From a virus (lineage: Duplodnaviria > Caudoviricetes), in the IMG/VR virus record IMGVR_UViG_3300032311_000675, positions 723 to 64,722 of that record: 64,000 nt of DNA; one strand, given 5' to 3'. The position numbers were made by a program, and so were the translations under genes. Below the pieces are notes generated by a model. The model did no database searches, had not been told where the DNA came from, and saw only the letters and a program-made list of their open reading frames with translations. Shown piece by piece: positions 1 through 64,000 of this stretch; the first letter of the stretch is position 1; every line of letters starts with the position of its first letter.

Positions 1-3000
1 TTTTATCGTCGTCCTTGTCTCCCTCCATGCTTCTAAACAGAGCCATCAGAATAGCCGTTCCAACAGCTCCCTCGGTCAAGCCAGCTACGGCGTTTTCGTA
101 GTTGGTCAGATCCATAAACCTCTGGCCTTCTTTATTTGTTTTGACTGAATTCATCGCTCCGATTGCTGAATCGGCCAGTCCTACAGGGGTGAAGGCCATC
201 CCTCTTGCCAGCACGTTGTACGAGATCCGAGCGAACAAGGTAAGGCCTCGAAGGATCTGTAATCCCATCGACCCACCGAAGGCCACAGGGGCCGTGACAG
301 CTCTTGCTCCACCCTTGCTCGGGTCAAAGCCCCAGTTTTCGAGGCTCTGGGAGGCGTCGGATATGCCTTTGCTAACTTTATTCAAAGCCCGAGGGATCGC
401 CTTGCCAGCCCTCTTGAATGTAAACGGCTCGTCTTCGTTTGAGGCTACATCCTCGTTAAGGGTCTCACGAGAAGACCGCTCAACTGCAATTTTCCAAGAG
501 TCAGACCCGTACTCGCTGATTTGGTTCCGCACATAGTTAACCATCTCTTGGCCTTTAAGGCCTTTTGCCTTGGCCATTCTGAATGCGATAGATCCTACGA
601 GGGTTTCTGCCGTGAATGATTTGGCGAACTCGTCGGCCGCCAAAAGAGCCCGCAGTGGCAAGCGAATCTTCTTTCCAAAAGAGCCAGGGATCTTTGGATC
701 GTTTTCGTAAAACTTCTGATCGCCTTCGTCCAGCAGGGTCGCATCGGTATGGTCGATGTTGTAGTAGGGCTTTTCGGTATTGAATGCCAAGCGGGCATAC
801 CGCAGTCCGTTAATTACGGAAGGCCACATCGCCATGAAAGCCTCTTTTGCTTCCTCGCTGGCTCCGTTCACAACATCCGACACGCTGGCGTATGGGTTCC
901 CGATTGTTCCGTCTGGAAGCCTCACATTGAGGCCAGCCTTGCCCATGAGGTAAGACATCCCAGCCTCCACCATCCGATAGAATGGGTTAAGAGCTACGAA
1001 AGGAGTCTTCGATACGTTGGCAAGCTGGGTCGATGTGCTGGATACAAGCAGGGCAACGTGGGCTTCAAATACTGCATCACCGACGCTGGCTTGTTTGCCT
1101 TGAGACCTACGAACCATTTGCATGGCCAGTCCGACGTTGCTTGGCTTCCTCCAGTCGAATAAGGAGCTTTTGCCGTCAACATTGTGCCAATCGGACTTGC
1201 CAGAGGTGTCTGACTGCCCTGCGTAGTCAAAACCCATCGCCGCAACGATCTCTGCCAGAATCTCTTCTTTGGTGAGGGGAACCTCATCTGGATTGGCTTC
1301 GATACCCCTAGACCGCAGGGATGCTCCGTTGGCAAATGCGGTCAACTTCGCTTTCAACTGGCTTCTTGTGATCCCTTGGGTCGCAAGCTCTCCAGCCACT
1401 TGGTCAAACCTCTGCTTTGTATTTGTCTCAAGAGATTTCATCAACTGCATCACTCTGGCTGGCTTGATTCCAGCCTGTTTAGCGGCCGCCATCGGAACCA
1501 TCCCAGCCATCACAAGTCGGATCGCCTCGGCGTCCTCTTTGGACATCTGAATTGTGTCCAGAACGTCTTTAGCTGACTTGCTTTCACGGATCTTGAGCTG
1601 GGCGGTATCCCAATCCATCTGCTCAAGGCTTGTGTTTGCTTTCGCCAACTCTGCCTGTAGGGCTTCGATCTTCTTGGCAGATTCCTGTTCTAGGACTTGA
1701 TATTTATCTAACTGATTCGCCCACGCTTGATTGGCGTCTTGGTATTCCTTAATCCGAGCCTCCATATAGGCTCCCCACTTCTGCCATTGTTCGTTTGCGT
1801 TGAAGGCCTCTCCAGCTTGGCTTCTGGCTTTATCCAGTTCGGCTTGAAGGAGGCGGATCTGCTCGTCATTTGCTTCCATCGACCTCTTTTTGAGGGTGGG
1901 GGAGATGGCGTTCCTATATAGTTCATCTGAATCTGGGCTTCTTCTGTAGAGTTCAGCATTAAAGAATGACCGATTCCGCTCATCTGCCGTCATCTGGCTG
2001 TCACGCCCGATCCGCAGGGTTCTTCCAAGATTCGTTCTTTTGATGTCGTTTGCCATTGTGAGAATCGCAATTTTACGAAGTTCCTCTGGGGTCTTGGCTG
2101 TCTTGGCGTCCTCGGCGAGGGCCATGAAGACCGCCGCTTGATTGGTTGCTGATGTCTCAAGAGTGCCTTCGAGTAGATCTGCATAGAGCTGGTCTTTGTG
2201 AGTAGCGACCAAGGCTCTTGCGGCGGCCAGAACGGATGCATCGGTCTCAATGGTATCAATAGGTCGGCGCATTTCTCTGGCTACCCGCTGAACATTGCGG
2301 AACTCGTCGTTTGCAAATGGGCCAGCACTACGGACATCTTGGCCTACATAGGGTGCGCCGACTTCGTAAGGAGCGTTCTCTTCGGATGCCCTTTGGTAGG
2401 TAGCGTCGATTTCTTCGTCGGTAATGACGCTTCCAGACGCACCCAAGAATCGAGCCAATAGGTCATTGAGCGGAGCTTGTTGCGAGCCATTGTTGATCGG
2501 CTCCTCATCTGGCATACGAAGGCCTCGTGAGAACATGCCCAATGATGGGTTCTCATCTCGTAGAGTCTGAGCCTTGTCCCTCATGTCTTTCATGGCTGTA
2601 TATTCTCTTATGTCAGCCGCAGTCATTCCGTATTTATAGGGCTTATTGTTTTCTTCTATTAAGGCATCTCTTTTTAATCGTTCTATTTCCTTGTCGGCCT
2701 TCTGTACCAGTCGATCCATTTGTTGCTTTTTGGTGATCCCTCGTGAAAAGAGCGAGAGTTGCTCCATTTTGGGAACCTCGACCTCTGGTACTGCCGACTG
2801 CTGTTCTAGGACAAGATTCTCTGGCTTTGTGCTTGTCTCCACTTGCATGAGATCTGACTGGAAGGCGATCCCAGGCCATTTCTCTTCACGAGCCTTGTTC
2901 ATCAGCATCGTGTAAAGAGTTTCCTCTTGTGACGACAACTGCTGGGGAGGTATAGGACGATAGTAGCCGTCGTCTTCCTTCTGGTAGGATCCGTGCTTTT

Positions 3001-6000
3001 TCTTGTGTAGCTGTAGGAGCTTGGTCTTTAGGACATCAATGTTGTTCCTGTCCTTGTCTTGGATTTTGATGCCTCGGGCAAACAGGGTGGCCTGTTCCAG
3101 CTTTTTCTCAATGTTCCCTTGGCGAAGATTTTCAACCATCTTCATAAAGTCGAACGGCTGGCTGGATAGTTCCAGAGCGGCCGATTGCCCTTGGGTCAGA
3201 ATGGTCGGCTTGATTGCCGAGTTCTGAATCATTGCGTTCCTAGCTTCTTGAGGAAGTTCGGCCGCCAAGGCTTGCATGTACTCCTTGAGGTTTCCGTTAA
3301 TCTCAATTCCAGCCTGTCCTGGTATCGAGGCCATCTCGGTTTGGAATCGGTTGTCGCTGTACATTTCGGTGACAAATTCGTGAATGTTTCCAAGGCCGTA
3401 GTAGATCGAGCGAACCTTCTGCGGGTCAGTCTGGATGTCTGAAACCTTTGTTCTGAACATCGGTGCAGAGGCACGCACCTTATAGGAAGCGTAAAAGAGT
3501 GGTTCCAGATCCTGCTGACGGAGCTTTTCGATACCACTTGGGGTCAGAACAAGGGTCGTGTTTTGCACTCCGCTTGTTTCCATTCCTTCCAAAGCCTCCT
3601 CGTCGGTCTGGTTCAAGAACACGAAGTCTGGGGATCCCTTGGAGGCCACAAGGCTCATTCCAGAGTTCCGACCCATTGGGCGTGTTCCTTCCAGCCCTTG
3701 ATCCTTTAGGTACTTGAGGAGAGGGAAGGTATTCTCGCTGGTGATTTCGGCCTTCATGTGGATCCCGTCCTGTCCAATCGGTTCTTCGTAAGGAGCCATG
3801 TGGAGGGTCACATCGTAGGTCGAGGCCAGTCCAGTACCGAAGATTGCATCTGCCACAGGGTTTCCAGCCGTATCCTTCGATACGTTAACAGCCGCCAAAT
3901 AGGCCTTAATTAGGGCTTTGAGGGGCTTGTATCCTCCCTTGCTTCCGTTTGCCAAGGGCAGGGGATTACCCTCTGCATCCATCTCGATATCTGGGCGGTT
4001 TGCGTACTCGACAAGTCTATCCAGCTCCTTCTTGCCTGTTGCCGTACCGATTCCTTCTTTGACTAAAAGGTTGTGAGTCAGAACGTGCTTGTATTCATGG
4101 ATTGTTGTTTCAATCGGTTCCCCGCTGTTCTTGATGCCGTGTAGGCTCAAGACAACCATTCCGTTGCCTTCTTTGGCTGGCTTGTAGTACGACCTTACAA
4201 AGCTCGGATCTGGGTTGATTTCGGCTGGGACATAAAGTCCAGCGGTCATCATGCTTTGCTTTGTGTTTGGCGTAGTAAGCAATTTCGCCAAAGCTCTTTG
4301 GCTGGGCAGGGCGTCTGGCTCGTTCGCAACGGCGTTAAGGAGATCCCTAAACAACACGCTATTTCCAGCGTTGCTGTCCAGATAGTTCGCCAAACCACGA
4401 GAGAACAGGGTCATCTGACCCTTGGTTTCTTCGATAGCCTTAAAGCCCTCCATCGGGCTGGCTTCGGTAGGCTCTTCTTTTGCGGTAGGTGCTTCGACCC
4501 CTAGGAAATTTGCATATTTAGATAGCTGACGCTGGAGGCTCTGGATGTGCTTAAACACCCAGAATCTGTCTGGGGCGACTTCGCCATCGAGGTTGCCCAC
4601 GTTCCTAGACTTGTAGGCCTCGGGGGTCTCGGAGATCTGCTGATAGCTCGCCCCGCTGACATACATCATAAAGATCTTCCTGTCGGAATCGGCCAGCGAG
4701 GCCATGACTTTTTCGAGCTTGTCGTAAAGTTCCTTGTTGGATTCTGGGGCTTCTTTTTGAGCCATGTAATCGCCCACGGAGGCTTCTTCTTGTTCGACAT
4801 CGCCCTCTTCGTTGAATGTCCCGCTTATCGGAGCATCTTTTGAGATGGTCTCACGATTCTTGGCTTCCTCTTGCATCTGCTTGATGCGGTTATCAACGGC
4901 AGACAGGATGAAGTTAGGTACGTTCTCAATCAGCTCACCCTTTGTATTCTGTCCGTGGCGATGATTGATCTGTGCCTGTAGGGCGATTGCGTAGTCGTAT
5001 AGGTTCTGGTGGATCTCATCCTCGCCTAAGTTTCCAGCTTCGAGCCATCCGTCATCCGATGCCTTCATCGCCTTGTAGCGAATGTTTCTTCCGATGACTC
5101 CTTCTGGGGAGAAGTCTTTTGCGTTATCGTCGGTCAAGAATCCTTCGACGATTTGCTCTTTGGCTCGGCCTTGACCAGCTTCACGGCGTAGACCCCTTGA
5201 GCGTAGCGAGAACCCATTCTTTGGCCCTCGATACATCCAAGCATCATGTCCTTGATTGATTTTAGCCACGATCATCGTTGCGATGGCGTTGCTGTTGTCT
5301 AATGCCTCTTTCCTGTAACCCTCGTTCTTATCATCGAGGAATGCTTTGTCTGGGATGTAGAGGCTTTGCCCAGAGATCATTGACCCGTCGCTGAACACAA
5401 CAGCCCGAGGTCTGCCTTCCTCGTCGATAATGTTGTCCATTACCTTGCCGACTGGGCCAAGCAGGGATCCTTGGCCTTTGGCTACTTCTGCCTTGAGGTT
5501 TACTAGGTTGTCGGAGTTCACCCCAGCGGGCATCACTACGCCAGTTGTCTTGCCACCATCCTTGGTTGTGAAGGTGGTGACCGCCGCTGGGACATTAGCC
5601 CCGAACATAGAGGAAACGAAATTCGCCCCTGTGAGGAGATTGCCTTCGACCACAAACTGGTCTCTCTGGGTCGCATTCTGCCTTGATCTATCGTAGGTCT
5701 TGCCGAATCCGTCACCCTTACGGCTTTCGGGCATCTTTTCCTCAACGTATCTATTCCAAGAATCTGGATCTAAGGCGTTATCTCCAGTAGTAAGCACCTT
5801 GTTGATTGCCTCGTTGAATACTCGGTTCTCGATCTCAGACTCTTCCATTCCGCTCTCGTGCATCTGAACCGCCATCTCGTATGCAACTGCATTAACCTCT
5901 CGCAGTTGTTCTGGGGGAAGAGTGTCCACGCATAGAAGGCGAGGCCCGCGCATAAAAACGACCAGACCAGATCCGTCCGTGTTGCGATAAATGCCAACTG

Positions 6001-9000
6001 GCAAACTTAGTGGGTCTACGCTTGGGTCACGAGTAGGGGCTTCGTTTTCGCCAATGGGTGACTTGTCTAAAGAAATCTTGAAAGGATTAACGTGAGCAAG
6101 TTCCGATGCCTGTAGCGGGATTCGGACTTTGTTCTCAAACCCAGCCGTCTGGAGGACTAGGTACTGCCGACTTTCGGCGTGAGGGAAGCGGTTGTTCAGC
6201 TCAACACCTACGACATAGGCGGGGATCTGTTTTGTATCCTTGCCGAACCAAGCTCCCTTACCAACGAGGTCTAAGGCTCGTTCCACATTGTACTTGGTCT
6301 CGGCGTACTGCTTCCGAGACTTCTCCAAAGCCCTTACCTTCGCCAGTTGCTCCATCCGTGGGTTGCTTGAAATACGGGCCAGCTTGTCCTTTAGGACAGA
6401 GTCGCTGGCTTTTAAGAAGTCTGATACGGCTGTTTCGGCCTGTTGCTTGGCCTGTTCGAGGGTCGGGATTACCTCTGCCGAGGTCGGAGGAGGGGTCGGG
6501 TTATTGAATCGGTATTTGGCGATGCGGGCTGGTTTAGAAAATGCGTCTTCACCAGACTTGGATTCTGGAACGCTTGTGTTGAAGATCTGTAGGTCTCCAA
6601 GCGTAGTCCAAGCGACTTCGTCGGTATAGTTGGATCCATTTTCTAATGCGTTTTGAGCCTTAAGAAGCGTTGCGGATCCAAAACGCTGTACACCATCCTC
6701 AGATGGTTCGCCCGCTTTGTAAACAAGTGTGTCATTACCGCTGTTTTCGTATAAGAACTTTAGGGTTACTGGCCCAAACACCTCTCCGCCTTTTGGATTT
6801 GCATAGAAATATAATGTATCGAGTTGTTTTTTGTTTGGTAATGCCGTTTTGGCGGGCTTGTCCGAACTCGCAACCCCATACGCATCCCAAGCCTTTTCGT
6901 CAGACAGCTTCTCGGCCTTGTAATCTTTTTCTTGTGATTCCAGCTCGTAGGTTCCGTTCTGCTTGGCGAAATCAACCATCGCAACGTATTCGGCTGTGAT
7001 CTCCTCGAAGAAATGCCTCTGATCCTCGATATCCAAGATCAACGCCTTGTGGATCATCCTTCGCATCCCATCCCCTGGCTCACCCGAAGTTAGGATCTTT
7101 CGGATATCCTCAAACTTCTCGGGGAAGTTCGTTCCAGCTCTGGTGTTGTAGGCCGTTCGTAGCTCTGGTTCGTTAGCCAATACAAGGGCTACGGCGTTGT
7201 CTCCGTAGGTATTTAGCATATCCAGCCCAAGGTTCTCGCCAGCGGCCGTTGCGTCTTTACCAGTCGTCGAAGCACCAAGACGGCGCATCTTCTTCTGGGT
7301 CATCGCCATAATCCGAACTTCGGCAGGGATGTCTTCGCTGTAGATGTAGACAAGTTTGGGCGCACTTTGCTGATTGTTGCGGTTTGTTCTGCCCAAAACT
7401 TGGATTGTGTCGACGATGTCGGGGGCTGGTTGCATCACAATATGGGTTCGTGGAGCTGAACTCTTGTTGCGGGGATCGTCGTGTGCCGACAGCCCAGTCG
7501 AGCCAGTTCGGCTGACGATCAGAACCTTCGTCTGGTCATTGTTACGGAAAGCGATTAGGGAGTTTTGCTTGTCTTGGTCGGTGACGGATCTCTGCGAGAA
7601 AGCACCAGAAGGGGTGACTGCGATGTCACGACCCGATATCTCAGCACTTAGGATCTGCCGTCTTTGCAGTTCAGCACGCAAGGCATCAAATGGGCTGATC
7701 GGGAGCTTGTTGAGGGTCTCGGCATTGTCTTTGATGATTAGAGCCAGATCCTTGAACCCAGTCTCCATTAAGGAGTCGTGAAGCTCGATAGACTTCTGGC
7801 TTACCCAGTTTGGGATGTTGGACTTGCCGTTGCTCTTGTTCCAATCAATCGTGAACTCAAGGGAGGGGGCGTCGCTTTTCTCGTCTTTTGGCCCGATCTT
7901 GACTTTGTTCGTGTTGAGCTTCCTTGCGTACCGCTCCATGAAATCCTTAAAGGTGACTTTTGCGGTCTTGTCGTAGCTTTGAAGGCTTCCGCCCTCCATG
8001 ATCTCCTTGGCGTCCCGAAGGAAGGCTTCGCCTGTCGTGTCCATTGAGATGAACACCTTGCGACCAGCTTTGATTTCAGCCTCGGCCAAGTCTGCTGTGT
8101 CCTTGATTTTAGCTCCAAGAACCATGTTGGCGGCGACATTGTGGAACTGGCCAGAAAGGGGATAGATAAGGGCTTTTGCTTCCGTTCCGTCGTAGGCTTC
8201 CTGTGCATCCTGTACGAGCTGTTGGGTCAGCTTCTTCATCTTTTCGCCGATCTCGATCTGCCTCATTTCACCAAGAATTTCATTGGCGGCATTATGGGCA
8301 TCAATGACCTCTTGCTTGGCTTTGATCGGGGAGGGAATGAATGGGATCTTCTGACCCTTCCAAGTAAATCCACTCTGGAGTCGGAACATCTGCCCAGCTC
8401 GAGACAGCATACTGCTGGTCATCTGCATAAATGGATTTCCGAACCGCTTGGCGAGTCTCTCGAACTCACTTGCGGTAGGAACAGCCATTGGGATGCTGGT
8501 CTTGGGGAAGTAGGTGGCGATGTTGGCGGGGCTTTTGATAGCCGTTGCCGAAGAGAACACCGCTCCTCGTGATTTTGGAATTACGCTTCTAAAGAATTCG
8601 CCGATGGAGCTGTCTGTTCCCGCCGCATTGTGGCTCTCATCCAAGATGAAGATCGCCCTGTCTGCGATTGCATTAAGGGCAGGGATAACATCCTTTTTAG
8701 TTACCGAGGAGATCTGGGCATAGGTCGTAAAGACTGCGTTATGCTCACTTGGCATCTTGCCAGTCTGTGCGGTGAGTCGGAGCTTCTGGATCGGGTTCTT
8801 CATTGTAACTGGGCGACCCTTGCTACGCATCGAACTCCAGTTGTTATTTGTGATGAGAGGCTTGATCTGCCCCTCGAACCCTACGTCCTCGATGTCATCC
8901 AGCATCGCTGGGTACAAAGGCTCGGATTTGGTTACAAAAACAGGGATTAGGCCTTTTTTGAGGGCATAAACGGCCATGATTGACCCAACGATCCGACCCT

Positions 9001-12000
9001 TACCAACACCCATCTCGTGTCCGATAGTAAGGCTTTTGCCTTTCTCAATCTGATTGATGGAAAGGGCGATGGTCTCCAAGGCTTCTGCCGAGAGCCTTTC
9101 CTCGCCGTCATCCCGCTTGAAGATCTTATCGACAGGGATCCCGATCATCTTTGAGACGTACTGCGGGATCGGGCCGACCTCTTTGACCAGCTCGTTAATA
9201 GCAGAGGTCTGTTCGGGTGCGAGGTTGGCAGGGGCTTGTAGCCCTAAAGAGTAGTAGCCATCAATCTTCTTGGATTCTTCTTCTCCAACTGGAGTCCAGC
9301 TCTCTTGTAGCTCGGCCTTTTCTTGGTCTTTGTCGATCTGCTCTTCACGAGGATCTGGGGCAGGGAGGCCTCTGGAGCTTAATCTGGTTTTAGATAGGGT
9401 CTTCTCGACTGCCTTTTGAGCGGCACTTTGAATTGTCTCTCCAAATGAATTCTCTGACGCAATTATTGGAACTCGGTTCCCAAATATATCCGTCTCGCCC
9501 ATGTCCTTGAGGTCTTGAATCTTGGCTTCCAGCTCTGAGGCCAGATTGTTTAGGTAGCTCGATAGCTTTGCGCTGGAATCTCTGAAATCGTAAATAGGCT
9601 GGAAGACGTCGGCGGAAGTCTGGTCGAGGATATTTTCCGCAAGTCCAGGGATCTGGCTTCTGTTGTTCTCGACGAACGACTGCCAATCCTTGGGAGTGTT
9701 TTCGCCACCAGACCTCTTGGCCTCCAGATAGGCCTGTAGTGACTTGGCAATTGGAACAAGCGGGTCGAGCTGGGATGCTTTTTCTGCACCTAGAACCTCT
9801 GTGGCTATCTGCCGTAATGAAACAAGTCGGGTAACTGATTTCGTTAGGGCGGCGGCCAAAGTCTTTACCCCAGCGTTGCTGTTCTCTGGGTCGGTAATGG
9901 CGGAGATGATGATCTTTTCGGAGTCTGTAATCTTGCCGTTATTGGAGCTGGCAATCGCATCAGCGAGAAGGGCGGAGGTTACTCGATCCTTGAAGGCCTT
10001 GGTAAAGCTCTCGTCGTTGTTCCTGTACTGCTGTGGGGATCCAAATATCTCAAAGAACTTCTGCTGAATCGCAACATTTTCTGGGGTTTCCGATAGATCT
10101 CCGTTTTCGTTTTGCTTGATATCTCGGAGTTCTGGGTTGTCCTGTATTTCACGAGCATCCGCAACCGCAAGCTCCTCTGTGGCTAAAGTTCCAGCGTTTG
10201 CCCTTACGGCTAGTCGCCTCAAGAACTGCTTTGGAGTTTTGTTGACGCCAAGCCCAGTTGCCGTCTTGTTGGACTCTTCAAAGCTCGCCATTAGATCCAT
10301 CTCGGTGACCACAATCGGCATCTTCATAGATCGGATCTGTTCGGCCATTTCTGGGAAAACCTCCATCAGCTTGGCTCGATAGGCGGCCGCCCGCTCTGGG
10401 TAGCGACGGAACATTTCCATCATTGCCTTGATTCGTCCGTGACCGCTTACGATTTTGTTTTCAGCAGTAAGGATGGGTGCGCCGTCTCCAGTTGAAGTCC
10501 CTGGCATCGCTTTATCTGGATCCCAGTTGCGAGCCATTGTTTCGATAAGTTCTTTGTACGCCTTTCGATCTTTTCGGTTTCTGGGTTGGATGTCCGTGCC
10601 TTCCATGTCCTTGGCCTCGGTGGCCTCGATGATTTTGGGCGTCCCGATAACTGTTGACCCAGTAAAGCCCTGCGTGAATGCCTTGATCGTATTCTTCTTG
10701 GCTGTTGGGGCGGGTTTGTTTTCGCCCATCATCTTTTTGGTGATTTCAGATTGCGGTACTTCAATCGTGTCCTCGTCCGAGGTCTTGGCGATTTCTTTGA
10801 TTGAGGCTCGGATATCCATGCCAGCCAGTTTGGCCTCCGCCGAGTTCATGCCTGTCGCATCCATAACGAACTTCATGTAGTCAGCATCTCTGCGACTGGG
10901 GTTCGACTGGGCTATGATGTACAAGGCCTTGTCGATGTCGTTATGGAAGTTTAGGGCAAACTGATTTGCTCCGTAAGCGTAACGAGGGCTTGCTCCAGCT
11001 AGGTCTCTAGGAAGTCTTGGAAGCTCGGTTCTTGGTGCTGGCGGAGCAGGGGGAGCAGGGGGAGCAGGGGGAGCGGGGGGAGCGGGGGGAGCGGGCGGAG
11101 CTGGTGGCTCTGGGGGAGTTGGAGGTGCGGGTGGCTCTGATTGTTCCGTGCTTTGATCCGATTCTGCTGTGGCAGGGGCGGTAGGCCTTGGATTTGCTCC
11201 AGTTGAGGGAAGGTTAGGCTGAACTAGGCCACCAGACCTCTTGCCTGTAATGGACGCTGGCGGGACTCCGAGTCCAGCCCAGTCCACCTTCTTGCCTTTG
11301 AGTACATCTTGTATCTTGTTCAGGAGGTCATCCAGTTCTGCTCCGACTTGCGGATTTGCGCTGGAAAGAGCCTTACGCATCCGACTCAAGGCCTTGTACA
11401 CCGACATGATGTACTTTTTGATGGAATTGATTAAGTCACGGACGCTCGATTCAGACTTCTGCATCGTTGTTGTGTCTTTGCCTTGGGCGGAGGCTCTTAG
11501 GTCAATTCTGCTTTCCGTAAGCCCAGACTTGCTTTCGATCTGACCTAATTGACGGAGCATTTCGCTCATTACAACCATCGTCTTGGTGTCGCTTCCACCC
11601 AAGAAGTCCGATATTTCCTCCATGCTCATAGAGGTCGGCATATCTGGGTTGTATAAAGAGATGGAGGAGACCAGCGCAGTTGCTACTTGTGTGTCGCTTT
11701 TGCCTACCTCCAAAATCTTGTTGAAGAGGTCACTCCGCCTCTTGATGTGATAAGGGGCGTACTCCTCTGGCTTTAGTCCGAGGGCTTTAGCCTCAAGGTA
11801 GGAAGACGCAAAGTCGCCAACGTGCAGAAGTTCCTCGTGGAACGCTCTGTTGTTTATCTCTGGGTCTACGGAATCTTGGAAAGCAAACTGGTTTGGATCC
11901 ACCCTTAATGTAAGAGAGCCGTCCTCATTTGGGACGACTTGCATTGAGGTCGATTGGCCTGTGATTTCACCTTCCTCGTAGCCGACCTTAATCCCATCCA

Positions 12001-15000
12001 CCGACAGGCCTTTGGCAATTTCCGAGGTCTTTTCTTTGGCTGACCGCATTCGCTCGATCGTTGTTGTTCCAGCCAGCCGATTCCCAGTCCTCTGGAGGAG
12101 CTTGCTTGGTGAGTTTTCGAGAAGGGGCTTCTCAACCTTTTCTGGTTCGTCTGAGGACCCCTCCGTAGTTGGCATCCCGAGGCTCTCAACTCTTGCCTCG
12201 ATGGCAGGGATCATGCTCTTGATGTTTTCGTAATCGATGATTGAGGGGACGTTCTTAAAGAAATCTTCGGCAAAACTTGGATTTAGGATCGTCGCTCCGT
12301 CTTCTCGTGTCTGGAAGATAGGCATTCCCTTGATCTTGTAAGACCCCATCTCCTCGGTTATCTGGCCTCCAGTAATGATGTAAGAGGCCGCTTTTGCCGC
12401 CTCTCTCTGGCTCAATTCACTTTTGGATGCAGGGACGTCAGATAGCTGGCTGATCTCATTACGGGTGTTGTTTTGGGCTTTTGCCAATGCAGAGATTGTT
12501 TCAGCAACGTGCGCTCTTACTGCGAAGTACTCCATCTCGTCGGCGTTCTCCTTGAGCAAATCCAGCTTGTTGCCGATATTGATAAGCCTGTTTGCGGGCT
12601 TGAGGGCTTCGGGTTCTGGTTCGCTCTTAGATAGTTCGCTCTTAGATTCAGTTCTCCCCTTTTCGATTGCTTGAAGAACTTTTTGTATATTTTGTCGTAG
12701 TCTCTCGGGCGACTCGGGTAGATCCTTTTCAACTGGTGTTACCCCGATTTCACCTAAACCCTTATTAATTGAATTTCCAGACCCAACTGGTTTTCCGCTT
12801 GTTTGTGTGCCTAATTGTGCGTCCAATCTCTCTGCCATCGCTTTTAACTCTGGGGAACCATAATGAGCGTTTATTTGTTCCTGAGTTCCCTTGTTGATCC
12901 AACCATCTTTACCAATACCAAAAACTGGATACCATTTATCTGCCTTTACGTTTTTCTTACCAGCTTTTCCAGTTGATCTGTAAAACGGAATTTTAACCCC
13001 GTTAACATCGACAACCACCATCTCTCGATCCGCAAAACGAACTACTTTTGACTTACCGCTAGTCTTCTTTACAGATTGAGTAGCCTCATCCCATTCTAGA
13101 TTATTTTCGTAAGATATTTCTTCAAGGTTAACTTCTGGCGTTAATGTAGGAGCGACAGCTTCTGCAACTTGCTCAGCTAATGGCCTTGCGTTAAGGACAA
13201 CATCAGAAGGGGATCCAAATCCTTGGCTGTTTGCCCAAGCCTCCCATCCTCCTGGTTCAATGTCTGCCGTGGCTTTTTGAAGCTCGAACGATGCTCCTTC
13301 TTGGGCTTCGTCAGTTGCACCGATCGTGTTAATGAACTCCTGTCCGAACATGACGCTCTTCTCGGCTCCCGCTGTTACTTGAACTGCAAGACCTCCAGTT
13401 GCGGCCGCAATGATAATGCTCCGTGCCACTTCCTCGTTTGGGTCTCTGGCGGGGTCATAGTCTGCAATCTCAATGGCAATCTGATTGAGCCATCTCTGCT
13501 GGAGTCCTTCGGTAACGCCTTCTACTGCTCCACCCTTGATTGACGGCCACAAAAACTTTGACGCAGACAGGGCATATTTAGCCAATAGGTTTCTGGCTTG
13601 GGTGGCTGGGAGCTTGGCGAGGGCGAGCTTTTTGCCCAATCCCAAGGTGAACTTGTCTGAAATTGTATCAATCCCTGCGGCGGGCAGAGCGTAGGTCAAT
13701 GCGGCAACGTGGCTCTGGCTAGGGGTTAATACTATTCCAGTCTTTTTCTGGGCTTCCTCTTGGTCGGCGATTGCCTCGGCATACAGAGACGAGACATTCC
13801 CAAGATATCCAACAGCACCAGACCCAATAGGCCCAAGCGGAGCGGAGGCAACGTAGGTCATCATCTGAGCTGGAAGCTCTGAAATGCCCTTGATAACACC
13901 GCCTGTTACGCTTGCGTTAAAATCATCATCGGTAGGGAATGTCTGGTCGAGCCAATCCCTGTTCTCTTTGGCCGCTTGAGATGCGTTAAGGAAAAACTCT
14001 CCACCGCTACCACCAAGCTGGCGTCCGACCAGTGCGTAGAACCCGCTGGCTTGATCTTGGTTAAACCGAATCGACCCCTTGATCGCTTGGTTAATGGTGT
14101 TCCCAATAAATCCTCGTTTGTCCTTCGGTGCTTTCTGGATCTCCTTGCTGGCCTCGATGGCTACTTTTGTTGGGATCTCTTTGTTCTTCGCCTTTTCCAT
14201 CAGCGAGTCCGTTGGAGCTTCTGGACTGATATCCGCTGGCTTTGGCTTTACCGCTTCGCCAGTTAGGTATTTCCTCTGATTAACAGCTCCAGCGGTCTTG
14301 TTTGCCTCATAGTCAATCTTGGCCTTTTGGCTTTCCGCCTCCTGTTTAGCACTTTCAATAGCATCTTTTTCGAGAGACTGGGCTGATTCGAGGGACTGGT
14401 TGCCCATAATGACGCTTGGCAATTTTCCTTTGAGGTCGGCCTCAAGGACATCAATAGCCCTGCTGGATGCGTCAATTTCATCTTGTGAAGCCCCAGATTT
14501 GATAAGCTCATTGTGTTGGGCAATGGCTAGATCTGTCTTTTTCCGCAACAGAGTCCATACAGCTCTAGCGTTGACGGCGGGCTTTTTAATTTCGTCGGTG
14601 TATTCGGCAAGCTTCTGTTTGCGGTTCTCAAGGTTGGCATCGACTGATTTCTTAACTTGTTCTGCCTCTTGTCGAACTCCCTTGGCTTCCTCTGATTCTG
14701 GGAGGCCAATCATCATTCCGTTAACTACGGATGGGATCATGCCCTCGAGGGCTTTGGGAAGGGCAGGGGCGTCTGGGTCGAGATTGCCTAAATTGAGGGA
14801 CGATGCTGACTTTTGTAGCTCTGCATATATCGGATCATCCTTGGGGTCATTTGACTTGGTGCCGTCAGCTTTGACAATGCCTTGCTTGCGAACGTCTTGA
14901 CCTCTTTGCATGAGGGCGTTGAAGGTTGCTTCTTTTTGCTTTTGCTTCGCAAGTTCCGCTTGGAGCATTTTGTGTTTCGCAAGTTGCGATTCTTTTTCAT

Positions 15001-15850
15001 TTAACTCCTTTGTGCGGGCTTGCTCTTCTTCGGCCATTCTTTTGGCGTATTCCGCTCTTTGATCGTCTGTTGCGTCAGCGGATATTGGAGGCGGGTTGTT
15101 TTTAGCTGTTTCTATTTGGCTCTTAAGATCTCCAATCCCAGCCCGCAACTCGTCTTCGGTTGCCTTTAGGCCTCTGAATGCCTCGCCGTAAATCTTGTTG
15201 TCTCTGCTTGTTCTCTCATCCCTAGCAATCGTGCGAATGGCCTCGTCATCCGAGTCTACCAGTTCATCGATACTCCCGATCCTCTTGGATTTGCGGGTTG
15301 CGTCACGCTCTGGGGTTGCTCCCTCGACTTGGGGTTTGCCCATAGGGACTCGGTAGATTGCGTTGGGGTCTTCGCCGTACTCCTTGTTGCCAGTAGTGAT
15401 CTTAACAGGGACTTCTGGCTTATTGATCGGGCTTCCGAATTCGTCAAACTTTGTTGTGCCGCCTAGCTCGTTTGGAGTTTCCCCAGATCCCCATTCCAGA
15501 GTCGGCATTCCTTTGTTGTCAGATGTGACCTTTGGCTCAACTCCTCCACCAGCTACTTGTCGATGTCTTACGCCAGCGGTATCGAGCGTCCTTTCGGTCT
15601 GGGCATTGGAGCGATCCTCCGAAGCCTTGGCTTCTTGCTTGGCGATCTGGTTAAGTTTGTTTGCATCGCTCCTTGAAATGTATGTCGGGGCAGGGGCGGG
15701 CTTCGGTTGGCTTGCTTCCTGTTCCTCTTGTCGCTTCTTGCGAATCCGAGCCAATAATTTGTCTGCTTCGTCTGGTTCGGGGCCAGCGAAGGCAGTTCCC
15801 TCGATGCGGTTAGGGCGTACCGATGGGTTTAACTCGCTGGGCAAGCCCAT
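1..15850 (-). CDS. Giant polyvalent (DarB/LPD-type) virion-associated polyprotein, >5280 aa, 3' end runs off the window
   Basis: ATG at 15850 lies 3 nt after the upstream stop. Hand translation at many points from 15850 to base 1 stays in one frame (ends ...AILMALFRSMEGDKDDDK). The ORF track shows no long minus ORF here, as expected if there is no stop in the window. Contains helicase, ParB-like, zincin and sigma-like motifs. Confidence 0.9.
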   Translation of the reverse strand, partial: MGLPSELNPSVRPNRIEGTAFAGPEPDEADKLLARIRKKRQEEQEASQPKPAPAPTYISRSDANKLNQIAKQEAKASEDRSNAQTERTLDTAGVRHRQVAGGGVEPKVTSDNKGMPTLEWGSGETPNELGGTTKFDEFGSPINKPEVPVKITTGNKEYGEDPNAIYRVPMGKPQVEGATPERDATRKSKRIGSIDELVDSDDEAIRTIARDERTSRDNKIYGEAFRGLKATEDELRAGIGDLKSQIETAKNNPPPISADATDDQRAEYAKRMAEEEQARTKELNEKESQLAKHKMLQAELAKQKQKEATFNALMQRGQDVRKQGIVKADGTKSNDPKDDPIYAELQKSASSLNLGNLDPDAPALPKALEGMIPSVVNGMMIGLPESEEAKGVRQEAEQVKKSVDANLENRKQKLAEYTDEIKKPAVNARAVWTLLRKKTDLAIAQHNELIKSGASQDEIDASSRAIDVLEADLKGKLPSVIMGNQSLESAQSLEKDAIESAKQEAESQKAKIDYEANKTAGAVNQRKYLTGEAVKPKPADISPEAPTDSLMEKAKNKEIPTKVAIEASKEIQKAPKDKRGFIGNTINQAIKGSIRFNQDQASGFYALVGRQLGGSGGEFFLNASQAAKENRDWLDQTFPTDDDFNASVTGGVIKGISELPAQMMTYVASAPLGPIGSGAVGYLGNVSSLYAEAIADQEEAQKKTGIVLTPSQSHVAALTYALPAAGIDTISDKFTLGLGKKLALAKLPATQARNLLAKYALSASKFLWPSIKGGAVEGVTEGLQQRWLNQIAIEIADYDPARDPNEEVARSIIIAAATGGLAVQVTAGAEKSVMFGQEFINTIGATDEAQEGASFELQKATADIEPGGWEAWANSQGFGSPSDVVLNARPLAEQVAEAVAPTLTPEVNLEEISYENNLEWDEATQSVKKTSGKSKVVRFADREMVVVDVNGVKIPFYRSTGKAGKKNVKADKWYPVFGIGKDGWINKGTQEQINAHYGSPELKAMAERLDAQLGTQTSGKPVGSGNSINKGLGEIGVTPVEKDLPESPERLRQNIQKVLQAIEKGRTESKSELSKSEPEPEALKPANRLINIGNKLDLLKENADEMEYFAVRAHVAETISALAKAQNNTRNEISQLSDVPASKSELSQREAAKAASYIITGGQITEEMGSYKIKGMPIFQTREDGATILNPSFAEDFFKNVPSIIDYENIKSMIPAIEARVESLGMPTTEGSSDEPEKVEKPLLENSPSKLLQRTGNRLAGTTTIERMRSAKEKTSEIAKGLSVDGIKVGYEEGEITGQSTSMQVVPNEDGSLTLRVDPNQFAFQDSVDPEINNRAFHEELLHVGDFASSYLEAKALGLKPEEYAPYHIKRRSDLFNKILEVGKSDTQVATALVSSISLYNPDMPTSMSMEEISDFLGGSDTKTMVVMSEMLRQLGQIESKSGLTESRIDLRASAQGKDTTTMQKSESSVRDLINSIKKYIMSVYKALSRMRKALSSANPQVGAELDDLLNKIQDVLKGKKVDWAGLGVPPASITGKRSGGLVQPNLPSTGANPRPTAPATAESDQSTEQSEPPAPPTPPEPPAPPAPPAPPAPPAPPAPPAPPAPRTELPRLPRDLAGASPRYAYGANQFALNFHNDIDKALYIIAQSNPSRRDADYMKFVMDATGMNSAEAKLAGMDIRASIKEIAKTSDEDTIEVPQSEITKKMMGENKPAPTAKKNTIKAFTQGFTGSTVIGTPKIIEATEAKDMEGTDIQPRNRKDRKAYKELIETMARNWDPDKAMPGTSTGDGAPILTAENKIVSGHGRIKAMMEMFRRYPERAAAYRAKLMEVFPEMAEQIRSMKMPIVVTEMDLMASFEESNKTATGLGVNKTPKQFLRRLAVRANAGTLATEELAVADAREIQDNPELRDIKQNENGDLSETPENVAIQQKFFEIFGSPQQYRNNDESFTKAFKDRVTSALLADAIASSNNGKITDSEKIIISAITDPENSNAGVKTLAAALTKSVTRLVSLRQIATEVLGAEKASQLDPLVPIAKSLQAYLEAKRSGGENTPKDWQSFVENNRSQIPGLAENILDQTSADVFQPIYDFRDSSAKLSSYLNNLASELEAKIQDLKDMGETDIFGNRVPIIASENSFGETIQSAAQKAVEKTLSKTRLSSRGLPAPDPREEQIDKDQEKAELQESWTPVGEEESKKIDGYYSLGLQAPANLAPEQTSAINELVKEVGPIPQYVSKMIGIPVDKIFKRDDGEERLSAEALETIALSINQIEKGKSLTIGHEMGVGKGRIVGSIMAVYALKKGLIPVFVTKSEPLYPAMLDDIEDVGFEGQIKPLITNNNWSSMRSKGRPVTMKNPIQKLRLTAQTGKMPSEHNAVFTTYAQISSVTKKDVIPALNAIADRAIFILDESHNAAGTDSSIGEFFRSVIPKSRGAVFSSATAIKSPANIATYFPKTSIPMAVPTASEFERLAKRFGNPFMQMTSSMLSRAGQMFRLQSGFTWKGQKIPFIPSPIKAKQEVIDAHNAANEILGEMRQIEIGEKMKKLTQQLVQDAQEAYDGTEAKALIYPLSGQFHNVAANMVLGAKIKDTADLAEAEIKAGRKVFISMDTTGEAFLRDAKEIMEGGSLQSYDKTAKVTFKDFMERYARKLNTNKVKIGPKDEKSDAPSLEFTIDWNKSNGKSNIPNWVSQKSIELHDSLMETGFKDLALIIKDNAETLNKLPISPFDALRAELQRRQILSAEISGRDIAVTPSGAFSQRSVTDQDKQNSLIAFRNNDQTKVLIVSRTGSTGLSAHDDPRNKSSAPRTHIVMQPAPDIVDTIQVLGRTNRNNQQSAPKLVYIYSEDIPAEVRIMAMTQKKMRRLGASTTGKDATAAGENLGLDMLNTYGDNAVALVLANEPELRTAYNTRAGTNFPEKFEDIRKILTSGEPGDGMRRMIHKALILDIEDQRHFFEEITAEYVAMVDFAKQNGTYELESQEKDYKAEKLSDEKAWDAYGVASSDKPAKTALPNKKQLDTLYFYANPKGGEVFGPVTLKFLYENSGNDTLVYKAGEPSEDGVQRFGSATLLKAQNALENGSNYTDEVAWTTLGDLQIFNTSVPESKSGEDAFSKPARIAKYRFNNPTPPPTSAEVIPTLEQAKQQAETAVSDFLKASDSVLKDKLARISSNPRMEQLAKVRALEKSRKQYAETKYNVERALDLVGKGAWFGKDTKQIPAYVVGVELNNRFPHAESRQYLVLQTAGFENKVRIPLQASELAHVNPFKISLDKSPIGENEAPTRDPSVDPLSLPVGIYRNTDGSGLVVFMRGPRLLCVDTLPPEQLREVNAVAYEMAVQMHESGMEESEIENRVFNEAINKVLTTGDNALDPDSWNRYVEEKMPESRKGDGFGKTYDRSRQNATQRDQFVVEGNLLTGANFVSSMFGANVPAAVTTFTTKDGGKTTGVVMPAGVNSDNLVNLKAEVAKGQGSLLGPVGKVMDNIIDEEGRPRAVVFSDGSMISGQSLYIPDKAFLDDKNEGYRKEALDNSNAIATMIVAKINQGHDAWMYRGPKNGFSLRSRGLRREAGQGRAKEQIVEGFLTDDNAKDFSPEGVIGRNIRYKAMKASDDGWLEAGNLGEDEIHQNLYDYAIALQAQINHRHGQNTKGELIENVPNFILSAVDNRIKQMQEEAKNRETISKDAPISGTFNEEGDVEQEEASVGDYMAQKEAPESNKELYDKLEKVMASLADSDRKIFMMYVSGASYQQISETPEAYKSRNVGNLDGEVAPDRFWVFKHIQSLQRQLSKYANFLGVEAPTAKEEPTEASPMEGFKAIEETKGQMTLFSRGLANYLDSNAGNSVLFRDLLNAVANEPDALPSQRALAKLLTTPNTKQSMMTAGLYVPAEINPDPSFVRSYYKPAKEGNGMVVLSLHGIKNSGEPIETTIHEYKHVLTHNLLVKEGIGTATGKKELDRLVEYANRPDIEMDAEGNPLPLANGSKGGYKPLKALIKAYLAAVNVSKDTAGNPVADAIFGTGLASTYDVTLHMAPYEEPIGQDGIHMKAEITSENTFPLLKYLKDQGLEGTRPMGRNSGMSLVASKGSPDFVFLNQTDEEALEGMETSGVQNTTLVLTPSGIEKLRQQDLEPLFYASYKVRASAPMFRTKVSDIQTDPQKVRSIYYGLGNIHEFVTEMYSDNRFQTEMASIPGQAGIEINGNLKEYMQALAAELPQEARNAMIQNSAIKPTILTQGQSAALELSSQPFDFMKMVENLRQGNIEKKLEQATLFARGIKIQDKDRNNIDVLKTKLLQLHKKKHGSYQKEDDGYYRPIPPQQLSSQEETLYTMLMNKAREEKWPGIAFQSDLMQVETSTKPENLVLEQQSAVPEVEVPKMEQLSLFSRGITKKQQMDRLVQKADKEIERLKRDALIEENNKPYKYGMTAADIREYTAMKDMRDKAQTLRDENPSLGMFSRGLRMPDEEPINNGSQQAPLNDLLARFLGASGSVITDEEIDATYQRASEENAPYEVGAPYVGQDVRSAGPFANDEFRNVQRVAREMRRPIDTIETDASVLAAARALVATHKDQLYADLLEGTLETSATNQAAVFMALAEDAKTAKTPEELRKIAILTMANDIKRTNLGRTLRIGRDSQMTADERNRSFFNAELYRRSPDSDELYRNAISPTLKKRSMEANDEQIRLLQAELDKARSQAGEAFNANEQWQKWGAYMEARIKEYQDANQAWANQLDKYQVLEQESAKKIEALQAELAKANTSLEQMDWDTAQLKIRESKSAKDVLDTIQMSKEDAEAIRLVMAGMVPMAAAKQAGIKPARVMQLMKSLETNTKQRFDQVAGELATQGITRSQLKAKLTAFANGASLRSRGIEANPDEVPLTKEEILAEIVAAMGFDYAGQSDTSGKSDWHNVDGKSSLFDWRKPSNVGLAMQMVRRSQGKQASVGDAVFEAHVALLVSSTSTQLANVSKTPFVALNPFYRMVEAGMSYLMGKAGLNVRLPDGTIGNPYASVSDVVNGASEEAKEAFMAMWPSVINGLRYARLAFNTEKPYYNIDHTDATLLDEGDQKFYENDPKIPGSFGKKIRLPLRALLAADEFAKSFTAETLVGSIAFRMAKAKGLKGQEMVNYVRNQISEYGSDSWKIAVERSSRETLNEDVASNEDEPFTFKRAGKAIPRALNKVSKGISDASQSLENWGFDPSKGGARAVTAPVAFGGSMGLQILRGLTLFARISYNVLARGMAFTPVGLADSAIGAMNSVKTNKEGQRFMDLTNYENAVAGLTEGAVGTAILMALFRSMEGDKDDDK
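3090..4390 (-). other. Zincin (MPTase-like) metallopeptidase module 2 of the polyprotein
   Basis: TTIHEYKHVLTH (~4100) and distal NIHEFVTEMYSDNRFQ (~3380). Confidence 0.75.
4410..5188 (-). other. Sigma70/ECF-like module of the polyprotein
   Basis: EDEIHQNLY...PNFILSAVDNRIKQM (region 2-like), ISKDAPIS (SLDxP-like), LYDKLEKVMASLADSDRKIFMMYVSGASYQQISE...VFKHIQSLQRQL (region 4 HTH-like). Confidence 0.7.
5210..9360 (-). other. Strawberry-notch-type SF2 helicase module of the polyprotein
   Basis: Walker A IGHEMGVGKGR (~9000), FTTYAQI, ILDESHNAAG (~8635), FSSAT, STGLSAH, IQVLGRTNRNNQ. Confidence 0.85.
9420..10700 (-). other. ddrB-like ParB-superfamily module of the polyprotein
   Basis: IQPRNRKD...DGAPILTAENKIVSGHGRIKAM matches the QPRxR / GAP / SGNGR pattern. 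Confidence 0.7.
11037..11135 (-). repeat. (PPA)n 9-bp tandem repeat encoding a proline linker
   Basis: ggagcaggg/ggagcgggg units translate as PPAPPAPPAPPAPPAPPAP. Confidence 0.9.
11540..12000 (-). other. Divergent zincin-like metallopeptidase module 1 of the polyprotein
   Basis: RAFHEELLH at 11848-11822 with a downstream VVMSEMLRQ helix. Confidence 0.5.
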
Positions 15851-15853
15851 TGA

Positions 15854-17290
15854 CTACGCCTTCCTTGGGAAGGGGCCAGGACCAGCATACTTTTTGTTTA
15901 GTTCGTCTACATATGCTTGCTTCTTTCTTTGCCCACGAGCCTCCGCACTTCTCTTATTGTCTTCACGTTGCCTTACCCCAGCTTCTTTGAAAGCCTCCAT
16001 TCTTTGCTCATACTCGGCTTGCGAGCTTGCTGGCTTATTTGTCATTGGGCCGACAGCCATGCCATCTCCTTCGGCTAATATCGATCCTTCAAGCCTTTTG
16101 TAGCCTCCCAATGGGGCAAGTTCTGGAGGCCTCTCGCTTTGTCTTCGGGACTCGCCGTTGTCTGGCCCATACGGATTGCCAAACAACCTATTGTTTCTTC
16201 TTCGCTCAAAATCAAGTAGTTGTGATTTTTCGTTAAAATCTTTTTTAACTCCCTCTCTGTCTTCTTGTGCCGCTAATATCTCTCTTGAGAGAGCCATGCG
16301 TTCACCAGCATCACGAGTTCGAGACATGGCAACTCCAGCGGCCTCTTGCCTTGCGATTGTCCTGTCGATCGTATCGTGATCCAGTTTTGGCTCTTGCCCC
16401 TCAAAATCTATCTCATCCATTCCTTCTTGTTTTCGGTAAGCGTTAACCCTCTGCATCTGTGCTTGGGGGGACATAAACGAGCTGGCTCTTTTGTCTGAGG
16501 CGGCTCTTGCTTCTTGCCCGCCCTTGTACGAACCAGCATTCGGATCGGCTGGCCCGAAATCTCCAGATCCAACTGACCACCCTTGGTAGGTCACTCCCTT
16601 GTCGGCAGGGCCACCAGTAGGATATACGTCTCGGAAAGGAAGCGGCCGTGGCCCTTTTGAAGTTTCCAGCCGTGGCCCTTTTGAAGTTTCCTTTACTGGA
16701 GTTTTGGTTGGCTCGACTTTCGGGGTCTCCGTTGCGGGAGTCGCTGGAGTCGCGGGAGGGTTAACCGCACCCATTGAAGTGCTTTGAGCTGTTTGAGGTG
16801 TGGACTCTGGGACTCGTGGTTTGTTTTGGACTGGAGCTGGGGGTGTTACTTCTGCTCCTCCGTTGACTGCGTCGGTTAAAGAAGATGATGGAGTCCGTGA
16901 AGTCCTTCCTCGAGAACCACCGCCTTCAAGTGCCGCATATTGAGATCCAGCTTTTTTCTTCATCTCTTCGGATGCCCCCGAAAGATTCATTGTTCCGCCA
17001 GTAAGTTTCCCGTCATCTCCGATTCTTGCGGTAGGTGTGCCAAATACGCTGATTCCAGCACCTTGAAGTGCCGCATATTCTGGGCTGGCTTTTGCCATTC
17101 TGATTCCCTTGGCCGAGCGTCCGTATTTCTCGTAAATGCCCATGACCGCCGCTTGCAAAGTCTCAGCGGACACGTCTTCACCATAATCTACTGGCTCGGG
17201 GCCACTATAAGACGTTTGTTTGGCGCCGCCACCGACGCCTCCTTTGAATTCTTTGTTCCTATAGATTCCAGTTAAATCTTGTAGAGCCAT
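15854..17290 (-). CDS. Low-complexity putative internal virion/ejection protein
   Basis: G/A/P/S-rich ORF between TerL and the giant gene; ATG at 17290 preferred (55 bp from the palindrome). Confidence 0.6.
   Translation of the reverse strand: MALQDLTGIYRNKEFKGGVGGGAKQTSYSGPEPVDYGEDVSAETLQAAVMGIYEKYGRSAKGIRMAKASPEYAALQGAGISVFGTPTARIGDDGKLTGGTMNLSGASEEMKKKAGSQYAALEGGGSRGRTSRTPSSSLTDAVNGGAEVTPPAPVQNKPRVPESTPQTAQSTSMGAVNPPATPATPATETPKVEPTKTPVKETSKGPRLETSKGPRPLPFRDVYPTGGPADKGVTYQGWSVGSGDFGPADPNAGSYKGGQEARAASDKRASSFMSPQAQMQRVNAYRKQEGMDEIDFEGQEPKLDHDTIDRTIARQEAAGVAMSRTRDAGERMALSREILAAQEDREGVKKDFNEKSQLLDFERRRNNRLFGNPYGPDNGESRRQSERPPELAPLGGYKRLEGSILAEGDGMAVGPMTNKPASSQAEYEQRMEAFKEAGVRQREDNKRSAEARGQRKKQAYVDELNKKYAGPGPFPRKA
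16645..16691. repeat. 24-bp-period tandem duplication (ETSKGPRL x2)
   Basis: gccgtggcccttttgaagtttcc occurs at 16645 and 16669. Confidence 0.9.
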
Positions 17291-17339
17291 CTCTAACAAC
17301 TGGACAACAGAGTGTAGGCCTCAACAGATTTTCTGTTGG

Positions 17340-17350
17340 GTGCGACGCAT
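17340..17350. promoter_or_regulatory. Late-type palindrome GTGCGACGCAT
   Basis: Centre 17345 is 55 bp upstream of ATG 17290; TTGAGG at -34. Confidence 0.7.
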
Positions 17351-19095
17351 TAGGAGTAACTGGCGACAGGGGTTCTTGCCATATAGATTGGCTGTAGATC
17401 CTTTGGCAAAGTCCTAACCGCAGATGGGGTGTTGAATCTTGTCGCCCCAGCGATGGTCGTAATTCCAATAGCTATGGCCAAAACATCGTCGTCGTGCCTA
17501 CCAGCGGCCGCCTCGGATCTACCGCTTTCGGTGATAACAAAGGTCTTCAACTCCTCAATGGCGTGACGGCAGAATATGTCGATTCCAGACCCTTTTTCGT
17601 CGTGATCTCTGATAGCTGACGCAAGTTCCTCAATGACAATGCGTCTCGTCTTGTCCGTGGTCTGCCATCCCAAGGCTTTGCTACGTTTAGATTCTCGTAA
17701 ATTAAAGATTTCACGCTGATAAAGGTTAATGCTGGACTCTTTGAGTAGCTCGATCAGAGCCAGTCCTGGGCCGTTGACCTCTGGGACTACTAAACACCCT
17801 CCGTAAAACAGGGAAAGTCTCTCAATAAACTCGGCTAATACGTCAATATCGACTCGGCAGGGAGGTCTGACCCTTGCCACAAGAGCGGGACGGATCCACG
17901 AGCCGTCTGAATCGAAGTATCCAGCCCTTAAAACGACCACAGAGTGGGAATCTGGGTCAGCTCCAGAGACTTGGGAGTTGCCTGTCATACAATCCGCTGA
18001 AATTAGGTATCTGCCGTTCTCTTTTGGGTTTTCCCATATCCACGCCCAGCTTTCGGCCATAGAACAGCTTCTAAATATGGGTTTTGTAAAGTTCGTCGGG
18101 ACGTCGATTGTGCCGTAAATGGGGTCTTTTATGGTTTTTTCGAGGGCGGAGATCCCAGAAAGATCAAACCGAGGCCGTCCAGACGCCAAAAAGCAACTAA
18201 TCGGGTCAGAAGGGTACTCTTGCTCGAATTGTTTAACATCTCCACCGCACTTTTCCTTGATGACTCGACGCCTCCAAGCAAGCTGGTTGTCGGTCAGCGA
18301 AAACTCTTCCTGTAGGGATTGCTCCTTAAAGGACAGCTCAAGAGGTTCAGTTACAGGCTCTTGGTTTTCCTCGAAGTTATGCCAAGCGGCGAAGATTCGG
18401 ATGTATCCGTTTCCTGTTTTTCCGCTCTTGTACTCGTCAAATGTGACCGCACTCTGCCAAGTATTGTAAAAAGCTCCACCAGCTCCGTTCGGGGTGGATT
18501 CCTCGATGACAATGGTGTTGGGCGAGGTGGGTACGCAATTACGAATGGCCAATAGGATCTTTTCACCAGACCGCTCTCCAGCTCGGCGATAGTGGGCGAC
18601 CTCAGAGCAGAGAAGGGCTTGGAGTGTCATGGATCGCCCTGCACCAGGATCGTTGGCGGTTTCCTTGGCAATTCTGCTTCCGTTGGATAGCTCGCCTCTG
18701 GACACGCTGAATGTTTGCCCCCAATCGAGGTTGTCGTTTTCTACATACCGATTGACCATGTTCAGAAGGTTCTGCGAGGTATCCAGCTCGTCACCCAGAA
18801 CACAGGCCGTTGCGTTTTCTGTGCTACGGATAAAATGGGTAATGACGGCGGCCGTGATGGTGCTTGATCCCATCTGCCGAGGCTTCAAGACAACAAGGCG
18901 AATAGGTTTTTGGTTCTTCTTTAGCCAGCGGATGACTTGGGCAACGTGCCTCTGGAGATAGTTAGCCCTTGGGCTTACCAGCTTTGCGTCCTTAGTAAGG
19001 ATCTTGGTGTAGGTCTCCCACCACGCAAGGAAGTCGGCCTGTGCAACCGCTTCGATGGTCTCGATGGTTACTTGCGCTTTTTCTTTTTCGGCCAT
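17350..19095 (-). CDS. terL: Terminase large subunit
   Basis: VLKPRQMGSST Walker A, LLCSEVAHY Walker B, EESTPNG motif III, RNase H-like C-terminus (ISADCMTG...HDDDVLA). Confidence 0.95.
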   Translation of the reverse strand: MAEKEKAQVTIETIEAVAQADFLAWWETYTKILTKDAKLVSPRANYLQRHVAQVIRWLKKNQKPIRLVVLKPRQMGSSTITAAVITHFIRSTENATACVLGDELDTSQNLLNMVNRYVENDNLDWGQTFSVSRGELSNGSRIAKETANDPGAGRSMTLQALLCSEVAHYRRAGERSGEKILLAIRNCVPTSPNTIVIEESTPNGAGGAFYNTWQSAVTFDEYKSGKTGNGYIRIFAAWHNFEENQEPVTEPLELSFKEQSLQEEFSLTDNQLAWRRRVIKEKCGGDVKQFEQEYPSDPISCFLASGRPRFDLSGISALEKTIKDPIYGTIDVPTNFTKPIFRSCSMAESWAWIWENPKENGRYLISADCMTGNSQVSGADPDSHSVVVLRAGYFDSDGSWIRPALVARVRPPCRVDIDVLAEFIERLSLFYGGCLVVPEVNGPGLALIELLKESSINLYQREIFNLRESKRSKALGWQTTDKTRRIVIEELASAIRDHDEKGSGIDIFCRHAIEELKTFVITESGRSEAAAGRHDDDVLAIAIGITTIAGATRFNTPSAVRTLPKDLQPIYMARTPVASYS

Positions 19096-19205
19096 TGCCA
19101 GTAGACTTCCGTGCTTTTACCAGATCCGAAGGTGGCTGTTTTCCACTCTCCGAATTTGTTTTCTCTGCGCTTCTCGGAAAGTCCTTTTGGCTTATTCTTT
19201 TTCAT
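19068..19205 (-). CDS. Small basic protein, 45 aa (not in ORF track)
   Basis: MKKNKPKGLSEKRRENKFGEWKTATFGSGKSTEVYWQWPKKKKRK; start overlaps the upstream stop (TGATG). Confidence 0.6.
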   Translation of the reverse strand: MKKNKPKGLSEKRRENKFGEWKTATFGSGKSTEVYWQWPKKKKRK

Positions 19206-20401
19206 CACGGACAAACCTTAGTGGCTGTGAAGTTTGGCCAAGTAGCCAGCCAAGGCCGAGGCTGGTTGCTGTATACCCTTACAATCTCGCCAATGCCTGC
19301 GCTGTTCTCGTATATCCATGCAGATCCGTCATATCGGACAACCTCATCGCCATATTGATATGTATCAAGGCCGTATGGGGCATACCCGATGGGAGACAGG
19401 AGACGAGGGCCATAAGGCCATATTGCGTTTGCGCCAGTCATTAAGACTTTTGCCGTTGCGTCTGGACAGCTTGGCAATGCCACGCTTCCTCCGTCATAAG
19501 AGGCTATGGGATTTGACACGGCCATAGATGACACGTTGTTTGAAACCGTGTAAAAGGCCAAGGTATCGAAACTTGTGAATGGCGTTGCGTCTATGTGTGT
19601 GAATTTCGAGGAATACCCAGATCCATATATATGGCTGGTTAGTTCAATCGAGCTTGCAATTCTTCTTAGCTTGATGGAGACGTTGTACTCGTTTTGACCG
19701 CCGAATCCACCTACGGAAAAAGTTGAAAGTGGCGTGTATACTCCAGTTGTTGTGCTGAGTAGTGGGGGATTTGCTGTTTCTGTTCTTTTGAGGATCCTGT
19801 TGTCTGCTGGCCCATAACCAAACATATAGCCTGAATATCCATTGAAAACGGCATTGGTTAAGCCGTGGTTGTCATAGTTTATGTACGATCCAACACTATT
19901 GAAGAGTCCAATGCGGATTGCGTTGTTAGACGTAATTGTAAAGCCAGTTCTATCAAGCTTGAGTTTTAAAGAGATGCTCAATACCCCCCCTTGCGCTATC
20001 TGTCTTGGTGTCGGCCTGTATCTAGTCCAACCATTTGCATCCTGCGCGTTTGTGGCGCCTGTATAAACTGGCGCACCGCTGGCCGATGCTGTTTTCTGAT
20101 ACAATCCATGACCCGCAAAGCCTCCGTAAACAATATCCCCCACATTATATGTCTTTGATGCGCTGTATGTCGGATACTGATCCTTCATGCAGTCAAAGTG
20201 ACACAGGCAATGTCTTCCGCTTGCACCAGAGAATATCCTCACTTCGCCATTGCCATAAGCTATTGAGTTGGAATCTCCAGAGTTTGCTCCAGACGTAACC
20301 CATTGTCTGTTTGCAAAGCTACCGCCAGCAGTCAGCATGTCTGAATACAGAGCTACTGGAGCCAACCCGCTAGGGGAGGTGGATAAGCGGTTGCCGAGCA
20401 T
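19205..20401 (-). CDS. Putative virion fibre/lectin-like protein
   Basis: 398 aa, G/S/T/Y/N-rich beta-type composition, lower GC, coupled to the upstream gene. Confidence 0.55.
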   Translation of the reverse strand: MLGNRLSTSPSGLAPVALYSDMLTAGGSFANRQWVTSGANSGDSNSIAYGNGEVRIFSGASGRHCLCHFDCMKDQYPTYSASKTYNVGDIVYGGFAGHGLYQKTASASGAPVYTGATNAQDANGWTRYRPTPRQIAQGGVLSISLKLKLDRTGFTITSNNAIRIGLFNSVGSYINYDNHGLTNAVFNGYSGYMFGYGPADNRILKRTETANPPLLSTTTGVYTPLSTFSVGGFGGQNEYNVSIKLRRIASSIELTSHIYGSGYSSKFTHIDATPFTSFDTLAFYTVSNNVSSMAVSNPIASYDGGSVALPSCPDATAKVLMTGANAIWPYGPRLLSPIGYAPYGLDTYQYGDEVVRYDGSAWIYENSAGIGEIVRVYSNQPRPWLATWPNFTATKVCP

Positions 20402-20682
20402 TAGACGTTCCTGTAGGCGATGACTTTTCCGTTGGTCAAAGTAAAGGACGTGAACGATCCAAAAATCGTAGCCCCAGCGGGAAGGGGAATTGCCGACGCT
20501 GTTGACGGCGTCCAGTTGCTTGCGGTTAGGGTAATGACAGATCCCTCGATAGCCTGGATGGCTCCAAAGTTTCCGTCTGTCTGGGTTGCATCGGCAACGT
20601 ATACTGCTCCGCCTTGTCCGAGGGACAGGCTGGTGTCTTTTGCGACTCCTTCAATGCTTTGATCTTTTACTGATGTTGACAT
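20401..20682 (-). CDS. Small beta-rich virion (decoration-like) protein
   Basis: 93 aa, SD GAGGAG, LPAGATIFGSFTSFTLTNGKVIAY tail. Confidence 0.6.
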   Translation of the reverse strand: MSTSVKDQSIEGVAKDTSLSLGQGGAVYVADATQTDGNFGAIQAIEGSVITLTASNWTPSTASAIPLPAGATIFGSFTSFTLTNGKVIAYRNV

Positions 20683-20701
20683 ATATGTTTTCTCCTCTTG
20701 G

Positions 20702-20905
20702 TTATGACTTCTTCCACCAATCGGCGGAGTCCGTCGGTTTGATTTTTTTTGCTAACGTAGAAATTGTTTTTCTGGCCTCCCGAAGTCCAATGGTAAGGCG
20801 AACGCAGGGAGTTCCGTCTTTATCAAGAAAGCACTCAAGGAATCCCTCGTCGTGAAGGTAGGAGATCGCCGCTAGGGCTTCTTTTTCTCGGTTGTAGCTC
20901 ACCAC
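20702..20905 (-). CDS. Hypothetical protein
   Basis: ORF with SD AGGAG. Confidence 0.6.
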   Translation of the reverse strand: MVSYNREKEALAAISYLHDEGFLECFLDKDGTPCVRLTIGLREARKTISTLAKKIKPTDSADWWKKS

Positions 20906-20914
20906 TCAACTCCT

Positions 20915-21042
20915 AGCCCTAACAACAAGCGGGCGGGGGCCTCCCAAGATAACCGAGTCATGCCGACGTAAGGACCTACGCCTTCAATTCCCGACTGAGG
21001 TGGTTGTCCACCTATCTTGGCCGCCCGCTTGGTGTTAGCGCT
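20915..21042 (-). ncRNA. Candidate structured RNA (~128 nt)
   Basis: Closing stem CTAACACCAAGCGGGCGG..CCAAGATA / TATCTTGG..CCGCCCGCTTGTTGTTAG with inner hairpins AGGTGG-ACAA-CCACCT and GGCGTAG..TTACGTC. Confidence 0.55.
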
Positions 21043-21044
21043 CC

Positions 21045-22724
21045 TCATATGCTTGAGTAGCCTCCAGCGGTAATCAAACTATTGTATCCCCAGTAAAACA
21101 GAGGCACTACTTCACTAAAACCGAAGTAGTGATTACCAGAATCCATTCCAGACCAGTCTGCTGGACTATCTGGATGTTTATACGTCCCACGGATCTCAAT
21201 ATTGTCAATTCGCCAGTTTCCCAATGTCGCCGCTGATGTGCCCCCATACCCAATTATTTGTAATTGCGTATATGTAGAAAGCGGTGCAATTCCTCCAGTA
21301 TTAAAGGAAGCAACTTGCCAAGTGCTTGTGGTTGAAACTGCGGTAACGCCCGAAGTTAATCCGCTTGATGGCGATGATAGACCAGAGTTAATGAACGTCT
21401 GTAGGTTTGTTGGACCAGTCGATGTTGAGCGCGTATAAAATTTGTATTCGGTAATTTTATGCGCTGCCGACGAAAAATCTATTTGGAATCTTGTGCTTGT
21501 ATTTATGTTGTATGCCCCTGCGACAGCAGATGCCAATAGGTTATATCCACCCTGCGGGCTTGCTGACGCAAAGCTAAGTAATGCTGGTGATGGTGAGCTT
21601 CCGTCATTGAATCTTTGAACTGATGGATATGCGTATGAACTGTAATCAATGGACGGCTCCATATATGTTGGCCTCGTGTTTGCCGTGTTGGAAACAGCGA
21701 CAGATCCATCTGGCCCGTTAAATTGGTAAATCAGCTTTGCGGTTACTGGGTTCTCTACATAGTTAAAAAGTTTTGGTGCTGTAGATGTATCTGGGGGCCA
21801 AGTTGGTTCGCCATTCACTCTTCGTATTACGCTTCCAATCCTTCTTTGCTTTTCAGTTGTATCTTCAATAAACGATCTGCGTTGTTGCATTCCAAACATC
21901 TGCTCTGCAGGCGTTGGGCCGTTAGGGCTGTACACAGATCTGTAGACCTTCCCTATAGGGTCCGTGGTAAAGCTTAATGCTATAAAATGCCAGCCCCTTT
22001 TAACTCCAAATGTTGCTGGAGAAAATACGGCTGTTTCATCCTCTGCGTTTACTGCAAGGTTTGTTCCAAGATTGCGAACAAGGGTCATGTGCCCATTCGA
22101 AGTGGGCTGTGTAGATCCGTTGTAGTTGTCTCCAGCAAATAGAGCCGCTGATATGGTTCCAGAATAGTTCTTTACTGGAATCCTTAAGCTAAACTGAACT
22201 GACGCAGTATTTTTGATAAATATAGGAACGTAGTAGATTGGCCTTGATGTTGTTGACCATCCCTCGGTCCCGTCAAAAAGTGTCGGAGAAGATCCGTAGT
22301 TATAGAAGCTTTGCTCCGTTCCTCTTGCGCTAGTCATTGATCCAGAAGGCCAACCAAGCAGGTTTCTGTGAAATATATTTGAGCTGTCGTCTTTGTAAGC
22401 TAGGTAGGCCGTGTCATAAATCCCATGGATATCGGATGTGTCTTGTCGGTGTGTTTCTAAAGCGTCCGATACGTTCGTTTGTGTGGCTAGGTTTGCCGTG
22501 TTTGCTATGCCGTGAACTGACGTAGTGGCAGAGTTATGTGTTGTGATTTTCCCGTCAACCTCTGCGTCTAGTGAGGCTTGGTCGGGAAGGTTGGCTGTAG
22601 GAACTTTAGCGTTTTCGTCCAGCGGGGCATAGCCGTTGGCTTGCCCCTTGTTATCCTTGGACTCGAAATTGCTTCCGCCCGCAGGCGTTATAAAGCCGTC
22701 CGTGTATGGAAGTTGTATTGCCAC
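21045..22724 (-). CDS. Tail fibre / receptor-binding-like protein
   Basis: KGQANGYAPLDENAKVP and H-x-x-x-T-T-x-VHGI fibre-type repeats; beta-rich C-terminus. Confidence 0.7.
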   Translation of the reverse strand: MAIQLPYTDGFITPAGGSNFESKDNKGQANGYAPLDENAKVPTANLPDQASLDAEVDGKITTHNSATTSVHGIANTANLATQTNVSDALETHRQDTSDIHGIYDTAYLAYKDDSSNIFHRNLLGWPSGSMTSARGTEQSFYNYGSSPTLFDGTEGWSTTSRPIYYVPIFIKNTASVQFSLRIPVKNYSGTISAALFAGDNYNGSTQPTSNGHMTLVRNLGTNLAVNAEDETAVFSPATFGVKRGWHFIALSFTTDPIGKVYRSVYSPNGPTPAEQMFGMQQRRSFIEDTTEKQRRIGSVIRRVNGEPTWPPDTSTAPKLFNYVENPVTAKLIYQFNGPDGSVAVSNTANTRPTYMEPSIDYSSYAYPSVQRFNDGSSPSPALLSFASASPQGGYNLLASAVAGAYNINTSTRFQIDFSSAAHKITEYKFYTRSTSTGPTNLQTFINSGLSSPSSGLTSGVTAVSTTSTWQVASFNTGGIAPLSTYTQLQIIGYGGTSAATLGNWRIDNIEIRGTYKHPDSPADWSGMDSGNHYFGFSEVVPLFYWGYNSLITAGGYSSI

Positions 22725-22773
22725 AAATCACACGCTCGAACCTATTACCAAACCAGCAAACAGGATCTGCGGT

Positions 22774-22784
22774 ATGCGTCGTTA
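22774..22784. promoter_or_regulatory. Late-type palindrome (degenerate, ATGCGTCGTTA)
   Basis: Centre 22779 is 55 bp upstream of GTG 22724; TTGCTG at -35. Confidence 0.6.
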
Positions 22785-23051
22785 TCGCATAATCATGTGA
22801 GCTTCTGAATATGCCCAAGCTGGGTTTTTATGGATCTTGTCGTGGCAACCAGAGCAAACCCCTAGAAAGTAACCAGCGTCGGTCAGCCTTTCTCCAAAGC
22901 GACCTCTTTTGTGGTGGATCTGATCGGCGAGTCTGGAATGGCAGACTTCGCACATAGGCTTCTTGTCTAGGTAGTCTTTACGGATCTTTGTGTAGAGCCT
23001 GTTTTGTTTGGCTCGTTTCTTGGACACCCTGCGGAGGGGCGACCTTTTCAA
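22782..23051 (-). CDS. Small HNH endonuclease-like protein
   Basis: CEVC...IHHKRGR...VCSGCHDKIH. Confidence 0.8.
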   Translation of the reverse strand: MKRSPLRRVSKKRAKQNRLYTKIRKDYLDKKPMCEVCHSRLADQIHHKRGRFGERLTDAGYFLGVCSGCHDKIHKNPAWAYSEAHMIMR

Positions 23052-23254
23052 GACTTTGCTATTTGTTTTAGGGCTTCTTGAATTGCGTAGGAAATGACGG
23101 CCTGTCTGTCTTTTTTCAATAACTTCATTCCGCTTTGGAAAAGCCTCTTCTCGGCTACTGCGTCAAAGGTAACGTCGACTTCGACCATTTTCGGAGCTGG
23201 CCGAGATTTGCCAAACTTGATTATCCCGAGATTCTTTTTCACTAGCAGTCCCAC
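23048..23254 (-). CDS. Hypothetical protein
   Basis: ORF coupled to the downstream gene. Confidence 0.55.
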   Translation of the reverse strand: MGLLVKKNLGIIKFGKSRPAPKMVEVDVTFDAVAEKRLFQSGMKLLKKDRQAVISYAIQEALKQIAKS

Positions 23255-23284
23255 TTGCGAAGGCTCTTATTGATTCGGGCTGGA

Positions 23285-23503
23285 CTACTCGGCATAAGAC
23301 TTACGGACGTTTTTCTTGGATAGCTTTGTGGACTGTACTTTTTCTTTCGGAACGAAGTCTCTGATCCTTTCCTTCTTGTATTTCATCTTGTTCCAGTTGG
23401 GATCGTTGATGGAATTATCCGCACCCATTCGCAGGGCGTTATTCTGGTTCTCTGCGTCGGTAGCCATGTAGGCCTCTTCGGGGCCAGCGTATTTGTCGGC
23501 CAT
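23285..23503 (-). CDS. Hypothetical basic protein
   Basis: ORF; ends VRKSYAE, similar to neighbour's LRKSYPE. Confidence 0.6.
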   Translation of the reverse strand: MADKYAGPEEAYMATDAENQNNALRMGADNSINDPNWNKMKYKKERIRDFVPKEKVQSTKLSKKNVRKSYAE

Positions 23504-23506
23504 AAA

Positions 23507-23809
23507 TTACTCTGGGTAAGACTTGCGAAGGTCGATCTTGGGTTTGCTTGCACGAGGCAAAGGCTTTTGCATTGGCCTTTCAGTCTTTTTTGCCATTTGG
23601 GACATTGAGGACATTGATTCAGATAATCCTTCTGCGGCGTTGCTAGATGCGGTGCTATTGAAGTCTTCTTTTTTTGCTTTGTATTTCTTAATAGCAGATT
23701 TCACCCCTTGAGCGGCCGCAACTCCTGGAACAACCGCTCCAGCGATATCGTATCCAGAGAAGCGGGGCTTGCTCATCTCTTCGTTCATTTTGTTCCAGAT
23801 GTCTCCCAT
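23507..23809 (-). CDS. Hypothetical protein (start revised to 23809)
   Basis: MGDIWNKMNEE start avoids overlap with the SET gene and lies 55 bp from the palindrome. Confidence 0.6.
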   Translation of the reverse strand: MGDIWNKMNEEMSKPRFSGYDIAGAVVPGVAAAQGVKSAIKKYKAKKEDFNSTASSNAAEGLSESMSSMSQMAKKTERPMQKPLPRASKPKIDLRKSYPE

Positions 23810-23858
23810 TCGGCGAGAATGGGAAGTCGCTATTTTTCTGAAAGTACTTTTCAGTATT

Positions 23859-23869
23859 AAGCGACGCAT
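23859..23869. promoter_or_regulatory. Bidirectional late-type palindrome AAGCGACGCAT
   Basis: Centre 23864 is 55 bp from ATG 23809 (-) and 54 bp from ATG 23918 (+). Confidence 0.7.
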
Positions 23870-23917
23870 AGCTCCGTGGTGTGTGGTATCGCTTTTTATT
23901 TCAGATATTTGTCTTTG

Positions 23918-24496
23918 ATGGCCGATGTGAAAGAGGCTTGGGACAAGTTGAAGATCGACGGATTCTTCACGCCACACCTACGAGTCAAGGAGGCTGGAAA
24001 CAAGGGGCTGGGAGTTTTTGCAAATATCGATATTGAGAAGGGGAAGCCGATTGAGTTTTGTCATTCCATCGTGATGGAGCATCGCAACCGCTATCAGCAC
24101 GACCCAGAGTTTCGTCGCTACTCTTACTGGGCTAATTGCGATTGTGATGAATGCAAGAAGCACGGATCCCAAGCTGTTCTACCTTTGGGCAATGGTTGTA
24201 TTTACAACTGCGCTGATGCACAGGAGCTGGCGAATTGTGCGTACAAGGTGATTCCCAATCAGAGGTTGGTGGTATTTTTTGCTGTCAAAGATATCAAAGC
24301 AGGGGATGAGATTCTGACTTGGTGGGGGCAGGGGTATTACAACCGATATTGTAAGGCTAGTTCTCCCCCCGATACGAAGGTGGTTGATGGTACAGCGTCG
24401 GCCACTTCTGATTCTTATCCGACATCTCGTACTGAATCTTCGGATCCACGCCCTGTCGAAACTTCGGCAGAAGCAAAAGTCGAGACCAGCCAGTAA
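23918..24496 (+). CDS. SET-domain protein-lysine methyltransferase-like protein
   Basis: KGLGVFANIDIEKG, LPLGNGCIYNC, FFAVKDIKAGDEIL. Confidence 0.85.
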   Translation: MADVKEAWDKLKIDGFFTPHLRVKEAGNKGLGVFANIDIEKGKPIEFCHSIVMEHRNRYQHDPEFRRYSYWANCDCDECKKHGSQAVLPLGNGCIYNCADAQELANCAYKVIPNQRLVVFFAVKDIKAGDEILTWWGQGYYNRYCKASSPPDTKVVDGTASATSDSYPTSRTESSDPRPVETSAEAKVETSQ

Positions 24497-24546
24497 GTTT
24501 GTTAAAGACACTAGGCCTTCCAGACTTGGGGATTCCTGTGAGTAGT

Positions 24547-25185
24547 TTAATCATCTTGGCTTCTCGTTGTTGCTTTCTCCTTTAATACCTTTCGCCACAA
24601 ACGCCAAGCTGTTCCTGGTGAAAGTCCAAGTGTTCGAGACAAGTGACGGACGCTTACCACCTCACCAGAATCAATCACAAGCCTAGCGAGCTGGAGCTGT
24701 TCTTGGGTAACCGATGTAACCCGACCACAATGTACGCCTCGATCCATGGCGGCACGCATCCCAGCTTTGGTACGCTCACGAATCAGATCACGCTCAAACT
24801 CTGCGACGGCCGCAAGCACATTGAGCTGTAACTTGGAGGCGGGGTTCATAGCTCCTCCTGTCGTGTCGATACCTTGGGATGGGACACACAAACCGCAGTC
24901 GTAGGACAGAAGGTCGTTAATCAATCCAGCCAAGTGTTGGGTAGACCTACCAAGCCTATCAAGTTTCCAAGCCAAGATAACTTGGATCTCCTTGTCCATC
25001 GCCGCCCGCATCATCTTGTCCAAGGCTGGGCGTTCTGTAACAGACCCAGATATTCCGTGATCCTCGTAAAAAACAGGAGTCCAACCCCGAGCCTTGCAGA
25101 TCTGGGTAAGGTTATCCTTTTGAAGGTCGGTGTTCTGCTCGTCTGTCGATACTCTTAAATAGATACCAGCATTTGATGTAGTCAT
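24547..25185 (-). CDS. Small serine recombinase (resolvase/invertase) with C-terminal HTH
   Basis: YLRVSTDEQ, KLDRLGRS, AEFERDLIRERTKAG; start revised to MTTSNAG at 25185. Confidence 0.93.
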   Translation of the reverse strand: MTTSNAGIYLRVSTDEQNTDLQKDNLTQICKARGWTPVFYEDHGISGSVTERPALDKMMRAAMDKEIQVILAWKLDRLGRSTQHLAGLINDLLSYDCGLCVPSQGIDTTGGAMNPASKLQLNVLAAVAEFERDLIRERTKAGMRAAMDRGVHCGRVTSVTQEQLQLARLVIDSGEVVSVRHLSRTLGLSPGTAWRLWRKVLKEKATTRSQDD

Positions 25186-25267
25186 ATCCCTGTAGTCCTC
25201 TGGTGTTCCCATTTTTGCGTTCTGGGTGTCCGAATTAAAAAGGGGTACCCTTTCGGACAAGGTTTCT

Positions 25268-25435
25268 GTGACAGAAATCGTGACATAACGGTTTTGTCAC
25301 GCAAATGTCACGCCTTGGTAGTTCTTAATAATTAAGCTATTCCAAAAGCAAGCCGTGACACGTCACGCTCTGTCACGCCCTTGCAACGAAATAATCACGG
25401 GGCAGAAGCCAGAAGCCAGAGGCCAGAAGCTAGAT
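25268..25435. repeat. Iteron-like (C)GTGACA/TGTCACG repeats plus CCAGAAG heptad repeat; candidate origin or res site
   Basis: Seven copies at 25268, 25279, 25295, 25306, 25354, 25361, 25371 in both orientations, followed by AT-rich DNA. Confidence 0.65.
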
Positions 25436-25987
25436 ATACAGGGAGTGGCTGTCGCCACATACGTTCGTGCTTTCTTTATTAAACTCAAATTAGATGGGGT
25501 AGGCAACATTACGCATTCTAACGACTCGGATCGTTTCTAGGGGCATTTAAAAGCGATTGTGGGGCTTTTAATAATAGAGTCTGACGTTAGATTTTATAAG
25601 TAGGGGCTATTAGAAAAAAGGGGGAGGGGGGTTATAGGGTAAAAAAATTTTAGGGGGGGGTGGCTATTTTGAAGCACCAGGAACAAATTGGCGGCAGGGG
25701 GTGGGTGGGCTGTTGAAGTGGGGGAGGGTAGGTATCTATTTCTTTTTATCGTAGAACACGAACGACTGGGATGCGTGAAATTGGGGGTTGGGTAGGGGTG
25801 GCCTCTGGAGATTCGTGCCTGTCGTTGCCTGTGTGTCCTCTAGCGTTCCCTGTGTCCAGCGTCCGAAAGCCTCCCTCAACGGACACCGCCCAAACCGCCC
25901 ACCCTTTCGGACACTCCCGACCCGCCGACCCTCCCCCCATCTCACGCACGACCCCCCAAACGCAAGAAGGGACACCCTTGCCCTTGC

Positions 25988-26269
25988 CTAGTCCAAGGTA
26001 ATCGTTCTGGTCTTGTGGTTTGCCCGCTTAAAGATTGCCAGCCTGTTGCGGGGTTGCGTCTTCAGTTCCGCCCATAGCCTTTCAACCGCTGACAGGTCGG
26101 GCGTTTCCGCACATACAGGCGAAGCGGGCGAAGATATCCACGCCGAGCCGTTTTCTAGTTCTTCTAGGGTGTATTCGTCCTCTGGTAGTCGAAAACTCTG
26201 CCTCGCCAGCTCTAGCCGTGGGTCTTCCTTAAATCCGTTCCACAATGTCTTCCAGTTCGTTGTATTCAT
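25988..26269 (-). CDS. Hypothetical early protein
   Basis: ORF begins at +1 of the early motif. Confidence 0.6.
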   Translation of the reverse strand: MNTTNWKTLWNGFKEDPRLELARQSFRLPEDEYTLEELENGSAWISSPASPVCAETPDLSAVERLWAELKTQPRNRLAIFKRANHKTRTITLD

Positions 26270-26299
26270 ACCCTTGCGTCCTTGCCTGTTGCATAAAGC

Positions 26300-26326
26300 A
26301 AAAAGGGGAGGCCGTAAAGCCTCCCC
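26300..26326 (-). terminator. Intrinsic terminator
   Basis: GGGGAGGC-TTTACG-GCCTCCCC-TTTTT. Confidence 0.8.
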
Positions 26327-26353
26327 CCTTGCGTCCTTTCTGTGTGTGTTGCC

Positions 26354-26749
26354 TTACACGATGCCCGACTCAACCACGCTTACAGGCTGGAAGTGTGTGT
26401 CAATTTCGATGCCGATGCCCAGCCCGCCTTTGATGCTTGCCAGCTCTGACAGGCTAAACGAACCCCACTCTGGGAAGTCTCCGACCACATACCCAAAGCA
26501 AATGTCCGAGCCGTCCCAGTCTTGCACATACCAAGACCACGAGCCGACAGGGTTAAAGAGTTTAACCCGAAAGACTGGGCTTATGGTGTTGCCGTCTTGG
26601 TCTGTGTTTTCGTCGGTCAAGGGCGTTCCCTGCAAACGGCACGCCTTCTGCATCAATTCAAGCTTCCGCTGTCCGTAGGTGATGCCGTTCTGGTTTATAT
26701 GGTCGGCCAAATATACCCCGCCGACCGCTGGGGCTGTTGTTGTGTTCAT
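26354..26749 (-). CDS. DUF2958-like protein
   Basis: VKLFNPVGSWSWYV...CFGYV...EWGSFSLSEL...GIEID.HF. Confidence 0.8.
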   Translation of the reverse strand: MNTTTAPAVGGVYLADHINQNGITYGQRKLELMQKACRLQGTPLTDENTDQDGNTISPVFRVKLFNPVGSWSWYVQDWDGSDICFGYVVGDFPEWGSFSLSELASIKGGLGIGIEIDTHFQPVSVVESGIV

Positions 26750-26958
26750 ACCTTTGAGTCCTCCGCCGTTGCCTTTTCCCTGTCCCGCAGATAATACTGC
26801 TTTTTAAGTTTCTTCTGGTATGCCGTCCAAGGCTTTTCCCCTAACGCATCCTCCCAAGCCTCCGCTATTGTCTCGCCTTCGCCTACCTTCACAAAGCCGA
26901 GCCAGTTCGTCAGACCGCTGACCGCTTCGATGATATACCGCTTGCCGTGTTGGTTCAT
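26746..26958 (-). CDS. Hypothetical protein
   Basis: SD AAAGGAGG. Confidence 0.65.
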   Translation of the reverse strand: MNQHGKRYIIEAVSGLTNWLGFVKVGEGETIAEAWEDALGEKPWTAYQKKLKKQYYLRDREKATAEDSKV

Positions 26959-27007
26959 TTGCCTCCTTTGGTTAGCTTCTTAAAAAGTTTCCGCTGTTTG
27001 TTTAAGG

Positions 27008-27289
27008 TCATCGTGTTGCCTCCCTCGCTTCCGCAACTGCCAAACACTCCGCTAGGGTTGGCTCTTGCCAGTAGGCCTTGCTGAAGGTCACCATCCACGC
27101 CCGATTGAAGGGGTGACGGATGCCACGAAAGACCATCTCACCAGCGGGGTGGCTCTCGCACTCGTCGGTCAAAATCTTAAACTTGCCCGACTTCACCGAG
27201 CCTTCGATTGTGTAGCCGACCCGCCGAGCCTCGCTTATGTAAGGCCGTAGGGCTTCCAGCGTCATCAATTTGATAAATGTATTTTCCAT
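27008..27289 (-). CDS. Hypothetical protein (start revised)
   Basis: SD AAAGGAGA before ATG 27289. Confidence 0.65.
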   Translation of the reverse strand: MENTFIKLMTLEALRPYISEARRVGYTIEGSVKSGKFKILTDECESHPAGEMVFRGIRHPFNRAWMVTFSKAYWQEPTLAECLAVAEAREATR

Positions 27290-27333
27290 TGTTCTCCTTT
27301 GTGGCCGTTGGGGTTGAACCTTGGCCTTTCGTG

Positions 27334-27450
27334 TTAGCTCAACGCCATTTCGCCGTGATACGAACCGCAAAGGTCATACACGGACAGCGTGAGGTCGGTA
27401 GAGGTTTCGTTTTGGGTTTCCGTCCAGTTTAGTTCGTTGTTGTTGCTCAT
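27334..27450 (-). CDS. 38-aa acidic peptide (not in ORF track)
   Basis: MSNNNELNWTETQNETSTDLTLSVYDLCGSYHGEMALS starts at motif +1. Confidence 0.45.
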   Translation of the reverse strand: MSNNNELNWTETQNETSTDLTLSVYDLCGSYHGEMALS

Positions 27451-27477
27451 AGTCTGGAGTCCGTGGGTGTTGCCGTC

Positions 27478-27972
27478 TTAGAGTCTGCTCGCACACACCC
27501 GCCCAATCCCACGCTCAACGCTGTCGGGATCTGTCAGCCTTGCACCGCAGACAATACACCGCCCGATTGCCCGCCCAATCTCTTGGCATTGTGCGAGCGT
27601 GAGACGCATTGATTCGTCAAGGCTTCCCATCGCACCCCGCACGAAATCAAACTTTCCTGTCTGGGTGTTGAGGGTGAGGGCATAGAGATGCCCCGCCGAT
27701 GCTTTCTGGACTCGGTAGACGATGCCCGATGCGTCCCGATACATTCCTTCCGCCTTCGGGGAATTGGTCGGGGTTGGGTTAGCCTCTTGCCATCTGTCGA
27801 GGGCTTGTCGGAAAGCCACCGAGTCGGCATAGCGGTGATTGGGCAGAAAGTTTTCTGCAAACCAACGCAAGGAGGTTGCGGGCATATTTGAAACGGCCAC
27901 GCCCCGCCACTTCCCAACAGGGCAAAGGGCGGAGCGGTAATCTTCTGATAGTGTGTGTGGGTTGTTGTTCAT
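27478..27972 (-). CDS. DUF6011-like Zn-finger protein
   Basis: CIVCGARLTDPDSVERGIGRVC; N-terminal PVGKWRG...SLRW. Confidence 0.75.
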   Translation of the reverse strand: MNNNPHTLSEDYRSALCPVGKWRGVAVSNMPATSLRWFAENFLPNHRYADSVAFRQALDRWQEANPTPTNSPKAEGMYRDASGIVYRVQKASAGHLYALTLNTQTGKFDFVRGAMGSLDESMRLTLAQCQEIGRAIGRCIVCGARLTDPDSVERGIGRVCASRL

Positions 27973-27996
27973 ACCCACGAGTCCGTCCGTGTTGCC

Positions 27997-28101
27997 TCAT
28001 TTCAAAAACTCCAGCCAATCCAACAAGGCCATCCCAATCAGAACGCCGAAGGACAGGACGCACCACCACTTCAACATCTCGGCAAGCCTGTCGTTCGTCA
28101 T
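27997..28101 (-). CDS. 34-aa single-TM protein (not in ORF track)
   Basis: MTNDRLAEMLKWWCVLSFGVLIGMALLDWLEFLK; ATGA coupling, SD GAGGAGG. Confidence 0.55.
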   Translation of the reverse strand: MTNDRLAEMLKWWCVLSFGVLIGMALLDWLEFLK

Positions 28102-28553
28102 TTTGTGACCTCCTCGGCGGGCTGAAAGAAGGGTTTATTTTTCGCTATGATTTCGGCGAGGATGCCTTCTGAATCTTCCGTTTTCTGCCAGTATTCGTGT
28201 TTGCGGAGCTGGTCGTTGTCCAGTCGCTTCCAATCCTTTTCTCCGTCTGGGGATTGTTCGAGAACGACTGCGTCATTTTCAAACGAAATCCTGTATGTGC
28301 CGTTGTCGTAGTTTTCGCAGTCCAACTGACCAAGGATTCCGACCCCGACGCTGGTTGTGCCTCCGAAGAAGTTCCCGATGATTTGTGCGAGCCTTGCGGT
28401 TGCATAGGTTTCATCGTAGAAACGCACCCCGAAGTGTTTTGCGGTCTCGGCAAACGCCAAGACTGATTCCGCACCGCCGTTCCAATGCAGATAGATTCCG
28501 ACTGAGTTTTCCGTTGGCTTTTTTGCCAATGTGATGACTGCTCTGTTTCCCAT
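28098..28553 (-). CDS. Conserved-type phage hypothetical protein (start revised)
   Basis: MGNRAVIT...IYLHWNGG.ESV...DNGTY; SD AAAGGAGA. Confidence 0.7.
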   Translation of the reverse strand: MGNRAVITLAKKPTENSVGIYLHWNGGAESVLAFAETAKHFGVRFYDETYATARLAQIIGNFFGGTTSVGVGILGQLDCENYDNGTYRISFENDAVVLEQSPDGEKDWKRLDNDQLRKHEYWQKTEDSEGILAEIIAKNKPFFQPAEEVTK

Positions 28554-28638
28554 AATTAGATTCTCCTTTGGTTGAGGTTGCTGTTCATATCTTGGAGTCC
28601 TTGTTTGTTGCGTAAATGTTTCGGGGTGTAAGAGTCTT

Positions 28639-28821
28639 TCAGTTTTTCGCCCAACCCCACGAACACAGCTTTTCCATTTCTGCGTCTGCCACGGCTTGAG
28701 CGTCGGAGGTTGTCGCCCCCAAGGCCTCCAGCTCCAGCACCCGCTTCTGCCACAGCTCGTCGGAACAGAAGCCTTCATTGACAGGGGAGCAGTTGAGATG
28801 GCCGTATGTGCAGGGGTTCAC
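28639..28821 (-). CDS. Hypothetical protein
   Basis: Coupled ORF. Confidence 0.55.
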   Translation of the reverse strand: MNPCTYGHLNCSPVNEGFCSDELWQKRVLELEALGATTSDAQAVADAEMEKLCSWGWAKN

Positions 28822-29162
28822 GCCCGACCCACTTTCTTTAGGTAGGACTTGGCTAGGCAGTCGTGCAGGGTTTCAAGCGTTGTCATAACCTTGGCCGAGT
28901 TGAATTCCTTTTGCCTGTCACACTCTCCGACATAGTCGGCAAGGAGCTGAAAAGTATCAGCCAACAGGCAAAGGTCGGGAGCGTGGATTTCATAATGCCA
29001 CCGCCACTTCTGGTCGGGGGTTGCTCGGTGTTGTGAGTCCTTGGTGAGGTGAGCGAGTAGGGAAACCAGCAAATCCATTTGGTCTACTGATTCCGTGTGA
29101 CGCTCTACATCGCCACAAAGTCCTCGGATAGAAGCCCAAGAGAATTTTGGGGGGTAACTCAT
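28818..29162 (-). CDS. Hypothetical protein
   Basis: Coupled ORF, SD GAGGAGG. Confidence 0.6.
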   Translation of the reverse strand: MSYPPKFSWASIRGLCGDVERHTESVDQMDLLVSLLAHLTKDSQHRATPDQKWRWHYEIHAPDLCLLADTFQLLADYVGECDRQKEFNSAKVMTTLETLHDCLAKSYLKKVGRA

Positions 29163-29278
29163 CTCATCACCTCCTCTAATTGTTCCGCCTTGGTAGGCAT
29201 AAGCTCTGCGATGTCAGTTGTCTTGACCGAGAATACCTCTCGGAAAAGTTGGAATACTAAGTCTTGGTTGTCGTTCAT
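29159..29278 (-). CDS. 39-aa protein (start revised)
   Basis: MNDNQDLVFQLF... begins at motif +1. Confidence 0.5.
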   Translation of the reverse strand: MNDNQDLVFQLFREVFSVKTTDIAELMPTKAEQLEEVMR

Positions 29279-29301
29279 ATCGTGGAGTCCGTTGCCGTTG
29301 C

Positions 29302-29352
29302 AAAAAAAGTTGGCGGGATGGGCAGAACAACAACGAACACCCACCCCGCCAA
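29302..29352 (-). terminator. Intrinsic terminator
   Basis: TTGGCGGGGTGGG...CCCATCCCGCCAA-C-TTTTTTT. Confidence 0.75.
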
Positions 29353-29570
29353 TCAAAAACCCGCACAGGATTAAGGGTTGCATCATCGACCCTACTACTC
29401 TCGCAAAAGTCCAGCCTGTGCTTACTTACGGATCACCATTTTACTGGTGACGGAAAGACCAGCTCGACACCCCGCCCACTCCTTACTGACTTCTGGATTA
29501 AATCCAATCGTCTAGCTGGAGCAACCGACAGGCCGCCACCCTTATCCGCTTAACTTATCTGGGTTTTTGA
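29353..29570 (-). ncRNA. Candidate multi-branched ncRNA (~218 nt)
   Basis: Nested stems TCAAAAACCC/GGGTTTTTGA, GGATAAGGGT/ACCCTTAATCC, CGGCCTGT/ACAGGCTG, CCAGCT/AGCTGG, TGGAT/ATCCA, TCACCA/TGGTGA. Confidence 0.65.
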
Positions 29571-29574
29571 AATC

Positions 29575-29721
29575 CTATAATTTTTCTTCCTTCCCATATC
29601 TTTCAATGAACACATCTGTATCCGAACCCTCGGTATCGTAATCTTTTATTGTTACCTCGATTCCCTTGGGCTTTCGGACTAGGTGAGCGACCCCACCACG
29701 GATTTCGACTAACACCTTCAC
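29575..29721 (-). CDS. 48-aa protein (not in ORF track)
   Basis: MKVLVEIRGGVAHLVRKPKGIEVTIKDYDTEG...; GTGA coupling. Confidence 0.6.
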   Translation of the reverse strand: MKVLVEIRGGVAHLVRKPKGIEVTIKDYDTEGSDTDVFIERYGKEEKL

Positions 29722-29921
29722 AGGGAAAAGCCTTTCTTGGTCTGGGCGACCAAATTGTCCACCAGCTCATTAAACTGGTCTGGGGTCACAGATTCTTTTC
29801 GTGTTGCGGGTTGCCCGCCCCACTCCGCCAGAATCCACAACAGGCTTTCCACTTGGTTAATGTTTAGGGAAAAGCTGAACAGGGAAGGCTTTTCCTCGGT
29901 ATGTGTCGCAAGGGCGATCAT
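29718..29921 (-). CDS. Hypothetical protein
   Basis: Coupled ORF. Confidence 0.6.
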   Translation of the reverse strand: MIALATHTEEKPSLFSFSLNINQVESLLWILAEWGGQPATRKESVTPDQFNELVDNLVAQTKKGFSL

Positions 29922-30169
29922 ACGACCTCCTCAAACTTCACCAGCTTGCAACCCTCTGGGATCGTTTGCTTCTCGCCCTCTTTTGCCCCGCTGATCTGCT
30001 CTAGGACTTGCAAGAGCTTCTCGGTAGAGGGACACCACACGGATTGCCAAGATGAGAGGAATAGGTTGCCAGTTGAAACAAGCCACCCGCTTCCATTGTA
30101 AGCATCCAAATGGTTTTTGGATACTTCGACCATCCGCTCTCCGATTGTCATTTTGTAGACCAAGCTCAT
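29918..30169 (-). CDS. Hypothetical protein
   Basis: Coupled ORF. Confidence 0.6.
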   Translation of the reverse strand: MSLVYKMTIGERMVEVSKNHLDAYNGSGWLVSTGNLFLSSWQSVWCPSTEKLLQVLEQISGAKEGEKQTIPEGCKLVKFEEVV

Positions 30170-30573
30170 TGTCTTGCCTCCAAGGTTCTGACGCTGGAAA
30201 AGAAGATGCGGATGAGAATGTCTGCATCCTCCAAGCCTTGACGCACCGCCAAGCCATCACAGGGAATACTCGAAGCCTTGATAAGCTCCAAAGCCCTGCG
30301 GGTAATCCGAATCTCGGTCAAGCACGCACGGAACTTCTCGGCGAACTCCTTGGCAGAAGGAGAGCCTTCGGCCTCGCCGTGACGGAAATACATCGCCGTG
30401 GCAGAGCGGAGCAACATCTCGGAAAGATGTCCACCAGCCCGATCTTCTGGAAGGGAGGCGGAGATTCCCAGCATATTGCTGGTGAATGTCAGAAGCCTGT
30501 CCTTCAAGTCTGGGGAGCGGTGTGTGGGGGGTTGTGGTTGCGGTTGTGGAGTAGATTTTAGTTTGGTTGTCAT
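30166..30573 (-). CDS. Four-helix-bundle protein (23S rRNA IVP family), start revised
   Basis: DLKDRLLTF...QL/MLLRSAT...HGEA..S.S.KEF..K...CL.E...T...L.LI. Confidence 0.8.
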   Translation of the reverse strand: MTTKLKSTPQPQPQPPTHRSPDLKDRLLTFTSNMLGISASLPEDRAGGHLSEMLLRSATAMYFRHGEAEGSPSAKEFAEKFRACLTEIRITRRALELIKASSIPCDGLAVRQGLEDADILIRIFFSSVRTLEARQ

Positions 30574-30595
30574 AGGTTGTAGTCCTTTCGTGTTG

Positions 30596-31162
30596 CTAGT
30601 TTTTCTTTGTGTAAGCGTGAGCCTCAACCTCATCGTATTCCTCAAGGGTCGAGCTGATGCCCAGCTCCTCGTCCAGCTCCTCTGGGGTCTCTTCCTTTTT
30701 GGTGTAGTAGTTGTCGAGGGGAGTATCTCCGTTGGCGTAGAAGTAGGTCTCGCCCCAGAATCCAAAGCCCTCGTCAAGGTAGGTCATACGGATGTCGGCC
30801 TTGATGAGCTTCGCCAGCTTCTCAATGACAGGGCAGGGAGGCGTCCAAGCAGTTTGGAGGCTGATGGAATCTCCGTCGAAGTCCACGGAGTAGCTGTTCC
30901 ACTTCGTCCCCCAGTTTGCGACACACCATTCATACCAAGTCGGGAATCCATATTTTGCTTTGTTGGCATCGTATTGAGCTTGGCGGGTGCGACCTTCCTC
31001 CGTGTTGAGATCCACCGACCCAGAAGTGATGTTCAACTCCTTGGGCATCGGGATGATCTTGTTGAAGTCGAGGAACACCGAGCCTTCGGATGACAGGTAT
31101 TCTTTGACCAGCTTCCGTGCATTGGAAGGGAAGTAGAGTCTGACGCTAGTATGGTTGGGCAT
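30596..31162 (-). CDS. DUF1281/YubB ferredoxin-like protein
   Basis: MPNH...DFNKIIPMP...WYEWCVANWGTKWN...TAWTPP...YLDEG. Confidence 0.8.
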   Translation of the reverse strand: MPNHTSVRLYFPSNARKLVKEYLSSEGSVFLDFNKIIPMPKELNITSGSVDLNTEEGRTRQAQYDANKAKYGFPTWYEWCVANWGTKWNSYSVDFDGDSISLQTAWTPPCPVIEKLAKLIKADIRMTYLDEGFGFWGETYFYANGDTPLDNYYTKKEETPEELDEELGISSTLEEYDEVEAHAYTKKN

Positions 31163-31210
31163 TTGTTTTTCTCCTTTGGTTGGTTGTTATCGTGGAGTCC
31201 TCTGGTGTTG

Positions 31211-31306
31211 CTAACTTTTCCAAACAATCCACCCATAAAAGCAAAGGATGAACAGGGATAACCCTATGAAGAACCATTCTTCGTTGGGGGTAAGGGTGGC
31301 GATCAT
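31211..31306 (-). CDS. 31-aa single-TM protein (not in ORF track)
   Basis: MIATLTPNEEWFFIGLSLFILCFYGWIVWKS; ATGA coupling. Confidence 0.5.
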   Translation of the reverse strand: MIATLTPNEEWFFIGLSLFILCFYGWIVWKS

Positions 31307-31503
31307 TTGGCCTCGGCCTCGGTGAGCTTATTGACGAACTGAAAATCCTTGTAATACACACGCCACTCATCCAAGGCGTGTTCTATATTGACCCATTTCA
31401 TATAGCTTTTTCTGTCGCCCCTTTGGACATAGCCACATACAGCCTCTGGGTGTATTCGGGTGCGAGTCCAGCGATTCACGACTACTTTCCATTTTAAGAT
31501 CAT
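31303..31503 (-). CDS. Hypothetical protein
   Basis: Coupled ORF. Confidence 0.6.
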   Translation of the reverse strand: MILKWKVVVNRWTRTRIHPEAVCGYVQRGDRKSYMKWVNIEHALDEWRVYYKDFQFVNKLTEAEAK

Positions 31504-32084
31504 ATAAACCTATCCTTTGCCCAAAATCTGCATTCCGCATCGGGCGAGCGGGTTTGTGTTTCATATTTGGAAAGGGGGTGTTTGCAGACCACTCCCTCCC
31601 AGACCACTTCTTTTCTCAAAGCATTGACCGCCTTCATCGTCTCAATCGCTTGGACGGCCTCGGACTGCGTGAAGCTCGGTAGGCGGAGGAAACGACCTTT
31701 GGGAATGTCATCCCAAGGACACTCCAGAAGCACAGAGAGCCAGTCTCTGCGTTCGGCGTAAGTCCCATCGCCCACGACATCTAACAAGAGGACTGACCCA
31801 GCTCCTGTCTTGGTGCGTCGGCCAAGCAACTCGCAATCCAGCCAACGCACAGCTCCGAAGTTGTATCCGTCACCCCGAACGACTGACATCACTTGGGAGG
31901 CCATCGAGAAAGGTTTGCCGTGTCTTGACCACACGACCCCATCTTGAAGATCGACCAAGCAACGCCAGCCGTTTGCCTTGCCCTCGAAAGCCCAGTTTGA
32001 AAAGGCTTTGTTCTGACTTGCCCCTCTGCAACTGAATGGTCGCAGGGGGTAAGTCAAAAAGGGCATACGCCTCTCAAGCAACAT
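31500..32084 (-). CDS. Minimal ATP-dependent ligase-like nucleotidyltransferase (adenylation domain only)
   Basis: Motif I EGKANGWR, LDCEL, LLDV, EGVVCK, WAK; no OB domain. Confidence 0.8.
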   Translation of the reverse strand: MLLERRMPFLTYPLRPFSCRGASQNKAFSNWAFEGKANGWRCLVDLQDGVVWSRHGKPFSMASQVMSVVRGDGYNFGAVRWLDCELLGRRTKTGAGSVLLLDVVGDGTYAERRDWLSVLLECPWDDIPKGRFLRLPSFTQSEAVQAIETMKAVNALRKEVVWEGVVCKHPLSKYETQTRSPDAECRFWAKDRFI

Positions 32085-32664
32085 AGATCCTCGCAGGGCA
32101 TACGGCCTGTAACGCCATATTCTGTTCGGGGGTGAGGAGCTTGTGACGCTCGGTGTGGAACTGCTCGGTAGGGAGAAGCCCAGCCTTGATCGTCACCGCC
32201 TCGCCAGCACCGCACTTGGCGACCAGATCCCGAAGGCCATCGACAAAGGCTTGAGCGTGGGTTGCGGGAATCTTCGCACCCTCGACCTTGAAGTCGAAGG
32301 TCTGACGGAATCCCTTCTGGGCAATTTGCTCGCCAACGATGGAGACGAGGGGAGCAGTATCCGTCACCACAGGATAGATCCTCGCACAAGTGATGCGGGC
32401 GATGACATTGTCACCGAGCATCTCTGCCGTTGAGGCGGGCTCTTGGCCTTGGGATGCCCGCTGATTGTTGAGCTTCCAGAACTCTTGGGAAGCGTGTTCA
32501 AGGAGAATACCCTTGGTTGCCTTGAGGACTCCCTCGGCACTCTCAAAGGAGGCCTTGGCTTCCACAAAGCTAGTCACCGCCTCCGCAGGGCAGGGGATGA
32601 TAGGCTTCTCGGTTTTCTTCTTCTTTTCCGTCGTCGTAGTGAATCCAGCTAGGTTGATGTTCAT
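32074..32664 (-). CDS. Hypothetical protein (start revised)
   Basis: MNINLAGF begins at motif +1. Confidence 0.7.
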   Translation of the reverse strand: MNINLAGFTTTTEKKKKTEKPIIPCPAEAVTSFVEAKASFESAEGVLKATKGILLEHASQEFWKLNNQRASQGQEPASTAEMLGDNVIARITCARIYPVVTDTAPLVSIVGEQIAQKGFRQTFDFKVEGAKIPATHAQAFVDGLRDLVAKCGAGEAVTIKAGLLPTEQFHTERHKLLTPEQNMALQAVCPARIYVA

Positions 32665-32689
32665 AAGGTGTAGTCCTTTGGTGTTTCGA

Positions 32690-33085
32690 TTATTCGTCGT
32701 CCGAATAGTCTGTATTGATTGTGATGACTCCGAAGTGGAGAACTCCGTCATCGTTCCAGCACAGGGTTGGGGATTTGAACTCAACCTCCCTGTTGCCGTG
32801 GTCGGGCTGGCCTCCGTAAGCCACAGGGACAAGCCCGATCAACCCAGCATCGACCCCATATTTTCTGCCACCCTTGTCGTAATAAACGCCGTCTCCGTGT
32901 TTTGTGCCAAAGGCAAGGATCTGGTATCCGCCGACCTCGCCCACAGGGTTGCGGAAGTAATCGCAGTTTTCGAGCAGGGGGATCCAGTCATCATCACGGA
33001 TGACATAACAAGGGTCACCCAAGTAATAGCGACCAGCGGGAATAGTAACTTCAAAGGAGGTTTTTGTTTTTATGATTGTTTTCAT
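32690..33085 (-). CDS. Conserved-type phage protein (DUF4241-like)
   Basis: YYLGDPCYV...TKHGDGVY...VDAGLIGLVP. Confidence 0.7.
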   Translation of the reverse strand: MKTIIKTKTSFEVTIPAGRYYLGDPCYVIRDDDWIPLLENCDYFRNPVGEVGGYQILAFGTKHGDGVYYDKGGRKYGVDAGLIGLVPVAYGGQPDHGNREVEFKSPTLCWNDDGVLHFGVITINTDYSDDE

Positions 33086-33118
33086 ATCTGGGAGTCCTTT
33101 GGTGTGGCTACATTCGGG

Positions 33119-33388
33119 CTACAGGATCTCCTCGGCCTCTAGGATTTTAGATGGCGTGAGGATGACCTTCCAGCGGGGGTCTTTTTTGTATTCGTAACAG
33201 GGGCGGAGGGTTTGGCCGTGGCCTTTGAGTCCCAGCCAGCGGGCAGGGGAATAGGCTACATAGTCTCCGTTAGGTAAGACCTCCTCGATCTTGTAGAAAA
33301 AGACCGCACCCTTGTCGTCCGTGATCCTGTATTCGACCCCGCATTTTAGGATCAAGCCCAGGAGAAGTGTTTGAAGGAGTAGCTTCAT
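33119..33388 (-). CDS. Small protein with hydrophobic N-terminus, paralog of the next gene
   Basis: GVEYRIT...FYKIEEVLPNGDYV. Confidence 0.6.
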   Translation of the reverse strand: MKLLLQTLLLGLILKCGVEYRITDDKGAVFFYKIEEVLPNGDYVAYSPARWLGLKGHGQTLRPCYEYKKDPRWKVILTPSKILEAEEIL

Positions 33389-33714
33389 TGAACTTCTGGT
33401 AGCTCTGATTCTGGAATCCAAGTCTTGTTAAGCCTGTTCCAAGAAGTGTCCTCGGCGGCCTTCGGTGGACGGATGAGCTTGGCCTCAGATATGTCGAGGG
33501 CAGATATAACGACCCAGCCCTTGTCCCAAATGATGATTGGAATATGGCCGTTATTATACCCAACGATCTTTTTTGGGCGACGAACGACATAGTCTCCGTC
33601 TGGGGTGACTCCCTCAACCTTGCAGAAGGTAGACCTACCAGAAGTGTGGGTGATCTTATACTCGCCACCGATGGCAAGGATGATGGCTAGGAACAAGGGG
33701 AATAGGCGGTTCAC
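33385..33714 (-). CDS. Small protein with hydrophobic N-terminus
   Basis: GGEYKIT...FCKVEGVTPDGDYV. Confidence 0.6.
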   Translation of the reverse strand: MNRLFPLFLAIILAIGGEYKITHTSGRSTFCKVEGVTPDGDYVVRRPKKIVGYNNGHIPIIIWDKGWVVISALDISEAKLIRPPKAAEDTSWNRLNKTWIPESELPEVQ

Positions 33715-34007
33715 GCCAGATCCCTCATCGTTACGACGCTTTCCGCATCGTTGTAGTCACGAGGCTCGTGGGGATCATTGACCCGCTGTTTGAACAGGTA
33801 CTCCCATCTGACGCCGTCGCCTTCCTCGCCTGTTTCCGTGGAGTAAATGTCGCTCTCCTCGGCAAAGTAGGCGTAATGATATTTCTTGTGGTTGTTGGGG
33901 AACATTTGACGGATGCCACGCTCGAGGATTTGGCGAACAGCCTCCCTGTCGTGCTTGGCGTCAATGGTTAGGCTTACATCTATTTGGAGTCTTACTTCTT
34001 GTTTCAT
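33711..34007 (-). CDS. Hypothetical protein (start revised)
   Basis: MKQEVRLQ begins at motif +1. Confidence 0.6.
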   Translation of the reverse strand: MKQEVRLQIDVSLTIDAKHDREAVRQILERGIRQMFPNNHKKYHYAYFAEESDIYSTETGEEGDGVRWEYLFKQRVNDPHEPRDYNDAESVVTMRDLA

Positions 34008-34282
34008 TATATGGTGTCCTTTGGTGTGGCTATTTTTCGGTACTTTTTGCCAAAAGCTTTGTCCAAGGCTTTCTTTACGCACTCGTTTCTGGAGAAGCCG
34101 ACATTTTCCAAGGGGAACGAGTCGGAAATTGCGTCACCTTTGGTTTCGTTGAACCAATGACGCACTCCGCCTTCAATGTCGGCAAGCAATTCGCAAGCCT
34201 GTTTTTGAGACAAGGTGTTGCCGTGGCGAACTGCGATGTCTTGGACATCTTCCCAAGTGATTTCAAACTTGATGCTGGTCAT
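34007..34282 (-). CDS. Hypothetical protein
   Basis: Coupled ORF. Confidence 0.6.
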   Translation of the reverse strand: MTSIKFEITWEDVQDIAVRHGNTLSQKQACELLADIEGGVRHWFNETKGDAISDSFPLENVGFSRNECVKKALDKAFGKKYRKIATPKDTI

Positions 34283-34551
34283 TTGGCCGTCCCCACAACT
34301 CTGAAGGGTTCTCCACAGACCTCGATAGTGTGGCCGTCCTGTCCGTCATCTACCTCGCCAAGCCGACTGCCGTGAAGCAATCGGTTGAGGAGTTTGACGA
34401 GGTTCGGGGACATAAATCCGTACTCCACAGGCTGGTGAAGGCCGTCGGCCAGCTTTCCGCTGTCGTGGATATCCACCCACACCACCTTGTCGGTTGGGGA
34501 AGCGGGGGGTTGGTAGTTGGGTTTTAGTTTGGTTCGGTTTTTGGTTTTCAT
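34279..34551 (-). CDS. Hypothetical protein
   Basis: ORF in the operon. Confidence 0.6.
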   Translation of the reverse strand: MKTKNRTKLKPNYQPPASPTDKVVWVDIHDSGKLADGLHQPVEYGFMSPNLVKLLNRLLHGSRLGEVDDGQDGHTIEVCGEPFRVVGTAK

Positions 34552-34573
34552 TTGGTTTTCTTTCTTTCTTTGG

Positions 34574-34810
34574 TTAGGTGTGATTTCTGTTTGCAGTGAT
34601 GTCTAAATGCCCAGCTCCGTTGCCCTCGGGGTCACGCATAATCCAAGCCGTGCGAATTGTTCCGTCCTTGGCTCGGAATACCAATCCGTACTCCTCGTCC
34701 CGATGATCCGTGTCGGTGTTTTTCACAATGTCTACGCATGTAGACTTTAGGAGTTGGCCTAGGTACTTGAATGCCCAGTCGGGCTTGTTGGTGTCGGTTA
34801 GGAATATCAT
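34574..34810 (-). CDS. Hypothetical protein (start revised)
   Basis: Begins at motif +1; WIMRDPEGNGAGHLDI tail. Confidence 0.65.
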   Translation of the reverse strand: MIFLTDTNKPDWAFKYLGQLLKSTCVDIVKNTDTDHRDEEYGLVFRAKDGTIRTAWIMRDPEGNGAGHLDITANRNHT

Positions 34811-34832
34811 ATACTGGAGTCCTTTCGTGTTC

Positions 34833-35180
34833 CTAAAATTGCATTTCGGGAAACAATTCGTTCTGTTTGCCATGCCCAGAAAGGTATTTGCGTCCTTGGC
34901 GAACAAATGCCCAAGGATCGTCTACTGGATAGCCAGTCCTCGGGTTTTCGGTGAAAGGTTCTCCAGTAAACAGGGAATGGGCAGAGTCTTTACCCTTCTT
35001 CCCGATGGCTCGGTAATACGAGTGTTCCATAAGGTATTTTGTGAACTGACCAGTAAGCGGGTTGTACCAGTAGCAACGCCATAGCCCGCCACGATTTTTG
35101 ATTCGTCTGGTGACCATCAGCCAAGGGCTGTTCTTCCACGCCTTGAACTTGTGACGGCCTTGAGTGATGTGCTTGTTCAC
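34833..35180 (-). CDS. Hypothetical basic protein (start revised)
   Basis: GTGA coupling to the methyltransferase stop. Confidence 0.55.
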   Translation of the reverse strand: MNKHITQGRHKFKAWKNSPWLMVTRRIKNRGGLWRCYWYNPLTGQFTKYLMEHSYYRAIGKKGKDSAHSLFTGEPFTENPRTGYPVDDPWAFVRQGRKYLSGHGKQNELFPEMQF

Positions 35181-35776
35181 GGATTGGCCTCGAAGAAGGC
35201 TTGAGCAAACCCAGCAGGGGTGAGTGATCGCAGTTCCTTGGTCTTCTCGCTGTTGCCACCCAGCTTTGCCCACATCCAAGAACCCTTCTGCCCCTTGGAG
35301 TTGGTATACATAATCGGTCGTACGGGATTGCGTACAGGAGGCATCTTGAACTTGCCCCAGAGACCAGTTTTCTTGGTGTAAGGATCGCCGTACTGCCAAG
35401 GCTGGAAGTAGGTCGGGCCGAAGTATTCCATTTCTGGATACAGGCTGTTGATGCGACCCACAGGATTCTCGATGACCCACCACTTGGGATCTGTCTTCTG
35501 GATAATCCACATTGTTTTGTGGAGTAGCTTCAACCCCTCGGAGGTGCGTCCGTCCTTATCCTTGGCGGAGAAGTGCCTAGCCCCAGAGACGCAGAAGTGT
35601 GTGCAGGGCGGGGCGGCCAAGATGCCGTGGATCTTTCCAGCCTTATCCAGCCAAGCCTCGGTGATGTCTAAAACATCGTCGCCGTGCTTGATGTCTACTT
35701 GGATAGTTTTGTAGCCAGCCTCGTGATAAGGCCGTGACCACGCACCAGAGTAGTCGAATAGTGACAGGATCGTCAC
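35177..35776 (-). CDS. Short C5-cytosine DNA methyltransferase-like protein
   Basis: ILSLFDYSG, ILAAPPCTHF (catalytic PC), WVIENP, KKTGLWG. Confidence 0.85.
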   Translation of the reverse strand: MTILSLFDYSGAWSRPYHEAGYKTIQVDIKHGDDVLDITEAWLDKAGKIHGILAAPPCTHFCVSGARHFSAKDKDGRTSEGLKLLHKTMWIIQKTDPKWWVIENPVGRINSLYPEMEYFGPTYFQPWQYGDPYTKKTGLWGKFKMPPVRNPVRPIMYTNSKGQKGSWMWAKLGGNSEKTKELRSLTPAGFAQAFFEANP

Positions 35777-36108
35777 CGACAGCCCGCCCCAGTAATACGG
35801 ATTTCGCTTTTGGAGTACTTGACCTCAACAACAGGGGTTTGCGGGGAACACTTGGAGATCTGTTCCGCAAAAGTGCTAGTTACTACACCACCGCTGATGT
35901 CGATGATCGGCTTGTCGCCTTTGCCAGAGACCTTGTATTTCCCCTTGGGGTTGGCGGTAAGCTCAATGACATTTTGGGTGAGGCTGGCGTATCGGTCATA
36001 CCGAGTGCCGACCTCGAACCCCGCCTCCACGAGGCGTTTGCCTTCCAGCCAGATACGGCTCGTTCCCTTGCCGTGGTTAGTTCCGATTATGGTTAGTTGT
36101 GTTTTCAT
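35773..36108 (-). CDS. AbrB/SymE-fold-like protein
   Basis: RIWLEGKRLVEAGFEVG resembles the SymE core. Confidence 0.55.
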   Translation of the reverse strand: MKTQLTIIGTNHGKGTSRIWLEGKRLVEAGFEVGTRYDRYASLTQNVIELTANPKGKYKVSGKGDKPIIDISGGVVTSTFAEQISKCSPQTPVVEVKYSKSEIRITGAGCR

Positions 36109-36136
36109 GAGTTGGAGTCCTCTGGTGTTGCCAAAA

Positions 36137-36484
36137 TCAAGGGAAGGGAACCCAGTCCTCGGGGAAGTCGGTTCGCAGATCCCTCTTGCGCTTGGCCTCG
36201 TCGGCCTGTGCCGTCTCTTTGTCTCGGCGTTTCCTGTGACGCCCTTGAGGAACGTGGCCTTTGGCTGGGTTGAGGTTGGTGATGGCCTTCTCCTTGTTGA
36301 CCCAGATCAAGGTCTCGTGGACTGGGTCGTAAGAGATGACCTCGCCTTCGGAAGCCCAGAGCTTGATGTAGTCCAAGTAGGACTGAGCCTCCTTGAGGTC
36401 GGGGAAGGGGATGGAATAGCCGTCAATCCAGACGTTCCATCTGTTTGCGATATACTTGAGCTTATGTATTCCAACCTGGGCCAT
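36137..36484 (-). CDS. Hypothetical protein
   Basis: Begins at motif +1. Confidence 0.6.
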   Translation of the reverse strand: MAQVGIHKLKYIANRWNVWIDGYSIPFPDLKEAQSYLDYIKLWASEGEVISYDPVHETLIWVNKEKAITNLNPAKGHVPQGRHRKRRDKETAQADEAKRKRDLRTDFPEDWVPFP

Positions 36485-36514
36485 AGGCTGGAGTCCGCAT
36501 CTGTTGTAAAAGCT

Positions 36515-36525
36515 ATGCGTCGCCT
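36515..36525. promoter_or_regulatory. Late-type palindrome ATGCGTCGCCT
   Basis: Centre 36520 is 56 bp upstream of ATG 36576; TTGGCT at -35. Confidence 0.65.
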
Positions 36526-36575
36526 ACACGCAGAAACCTTTTGGCTTACTTGGGGGAATAGTCACATTTCGACCT

Positions 36576-36929
36576 ATGGCATTTAGCGCAACACCATCGG
36601 GCTGGCTGGGAGCGGGTTATACCCTCTCGGGTAGCGGAACTACGGCGGCAATCAATTTCGGGATCAGCGGGAATACCAACGCAACCCTCCCAGAGATCAC
36701 TACTGCCGAGGCCAACGCAACTACTGGCGACATTCGCAAGATTTACTACGGAATAGTGGAACAGCTTTACCAATCCTACCTAGCCAAGGCCACAGCAGAC
36801 AGACCCAACAGGATGACTCTCTCGAAATCCTCAAGCGTTGATGCAACGACTGGGTTAATTACCACCAATTACACCGTTCAGTTCGTTCTGGCCGCTACTG
36901 GGCTGGATGTAACTACTGAATCCGCTTAA
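36576..36929 (+). CDS. Putative small virion structural protein
   Basis: T/A/G/S-rich 117 aa behind a late-type palindrome. Confidence 0.6.
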   Translation: MAFSATPSGWLGAGYTLSGSGTTAAINFGISGNTNATLPEITTAEANATTGDIRKIYYGIVEQLYQSYLAKATADRPNRMTLSKSSSVDATTGLITTNYTVQFVLAATGLDVTTESA

Positions 36930-36945
36930 TTTTCCCACCTTACGC

Positions 36946-36980
36946 TTGACCTCGCTTTTCGTGAAGGTACAAGAAAAGGT
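36946..36980 (+). promoter_or_regulatory. Sigma70-type promoter, likely leaderless
   Basis: TTGACC exactly at -35 of GTG 36981, TACAAG 16 nt later. Confidence 0.45.
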
Positions 36981-37436
36981 GTGAAGCTATATCAGATAGA
37001 GGGAATACCCTCACTTGAGCAGTTGAAGAAGGAGCATCCCTTCACCATTTCTGGAATACTTACCGAGGATGAGAGCCTTGTGGCCTTAGTCGGGCCGAAT
37101 GTGGAAAGCCAGACTTGGACGGCGATGATCTCGATTAAGAAGAATACAGATACTTGGTCGACCAGAGCTTTCCTGTGGTGTCACCCAGAGCCGATGAACA
37201 TCCTTTACGAGAAGTGGGGAGTGGATGTGCAACCTCCGTTCCAATGGGCAAAAATGAAACAGGCACCAGGACACGGACTGGAATGGCAGATCGAGGAGAG
37301 TGCAGGGGATATGACAGACGCTTTAGACAAGACCCTTACGAGCATCACCAAATGCAGACAGGGGACTCGTTTGGCTATGGCTCACTTAAAGGCGGAGGCC
37401 GTCAGACTCCAAGCCAGCCGAGTTAGTCTTAATTAA
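36981..37436 (+). CDS. Hypothetical protein
   Basis: 151-aa ORF. Confidence 0.65.
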   Translation: MKLYQIEGIPSLEQLKKEHPFTISGILTEDESLVALVGPNVESQTWTAMISIKKNTDTWSTRAFLWCHPEPMNILYEKWGVDVQPPFQWAKMKQAPGHGLEWQIEESAGDMTDALDKTLTSITKCRQGTRLAMAHLKAEAVRLQASRVSLN

Positions 37437-37732
37437 AGAATCGTAATCATGCTGGAGGCTTCCAGCAGTTTGAGCTTCGTACTCTTCTCGCCTTTTGGGC
37501 CAAGGATAAGGCCACGCCCACCGACCTTTGTTTTCCCGATAAGGAACTCGCCCTTGTGGCGTTTCGATGGCTCTTTGACCTTCCAGTCTTCGTCCACAAA
37601 TAAAACATCGTTACCAATCCCAATGGCCTCGATATAGCCGCCAACCAGATTTTGGATCCCAGCCAGATCGCCCTTGATTTTGATTTCGCTGATGGCAGGG
37701 GTGGCTTTGGGATCTATTAAAATTGCTCTCAT
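37433..37732 (-). CDS. DUF3846-like protein (start revised)
   Basis: MRAILIDP...LAGIQNLVGGYIE...LFVDED. Confidence 0.75.
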   Translation of the reverse strand: MRAILIDPKATPAISEIKIKGDLAGIQNLVGGYIEAIGIGNDVLFVDEDWKVKEPSKRHKGEFLIGKTKVGGRGLILGPKGEKSTKLKLLEASSMITIL

Positions 37733-37763
37733 ATTTAGAGAGTCCCTTGCTGTTCCGTTTCTT

Positions 37764-37964
37764 TCAACAAATATCAAATAATTGCGTCGCAGAAGTCAGA
37801 AGGATCTCCGCTCCGCTACTATTAACAAAGTCCCACAAGATTTTCGCTATCAATACAGATAAGGTCATCCGTTTTTTAACAGCGTGCTTTTTTAACGCCT
37901 CCTTAAGAAAGCTAGTCGCCCAGAATCCTATAAACTTTCGAGTAGGGTGACGCTTGTTAGGCAT
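37764..37964 (-). CDS. Ribbon-helix-helix (CopG/Arc-like) regulator
   Basis: KFIGFWAT..LKEALKKHAVKKRMTLSVLIAKILWDFV. Confidence 0.65.
   Translation of the reverse strand: MPNKRHPTRKFIGFWATSFLKEALKKHAVKKRMTLSVLIAKILWDFVNSSGAEILLTSATQLFDIC
37782..37792. promoter_or_regulatory. Late-type palindrome TTGCGTCGCAG
   Basis: Centre 37787 is 55 bp upstream of ATG 37732; TTGAAA at -35. Confidence 0.6.
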
Positions 37965-38090
37965 ACCTAGGGCTAGGCAATCAGCTCTTTTTATCAATAG
38001 CAAAAGTATGGTGTTCAACACCTTGCGGTGTTTTCCACCTTTTTTTTTGAGGTTGTGCGATTAACCAATCACCAATTTAATTACAAAAAT

Positions 38091-38714
38091 ATGAGGTTCT
38101 ATTTTATAGATCCTACCGATATCCCCGAAGGGACATCGGGGGTATGTCTAAGCCCTATAATTCATGGCTTTATGACTCTTTCGCACGGATTCGTACACGA
38201 TTGTATGAAGAAATTAAGGTATTGTCCCTCTCGGAGCTTGGTTGATTCTCCGTGGGGAGCGTTACCAGTCGGGTTCAAAGCTGGAGCTGATTGCATCGTG
38301 TTTGAGAAGGATGGCCGTTGGTATGCAAAATCAGAGAGGGGAACTAACACCTATCCGCTCTTCCACGAGGCACAGGTAGAAACAGAGTTCCAGCCTGTCC
38401 TGTCGTGCTGGCGAGGCTCTAGGAAGGGCTGTGTAGACTGCTCCAGAGCCTGTCCAGACATCGACCCCGCAGTCAAAAGACGCCGAGAACTGCAAATGTC
38501 GCCCGCTGTCGTCGCTTCCAAGAGGGCTAAAAAAAGAGTCGAAAGATTTTTGTTGTCATACGAGCCCCATTTAGCAATATCTTCGGAATGTCTCTCCGAG
38601 AAAGTCTCCAATCTGATGAAAGTTTTGGGAGCAAAAGGTGGGAGAGTTAAGAGTGAAAAAAAGCGTCTCGCCGCAAAAGCAAACGCACTCAAACGATGGA
38701 GTGCCAACCGATAG
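38091..38714 (+). CDS. Hypothetical protein with basic KGG-type C-terminus
   Basis: LGAKGGRVKSEKKRLAAKANALKRW; CxxC. Confidence 0.6.
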   Translation: MRFYFIDPTDIPEGTSGVCLSPIIHGFMTLSHGFVHDCMKKLRYCPSRSLVDSPWGALPVGFKAGADCIVFEKDGRWYAKSERGTNTYPLFHEAQVETEFQPVLSCWRGSRKGCVDCSRACPDIDPAVKRRRELQMSPAVVASKRAKKRVERFLLSYEPHLAISSECLSEKVSNLMKVLGAKGGRVKSEKKRLAAKANALKRWSANR

Positions 38715-39042
38715 CTCTCAAATTCGATACAATATTTACTCTCCGCAGAGAGTCCCGCTTGGCATCGACATAGTATTATCTGAGAGTGAAATCGCTCTCC
38801 CAACCGAAAAAAAATCCGAAGTAGAAAAAAAATTTTGGTCAAATGTATCGGTTGGCACTCGCAACCCGTTGAAGGGAACACTCGCTTCCCGACTCTCTCC
38901 ACTCGTACTCGCTAAACGCCTCGGCTTCTCTCTCTGCCAAGTCTTCGAGCTTATCGAAGCTGGCTCAATTATTTGCCGTAACGGACTTATCCCTGCGGAG
39001 GAGGCCGAACGCCTTCTCCAACCCAAAATAGAAAAAGTATAG
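38638..39042 (+). CDS. Possible excisionase-like HTH protein (start uncertain)
   Basis: LSPLVLAKRLGFSLCQVFELIEAGSI...IPAEEAERLL. Confidence 0.45.
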   Translation: MGELRVKKSVSPQKQTHSNDGVPTDSSQIRYNIYSPQRVPLGIDIVLSESEIALPTEKKSEVEKKFWSNVSVGTRNPLKGTLASRLSPLVLAKRLGFSLCQVFELIEAGSIICRNGLIPAEEAERLLQPKIEKV

Positions 39043-39051
39043 GAGAACATC

Positions 39052-39915
39052 ATGACAACTCAGTTAGCAGTTCCAGAAAATCAGTTAGCAGATCCGACTT
39101 TGTTGCATCGTCGCAATATCGCCGTTGCCAACGCCGTCCGTGAAGGGGTGCTTGGCCAGACCATCGAGATCCAAGGAAAGAAATATATCCAGTCCCCAGG
39201 TTGGGCGATGATGGCGAACGCATTTGGTTTTGTAGTCAGCGGTGGCGAGGTTCGCAAGGAAGGCGAAGGGTTTGTTGCCAAAGCCTACCTAAAACGTGTG
39301 GATGACGGAGTAGTGGTAGCAGAAGCCGAAGGATATTGTGACCGCACAGAAACCCGCTGGAAGTCAGCCCCAGAGTATGCAGTTCGCTCAATGGCTCAGA
39401 CTCGTGCGGCGTCCAAGGTTTGTAAGATGGCTCTGGCCTCTTGCGTGCCTTTGATGGGCGTAAAGAACCTCTCTGTCACCCCAGCCGAAGAAGTTCCAGA
39501 AGGTGGCTTCTCTTCTTCCTACGCAAACCAAGCCCCTGTGAAGATCGTCTCTACTCCAGCTCCAGCCCCCAAGCTTGAGATCGTCAAGGAAGAGGAGAAG
39601 TCCCTCAAGAAAGACTTCGCAGAGGCGATTGTTCGGGAAGCCAAGGCGATGCCAAAGCGTGACCCCAACGCCCCGACTCGTGATATGGCTCTGACCTTTG
39701 GGAAGTACAAGGGTCTGACCATTCGCCAAGTTGCCAAGGATGAGGATGGTCTTCGCTACCTCGAATGGCTGGCCTCCCAAGACTTGAAATTGGCCAATGA
39801 CGGCAAGCCTTTCAAAAAGGATGTCGAGCGTAACGAGATCATTGCCGAAGTGCTGATTGAAAACCCCGAGAAACCTCAAGGAGGAGCCGATGAATCTGAT
39901 GACCTCCCCTTCTGA
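39052..39915 (+). CDS. Putative ssDNA-annealing protein with DUF3820-like module and acidic tail
   Basis: IQGKKY...AEAEG.C...RW...YAVRSMAQTRA; FGKYKG...YLEWL; DDLPF end. Confidence 0.7.
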   Translation: MTTQLAVPENQLADPTLLHRRNIAVANAVREGVLGQTIEIQGKKYIQSPGWAMMANAFGFVVSGGEVRKEGEGFVAKAYLKRVDDGVVVAEAEGYCDRTETRWKSAPEYAVRSMAQTRAASKVCKMALASCVPLMGVKNLSVTPAEEVPEGGFSSSYANQAPVKIVSTPAPAPKLEIVKEEEKSLKKDFAEAIVREAKAMPKRDPNAPTRDMALTFGKYKGLTIRQVAKDEDGLRYLEWLASQDLKLANDGKPFKKDVERNEIIAEVLIENPEKPQGGADESDDLPF

Positions 39916-40063
39916 TTTTTCGATCTGGAAAGAACTCCTGTCATGGATCCACACCATCGTCTTTGTCTTGCTTGGCGTAGGGCTGGGGGTGTCGGGTCTC
40001 GTTTTCTTGGTGGCTTGCTTTTGCACAGCCATCGACTGGGTGCGGAAGGAGCTAATAGATTGA
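39890..40063 (+). CDS. Small membrane protein
   Basis: Long hydrophobic segment, SD GGAGGAG. Confidence 0.55.
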   Translation: MNLMTSPSDFSIWKELLSWIHTIVFVLLGVGLGVSGLVFLVACFCTAIDWVRKELID

Positions 40064-40074
40064 AAATAAATAAA

Positions 40075-40257
40075 ATGAAGACTGCCTCAATCAAGGAGGC
40101 CATCGACAGGCTTGAGGCAATGCGAAGCGGTAAGTGGACGGCTGAACAGGACAAGAAGACTTGGACTGAATTCCCAAAAGGTCGGGAGACTGGAAGCCTC
40201 TACTACAAACATCTGCAATCTGAAATACAGGCGAGAGCCTCGGAGGGTGCAATATGA
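40075..40257 (+). CDS. Hypothetical protein
   Basis: Coupled to the downstream gene. Confidence 0.55.
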   Translation: MKTASIKEAIDRLEAMRSGKWTAEQDKKTWTEFPKGRETGSLYYKHLQSEIQARASEGAI

Positions 40258-41339
40258 CATTTGATGACGGACGGATGGGGCTTCCTAGTGCATCGAAGGC
40301 CGAGCGGTGGACAAACTGCGTCGGGTCGGTGCAGTTGGAAGAACTGATCCCAGACGCAGAGCAGGGACCAGAGGCAAGAAGAGGGGATCGGATTCACCTC
40401 GCCTTGGCTGACGGAAAGGTCAATGACCTACCCAACGCCGACGAGGTGGAGTGTGCCGAGCTTTTGCAAGAGATGGAAAAGCAAGCCGTGGAGGCATTCC
40501 GTCTTGAGGTCAAGGCCGTTGACGAAACTTTTAAGGGCAAGCTGACCGCCAGCAGGGAACAGCGACTTGTTTTGAAGCGTGGGGAAACCCCGCTGATGAC
40601 AGGGAAGCCCGACCTTGTTCTGTGGACGGATACCATTGTTAAGCGTGGGCTGATCGTAGACTACAAGACAGGGATGGGGATCGTTCCCACCGAGAAGAGC
40701 CACCAGCTTCGGGTGTTGGCATTCTTGGCGGCGGACGAATACGGACTCGAGGAGGTCTATGTGACTATCCTCCAGCCGAACAACCCGATCGTCTTGCAAA
40801 AGATGACTCGGTCGGAGATCCGACTGGAGCGGGAACGCACCTTGTTGGCCTTGGACAGGATCGCAGACAAGTCTGCCTATCGCCAAGTTGGGCCTTGGTG
40901 TCAGTACTGCAAAGCCACAGGGATCTGCCCAGAGGCACAGGAAGCCACAAAGTCCCTCACGACCACAGGATCAACAGCGGTTATCGACCCCAGCCAGCTC
41001 CCAAGGCTTCTGGAGGTCTGCACCTTGGCTGAATCCGTGATTGAGAATGTTCGCAAGCGGGCAAGGGAGATCCTTGACGCTGGAGGCGAGATTCCTGGTT
41101 GGAAGTTAATCAACAGCAAGCGGAGATCCATCACCAGCTCTGCATCGGCGTATCACCTCATCAAAGAGGCGTTCGGCGAAGAAGTGGCGATGGGTGCTTC
41201 CTCTGTTTCGTTGACGGATGCGACAAGGAGCTTGGCGTCCAAGGCGGGTCTCAAGGAGAAGGAGGCAAAAGCAAAAATCGAGTCGGTGCTGGCCGACATC
41301 ATTGAAATGAAACAATCACAACGACTGATGAGGTCGTAA
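40254..41339 (+). CDS. DUF2800/Cas4-like PD-(D/E)XK exonuclease
   Basis: SAS...W..C.GS, G..IH, GKPD, IVDYKTG, QL, WCQYCKA...CP. Confidence 0.85.
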   Translation: MTFDDGRMGLPSASKAERWTNCVGSVQLEELIPDAEQGPEARRGDRIHLALADGKVNDLPNADEVECAELLQEMEKQAVEAFRLEVKAVDETFKGKLTASREQRLVLKRGETPLMTGKPDLVLWTDTIVKRGLIVDYKTGMGIVPTEKSHQLRVLAFLAADEYGLEEVYVTILQPNNPIVLQKMTRSEIRLERERTLLALDRIADKSAYRQVGPWCQYCKATGICPEAQEATKSLTTTGSTAVIDPSQLPRLLEVCTLAESVIENVRKRAREILDAGGEIPGWKLINSKRRSITSSASAYHLIKEAFGEEVAMGASSVSLTDATRSLASKAGLKEKEAKAKIESVLADIIEMKQSQRLMRS

Positions 41340-41347
41340 GGAGAATT

Positions 41348-41839
41348 ATGGAATCCACATACGAAAAGATTAAGACTCTAGTAGCTGGTTCAGAGGTCAG
41401 TCTTTTGAACGAGCAGATCTGGCAACAGCACAAAACGATCATGTTCCTTGAGGAGCGTGTGACGGCATTTGAGCGAATGATGCACGCCTACACAAGGGTC
41501 ACGATGGATCTAGCAAAAGAGGTTCGCTTTCAGATCACTCTTGAGGGGATGAGAACCACCCCAAGGAAAAGATACGGAAGATCGCCAGAAGAGGTCGCAA
41601 AGCGGTGGGCAGAATGGAAGGCCTTGTCAGATGGAGGTATGCCAGCAATTCAGATTGCAAAACGCTACAAGGTGGACAAGGCAACTGTTACATACGCAAA
41701 GCGAAAAGGGTACACCGTTGTCCCGCATAAAACCAAAAGCTCAGTTCCACAGAGCCTTATCGGTCACGAGCTTGTTTCACTCCCGCCAACCCGCAAAGGC
41801 CCCCGCAGACAGAAAGAACTAATGAGGCTGGCGGCGTGA
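41348..41839 (+). CDS. HTH DNA-binding protein
   Basis: GMPAIQIAKRYKVDKATVTYA. Confidence 0.65.
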   Translation: MESTYEKIKTLVAGSEVSLLNEQIWQQHKTIMFLEERVTAFERMMHAYTRVTMDLAKEVRFQITLEGMRTTPRKRYGRSPEEVAKRWAEWKALSDGGMPAIQIAKRYKVDKATVTYAKRKGYTVVPHKTKSSVPQSLIGHELVSLPPTRKGPRRQKELMRLAA

Positions 41840-42045
41840 AGGCAGACGAAAAGGCAATCAAGGCTCTTTCGAGCCTAAAGGAATCCAACGCCACCTATCT
41901 GGTGTTGGTCGAGTTCCAAGAAAGCCCCGATGTGTTTGTCGACAGCCGTGGAGATCAGACGAAAGGACAGCGAAGCAAGTTCATGCAAGCCCTGTACCAC
42001 CATTGGTCTGGGCAACCCAAAGCAAAGGAGAAAGACGATGAATAG
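41836..42045 (+). CDS. Hypothetical protein
   Basis: Coupled ORF. Confidence 0.6.
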   Translation: MKADEKAIKALSSLKESNATYLVLVEFQESPDVFVDSRGDQTKGQRSKFMQALYHHWSGQPKAKEKDDE

Positions 42046-42310
42046 GCCTCAAAAAACCAAACCCGAGCAAGTCATTGGATCCGCACGGAAGCAGACGAAC
42101 TTCTGGCAGAACGTGGTTGCCCTCTACGCCTTTCGATATGGGGCGATGGAGATCACCGAGGAGTGTGCTTTTGAAGTGCTAAAAAGCACTGAGCAAGCCG
42201 TGGTGGATCTGGATAGGACAGGGGAAAACCTCGTCGTCTCGCTTCGTGGAAACAAGCGGAGCGTCTTGCAGAAACTGAAAGCGTGCTGGCAAACATGGAA
42301 TTCAAACTAA
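42038..42310 (+). CDS. Hypothetical protein (start revised)
   Basis: SD AAGGAG before ATG 42038. Confidence 0.55.
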   Translation: MNRPQKTKPEQVIGSARKQTNFWQNVVALYAFRYGAMEITEECAFEVLKSTEQAVVDLDRTGENLVVSLRGNKRSVLQKLKACWQTWNSN

Positions 42311-42693
42311 ACATCGAACCCAAGACGATTCAGTCTGGTCTCCGCTTCTCTAGCAAGGGCGGTAGGCCAAGGGTGTTCCGTGACTCCTCTTCCAAGGCCT
42401 ATGTGCGGGAGCTGATCTTTGCTTCCAAGCAGTACGCCAAGGAGCAGATCCAAGGACCCCTTCGGTGCGATGTTACTTTTGTACTAAGGCGACCCCAAAG
42501 GCTTAAGGCCAGCGGGCGTCAGCCAGCTCCAGTCCGTCCAGACAGGGACAACCTACTCAAACCACTACAGGACGCCCTTACCCAAGCGATGTTCTGGGTG
42601 GATGACAGCCAGATCGTTGCTGGCGAAACCTTAAAACTATATGCGGGGAAGACAGAAAAGCCCTGCATCGAAGTAAAGATTACAAAACTATGA
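42295..42693 (+). CDS. rusA: RusA Holliday junction resolvase
   Basis: RPDRDNLLKPLQDALT...WVDDSQIV. Confidence 0.9.
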   Translation: MEFKLNIEPKTIQSGLRFSSKGGRPRVFRDSSSKAYVRELIFASKQYAKEQIQGPLRCDVTFVLRRPQRLKASGRQPAPVRPDRDNLLKPLQDALTQAMFWVDDSQIVAGETLKLYAGKTEKPCIEVKITKL

Positions 42694-43487
42694 AACTACC
42701 TTGGATTAAATTCTTCCCATCCGACTGGCTCTCCGACGAAAGCCTTCGCTCTTGCTCGATTGGGGCAAGGGGTCTCTGGATGGATCTACTGGCAATGATG
42801 GCAAAGTCCAATACCCACGGATTCTTGCTGATAGGTGGAACCCCAGCATCCGTGGAGCAAATAGCTCGGATTGTTGGAGAGGATTCCCAGACCACCAGGA
42901 AGTTGCTTGAGGAGCTTGAGGCCAATGGAGTTTTCAGCAGGGACGAAAAGAATGTCGTTTTTTCAAGGAGAATGCGGAGGGATGAAGCTGTAAGGGAGTC
43001 GGATCGGGAACGCCAGATCCGCCACAGATCCAAAGATGCTGAATGTCCCCAAAGGGACATATCCCCAAAGAGTAGCAAGCCTACTCGTGAAGAGTGGCTT
43101 GAGCACGCAAATACCATCAAGGGCTGGAATGCTGGGGATGCGGAGAAGGCTTTTGACTACTACGAAGCCAACGGCTGGAAGCTAGGTGGTCGTAGTGCTG
43201 TCCTAGACTGGAAAGCTTGTGCTAGGAACTGCGCCCGCAGATCCGATTCCTCGGGTGTAAGTCCAAAACAAGTCCAAGCCCAAAAGCCAGCCGTCAAATC
43301 ATCGTGCGACAGCCCTCGGCCAAAGCCGATTGACTACAACTCCGTGGATGTGGTCGTTGGCCTAATCGGAACTGCAGTAAGAGAAAGACTTAGTTTAGCG
43401 ATGCTCCAAGCGTCAACGCCGAAGGCTGTCTGGGAAAGAGCATTCCAGATGGCAAATGCAAATAAGGAGGCCGTATGCCAACGCTAA
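42690..43487 (+). CDS. Phage replication initiator protein
   Basis: PWIKFFPSDWLSD...ARGLWMDLL...SRRM; C-terminal FDYYEANGW...DWKA. Confidence 0.8.
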   Translation: MKLPWIKFFPSDWLSDESLRSCSIGARGLWMDLLAMMAKSNTHGFLLIGGTPASVEQIARIVGEDSQTTRKLLEELEANGVFSRDEKNVVFSRRMRRDEAVRESDRERQIRHRSKDAECPQRDISPKSSKPTREEWLEHANTIKGWNAGDAEKAFDYYEANGWKLGGRSAVLDWKACARNCARRSDSSGVSPKQVQAQKPAVKSSCDSPRPKPIDYNSVDVVVGLIGTAVRERLSLAMLQASTPKAVWERAFQMANANKEAVCQR

Positions 43488-43879
43488 CCACCAGAGAAAA
43501 GGTATCCGAACTATCCAAGAAAAAGACCGAGTGGCTCGAAAACGAGCTGAACTCTCCCGAGATGCAGAAGACCATCCTCTCTGTGTTGAAGGAGGGTCTT
43601 GGAGCAACCAAGTTTCAATGGGACGGACAAAGGCAACAGGCCGACGAGGTCGTGGATTTCCCAACCCGCCTCAAGTCTTGCGAACTTGCCTTGGCCTACG
43701 CCATCGGACGCCCGATGGAACGCCAGCAGATCATGGTCGCTCATCAACAGATTAAGGATCCCGCAGAGCTGGTTAAAGGATCGCCAGCCCTCAAAGAAGC
43801 GCTTCGAGAACTCCTCGATGAGAAAGAAGAAACCCACACCATAAAGTCACAAAACATAAAAGAGGTCACAAAACAATGA
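43475..43879 (+). CDS. Hypothetical protein, possible small terminase-like
   Basis: DFPTRLKSCELALAYAIGRP helix pattern. Confidence 0.45.
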   Translation: MPTLTTREKVSELSKKKTEWLENELNSPEMQKTILSVLKEGLGATKFQWDGQRQQADEVVDFPTRLKSCELALAYAIGRPMERQQIMVAHQQIKDPAELVKGSPALKEALRELLDEKEETHTIKSQNIKEVTKQ

Positions 43880-44190
43880 TATCACAACAAGATCTAACCA
43901 CAGGAATGGTCGCCGCCCTCGGGTTGCGAGTAAAGAAGGTGGAGGAACGAGTCGAAGTCCTTGAAGGGAAGCGTCTCGTAAAGCCCACCGAAACCGATGA
44001 CGATCAACTTGAAAAGGAATGCCAGAATGTTGGCGTTTCGATGGACATCGTCCTACGCCACGACCGATATGGCGTTGGAGCTGATGCCCGATACCAAGTC
44101 GCTCGCAATTTAAGCAAGTTGGGCTGGGACACTCGAAGGATCTCTAGGGTTCTTCGTCGGTCAGTTCGCTCAATCCAGAGGATGATATGA
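43876..44190 (+). CDS. DnaA-C-terminal-like HTH protein
   Basis: ARYQVARNLSKLGWDTRRISRVLRRSVRSI. Confidence 0.55.
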   Translation: MISQQDLTTGMVAALGLRVKKVEERVEVLEGKRLVKPTETDDDQLEKECQNVGVSMDIVLRHDRYGVGADARYQVARNLSKLGWDTRRISRVLRRSVRSIQRMI

Positions 44191-44450
44191 CCGAAGAACT
44201 GCTGTCTAAATACGAGCTTATGTTGAGCAGAGCAAGACGACTTGACGAAGTGTATGCAGATTCCCTTGTGAGCATCTTGCCCCTCAAAGACGAGGAGCAT
44301 TACAGCTGGTTTTTCGACAGGAAAGTACCTTTGTACGAGGAGAGGCTTATTCGCCACCCATTCCTAACCAAAAAGACTCGGCTGTGGATGCGGAAGGTTC
44401 GGGAAATGGAGCTTAATCATAATTTCGTACCCAATTTCAAAATGTTATGA
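44187..44450 (+). CDS. Hypothetical protein
   Basis: Coupled ORF. Confidence 0.55.
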   Translation: MTEELLSKYELMLSRARRLDEVYADSLVSILPLKDEEHYSWFFDRKVPLYEERLIRHPFLTKKTRLWMRKVREMELNHNFVPNFKML

Positions 44451-44773
44451 CCGAACCACTTCAAGCCTTAGACTTTATACGAGACAACGCCTTGCCGTTG
44501 GCACAGGCCAAGGCCAACCGCATCTATCTGGAGGAATTCAGAAAGACCAAGAAGGCGATGCTGATGCGGGATGCCAGCGACGATGGGATGGTCACAATCG
44601 CCGCCCAGGAGCGAGAGGCCTACTCCCACGAAGAGTACCAGAAGCTGTTGCTTGGATTGAAGGAAGCCGTCCAAGAAGAGGAGCGTCTGCGTTGGCTGAT
44701 GATTGGAGCGCAAGCCAAGATCGAGGTCTGGCGGTCGTTTGAGTCATCCAAGCGGGCGGAGATGCGACTATGA
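44447..44773 (+). CDS. Conserved-type helical phage protein
   Basis: LAQAKANRIYLEEFRKTKKA...QEREAY...IEVWRS. Confidence 0.7.
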   Translation: MTEPLQALDFIRDNALPLAQAKANRIYLEEFRKTKKAMLMRDASDDGMVTIAAQEREAYSHEEYQKLLLGLKEAVQEEERLRWLMIGAQAKIEVWRSFESSKRAEMRL

Positions 44774-44976
44774 GCGTGAAGAGATTTTCTAGGCTATTGG
44801 ACAGCCTTGACCATGGGAACAGGCTCCTTCGTGCAGTCTTGAAGTCAGCCCCGACTCCAATGGCTCACACGCTTCAAGAGTGCCTCAATCACTACGAAGC
44901 CGTCACCCTAATGGCAAAAGAGTCGCTTGAGCTTGCCAAGAGGCACAAGGCCAAGGCTCTGGAGGAACGGATGTGA
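44770..44976 (+). CDS. Hypothetical protein
   Basis: Coupled ORF. Confidence 0.55.
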   Translation: MSVKRFSRLLDSLDHGNRLLRAVLKSAPTPMAHTLQECLNHYEAVTLMAKESLELAKRHKAKALEERM

Positions 44977-45494
44977 TTGTTGTCCGTTTAGAGAAGTACG
45001 AAGCCGAGGTGGCTGTCCTAGTAGGTTCGGCTAGAAACAAGTCTGCTCTAAATAAGGAGTCGAAGGACGTATACCCAGTTAACCCTGTTATGTCTTGGGG
45101 TCAGCACGTCGAGGCCGCTGGGGCTGAAATGGCGGTGGCAAAGTACCTAGGTCTTTACTGGGATGGATCCGTGGACACCTACCGATCGGGTAGCGGGGAT
45201 CTGCCCTATACCCAAATTGACGTTAAGCATTCACAGGACGGCAAGTGGAAGGTTAAGGATCGTGATGAAGGAGAACTGATTCTCGTTAAGGGAGTCATGC
45301 CCGAATACACGATTGAGGCCTACTGCATCACGGATGAGGTAAAAAGGGCTTCTGACCCTTGCAAGATGGGCGAATCTAAACTCTGGTTTATTTCGGACAG
45401 GGTAAAGAGAAAGGATCTTGAAGGCCTAAAGAAGACTCTTTGGAGGAGGGCATTTGACGCACGGCAAGCGTCTCCGCCCTGTGAGGTTAAATGA
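44973..45494 (+). CDS. Hypothetical protein, possible PD-(D/E)XK fold
   Basis: AEMAVAKYLG...GDL...IDVK. Confidence 0.6.
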   Translation: MIVVRLEKYEAEVAVLVGSARNKSALNKESKDVYPVNPVMSWGQHVEAAGAEMAVAKYLGLYWDGSVDTYRSGSGDLPYTQIDVKHSQDGKWKVKDRDEGELILVKGVMPEYTIEAYCITDEVKRASDPCKMGESKLWFISDRVKRKDLEGLKKTLWRRAFDARQASPPCEVK

Positions 45495-45664
45495 GGGCTT
45501 TAGCTTGGACTCTCTATTGGATTGGGGACTTCATATCCAACACCATCCTGCGGTTCGGTTGGGGCTATTCGATTTACAACAAGGTCATGGGCTGGTCTTT
45601 AAGCCTTGATAAAGACGAGGCCATTTGGAGGAAGATTAAAAACGAGTCCTCTTGGATTAAATGA
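45491..45664 (+). CDS. 57-aa protein (not in ORF track)
   Basis: MRALAWTLYWIGDFIS...YNKVMGWS; ATGA coupling at both ends. Confidence 0.6.
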   Translation: MRALAWTLYWIGDFISNTILRFGWGYSIYNKVMGWSLSLDKDEAIWRKIKNESSWIK

Positions 45665-45888
45665 CCTCCTACTTACCATCTCCTCGCTGGGTTCAGACGC
45701 CCCTAGGACAGGCTCTATGGATTGCCACCATCGACTACGGAATTTCACATAACCCTATTTACTTGGTCGAGATCTGCTCAACAGGGGAACACCGATGCGT
45801 GGACATGAGGGAGATCCGAGGAATGGAGAATTACACCTTTGATATCAATAGGCCAGAGATGGCCAGAAAGAGAGACGAGTGGCTATGA
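45661..45888 (+). CDS. Hypothetical protein
   Basis: WVQTPLGQA...IDYG. Confidence 0.65.
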   Translation: MTSYLPSPRWVQTPLGQALWIATIDYGISHNPIYLVEICSTGEHRCVDMREIRGMENYTFDINRPEMARKRDEWL

Positions 45889-46205
45889 AAGACATGACAG
45901 AAGACACGAAACACGTTCCATCCATTGCCGAGATGGCTAGTGCGGCCGCCGAGATAACTTGGAGAATTATGAGCAATGGGTCGGCCAAGTCGGCGTTTGG
46001 AGAATGGCTACATAAGGATAAGCCCACCTACGACTACCATATTTGTAGGGCAATCAAACACGCTGTAACTGCCCAGCAACAGATCCACCTCAACGAACCC
46101 CAGCCCGACAATAATGGCGAGACAGCCATTGACCACCTTGAGAGAACTATCGTTCGTGGTCTCTTTGCTTGGTTTCAGCTCAAGAGGAAAATGCCTAGAC
46201 TATGA
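45879..46205 (+). CDS. Hypothetical protein
   Basis: ORF in the operon. Confidence 0.6.
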   Translation: MAMKDMTEDTKHVPSIAEMASAAAEITWRIMSNGSAKSAFGEWLHKDKPTYDYHICRAIKHAVTAQQQIHLNEPQPDNNGETAIDHLERTIVRGLFAWFQLKRKMPRL

Positions 46206-47260
46206 AGGTTTATATCTGGGGCTATCTGCATCAATGCGGTGGGGCGGGACCCGAAACAGGGCACGCCATCGAGCTATTCCGAGACAACGGAGTCGAGGTC
46301 ACTTGTGTTGTTCCACAGGGAACAGATGTCCTTTCAACCCACGAGCCTAGAAGGCGGTACTTGGATTCTCTAGGGGTAGCCACGGAAGCATATAGTCCTG
46401 GTATGTTCAACGACCAGAATGTCTGGTGCTGGTGTGAGGACAGCATTTTTGAGTATCTGGCTAGGCACGAAGAGACTCCTCGGCAAGTTGTGTACTGGCC
46501 CTGTATGAATGTTCTTCGGGACAAGGAGCTAGTAGGCATAGCCAAGACAAAGAATCTAAAGATACTTTGCCAGTCGAACTACCAGCTTGGGGAGCTTGCT
46601 AAACGCCTAAACGAAGTAGGGCTTTCTGCGGATCTCCAGCACGTTTTCCCCTTCTTCAACATTGATAGTAGATGGGGAAGGTTAAGGTTTTCCAATAAGT
46701 CCCTAGATACTCTCAATGTATTAAGAATTGGCAGGGACGATGAACCCTTCAAATACCCAAGGGATATGTGGGATCTGTTCTACAAGGTGACAGCTCCTGT
46801 CGGGGTCACAACAAGACTGAATGTCATTGGATGGGGCAGGGAGGGTGAGGCTCTCTTGGGTGATGTAGGTAAAGAAGGGCATCCATATCACGGCAGAATA
46901 AACGCCGAGCTTATACCTCATATCTACAGCCCATCGACTTTGGCTAACTACTTCCGAGACGCCCACGCTTTATTGATGTGGTATCCAGTACATGAAAATG
47001 CCCCCAGAGTCCTTTTTGAGGCAATTACCAGCGGAGCTGTTGTGGTAGGAGCATCCCACGGAGGCATCCCAGAGTTCGTTAGAGACCAAGAGACTGGCTT
47101 TCTGGTCTCAAGCAATGATGAGGCCTCTCACAGGCTTTCACAGCTTGCCTTTAATCCAAACAAAACAACTCGAATGGCTGAAAATGCCTACGACAATCTC
47201 AAGAAGGGGATTGGATGCCCGAAGTGTGCCTTTGCTAGGTTTAGTGCGGAGTTCCGATGA
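46202..47260 (+). CDS. GT-B (family 4-like) glycosyltransferase
   Basis: ENAPRVLFEAITSGAVVVG..HGGIPEFV.DQETGFLV. Confidence 0.85.
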   Translation: MKVYIWGYLHQCGGAGPETGHAIELFRDNGVEVTCVVPQGTDVLSTHEPRRRYLDSLGVATEAYSPGMFNDQNVWCWCEDSIFEYLARHEETPRQVVYWPCMNVLRDKELVGIAKTKNLKILCQSNYQLGELAKRLNEVGLSADLQHVFPFFNIDSRWGRLRFSNKSLDTLNVLRIGRDDEPFKYPRDMWDLFYKVTAPVGVTTRLNVIGWGREGEALLGDVGKEGHPYHGRINAELIPHIYSPSTLANYFRDAHALLMWYPVHENAPRVLFEAITSGAVVVGASHGGIPEFVRDQETGFLVSSNDEASHRLSQLAFNPNKTTRMAENAYDNLKKGIGCPKCAFARFSAEFR

Positions 47261-47523
47261 AAAGCGAGTGGGCTGTAGCCTTACAGAAACATTTAAGGGA
47301 GAAAGTTGAGCCACCTCCCGCTGGGTGGAAGTCGGTCAAGCAGATCTCCGAAGAGCTTGGCAAATCAGCTTGCCACACCAGCAAGGTAATCAAAAAGATG
47401 ATTAAGCTTGGTCTTGCCGAAACAAAGAGCTACCGATGCTTAATGTCTGAAAATGGTAAAAAAGCACCTTACGGCAGAATGATTCCGCACTACCGCCTGT
47501 TGCCAAAGGCTAAATCTCCTTAA
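47257..47523 (+). CDS. Winged-HTH-like protein
   Basis: PPAGWKSVKQISEELGKS. Confidence 0.6.
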   Translation: MKSEWAVALQKHLREKVEPPPAGWKSVKQISEELGKSACHTSKVIKKMIKLGLAETKSYRCLMSENGKKAPYGRMIPHYRLLPKAKSP

Positions 47524-48256
47524 AATCCATCGGCAAGATCCACTTCCCAGAGATCTGCCTAGCTTGGTAGACGGCAAAGCTACCATCATCAAAGATAAGT
47601 CCATACACCCAGCCATTCTCGTGATTCAGAGTACCAAGCATCGAGCGGTTGTATTCGTAGTCTAGCTGACATAAGCATCCAGCCACCCAGCCTTGTTTGG
47701 GAACAAGCCCCTCGACAGATACGGATTGGATGGTGTGGGTATGTCCCATGATGACATTCTCCCCATAAGACTGGAGGGTTTTGCGGAGGGCATAGACCCC
47801 AGCGGCATATCCGTGAAGGAAGCAAAGGCGACCCTCCCTGTGGATCCCAAGTCTTTTTGAGTAGGGGTAGGTTTTAATCCCAAGGGTCTTACATAGATCG
47901 TCCAGCTCTTGGACTCCTTTGATCGCCGCATCTCGCTTTAGTCCGTCTGATTCGCTTTCGGCCACATCCCATAGTCGCTGACAATGATTTCCACGAAGCC
48001 AGACCTTTGTGCCTTTGCCATCCATCCATTTACTCAAGAACTCGATCCCACAGGCTACGTCATCTGAAAGGCTTTCTGCCTGTTCTGCCTTGTCGGCCTT
48101 CTTCCTCAACCCACGAAAATCAAAGAGGTCTCCGCCCATTATTTTGATATCGGGCTTAAATGCCTCTGAAAATTGGAAGAACTTCTTTGTCACAGCTCTA
48201 TCTTGCATATCTCCGTGGAGGTCGAACCCAGCCATGAACTTTTGGTACTTTTTCAT
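47510..48256 (-). CDS. Calcineurin-like metallophosphoesterase
   Basis: DLH, GDLFD, GNH, HG, GHTH motifs. Confidence 0.85.
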   Translation of the reverse strand: MKKYQKFMAGFDLHGDMQDRAVTKKFFQFSEAFKPDIKIMGGDLFDFRGLRKKADKAEQAESLSDDVACGIEFLSKWMDGKGTKVWLRGNHCQRLWDVAESESDGLKRDAAIKGVQELDDLCKTLGIKTYPYSKRLGIHREGRLCFLHGYAAGVYALRKTLQSYGENVIMGHTHTIQSVSVEGLVPKQGWVAGCLCQLDYEYNRSMLGTLNHENGWVYGLIFDDGSFAVYQARQISGKWILPMDFKEI

Positions 48257-48447
48257 CGGTAGTAGTTGTCGTCCTTTTGAGGCTCAAAACGATCGTCGTA
48301 TCCGTCTCTATCTTTATCCTTAAAATCCCACGGAGTCCGAGTACCAGGACGCTTGCTCCACAGCCAACGAGAGAAGGGAGATCTGTCTTGTTCGGGCTTT
48401 CGCTCCACCCACAACTCAATCAACCCTTTGATGAACTGGGCTATCAT
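48253..48447 (-). CDS. Hypothetical protein
   Basis: Coupled ORF. Confidence 0.5.
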   Translation of the reverse strand: MIAQFIKGLIELWVERKPEQDRSPFSRWLWSKRPGTRTPWDFKDKDRDGYDDRFEPQKDDNYYR

Positions 48448-48935
48448 TTAAGCCAATCTCGGCACACGAGCGTTCGCATCGACCTTTTCCTTCGGTATAC
48501 GCCGTCACCCCCGCCAGCTCCCCGATCCCCAGCAGAGTTAGTATTGCCCTCGATTGTGGTGGCAAAGCCATTCTCGGTTCGCTCAATCAGTCCTGTATGG
48601 GCTATACGGCCAAGGGAACTAAAGTAGATCCCAAAGACGGAAGCAGGGGGTGAGTAGGAGACTCTCTTGCCACCAGCCACCCACGACGGACTCCAGCCTG
48701 TTTTTGGTACTAGGTTGCCATACCCAGCTTCACGGAAGACATAGTAGTTAAAAGCGGCACACCAAGGATTTCCTGGTTCAAGTCCAACCGATGACAGGAT
48801 AATATCTACCTCTGGGCCTGTATTTACTCCCCATTCCTTTACTCCAATCATCTTTCTGGCTTGGACAAGGATGCATCCTCGGTCATCAGCAAAAGACAGG
48901 AAGGGGATTAGGATTAACGCCAGCCAAGAAGGCAT
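48444..48935 (-). CDS. CHAP-domain endolysin with N-terminal signal/SAR-like segment
   Basis: PWCAAF, HTGLI, TIEGNT; MPSWLALILIPFLSFA N-terminus. Confidence 0.85.
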   Translation of the reverse strand: MPSWLALILIPFLSFADDRGCILVQARKMIGVKEWGVNTGPEVDIILSSVGLEPGNPWCAAFNYYVFREAGYGNLVPKTGWSPSWVAGGKRVSYSPPASVFGIYFSSLGRIAHTGLIERTENGFATTIEGNTNSAGDRGAGGGDGVYRRKRSMRTLVCRDWLK

Positions 48936-49264
48936 ACCACGGCTCCTATGAAAAGGACGCACCATAGGCAAAGCACAATGACGAGGCGGGTCGTTCTGCT
49001 GGTGGCTCTCCAGTCCTGTAGCCAGCTCAAGGTATCGATATACTCGTTGATCGAAGGCCACTCCATTTGCACAACAAACCACGCCAGCCATACCGCTAAT
49101 AGGTAGGCAGAAGCCCCAAGGATTAAACCATGCAGGGATCCTCGGTCATACGTCCCAGCCGATGGATCAAACTGCTGGATCAGCGGGGCGGCCGACCAAA
49201 ACACAATTATGGCTATACAAAACGACCCAAGACCTTGGAACTTGGAAAGGAACTTCTTCACCAA
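48914..49264 (-). CDS. Putative holin (3 TM)
   Basis: Three hydrophobic segments next to the endolysin. Confidence 0.6.
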   Translation of the reverse strand: MVKKFLSKFQGLGSFCIAIIVFWSAAPLIQQFDPSAGTYDRGSLHGLILGASAYLLAVWLAWFVVQMEWPSINEYIDTLSWLQDWRATSRTTRLVIVLCLWCVLFIGAVVCLLGWR

Positions 49265-49653
49265 GGGATCCCTACGAACTTTCTAGCCACAAACATAATA
49301 CCACCAAATATGACCCCTCTAAACATCCATAGCCCTAAAGCGATAAGCGCACCTCGATAGATCCAAAGCTCCTTCAAGGCCTTCCGCTGTTTATCCTTCC
49401 AGACCCCAGCGTTCTTAATGGCCTCGTTCTTCTCTTTGACGGCCTCGTCCAGATCCACGGAGGTCTGCTTACAGGCCTGTACGGCACTCTCTAGCTGTGC
49501 CTTGGCTACAACTAGGTGCTTCTTGGCCTCTGGGTTGGCGACAGCGATTGCCTCGTCGATACGAGCTTCCGCTACAGAAAAGTCAGCCGACTGCCGAGGT
49601 GTTGAACACCCGCAAAGCAATACAATTAAAAATGAGATTAAGTACATGTGCAT
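49258..49653 (-). CDS. Lipoprotein with C-terminal TM, unimolecular-spanin-like topology
   Basis: Lipobox-like LLCGC, helical middle, hydrophobic C-terminus. Confidence 0.6.
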   Translation of the reverse strand: MHMYLISFLIVLLCGCSTPRQSADFSVAEARIDEAIAVANPEAKKHLVVAKAQLESAVQACKQTSVDLDEAVKEKNEAIKNAGVWKDKQRKALKELWIYRGALIALGLWMFRGVIFGGIMFVARKFVGIPW

Positions 49654-50261
49654 GGTGTTACAGGAAGATTTGCGAGATTGAGCTGTCCTTGGCCTCCCCA
49701 AGTTCCCTCTTCCTCATCAAAAGTCCTAGAAGCTCGGTCATTTCCCTCTGCGTGTCTCTCAAGTTGCCTAGATTGACCTTTCTTTGTATCGGACTGCCAT
49801 TGCCCGCCCGATTGCTGTTTATTGTCACTCTCTTGAGAAGAGTCAACGGAACCCGCCTTGCCGTTCCGCTTGTCTCCCTCTTGGGTATTTTGAGATTCTT
49901 GACTGATTTCTTTAGTGAGTTCCGCTTGACCTTCTCTTGATGTTTCGTTGTTTTGAGACAAGTTTCCGCTGGATGTGCGAGAGATTGCCCTAGCAGATTC
50001 GATAGATGCGTTTAGGCTCTTCTGGGACTCCGAAGTAACCTCGGAAGAATTATCTGAATCGCTTGAGACAACATTTCTCGTGAGGCCTTGGTGAGCCGAT
50101 GTGACCATGATCTCGAAATCTATTTTTTCTGGCAGATCGACCATCACTCCATTTAAGGGGTTTGCCTGTGTTGCATTTCGCGAGTTGGCAATCCCTCTTC
50201 TTACTTCAAACAGGGAATCACGGATAAATGTATCGAGATCGGAAAGATCAACGATTGTCAT
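49638..50261 (-). CDS. Trypco2-like N-half plus S/E/Q/N-rich tract (paralog of 50953-51543)
   Basis: LDTFIRDSLFEVRRGIANSRNATQANPLNGVMVDLPEKIDFEI. Confidence 0.7.
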   Translation of the reverse strand: MTIVDLSDLDTFIRDSLFEVRRGIANSRNATQANPLNGVMVDLPEKIDFEIMVTSAHQGLTRNVVSSDSDNSSEVTSESQKSLNASIESARAISRTSSGNLSQNNETSREGQAELTKEISQESQNTQEGDKRNGKAGSVDSSQESDNKQQSGGQWQSDTKKGQSRQLERHAEGNDRASRTFDEEEGTWGGQGQLNLANLPVTPCTCT

Positions 50262-50509
50262 CTGTTCCTCCAGTTTATCGCCGCCTCAACAGCAAACCCC
50301 ACCAGCGACCCAACTGCGGATGCGGCCAAAATAAAGAACTTCTTAAACCCCTCAAGTGCCGAAACTCTATTGGCTAGATCGCCAAAGCTTGAGAAGCTCT
50401 TCTCCATAACCTCCTTCATTTCGGTGACATCCTTTGACATGGAAATCATGCGCTCTTCCATTCTTGCCATACGCTCCGACATAAACTCACGATGTTCGGA
50501 TCGGCTCAT
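50258..50509 (-). CDS. Coiled-coil plus C-terminal TM protein (XhlA-like)
   Basis: ERMARMEER...RVSALE...TM. Confidence 0.65.
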   Translation of the reverse strand: MSRSEHREFMSERMARMEERMISMSKDVTEMKEVMEKSFSSFGDLANRVSALEGFKKFFILAASAVGSLVGFAVEAAINWRNR

Positions 50510-50943
50510 GAGACATCTCCTGGGTATTGGACAACAATCGGCACGCTGAACCGAATGACACAACCGATATCGTCCTTTTGAGTTTCAATTCTGCTAGAGA
50601 TTCCAGAGCGACTCGTGCTGGAGGACTGGGATGAGCTAGTGGACGAAGATCCACTAGAGGACTGACTCGAGCTTGAGCTTCCAGAAGTCGAGGAGCTTGA
50701 GGAACTACTTCGGCTTGTCGAAGAACTTGAGCTATTCGAGCTAGATCGGCTACTGCTACTGCTGGAGGAGGAGGAACGACTACTGCTGGAGCTGTTCGAG
50801 GAGGATCGACTAGAGCTATTACTACTGGACGAACTAGAAGATCCGCTTGACGAATTGCTCGAAGACGAAGAATTCGACGAGGATACGCTCGCAGAATTGT
50901 TGGCAACGGATGTATTCTGTGTGTCTACTAATGAGTATCCCAT
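50506..50943 (-). CDS. Poly-serine protein ending in a Trypco2-like C-terminal strand
   Basis: SD AAGGAGG; mixed Ser codons; ends GCVIRFSVPIVVQYP. Confidence 0.7.
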   Translation of the reverse strand: MGYSLVDTQNTSVANNSASVSSSNSSSSSNSSSGSSSSSSSNSSSRSSSNSSSSSRSSSSSSSSSRSSSNSSSSSTSRSSSSSSSTSGSSSSSQSSSGSSSTSSSQSSSTSRSGISSRIETQKDDIGCVIRFSVPIVVQYPGDVS

Positions 50944-50952
50944 AAAGCCTCC

Positions 50953-51543
50953 TTAAATAGAAATCCCCTCAATCTTGCCTGTGTCCGAATCGAATTTGTC
51001 GTATAGTCTCTGGGCATCGTGTCTTTGGAATGTGCATCTGTTTTCAACCTCTCCGTCGCTACTTGCCCCATTGCCCTTACTTCCTTCTGTTGAGCCAGAC
51101 TGAGATTTTCCATTTTCTTTTTCGTTGCTGGTTTCGTCTTCTAAACCTTGAGCAGACTCTTGAGAACTTTGAGATCCGCCTTCATTGCCTACACCTATGC
51201 GGGATGTCTGTTCGGAGTCTTGACCACGAGTCTGCTCTTGGGAATTTGTCGACTCCAGATCACCAGAGACCTTGCTTGAAACAGACGATTCATTGGACGT
51301 GGTGACCCTTGACTCTCTTCCACCTTCGGTGGCCGTTGCCTCAACAAGCCTTTGATAAGAAGATGACTGGTGGGTTTTGAGGAGAGTCATCTCAAAATCA
51401 ATCTTTTCGGGGAGATCCACCATTACCCCTGTGTTTGGATTGGCCTGTGAAGCATTTCGAGACAACGCAATCCCTCTCCGCACCTTGAAAAGGATGTTCT
51501 CGATGACGCTGGCAGAAGAGGCGAGTGGTACGACAAGGGCCAT
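50953..51543 (-). CDS. Trypco2-like N-half plus S/E/Q/G-rich tract
   Basis: IENILFKVRRGIALSRNASQANPNTGVMVDLPEKIDFEM. Confidence 0.7.
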   Translation of the reverse strand: MALVVPLASSASVIENILFKVRRGIALSRNASQANPNTGVMVDLPEKIDFEMTLLKTHQSSSYQRLVEATATEGGRESRVTTSNESSVSSKVSGDLESTNSQEQTRGQDSEQTSRIGVGNEGGSQSSQESAQGLEDETSNEKENGKSQSGSTEGSKGNGASSDGEVENRCTFQRHDAQRLYDKFDSDTGKIEGISI

Positions 51544-51544
51544 A

Positions 51545-52414
51545 CTAGAACCCCACAGGAGTCATCATCTTGTTCATCGCACCGCTGATAGGCTCGTGGT
51601 ACGACTTCAAGAAGGCCAAGGACTCCGATGCCTTCTTTACGACAAGGTTTTTGTCTAGGTCTGGTTTGAGCAGGGAAGTTGTCGCCAGCTCCCCAACGAT
51701 AAGGGGAACTAAGAAGGCCTCAATATCAGAGCTGGGGGTGTAGATCCCAATAGGAATCTGTAGATCCGAGAGAACCAACTGCTGTGGCTCTAGCGAAGCC
51801 GAGAAGCGGATTGAGGAAGCCTTTGTAGGCAAGGGGATGACCCGAACTAAAGCCCTAGCCCCACCGCCAATAGTGTCTCCGAGGTATTCTGCCGTGTAGT
51901 AAGCGGGAAGCCCGCTCTGCCTATAATAAGTAAGGGTGTCTTGGCGTACTGGAGCTTCTGAAAGAAAGGTTAGGCGATGGTCTTCGTCCCAGATTACAGA
52001 CCCTTCGATGCGACGGATTGGTGCCCACAATGGGATCGCATCGTCATAAAGAAGGCCAGTATAGGTTCCAGAAGCCAAAGACCACGGATCACGAAGGGTA
52101 GATCCAATAGCAAGAGGACACTTGCGATCACCGACCTCAAGTGTATCCCCGATCCGTTCGGTATCAGAGGACAGGGTGAGGCCTGTCACATTCCTAGATC
52201 CTTGGGTCAGTCCAACCGACACGCTTACAGGGGCAAGCTGGAACGAGGTGACAGGAGTTGTCTTACGCCCAGAAGGGGCTGAAAAGTAGTATTTTGCAAA
52301 CCCAGCATTGATCGCACCAATTAGTGTAGAGGCTTGGTCTACTGGGATTGAAATTGGATCGTTCGGTAGGTTTGTGAACGAGATTACCCTTTGGGCGAGC
52401 TGTAATGATGTCAT
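51545..52414 (-). CDS. Putative head-tail adaptor / collar protein
   Basis: Position in the structural operon; GLPAYY...RVIPLP pattern shared with the upstream adaptor. Confidence 0.6.
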   Translation of the reverse strand: MTSLQLAQRVISFTNLPNDPISIPVDQASTLIGAINAGFAKYYFSAPSGRKTTPVTSFQLAPVSVSVGLTQGSRNVTGLTLSSDTERIGDTLEVGDRKCPLAIGSTLRDPWSLASGTYTGLLYDDAIPLWAPIRRIEGSVIWDEDHRLTFLSEAPVRQDTLTYYRQSGLPAYYTAEYLGDTIGGGARALVRVIPLPTKASSIRFSASLEPQQLVLSDLQIPIGIYTPSSDIEAFLVPLIVGELATTSLLKPDLDKNLVVKKASESLAFLKSYHEPISGAMNKMMTPVGF

Positions 52415-53088
52415 TTGGCCTCCTCCAGGGTTTTCAACGCCCTGTCATATTCGGCCTTTAACAAAGGCTCTCTCTGTTTGCTTTTATCGGCAAAAAACAA
52501 CGAACTGCTGGATAGGTAGCGGGCGATGGGCAACAGCAGGGTCTCTGCGTAGTTGTGAGGCATCGGGATAATTGTGGAGGCCGAATAATCGCTAGTTGTA
52601 AAGGCAGGGGCTTTAATCGAAACCTCCACGGACAGAGCTGTGCTTGTGGTGGGAGAAGGCACAACAAACATCGTGATCTGGGTGGAATCGGCGGCGTCTG
52701 GGGAAGGCCGTTTCTCGTCTGCAAAGTAGGCTTGGGGTGGCGCACCAGTAAGGGCAGTCAGACTGCCAGCATAAATGGAGGCAAATGAATCGTACTCGCC
52801 TCTTGTGCGGATCGGGCGAAGGCCTACGCCATCAGAAACACGTTTTACAGGGCCGAGAACCGCTTCAACCGAGTCATCGAGCGTGACGTTATTTGAGTTG
52901 GCTGAAATCGTCGCAGTAATCGTCTGGCGTGTGTAGTAATCCAAGAGCCGATGCCCCTTGGCCCAAATGAGTTGTAACGCCGAATTAAGGTCGTTGAATA
53001 TCCGCCTCCGCATGATTTCGGGGGCAGATGCGTTATTAGGGATGCCGAATACTTCATAAATTGCATCTATGGCTTGGGTGACGTTCAT
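52411..53088 (-). CDS. Putative head-tail adaptor
   Basis: LNSALQ...PQAYF...VVPSP...IPMPHNY..LL; follows the capsid gene. Confidence 0.7.
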   Translation of the reverse strand: MNVTQAIDAIYEVFGIPNNASAPEIMRRRIFNDLNSALQLIWAKGHRLLDYYTRQTITATISANSNNVTLDDSVEAVLGPVKRVSDGVGLRPIRTRGEYDSFASIYAGSLTALTGAPPQAYFADEKRPSPDAADSTQITMFVVPSPTTSTALSVEVSIKAPAFTTSDYSASTIIPMPHNYAETLLLPIARYLSSSSLFFADKSKQREPLLKAEYDRALKTLEEAK

Positions 53089-53375
53089 ACAGCCACCGCC
53101 TTGCGAGGCCTCCTAGGCTTTTCCAAAGGGGCAGGGGTTTCATCAATAACAGGCTCATCTTTAAGAATCTTAACTGATGGCCTATAGAAAGCATCTTTCG
53201 TAGCGAAAATATCATCCACCGATGAGGAATCCTCTTGGCTAATAACGCCTCGATTCCAGACATGGGTATTAAATTCGTTGTTCCAGATAAAAGTGTAGTA
53301 CCTACCAGAACCACCAGAGAGTCTGATGGCTGGGTTGTAGCGTGAAGAACCAGTAATTGTGATGACGAGATTCAT
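53085..53375 (-). CDS. Hypothetical protein
   Basis: Coupled ORF after the capsid terminator. Confidence 0.6.
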   Translation of the reverse strand: MNLVITITGSSRYNPAIRLSGGSGRYYTFIWNNEFNTHVWNRGVISQEDSSSVDDIFATKDAFYRPSVKILKDEPVIDETPAPLEKPRRPRKAVAV

Positions 53376-53416
53376 AAAAGGAAAGGCGGGGCCGAGGGTT
53401 TCCCCCCGACCCCGCT
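53376..53416 (-). terminator. Terminator after the capsid gene
   Basis: GCGGGGTCGGGGG-GAAA-CCCTCGGCCCCGC-CTTTCCTTTT. Confidence 0.8.
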
Positions 53417-53427
53417 CTCCAATAGAC

Positions 53428-54990
53428 TTAGACGTTGTCTACGGGCAACACCAAGCCTGCGTAACGAACAGCGTGGTTCAGTACGAGGTAGTTGGGTTGT
53501 TCGCCGTCAACACGGACATAGGGGCTTTGGCCGAATATGCTCGTGATGTAGGTCTTGCGAATGAACTCGCCATCGAACGTCTCTTCGGAACGCTCGCCGT
53601 CCAAGGATCCGTAGCCACGAACTGCGGCCATAGCTCCCAGAACCATCGTGCGACCAATCGGTACGCCCTGTGCGTTACACTCGATCACCAAATCACCGAC
53701 GGCGTGATCGTTAGTGATCTTGCTGTCAGCAAATGCGTTGGCGTTGAGGGTGACGCTTTCGGAGGCATCCCATCCAGTCGAGGCCGTGGCCTTTTTGACT
53801 GCAAGGGTGTTGCTTCCACCAATAGTATCGGTTGATTTAACCAATGCTTTGGTGATGTTCAGCGTGTTTCCGTTGTTGGTGGTGTATTTGTACAAGCCAT
53901 ACTTACCGCTCGACAGGATCAGAACGTATCCAGCCGTGTAGCTCGTCCCGCTGGCTGTGCCAGTAGGATTCGAGAAGTTGATTGCGGTTTCGGTCTGGTC
54001 GGAACCAGTCGGATAGCTGTACCCGCTGAAGAACTTGAAGTACTTCGGAGCGGTTTTGGCGGCGGCAGTAGCAGATCCACCACCCTTGAGGGTGAGGGCA
54101 GTCTTGCTGGCGGCCAAGATATCAGCAGAAGAGCTGACAGCGACGCCCAAGCTGGCTTTGGCGTTGATCGGAGATCCGATCGCACCGAAACCATCGTGGT
54201 CGGCAGGGTCAAACTGACGGATGACGTGACCATCGAGATCAACGTATCCACCAGTGAACTGCTTCGCACCTTCACCTTCAGCGGCGGCGGCGGCGTTCAA
54301 GGCGGCCAGATATTTCGATTCGCTCTTGAGGGAAAGCAAGCCTTCGCCTGTGGAAACGATAACGAACTTCTGGATCTTGTTCTTGCCAACCTGCCCGATG
54401 GTCGCAGGGCGAGCCCCACGAGTGCGGAGTTGCTGACCAGCGGCGATCAAGCCGTCGTAGGAGAGTGTATCGGTGTGCGTCAGCGCATCAATCGAGCCAC
54501 GTCCGTTAGCCTGGTAGTAGTTTTTCGCAGTACCTTTGTGGAGGAACAGCTTCTGGAGGCGTTCGGTTTTCATCCGTCCGAGCCAGTTGCCGAGCATCAC
54601 AGGCACATTGCTCTTCAATTCGCTGGCGAGAGCAGTTTTCTCCTCGAGCCGACGATTGTAAGAGACAGCGTGACGCAAGAAATCCACAGTCAGATTATAA
54701 GATCCGACTCGGAAGTCTTCCGTGTTGTCCTGGATGAGTGTTTCACCCTGCACGCCTTCGCCGTAGAGTTGAGCCATCGTGCGGAACGTGATTTTCGTCC
54801 CTGCACCTTTGCTCAAGTCCCGAACGGACATGACTGGGTAGCTTTCTGTGGGTCCCTCGAACTGCTGAAAGAAATTCTCAGCGGCCTCCGAGAGTTGAAC
54901 CCCTTTCTTCCAAAGTTCGGGAAGAAAATTGGAAGCTTGCGACGAGATATCGCTCGTCGCGTTGTTTGTAGGAATTAAAAGGTTAGCCAT
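53428..54990 (-). CDS. Major capsid protein (N4-gp56/DUF4043 type)
   Basis: DLSKGAGTKITF...GEGVQGE...RHAV; strong SD AGGAGG. Confidence 0.9.
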   Translation of the reverse strand: MANLLIPTNNATSDISSQASNFLPELWKKGVQLSEAAENFFQQFEGPTESYPVMSVRDLSKGAGTKITFRTMAQLYGEGVQGETLIQDNTEDFRVGSYNLTVDFLRHAVSYNRRLEEKTALASELKSNVPVMLGNWLGRMKTERLQKLFLHKGTAKNYYQANGRGSIDALTHTDTLSYDGLIAAGQQLRTRGARPATIGQVGKNKIQKFVIVSTGEGLLSLKSESKYLAALNAAAAAEGEGAKQFTGGYVDLDGHVIRQFDPADHDGFGAIGSPINAKASLGVAVSSSADILAASKTALTLKGGGSATAAAKTAPKYFKFFSGYSYPTGSDQTETAINFSNPTGTASGTSYTAGYVLILSSGKYGLYKYTTNNGNTLNITKALVKSTDTIGGSNTLAVKKATASTGWDASESVTLNANAFADSKITNDHAVGDLVIECNAQGVPIGRTMVLGAMAAVRGYGSLDGERSEETFDGEFIRKTYITSIFGQSPYVRVDGEQPNYLVLNHAVRYAGLVLPVDNV

Positions 54991-55030
54991 TTTAATATCC
55001 TCCTATTCTTTTGTGTTTGTAAGCCTCGCC

Positions 55031-55999
55031 CTACAGCTTGGCCATCAAGAGCTGATACGCCTCTAGGTCGTCCAGTTTGTTAGCCAAGTCTCTAGCATTA
55101 AGCGGGGCTTGTGGAGTTGTGCGGGCGTTACCGCTCGCTGGTTGAATTGACGGAGCCTTGCGGGCGACACTTGGCGAGGGTGCTTTTGCACTAGGGTTGC
55201 GAGGTGCAATCCCAAGCTCATTAGCGGCCATTTGTGTCAGCTTGAATGGCATCGAGGGGTCTTTTACGAGGGGATTCCCTGTATCGACCATAACGTCGAA
55301 GATTTCATTCATCTTCTTAACAAGGGCTGAATCGGCCTTGCCCGCATCGGGATAAAACTCCACGGCACGAGCTTTCGCTTCTTCGATTCCCTTGGCACGT
55401 TGCGTCTGCTGAACATTTTCACGCTCCACGGCCATCTTTTCAGATTTCCGAAGCTCTCTGTTCAGTTTCAGCATCTCGACTTCAAGTTCGGCAACCTTGT
55501 CGAATTCAAGATTCTTAAAAGCGGCGGCTTTCGCCTGTGCTACTTCTTCAATCTTGTTTTCGATGTCGGCGGGAGCTACGAACTGCTCCTCTTGTGCCTT
55601 GGCTGGTTCAGCCTCTCCTTTGACCATGGCCATAGCCTGTTCAAGGGTGAGGTCTGGATTCCTAGCCCGAATCTTGAGAGCTTTGCGTTCATTCTCCGAC
55701 CAGCTTCCGATCCGCACCCTTTCGGGGAGTTCGGCTTCTGCTTCTGGAGTCTCGTCTTCGGCCTTGGGTTCGACTGGAGCTTCCTCGACCGCAGGGGCTT
55801 GTTCAGCCGTAGGCTCTTCCTTGGGAGCCTCTGGAGTCGGGGCGGGTTCCGCCGATTCTTTTAAGCCTTGAACGAGTTCGTGATAAGCACGCTCATCAAG
55901 TGTCGCCACGTTAGATTCCGTCCGTGCAGTAACTTGTGGTTCTGCACCCGTTGTTTGAGGGGTTATCTCGGCTTGCGCCAGAGTGTTATTTTCGCTCAT
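55031..55999 (-). CDS. Scaffolding protein (start revised)
   Basis: E/A/P-rich then coiled-coil, directly upstream of the capsid gene. Confidence 0.75.
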   Translation of the reverse strand: MSENNTLAQAEITPQTTGAEPQVTARTESNVATLDERAYHELVQGLKESAEPAPTPEAPKEEPTAEQAPAVEEAPVEPKAEDETPEAEAELPERVRIGSWSENERKALKIRARNPDLTLEQAMAMVKGEAEPAKAQEEQFVAPADIENKIEEVAQAKAAAFKNLEFDKVAELEVEMLKLNRELRKSEKMAVERENVQQTQRAKGIEEAKARAVEFYPDAGKADSALVKKMNEIFDVMVDTGNPLVKDPSMPFKLTQMAANELGIAPRNPSAKAPSPSVARKAPSIQPASGNARTTPQAPLNARDLANKLDDLEAYQLLMAKL

Positions 56000-56048
56000 G
56001 ACATAAGCCAAAAGATCCATAGCAAGAACGGAAGAGATTTGTTAGTGG

Positions 56049-56059
56049 ATGCGACGCAT
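56049..56059. promoter_or_regulatory. Bidirectional late-type palindrome ATGCGACGCAT (perfect)
   Basis: Centre 56054 is 55 bp from ATG 55999 (-) and 54 bp from ATG 56108 (+). Confidence 0.75.
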
Positions 56060-56107
56060 AGTGATAGGCGAGGTTGCTCGATGGGATCGAGGGAGGATTA
56101 GTTGAGC

Positions 56108-56653
56108 ATGAGCAATATGAAATCCCTTGGCCCGCTAGGGGTTAGTCCAGCGTCTGGGTATGGGTATGTTTCTGGGTCGAATGCCGCAAGGTTTTTTGGT
56201 GAGGGGACTATCACCCCCAAGTTCTTTGCTTGGCACGCATTTTTCCAGATCCGACCAGGAAAGTTTACTGGTAGCGTTATGTCAAAATATTATGTCGGCC
56301 CTAAAGGCTCATTTATTTACGGATCTACAGTTGAAGTTCAAGGCCTTGACGAAGCGCTAACTCCAGCAGGGACAAAGACTTATGTATATATTGAGTGCGG
56401 TGTAACAGATGCGGCGATAACTACCGCTGAAATCAAGGGGTACTCAACTCAAAAGCCCTTGTTTGAGCCAGAGGCCGAACTTGCGGAGCAGACGAAGGTA
56501 CGTCACTTCCTTGGCGTTGTTGTAAAGCAGAGGCCGTTTCCAAAATTTGGGCATAATTTAACCTACCCAGTAATTCAAAGCTCATTTTCTGTCCCAATCG
56601 CCGTCCCTGCGTGTATCAATGGATATCGTGGGGTTCTGATTACAACTTCATGA
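56108..56653 (+). CDS. Putative tail-associated protein
   Basis: First gene of the oppositely oriented late cassette. Confidence 0.6.
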   Translation: MSNMKSLGPLGVSPASGYGYVSGSNAARFFGEGTITPKFFAWHAFFQIRPGKFTGSVMSKYYVGPKGSFIYGSTVEVQGLDEALTPAGTKTYVYIECGVTDAAITTAEIKGYSTQKPLFEPEAELAEQTKVRHFLGVVVKQRPFPKFGHNLTYPVIQSSFSVPIAVPACINGYRGVLITTS

Positions 56654-59214
56654 AGGGCAGACGCACTTCCTTCCAGCGTTTTGGGAGTATGGTCGGAGTT
56701 CAAGGGTCATCTCTTAACAAGTGGCCGAGGGGTTATGAAGTCCGTAGGGACATGGACACACCCATATCCAGCTCTCCTCCAACAGATCAGTCTGATGGCA
56801 AAGGCATTTATAACCTAACGCTAAAAAATAACGACAAGCTTGAATACACGCCGTCAGAGGCCGACATGGGTGAAGAGGTGTATGGATGTATCACATCTGG
56901 ATACACGAAAAACCAGAAAGCTCCTCAAATCGAGTACAATACAGATATCGCTATAGCTAACAGGCGAGAGAGAGAAGATTACGAAGCCGAGAAATATCAC
57001 TTCTCTAGCTCTGGGCGCATTTGGGCAGTTGGAGAGAACCGAGAGGTTGGAAGTGTAGATAGTTCCTGTATCCCTACAGAAAATGTCCCGCTAGTAGCTA
57101 ATTCCAAGTTCAAGATGAAGTTTTGGGATGAAGCAACAAGCAAAATGATAGAAATCCCGAAGGGTGCTGGATTCACTTCTGGAAGTTTGGTTAGGCCGAT
57201 CGCTTTCAGCGATAAGGCTGACAAAATACCGAATGGTGCTGGAGTGGGTGATATGCGTGCCCACACGATTGAGGGCGTACCAATCAAGATTGCTCATGCA
57301 ATCCTAAATCGTTGCAAGGAGGTCTCCCTAACTGGTTCTGTTGATTACACCATAGAAAGAAACAGCAAGGAGTGTGAGGGTCCAACAACAAGCACTTATA
57401 GTTGGACTTCCGAGAGTGGCCCTAATGGATGTCCACCAGGAACGTGCGAGGACACAAGTGGAAGCATCACGCTTACGTGTGTCTCTGAGAAGCAAACTAC
57501 AAAGGTTGGCCTTACTGGCTCGATTGACATGACTGCCTATAGGTACAAGCAACTATCTGATGTTTGGGAAGACCCAACGTCGCTAGATTTATCCCTAAAT
57601 TACTTTTATGGAAGCGTGGAAGATGGTGCTTCGTTAAGGAAAGTCTCACTTTCGAGTTGCGAGCCAGAAACAGACAGCGTCCAAACGCCAATTCCTCCAC
57701 CGACGCTTGAATATATCACTGATTACGACAAGCAGACAAAGTTAAGCTCTGGATGTCTGGTCTACCCGCACTCTAACAACACCATCCTTTGCGCCACGCT
57801 AGAGGACAACCTAAAGACAACTGACTTTACTGCGGATAACTGCATTCCAAGTACGGCAAAGACAACTTACGACCTAATCACAACGCCATACTCATTTTAT
57901 GTCTACGCAAATTATTTTTATGACATAGATAATTTTTTCCCAGACGGAGTTCCTCGTGGCCTCCCGCAGATATGCCCACAGCTTATTGCTGGCCCAAGCC
58001 TTGAAGCTTTTTTTCAAGGTGATGGCTGGGATTTTAGCGGGATTGGAATTGAGGGGCCAGAGCCTTGGTATACTGATAACGACTGCGGAGATAAGGCTCA
58101 AAACTATAAGAACTACAAAATGGATTGGAAAGGTACTGGCCTCAAGAAGGTCATTCTATCTGGAGCGTGCGGAAATGGCTTTGCTGGTATGGGTAAATAT
58201 GACAGGGAGGGTTCTAGCGGTTGCAAATGCGACTCGGGTTGCGAGGCGTGTACAAACAAATACGGAGACTTAAAGTTCAGCTGTGAATGCCAGCCCCTGT
58301 GCAATGATCCAGATTATAGCGGTGGTTTTGATGAAAACCCATGCAATGGCGAGCGCAAGGACAAGTGTGATGGTAATTTCAGGGCTAGGATTGCAATCGG
58401 AAAATATGTCGGAGTCGAAAATTACCCAGAGTACAAACTTTACAATGTTGCGCCAGTTCCGCTTTCAACAAAGGCAACAACAAAGACAGAAGATCTGACT
58501 CTGTGGTGGTTTGCTGCTTTTACGGATATACTTGAGTACGCTTGGTATCTCGAAACTGGATTGCTATCCGTTCCAGTTTTTCTTAACGCTGAAAGCATTA
58601 AGATGCCCTCTGACAATTCTCTAACAAGATATGAGAAAAAAACTGTAGGGAATCTGACAGTCAAATGTGATGACTGGTCAACCACAATACCGCTGTTGGG
58701 CATTTTTGCTATATCCAAAGAGACGGAGTGCATAGGCTCTAGCAACTCTGACGGGTACAACGTAATCGTTGGATCCGAAGCGGGCACACCACGGCAATAT
58801 TGTGTTGGGTGTGACGGGGCGGATTTACAGAGATGCTGTTCGCCAAGCGGATGTAGCGGATCAGAGGGGCAGGGTGATTGTTGCGTGTCAACTTATTGCG
58901 GGATTGATGACCCATGCGGTTATGCTTACAGGTCATCAAAGTATGGGCATGAGTGCGACCAAAACAAAAATGCTGGGGATTGCTCTGGTTCGTGTGAATC
59001 CTCGAATGGAGAGGACTGCGGGTGTTGTGGGTGTAGTTTTGAAGCAGACAACTACTGCGAATCAATATGTCCGCCGATGACAACTTGCAAACCTTACGTT
59101 GTAACCCAGCCATTCAAAGCATTGGGTTGCTACGGCGACGCCCACGAAGAAGACAAACACGAAGCATCAGTAAACCTCACGCTTGAATTCAAACTTTTCA
59201 CAGAAATGGAGTAA
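56650..59214 (+). CDS. Cysteine-rich putative tail/receptor-binding protein
   Basis: About 45 Cys by hand count, clustered (CKCDSGCEAC, CGCCGC); ATGA coupling at 56650. Confidence 0.7.
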   Translation: MKGRRTSFQRFGSMVGVQGSSLNKWPRGYEVRRDMDTPISSSPPTDQSDGKGIYNLTLKNNDKLEYTPSEADMGEEVYGCITSGYTKNQKAPQIEYNTDIAIANRREREDYEAEKYHFSSSGRIWAVGENREVGSVDSSCIPTENVPLVANSKFKMKFWDEATSKMIEIPKGAGFTSGSLVRPIAFSDKADKIPNGAGVGDMRAHTIEGVPIKIAHAILNRCKEVSLTGSVDYTIERNSKECEGPTTSTYSWTSESGPNGCPPGTCEDTSGSITLTCVSEKQTTKVGLTGSIDMTAYRYKQLSDVWEDPTSLDLSLNYFYGSVEDGASLRKVSLSSCEPETDSVQTPIPPPTLEYITDYDKQTKLSSGCLVYPHSNNTILCATLEDNLKTTDFTADNCIPSTAKTTYDLITTPYSFYVYANYFYDIDNFFPDGVPRGLPQICPQLIAGPSLEAFFQGDGWDFSGIGIEGPEPWYTDNDCGDKAQNYKNYKMDWKGTGLKKVILSGACGNGFAGMGKYDREGSSGCKCDSGCEACTNKYGDLKFSCECQPLCNDPDYSGGFDENPCNGERKDKCDGNFRARIAIGKYVGVENYPEYKLYNVAPVPLSTKATTKTEDLTLWWFAAFTDILEYAWYLETGLLSVPVFLNAESIKMPSDNSLTRYEKKTVGNLTVKCDDWSTTIPLLGIFAISKETECIGSSNSDGYNVIVGSEAGTPRQYCVGCDGADLQRCCSPSGCSGSEGQGDCCVSTYCGIDDPCGYAYRSSKYGHECDQNKNAGDCSGSCESSNGEDCGCCGCSFEADNYCESICPPMTTCKPYVVTQPFKALGCYGDAHEEDKHEASVNLTLEFKLFTEME

Positions 59215-59215
59215 T

Positions 59216-59827
59216 ATGAACAAATCAGAACTGGTATGGAACGAAACTGGAATTGTTATGACCCAAGGCCTTATGTGCCTAGAGGTTGACAGGCGAGTTT
59301 TTAAGCTAGATCCAAACTCCCCAGACCAACTGATGCTTGAGCTTGGCCGTACAAAGACCCTCCAGTACGAAAGTTCTAGTAGAACCGCCTATCTCTTTGA
59401 GGCTCCGATGAAGGAAGACGTGCCTCACTTAAGGCCTTTTGTGAAAAGGGGGATGATCGGTAGGTGCTATGAATCAAATGCTTTAACCCATCAGACCATC
59501 ACAAGCGATTGGGTTTGCTCTGTGGATGGCGATATTCTCCCATCTCCTCGGCCTGTCCTTGAGTTGTTTTATAAGGCTCCGTCTCTTGTCCAACAGGCCA
59601 TGTCGTTTGGATCTGCCATAAAAAAGGCTACTTCCGATGGGACTTTAGCGACTAAAGTAAGGCCAGAGACGTTCGCCTTCCGTAAGGAAATCTGTTTTGG
59701 GTGCGAGTACTACGATCCCTCAGCCTTCTTGGGTACTGGAAGGTGCAGGGTGTGTGGGTGTGGGGTTGGAAAACTGCACATGCCGTCCCAGAGCTGTCCT
59801 AAAGGTAAATGGGGTAAAGAAGAATGA
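59216..59827 (+). CDS. Protein with C-terminal Cys cluster (DUF6171-like)
   Basis: RKEICFGC...RCRVCGC...CPKGKW. Confidence 0.7.
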   Translation: MNKSELVWNETGIVMTQGLMCLEVDRRVFKLDPNSPDQLMLELGRTKTLQYESSSRTAYLFEAPMKEDVPHLRPFVKRGMIGRCYESNALTHQTITSDWVCSVDGDILPSPRPVLELFYKAPSLVQQAMSFGSAIKKATSDGTLATKVRPETFAFRKEICFGCEYYDPSAFLGTGRCRVCGCGVGKLHMPSQSCPKGKWGKEE

Positions 59828-61200
59828 TCGTTGTGATGCAGATCTGGGACGGAGACAAGGACGACTCCGTAATGACGGCAAAGGCTGTCAAAGAGGAGTA
59901 CCCCGACTGCCAGCTTGGGATCCTAGCTAATAACTGCGTCCATCCAGAAGAGCTGGAGGGCTATGCTGACTTAATCCATACGACAACCGAGGATGTCTAC
60001 CATGATCGAGCAGGGGGTTTAGCTATCCACGAGCTACTCGTTTTAGGTCTTCGCTTGTCTGGGAAGGTGATCGTTAAGATAGATCCAAACACGGACATAT
60101 CTTTTCAAGAAGGCCTCGAGGAGGAGCTAATCAGGAGCGGGGTGTTCGGTCAGCTTAATATGATCGAAAGAGACCAGTTGCTCGTTTCAGCCAGTATATT
60201 TGCAGTCTCCAGAATCACAGCACGAGAGCTTGTGGATTCCTGTATTCTTCTTGATACGGCCATTCAGAATCCTTCAAAAGGCAACCAAGCAATGCTTCGT
60301 AGGTACTTTAACCCAAAGAAGGGGTTGTCCTCGCACGACTGGCCGATTGCCTATGCCTCATCTGCTTTGGGCATCCCGCACCACTATTCTGGTAAGCTAT
60401 TGAAGGCCTTTCATCACAACCCAAGAGAGCGGGTATCGACAATGATGTTCAAGAAGACTTCCGAGGAGACTTCTAGCGGAATCGTGATTCCTCCAAGTGC
60501 CACAGATTTGCGTTCCGAGATCCTTGCCGAGTCCCCAGAACATATTGGGCTTAACAAGGCCATTGAGTTTCTATCAATGATTTGGGGTAGCGAAGGGGTT
60601 TCCATATCCATGAAGCGTGACCCCGATGCTCGGATGTATATTGGAGATAAGATGGATTCTGATGGGGTTCTTCATCATTCCGCACCCACATTCAACGACA
60701 TAGCAGAAGCCAAGAAGGTGCTTAAAGAAGGTGTGTTTTCTTTCAAGGTAATGAATGCCAAACCAGACAACGGAGCAGGGGTTTCGATGCTTGTCTTGGA
60801 CATTGACCGCCCAGTCCCAGAAGACTGCCAAGCCTCGGTCATCTCAACCTCTCATACCCACTCCCAGATCTTCATGCTGATGGATCAAAACATCACGCAG
60901 GAACAAGCCCTAGAGCTTATCAAAGAAGCCGACTTCGCCGACAAGAGCGGAAGTAAGGCCACAACCTTGCTGGTGGGAGTCCGAGTACCAGGATCTGCGT
61001 CTTACGAGGAGGTTTGCCTACACAATACAACTGAAGACAGATGCACCGCCCATAAGGTTTTGGCTGACGAAAAGGTTCGGCTGGTCAAGCTCGTGGATAA
61101 ATTCTTTACTTACGACGAGGCTCTGGCCGTGATTCGTGGCCTTGCAGAATCCTATAAAGTGCGGCCTCCTGTGACGGAACCAGAGCCAGTACTTCCTTAA
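59824..61200 (+). CDS. Two-domain protein: GT-A-like N-terminus, AEP/RepB-primase-like C-terminus
   Basis: IVKIDPNT...HDW; LVLDID...ISTSHTHSQIF...D...VRVPGS. Confidence 0.5.
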   Translation: MIVVMQIWDGDKDDSVMTAKAVKEEYPDCQLGILANNCVHPEELEGYADLIHTTTEDVYHDRAGGLAIHELLVLGLRLSGKVIVKIDPNTDISFQEGLEEELIRSGVFGQLNMIERDQLLVSASIFAVSRITARELVDSCILLDTAIQNPSKGNQAMLRRYFNPKKGLSSHDWPIAYASSALGIPHHYSGKLLKAFHHNPRERVSTMMFKKTSEETSSGIVIPPSATDLRSEILAESPEHIGLNKAIEFLSMIWGSEGVSISMKRDPDARMYIGDKMDSDGVLHHSAPTFNDIAEAKKVLKEGVFSFKVMNAKPDNGAGVSMLVLDIDRPVPEDCQASVISTSHTHSQIFMLMDQNITQEQALELIKEADFADKSGSKATTLLVGVRVPGSASYEEVCLHNTTEDRCTAHKVLADEKVRLVKLVDKFFTYDEALAVIRGLAESYKVRPPVTEPEPVLP

Positions 61201-61375
61201 CTGCCATATAGGCCGAGTGCCTGTTTTGACGTTCTTCTGGGGTAATTCCCGCCTCTAAAACTGCCTCTTTAAGGCCTTCCAGATGCCTTGAAAGGGTCGG
61301 TAGGTACCACTCGTTGTACCCAGAATTGTCTTTTAACCGCTCTATGAGTGCCAGTTGGCTGGCTGGATCGCTCAT
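61106..61375 (-). CDS. Small portal-adjacent protein (Bbp19-like position)
   Basis: ATGA coupling to the portal; overlaps the convergent gene by 95 nt. Confidence 0.6.
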   Translation of the reverse strand: MSDPASQLALIERLKDNSGYNEWYLPTLSRHLEGLKEAVLEAGITPEERQNRHSAYMAVKEVLALVPSQEAALYRILQGHESRPEPRRK

Positions 61376-63597
61376 GCGGGTGTGGGATTACCGCCAGCTA
61401 GGCCAGCATCAACAGGGACACTTTTCGTTCCACCAACGCTAGGAGCGGGTGAGCTAGGGGATCCAGCTTGGCCGAATACTCGTCCGTCTGGAGTGATTCC
61501 ATTCTGGGTGGGAGGCGGGGCAAAGGGCTGAATGATCGACTCTGCATCCACAATCCCGAGGGCTTTGAGGCTCTGGTTGTAGAACAGGGCGACCTTCTGC
61601 TGAACTTCTGGGGGCAATCCATAGAACTGGGTGACAAGACCCGCCGCTTGAGCGTTGCTCTGGAGCTGTTGCTCTCCGTGGTAGCGGGTCAGAAGGAGTC
61701 GGATATTGATGTTAATATCGGCAATTTCTTCTGGGGTGATTGTCACAAGCTGGACTGCATCGCCTTCCAAGTAGTTGAACATTTCTTTTTTGTTCATGTT
61801 GTCCAACAGGATCAAGACCAGCCGATTGACCACTTGGGACAGGGCTGGCTCCAAGGACATCAAGTACTGCGAGAACATTTCGTTGCCAGCTTGGTCGATG
61901 CTTCGGATGCCAGTAGCCAGCTTGCTCGATGGCAATCCAGAGAACTCTTGGTCGCCACCAGTCATCACGCCCGACTCAAGTTGAACGAGCTGGGTGAAGT
62001 ATTGAAGCATGAAATTGAGATCCTTTTCCTTGGACTCTGGGAGAGCCACATAGGTCAAAGCATCGGCGGCCGCAAAACCTGGGCGGAGGGTATAAGTGCC
62101 TCCCGAATTGAGAATGAGATTTGGATTTGCAGACCCTTCAAAGGTCGCATCTGGACGCCAGAATGTGACTCGCCCGCTTGAGCTTTGGCTGAAATTGAGG
62201 CGGTTAATGGTCAGATCCATGAAGTCTTGCGAGGTCTTGAACTGCTCCACTCCACCCATTCCGTACCAGCGTCCGTCCACAGGGTTCACTCGGACTACTG
62301 TGAAAGGTCTACGGCCATCGGAGGTCACATTTGCCACATACTCGTAGAAGATTGCCCGCTGATTGCGAACATCCAGCAGAAGCATGATTTCTTCGGTGAT
62401 TCCGTCTCCGTTTGCATCGTACCGCAGATAGCATTCTGCAATTTCCATCGTCGGGTTGTTGAAGGTATTGTTTGGCTCGTAAGCCTCGCCACGCTCCGTT
62501 CTGGCCTGTTTAGCACCAGTCTTGGGGATCCCAGACTCGGTTGCAGACAGGCGGATCTGGTCAATCGCCGCTTGGATTCGGAGCATCTCCTCTTCGGGTG
62601 TCTCTTCGCTTTTCGACCCTTTCTTGTTGTAGAGGTCGGCCAGCTCCATAACAGGAGCGTCATAAAGGTGAGCCACAAAGTCGGCATCATCCACAGAGGT
62701 TGCATTGAGTGGGCAAATAAAGTCTTGGTAGTAGACAGGCTCGGCAGTTGGGCCTTCTGAAATGATTGCCCTTCGGCTGATCGTTTGCTCGATGAACACA
62801 GGAACAGGGGGCTGGATCGTGGCCATATCCCGCCTCAAAAGCATAATAGGTTCGCCGATCTCGTTCTGGGCTGGGACAAAGCTGTCCTTATCGGTAATGA
62901 AATCTCCGTCCGTTGCGAGGATTGGCTGGCCGTTTAGATCCACCAGAACCTTGGCATTCCGCTGATAGACTTGCTCTTTTTTAACGTGGGTCGTCTTGAC
63001 CACGCATTCGCCACGGACAAAGGCCAGTTGCAAGGCCATCGCCATGGCATCTTTCACCCCAAGCCTGTTGAACTTGTAGCGAGCATATCGCTCAACCTTG
63101 TCTGCGATGTCCCGATCGGCCGCTCCTTCGGGCAGGGCAGAGAACCAAGGATCTGTGCCAAGGAAGTATTTCTGTGCCTTTGCGATCATTTGCCGAACGA
63201 TACGGCGGGTGACAGGCACGATAAGATTACTCTGCTCGAAGATCCCTCCCATTACCGCTGGACGCCAAGAAACATTGTTTTCGTAGATCCACTCAAAGAT
63301 CTGACGACGACCAAGGAATGTCTCGAAGGCCATCAACGAGGTCGGGTTGGTGTTGTAAGCAGTATTACGGACGATACTTCGCCCCATCTCTACCTCGAGC
63401 TTGCGGAGGCGTTCCCATGCGTGCCGAACCAGCTCCTTTTCTTGCTCTTCGGTCAACTTATAGGCTGTTGGGAAGGCAACCGCAGTAGGGGTTCCGCCAC
63501 CCAAAGCCCGAGCGTTTGGCCCACTTCGGGCAGAATCAAGAGCCTTCTCCAGTTCTTCGGCCTTCTTTACGAGGTTATCTACTTGATTCTCAGCCAT
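61372..63597 (-). CDS. Portal protein
   Basis: P22/T7-like features: RGECVVK, EIAECY, RPF..V...P...WYGMG..E, ATGI; ATG 63597. Confidence 0.9.
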   Translation of the reverse strand: MAENQVDNLVKKAEELEKALDSARSGPNARALGGGTPTAVAFPTAYKLTEEQEKELVRHAWERLRKLEVEMGRSIVRNTAYNTNPTSLMAFETFLGRRQIFEWIYENNVSWRPAVMGGIFEQSNLIVPVTRRIVRQMIAKAQKYFLGTDPWFSALPEGAADRDIADKVERYARYKFNRLGVKDAMAMALQLAFVRGECVVKTTHVKKEQVYQRNAKVLVDLNGQPILATDGDFITDKDSFVPAQNEIGEPIMLLRRDMATIQPPVPVFIEQTISRRAIISEGPTAEPVYYQDFICPLNATSVDDADFVAHLYDAPVMELADLYNKKGSKSEETPEEEMLRIQAAIDQIRLSATESGIPKTGAKQARTERGEAYEPNNTFNNPTMEIAECYLRYDANGDGITEEIMLLLDVRNQRAIFYEYVANVTSDGRRPFTVVRVNPVDGRWYGMGGVEQFKTSQDFMDLTINRLNFSQSSSGRVTFWRPDATFEGSANPNLILNSGGTYTLRPGFAAADALTYVALPESKEKDLNFMLQYFTQLVQLESGVMTGGDQEFSGLPSSKLATGIRSIDQAGNEMFSQYLMSLEPALSQVVNRLVLILLDNMNKKEMFNYLEGDAVQLVTITPEEIADININIRLLLTRYHGEQQLQSNAQAAGLVTQFYGLPPEVQQKVALFYNQSLKALGIVDAESIIQPFAPPPTQNGITPDGRVFGQAGSPSSPAPSVGGTKSVPVDAGLAGGNPTPA

Positions 63598-63631
63598 ATT
63601 CGATTTCAACCATCAATGGCGAGGCGTGCGA

Positions 63632-64000
63632 CTACTTTGTCTGCTTTGCGTCGCCCATTGCATATCTCTGACGGACAATCTGTTCCTCGTATTTGTTGCG
63701 GAGCTTAGAGGCTAGATCTTGAATTCTTTGCTTCTTTTTGTCGGTTGGGTTGGCGATATCGGCTTCGGTAATGTTCACCTCGAACAAGGCCTGTAGCTGG
63801 GGCTGGACAATGGAGTTGAGTGTCTCTTGTTCCCGCAGAGTCAACCGAACCTTCTTTTTGCTGTAGGGATCTGTGATCTCGGCTCTGGGTGAGTTAAGAA
63901 CCCAAGTCTTTCCATCTGTTGAGATCTGTTGCCTGTTGTAGGACTCCACGAACCGATTGAGCTTGGAGGCGGGCTTCTTTTTGTAGACGGCGACAGGGGA
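63632..64000 (-). CDS. C-terminal fragment of a gene entering from outside the window, probably the end of the giant polyprotein
   Basis: Frame open from 64000 (SPVAVYKKKPASKLNRFVESYNR...) to stop at 63632. Confidence 0.65.
   Translation of the reverse strand, partial: SPVAVYKKKPASKLNRFVESYNRQQISTDGKTWVLNSPRAEITDPYSKKKVRLTLREQETLNSIVQPQLQALFEVNITEADIANPTDKKKQRIQDLASKLRNKYEEQIVRQRYAMGDAKQTK
63646..63656. promoter_or_regulatory. Late-type palindrome TTGCGTCGCCC
   Basis: Centre 63651 is 54 bp upstream of portal ATG 63597. Confidence 0.55.

Follow-up and report, generated by a model that had tools for sequence, protein, structure and literature searches.

Lock-step lengths of polar tracts in neighboring genes of an uncultured phage suggest chains that zip into one long thin neck or tail part

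Low-complexity tracts are usually dismissed as disordered. Here we follow such tracts, matched in length from one phage to the next, in neighboring genes of a complete uncultured phage genome of 64.7 kb, of which a 64,000-nucleotide stretch (the window, whose coordinates are used throughout) carries on its minus strand the genes A (50953..51543, 196 aa), B (50506..50943, 145 aa), and C (49638..50261, 207 aa), directly after two adaptor-like genes and ahead of the lysis genes. A sequence-only reading of the window had located these three ORFs to the nucleotide and had proposed that they form a split Trypco2-like domain, one chain giving the outgoing strand and another the return strand of a long polar hairpin, as a possible beta-barrel DNA conduit. 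Taken as a whole, that interpretation is partly supported: the data favor its length co-variation, topology, and adaptor position and give no support to its Trypco2 label.

A and its paralogue C share an N-domain (residues 1-58; 51370-51543 in A, 50088-50261 in C, minus strand) with 34 of 56 residues identical (61%; BLASTP E = 4e-22), and no significant similarity is found past this stretch (BLASTP E = 15). Past about residue 58, each runs through polar residues (~108 in A, ~119 in C) to a conserved C-terminal motif: in A an acidic tract of residues 59-166 (51046-51369; net charge -10), delimited in a 34-sequence alignment, leads to ..RCTFQRH..YDKFDSDTG.. (residues 167-196), and in C one of residues 59-177 (49731-50087; net charge -4) leads to ..EGNDRASRTFDEEEGTWGGQGQ..PCTCT (residues 178-207). 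B, which lies 9 nt past the stop of A and has a GGAGG Shine-Dalgarno sequence, comprises a conserved N-terminus, MGYSLVDT.. (residues 1-20), a basic (S-x)n tract of residues 21-118 (50590-50883; net charge +6, no acidic residue), and a conserved C-terminus, ..ETQKDDIGCVIRFSVPIVVQYPGDVS (residues 119-145; 50509-50589); 82 of its 145 residues are Ser, and it ends in ...DDIGCVIRFSVPIVVQYPGDVS. ORFs, BLASTP, and composition thus bear out the original observation of two paralogs with a common N-terminus and polar tract beside a third, Ser-rich gene.

The position after adaptor genes also holds. The 225-aa adaptor protein (52411..53088, minus strand) matches PF24175 SU10_adaptor (E 3e-7, 31.5 bits against a cut-off of 27), and the 289-aa second adaptor-like, or head-to-tail, protein (51545..52414, minus strand) folds like podophage head-to-tail adaptors: its AF2 model (mean pLDDT 75) has a large beta insertion between helices, and its top Foldseek matches are neck or adaptor chains of DEV (E 9.6e-4), GP4, P1, Carin-1, N4, Pa223, and SU10. 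The start codon of A lies 1 nt past the stop of the 289-aa protein gene, and starts and stops abut or overlap across the adaptor, 289-aa protein, and A/B genes. At 31 of 31 loci, A/B are accompanied by homologues of the adaptor and the 289-aa protein, which they adjoin, and of the major capsid protein, including locus L031, where the order differs (MCP, p97, A, B, adaptor, p294) and the homologues are still together.

On the other side, the lysis genes (48444..49653, minus strand) follow directly downstream of C and comprise a spanin-like lipoprotein with a C-terminal membrane helix (49258-49653; phrog_456 Rz-like spanin, E 0.0038), a 116-aa membrane protein (48914-49264), and a CHAP-type endolysin (48444-49091; phrog_9589 endolysin, E 1.4e-13; CHAP, E 5.5e-4, below the Pfam cut-off). 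In L026-L029 and L030-L031, a tail-fiber-like gene or the adaptor genes, rather than lysis genes, come after A/B. Between B and C lies gene X (50258..50509, minus strand), which encodes 83 aa with a coiled coil and a C-terminal membrane helix; its start overlaps the stop of B, and its stop overlaps the start of C. It has weak family matches only (phrog_35984, E 0.0014; DUF1515, E 0.042), was detected by tblastn at 14 of 31 loci, every one in the close subclade, and is probably not a component of the conserved A/B module. That the trio in the window abuts lysis genes, with a membrane-protein gene interleaved, is an observation that counts against placing it in the virion.

The trio recurs at 22 IMG/VR loci, with C confined to this trio clade and the distant clades carrying A and B only. 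One phase of the B tract is 98% Ser in the window and 0.91-0.98 Ser in most of the trio clade, and in 15 orthologues 39 Ser columns are invariant or nearly so, every one of them at an odd position. Judged from codon differences, B is under purifying selection: 36 are synonymous and 7 non-synonymous between the window and L003, and 95 and 14, respectively, between L020 and L021. B employs all six Ser codons, and its DNA is not a simple tandem repeat, as TRF gives only a 30-nt repeat of 2.1 copies. Because of the 22 loci, the purifying selection, and the absence of a simple tandem repeat in B, the trio is far beyond chance. Two candidate explanations are set aside. Complementary or tandem DNA is rejected on the repeat analysis, in which the sole direct repeat between the genes is a 105-nt N-domain coding stretch of 71% identity and all inverted repeats between them are <=19 nt. 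Fusion of A and B by stop-codon read-through, for which the window is in frame (starts 600 nt apart), is rejected because B is out of the frame of A in L012 (773 nt), L014 (725 nt), L019 (800 nt), and L023 (341 nt). A and B are separate genes at every locus having both, and the 68 hits of a deep search include no unsplit relative and none with an FSVP-type terminal strand.

The central result is that the tract lengths co-vary. This test, set beforehand, came out strongly positive, both within the trio clade and for three more distant clades that carry A+B. The 15 complete trio sets among 23 rows fall into 11 distinct length classes, over which A ranges from 196 to 271 aa, B from 145 to 225 aa, and C from 207 to 286 aa, whereas the differences A-B (46-51), C-A (10-15), and C-B (59-63) stay within narrow bounds; L017 adds a twelfth class at 257/210/270. 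The lengths correlate with r = 0.998, 0.999, and 0.999 and slopes of 0.98-1.03, and the lengths scatter with a standard deviation of 28-29 aa, their differences with one of 1.3-1.9 aa; the 289-aa protein stays at 288-289 aa in the trio-clade loci. Sister pairs defined on a tree of the 289-aa protein have unequal lengths in seven of nine cases, in which A and B change by 54/54, 55/57, 51/54, -26/-30, -6/-6, -58/-58, and 8/8 residues, and C, where it exists, by 54, -28, and -6. Distant A+B-only phages, in which the genes lie beside homologous adaptor genes, follow the same rule: A/B lengths are 230/189, 238/197, and 222/181 in L026, L027, and L029 (a difference of 41 throughout), 195/166 and 141/112 in L030 and L031 (29 in both), and 114/80 and 169/137 in L023 and L024. 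These lock-step lengths suggest, at the level of sequence, chains that zip up into a single long thin part of the neck or tail.

Further features of the tracts are consistent with the proposed topology, in which A and C run outward and B returns, namely domain layout, charge complementarity, repeat periods, and two co-localized indels. Repeat periods are equal in partner tracts (10/10/10 in L008 and L012, 18/18 in L024 and L030, 8/8 in L026, and 9/9 in L031). Against the pairing, a period-2 identity signal is absent from the window tracts of A (z = 0.1) and C (z = -1.7), and z exceeds 3 in just 7 of the 24 tracts of A and 4 of the 16 of C. L019 and L020 differ by a 6-aa indel that in A and in C is 68 residues away from the proximal anchor and in B the same 68 residues from the C-terminal anchor, with distal distances of 111, 123, and 105, and such a common position in all three chains arises only if B is antiparallel. 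A 36-aa indel between L007 and L014 lies at a proximal distance of 46 in B and 38 in C. Discordant positions, which count against the proposal, were obtained for L008/L012 (proximal 79/136/175) and L027/L026 (53 vs 153), where repeats make gap placement ambiguous. Mean tract charge is +8.0 in B (n=25), -11.9 in A (n=24), and -12.4 in C (n=16). Charge neutralization was considered as the source of the length match and rejected because the charges do not cancel (the window tracts total -8, which also weighs against the proposed pairing) and because the match is exact in L027, where both tracts (NENR vs TGTS) are nearly uncharged.

Structure prediction covered A alone and parts of the three chains together. 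For A alone, AF2 gives a helix at residues 7-31 and a pLDDT below 50 over residues 70-169, a result to be expected equally of an intrinsically disordered region and of a tract that folds only on assembly. Complex prediction with A 1-80, C 1-80, and B 95-145 (three runs, three controls) gave a median ipSAE of 0.34 (0.31, 0.34, 0.43) against 0.03 for the top control, which weakly supports an association of these ends; no interface was returned, with at least 23% of contacts in agreement between runs and a partner pLDDT of 47-50. Of 80 solved complexes, 58 attain the score mark applied here, as do 2 of 110 mismatched pairs; at values <=0.60, only 7 of the 80 attain it, together with both passing mismatches. 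A look-up in the ESM Atlas by features or structure started from a model with a pLDDT of 0.37, and every match was below the bar.

Weighing these data, all of them computational, we consider it very probable that the tracts pair directly and in register, and rather likely that they do so with the antiparallel topology of a split hairpin. We place about even weight on the fuller reading in which the three chains are partners in a single elongated structural element of the virion neck or tail, an in-register split-hairpin polar ribbon. In such an element, the basic (S-x)n tract of B would run antiparallel alongside the acidic tracts of the other two chains, all as extended strands, an arrangement equivalent to a very long polar beta-hairpin whose tip has been cut to leave separate polypeptides. 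At the proximal end, the C-terminal ..RFSVPIVV.. strands of B would complete the helix-plus-strand N-domain of A (or C), and at the distal end, the conserved C-termini of A and C would meet the conserved N-terminus of B. Every residue would need a partner, and an insertion in one tract would be tolerated only with an equal one at the same rung in the others, which would account for the lock-step lengths.

The module would be produced together with the two adaptor-like proteins, and the most plausible outcome is that rings of the ribbon would close beneath the adaptors as a beta-barrel tube of polar character, with 12 A.B pairs in two-gene phages and perhaps 6 A.B plus 6 C.B in the window phage. 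Tract length would then set tube length, at 0.25-0.33 nm per residue, for an estimated ~27-36 nm in the window phage, 12-16 nm in the shortest relative, and about 45-60 nm in the longest. Tubular geometry or a role as a DNA conduit is the part that we hold only tentatively, as possible and on the doubtful side. In its boldest form, which we regard as unlikely, the module would be a gene-programmable tail tube, a 24-stranded, fully polar beta-barrel of 12 tip-cut hairpins and possibly an ancient relative of Pepco (Trypco2), by now too diverged for sequence comparison to reveal, with its length of about 12 to about 50 nm written in the matched low-complexity tracts and retuned by concerted gain or loss of repeats in two or three genes. 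As a precedent, the 12-fold tail proteins of the Gram-positive podophages P68, Andhra, and phi29 form tubes of 24 antiparallel beta-strands (PMC13730344). The sequence-only reading saw no nozzle, tube, or tape-measure gene, and we likewise recognized no nozzle or tube gene in the genome, in the sense of non-recognition only; several large ORFs are without assignment, and the five large function-unassigned ORFs could be the real nozzle, tube, or fibers.

The alternative that survives best, and which we judge rather unlikely, retains the pairing and dispenses with the channel: A.B pairs, with or without C, would be thin polar neck or tail fibers or whiskers, acting as spacers or weak adhesins, with the ribbons docked on a beta-rich dock domain of the adaptor-like proteins. 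Lengths would match here too because the chains pair, and the same pairing evidence therefore serves both readings. The large beta insertion of the 289-aa protein would suit such docking, and in SU10 the genes after adaptor gp11 are the fiber genes gp12 and gp13, whose products dock on the adaptor (PMC9509320). What speaks against fibers is that the distal end in A+B-only phages is a short aromatic clasp (A ends in ..NSYTYGQADGVMGN or ..SAYGYNK) with no receptor-binding domain, and that an isolated two-stranded polar ribbon would presumably have no stabilizing core.

We find it improbable that A, B, and C are instead stored unfolded in the head or channel and assemble only at infection into an envelope-spanning polar barrel, in the manner of the ejection proteins of T7, P22, or SU10. 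Ejection-protein genes commonly come after the tail genes in podophages. The chains are disordered in isolation, which suits passage through a narrow channel, and the predicted 12-60 nm would correspond to the scale of the envelope; in SU10, ejection proteins extend the nozzle across the periplasm (PMC9509320). Yet no similarity to any known ejection protein was found in Pfam or PHROG, and the tight coupling to the adaptor genes suits a pre-assembled part equally well.

Quite improbable, in our view, is a set of independent flexible stalks, unpaired and acting as disordered spacers, with the Ser face of B perhaps O-glycosylated by a phage GT4 enzyme, in which lengths would co-vary because all tracts span the same distance. 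Tracts of the (S-x)n type are characteristic of glycosylated stalks, of which serine-rich repeat and SD-repeat proteins are examples; AF2 shows the tract without order, and a GT4 glycosyltransferase gene is present in the window genome (46202-47260; PF00534, E 3.8e-11), as it is in 14 trio-clade loci and the complete record containing L022. But entropic spacers need no tolerance of ~2 residues over a 75-residue range, nor are equal repeat periods or same-rung indels required of them, and the exact match persists in the nearly uncharged tracts of L027; moreover, no GT4 gene was found in the two A+B-only records searched (44% and 63% complete), and B has neither a signal peptide nor a wall anchor.

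The Trypco2 label is where the sequence-only reading parts from the data. No match to PF19631 was found in full-length A, B, and C at E <= 1, in six N-domains and two B C-termini or in ten distant relatives at E <= 10, or in a six-frame search of the whole 64.7-kb genome (0 candidates); the same model, with a cut-off of 24.2 bits, is positive in 64 of 101 genomes of one actinobacterial family. Profile comparison by hhalign of 51 N-domains with 41 real Trypco2 domains pairs N-domain 17-52 with Trypco2 7-46 at a score of 15.3 (P 0.019, probability 2.5%), a level equaled by the reversed template at 15.0; column-shuffled templates average 10.0 (sd 2.5) and reach 15.3 or more in 1 of 60. The B C-terminus scores 11.2 (P 0.11) and aligns at 23-38, not at the C-terminal strand. 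Homology to Trypco2/Pepco is accordingly rejected as unsupported. In NTPase conflict systems, Trypco2/Pepco has as its neighbor a peptidase that is trypsin-like or a caspase (PMC7159879), whereas the trio has capsid, adaptor, and lysis genes as neighbors and the complete genome has no match to PF13365 Trypsin_2, the single peptidase model used. The likeness that remains is one of element order: an amphipathic helix at the N-terminus, then the outgoing strand, the polar hairpin, and last a closing ..h.h.h.P strand. Pepco proteins (Trypco1/2) assemble into 9-10-mer beta-barrels that resist SDS and have amphipathic helices at their base (bioRxiv 10.1101/2025.11.14.688446); Pepco is a single chain of ~117 aa with a hydrophobic barrel exterior and a peptidase partner, acting as a membrane toxin. 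That the trio is a true split homologue of this kind, a pore-forming membrane barrel tied to the lysis genes or host killing and outside the virion, is barely credible: motif resemblance in the register of the sequence-only reading, the stable Pepco barrels, and the adjoining lysis genes of the window speak for it, against which stand a homology without statistical support, tracts polar on both faces, a genome without a Trypsin_2 peptidase, and the distant loci where fiber-like or adaptor genes follow A/B.

No relatives were found in 50,697 deposited phage genomes queried by blastn with window positions 49200-53100 and by tblastn with the major capsid protein and the 283-aa and 286-aa distant-clade proteins; an N-domain profile run against one genome per species for prophages and hosts gave 33 pattern matches, none confirmed; and among 5.8 billion predicted proteins, a word-based search with B residues 104-145 gave one candidate, which did not score. 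A poly-Ser partner may easily be missed, as such genes may go uncalled or a word-based search be blind to them. PDB sequence searches with a profile of the 289-aa protein and with three large unassigned ORFs gave no match, and literature searches yielded no description of a phage module with length-matched paired polar tracts. The finding marks a whole family of uncultured phages. That the tracts of two or three genes match within a few residues despite shifts of up to 80 residues among close relatives is, in evolutionary terms, a clear sign that they pair in register. If the length of a tube or fiber is set in this way, phages would have a new means of sizing a tail part without a tape measure, and the design of protein nanotubes or ribbons would gain a natural template whose length can be chosen.

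Among known systems, the favored reading resembles the lower collar of phi29, P68, and Andhra, a polar 24-strand antiparallel barrel of hairpins from 12 subunits below the connector (PMC13730344); there each hairpin lies within one larger folded chain, whereas here it would be divided between two gene products. The genes here are likewise beside connector or adaptor genes, and the strands differ in spanning 50-185 residues, with low complexity and a length highly variable among close relatives; searches of A, B, and C against Pfam (E <= 1) and PHROG gave no family other than a chance-level CCD97 match in Pfam (E 0.59) and no similarity of the phi29/P68 type. Heterotrimeric collagen and the type I/II keratin rods are hetero-oligomers in which length-matched repetitive chains pair in register. 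Those are parallel chains in a triple helix or coiled coil, whereas the (S-x)n, (T-x)n, (N-x)n, and (G-x)n patterns of the trio point to beta strands, with one chain apparently antiparallel. With the serine-rich repeat and SD-repeat glycoproteins of Gram-positive bacteria, the trio shares the strict (S-x)n of B, and the GT4-family gene of the genome is a candidate counterpart of their dedicated glycosyltransferase. B (MGYSLVDTQN.. to ..VVQYPGDVS), however, is only 145 aa, has no hydrophobic leader and no LPXTG motif, is encoded among phage morphogenesis genes in one operon, and has its length tied to those of two other proteins. Finally, a tape-measure protein is one long helical chain inside a tube made of many copies of another protein. 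The trio would resemble it in that a tail part would take its length from that of a protein, and because the length-setting chains would here themselves be the wall, two or three genes would have to change together.

The trio of minus-strand genes with polar tracts, A, B and C, lies within a run of abutting minus-strand genes that leads from the major capsid protein to the endolysin, in a virus record of 64,722 bases with direct terminal repeats and a completeness rating of 100% (the window is bases 723-64722). After the major capsid gene (53428-54990; PF13252, E 7e-11; phrog_334, E 1.9e-19) come a hairpin terminator with a 13-bp stem (53415-53386), a 96-aa open reading frame (53085-53375), a 225-aa adaptor (52411-53088; PF24175 SU10_adaptor, E 3e-7) and a 289-aa protein (51545-52414), all on the minus strand. 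These are followed on the same strand by A (196 aa, 50953-51543), B (145 aa, 50506-50943), X (83 aa, with a coiled coil and a membrane helix; 50258-50509) and C (207 aa, 49638-50261), and then by a spanin-like lipoprotein, a membrane protein and a CHAP-type endolysin recognized by sequence and family matches (48444-49653). The structure model of the 289-aa protein (mean pLDDT 75) has its best Foldseek matches in neck or adaptor chains of DEV (E 9.6e-4), GP4, P1, Carin-1, N4, Pa223 and SU10, and the trio therefore comes after two adaptor-like genes directly preceding A, in agreement with the sequence-only reading. The two tandem adaptor-like proteins also have a common C-terminal helix motif (..LLLPIARY.. 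and ..LVPLIVGEL..). The spanin-like gene (49258-49653, minus strand) starts inside the 3' end of C, and a lipobox-like signal (..LLCGCST..) at the N-terminus together with a membrane helix at the C-terminus gives its product a unimolecular-spanin layout; its operon also holds the CHAP-type endolysin and X, which is a small XhlA-like protein.

Elsewhere in the genome, a plus-strand block (56102-61200) of four genes (183, 867, 214 and 458 aa) separates the minus-strand portal (61372-63609; SU10_portal, E 9e-26) from the scaffold and capsid genes. The 867-aa and 458-aa proteins, the two of this block that were scanned, matched no family and no PDB sequence, and these two may be among the tail parts not yet recognized. 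A single minus-strand reading frame (2-15850, running past the window start) codes for at least 5,283 aa and takes up about a quarter of the genome. Its domains include a helicase of Strawberry-notch/SNF2 type (Helicase_C_4, E 3.3e-25, with AAA_34 and ResIII also matching) and a ddrB-like ParB domain (E 1.9e-6), and the protein is similar to the giant anti-restriction proteins that some virions carry, such as P1 DarB.

A and C are paralogs at their N-termini, as first proposed, with 34 of 56 residues identical (E 4e-22), and show no significant similarity beyond this stretch. After the N-domain (residues 1-58), each continues with about 110-120 polar residues and closes on related end motifs (A, ..YDKFDSDTG..; C, ..TFDEEEGTWG..). 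The Ser-rich character and conserved end of B also stand, with serine at 82 of 145 residues (57%) and the C-terminus DDIGCVIRFSVPIVVQYPGDVS. None of the three proteins belongs to a Pfam or PHROG family, the sole match being at chance level (E 0.59). B is a real gene, with a GGAGG site of its own and all six Ser codons in use, and it is under selection: synonymous and nonsynonymous codon differences number 36/7 between the window and related locus L003 and 95/14 between L020 and L021, versus 29/36 and 96/84 for A and 21/27 and 93/89 for C in the same pairs. B is conserved in sequence, whereas A and C conserve length more than sequence. At the DNA level B is not a tandem repeat. The repetitive tracts of A and B leave long spurious reading frames open in alternative frames and on the complementary strand, reaching 523 aa in L024 (4374-5945, minus strand) and 139 aa in the window (50487-50906), and gene callers could choose these over the real genes.

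A word-based search with the A N-domain returned 70 proteins from 73 candidates, all of A or C type (185-297 aa) and none with a Pfam domain. When 27 N-domains were used for an exhaustive profile search, 68 proteins reached E <= 1e-3, the weakest 22 real matches of which (P0107-P0129 minus the repeat protein P0112; 98-166 aa) have the plan of an N-domain followed by a polar T/S/E/Q/G tail with aromatic residues at its end. No FSVP-type C-terminus occurs in any of the 68, so no unsplit form was seen. P0112 itself (349 aa) matches the N-domain helix seven times (E 9e-6) through about seven repeats of ..LLEIREGIANS.., probably a composition or repeat artefact, although the helix motif is oddly similar.

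In IMG/VR, 22 loci are arranged A-B-(X)-C as in the window. Nine more distant loci, from IMG/VR (L023, L024) and JGI metagenomes (L025-L031), each have an A-like gene with a B-like gene immediately after it, the product of the latter starting with a short N-terminus and continuing through a polar tract to a closing motif (..IAFTITFSVPLEGRFPLPI, ..VACRITFSVPILGRVP.., ..LACVCKFSVAIRGGL or ..GGVVSFSIPIRGG..); C is absent from these A+B clades. With the window proteins as queries, tblastn showed that the capsid protein, the adaptor and the 289-aa protein each have homologs in all 31 loci. A changed gene order does not separate A and B from the adaptor genes, as L031 shows (major capsid protein, p97, A, B, adaptor, p294). 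No related cultured phage was found, and a search of one genome per bacterial species gave no match.

Co-variation of tract lengths had been named as a test of the original proposal, and the lengths do move together. The comparison has 30 rows (22 trio loci, the window and seven A+B loci, with L025 and L028 omitted as repeats of L023 and L027), equal to 26 distinct sequence sets; the complete trios among these number 15 and fall into 11 different length classes. Across trios, A ranges over 196-271 aa, B over 145-225 aa and C over 207-286 aa, while the differences stay at 46-51 (A-B), 10-15 (C-A) and 59-63 (C-B). The correlations are 0.998 (A vs B), 0.999 (A vs C) and 0.999 (B vs C), with slopes of 0.98-1.03, and the standard deviation is 1.3-1.9 aa for the differences versus 28-29 aa for the lengths. 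L017, whose 257-aa A fell outside the initial pattern match, adds a twelfth class (257/210/270), and the 289-aa neighbor is constant at 288-289 aa across trio-clade loci. On a tree of that neighbor, length differs in seven of nine sister pairs, with changes in A/B of 54/54, 55/57, 51/54, -26/-30, -6/-6, -58/-58 and 8/8, and in C, where present, of 54, -28 and -6. Independent contrasts correlate at 1.00 (n = 23), a figure dominated by short branches, so the argument rests on the sister pairs. The A-B difference is also constant within the A+B clades, at 41/41/41 (L026, L027, L029), 29/29 (L030, L031) and 34/32 (L023, L024). L030 has three more 18-residue repeats than L031 in A and likewise three more in B, and the shortest natural pair is that of L023, with an A of 114 aa and a B of 80 aa.

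The tracts are matched in period as well as in length. The dominant repeat period is equal among partner tracts at 10/10/10 (L008, L012), 18/18 (L024, L030), 8/8 (L026) and 9/9 (L031); elsewhere it is 6/12/12 (L014), 6/12/10 (L007) and 8/4 (L027). Charges are complementary: B tracts average +8.0 (range -2 to +14, n = 25), with acidic residues nearly absent in the trio clade, and A and C tracts average -11.9 (n = 24) and -12.4 (n = 16); in the window the values are -10 (A), +6 (B) and -4 (C). A period of two is also apparent. Among 15 B orthologs, Ser is invariant or nearly so in 39 columns, every one at an odd position, A or C of other phages contain (G-x)n, (T-x)n or (N-x)n (e.g. GKGNGQ, DTSTGT, NENR), and lag-2 identity exceeds shuffles (z > 3) in 7 of 24 A, 11 of 25 B and 4 of 16 C tracts; A and C of the window itself show no such excess (z 0.1 and -1.7). 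Finally, indels were placed relative to residue 58 of A and C and to a point 27 residues from the B C-terminus. The close relatives L019 and L020 differ by a single 6-aa indel in each protein (A 124-129, B 123-128, C 124-129), whose distance from the anchor is 68 residues in each, with an uncertainty of about 5-6 residues owing to repeated sequence, and 111 (A), 105 (B) and 123 (C) residues from the opposite ends. A 36-aa indel between L007 and L014 has proximal distances of 46 in B and 38 in C. The remaining pairs are uninformative or mismatched (L008/L012, 79/136/175; L027/L026, 53 vs 153), and in the mismatched pairs repeats leave gap placement arbitrary. Taken together, repeat periods, charge, period two and indel positions favor a B that would run antiparallel to A and C, with the conserved A/C N-domain and the B C-terminus at one end and the A/C C-termini and the B N-terminus at the other.

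Modeled alone, A has a helix at 7-31 (pLDDT 58-73), a tract at 70-169 with pLDDT below 50, and a small C-terminal hairpin. A complex prediction of A 1-80, C 1-80 and B 95-145, with a custom alignment per chain, reached a median ipSAE of 0.34 (runs 0.31, 0.34, 0.43) versus 0.03 for the best of three controls, which is rated "weak support". The mark for this rating was passed by 58 of the 80 solved complexes, compared with 2 of the 110 mismatched pairs, and passing scores of 0.60 or below include only 7 of the 80 and both of the mismatches. At least 23% of contacts agree among runs, partner pLDDT is at least 47 and the prediction returned no interface; we regard it as a mild plus.

The proposed Trypco2-like identity is not supported. 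PF19631 matched nothing in A, B, C, eight fragments, ten distant relatives or the genome. In profile-profile comparison with 41 genuine Trypco2 domains, taken from genomes of cyanobacteria and actinobacteria, the N-domain scored 15.3 (P 0.019, probability 2.5%), aligning query 17-52 to Trypco2 7-46, the helix and first strand meant originally, but a reversed template scored 15.0 and 1 of 60 column-shuffled templates scored 15.3 or more. The B C-terminus scored 11.2 and aligned to the wrong strand, and the genome encodes no Trypsin_2 peptidase; with control-level scores and no PF19631 match, Trypco2 membership therefore fails. The likeness of plan is still of interest because Trypco1/2, renamed Pepco, have since been shown in a preprint (bioRxiv 10.1101/2025.11.14.688446) to assemble into SDS-resistant beta-barrels of 9-10 subunits with amphipathic helices at the base.

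Length co-variation, equal periods, complementary charge, selection and synteny are shown by the comparisons above. We infer that the A, B and C tracts pair in register into a long polar ribbon, in effect a hairpin split at its tip, that would be produced together with the adaptor-like proteins. Beta strands rise 0.25-0.33 nm per residue, so that tract lengths from about 48 up to about 185 residues would correspond to about 12 to 60 nm: about 27-36 nm for the window trio, about 45-60 nm for that of L007 or L008 and about 12-16 nm for the L023 pair. A lateral fibre is one rival reading. Five large unassigned open reading frames could encode the true nozzle or fibres. The proteins might instead be ejected conduit proteins, or the tracts might form unpaired stalks, perhaps glycosylated, and a GT4-family glycosyltransferase (46202-47260, plus strand; PF00534, E 3.8e-11) found in 14 trio-clade loci is a possible modifier of Ser-rich B. 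A membrane-active Pepco-like barrel fits least well, as the exterior of the Pepco barrel is hydrophobic whereas both faces of the A, B and C tracts are polar.

In the geometry we favor, paired A, B and C ribbons would stand in a ring and together form a closed polar barrel on the tail axis. The 12-fold tail proteins of P68, Andhra and phi29, which form tubes of 24 antiparallel strands (PMC13730344), are a precedent for such a barrel. Twelve A.B pairs would likewise supply 24 strands, and we speculate that duplication of A to give C could have produced a ring of six A.B and six C.B pairs.
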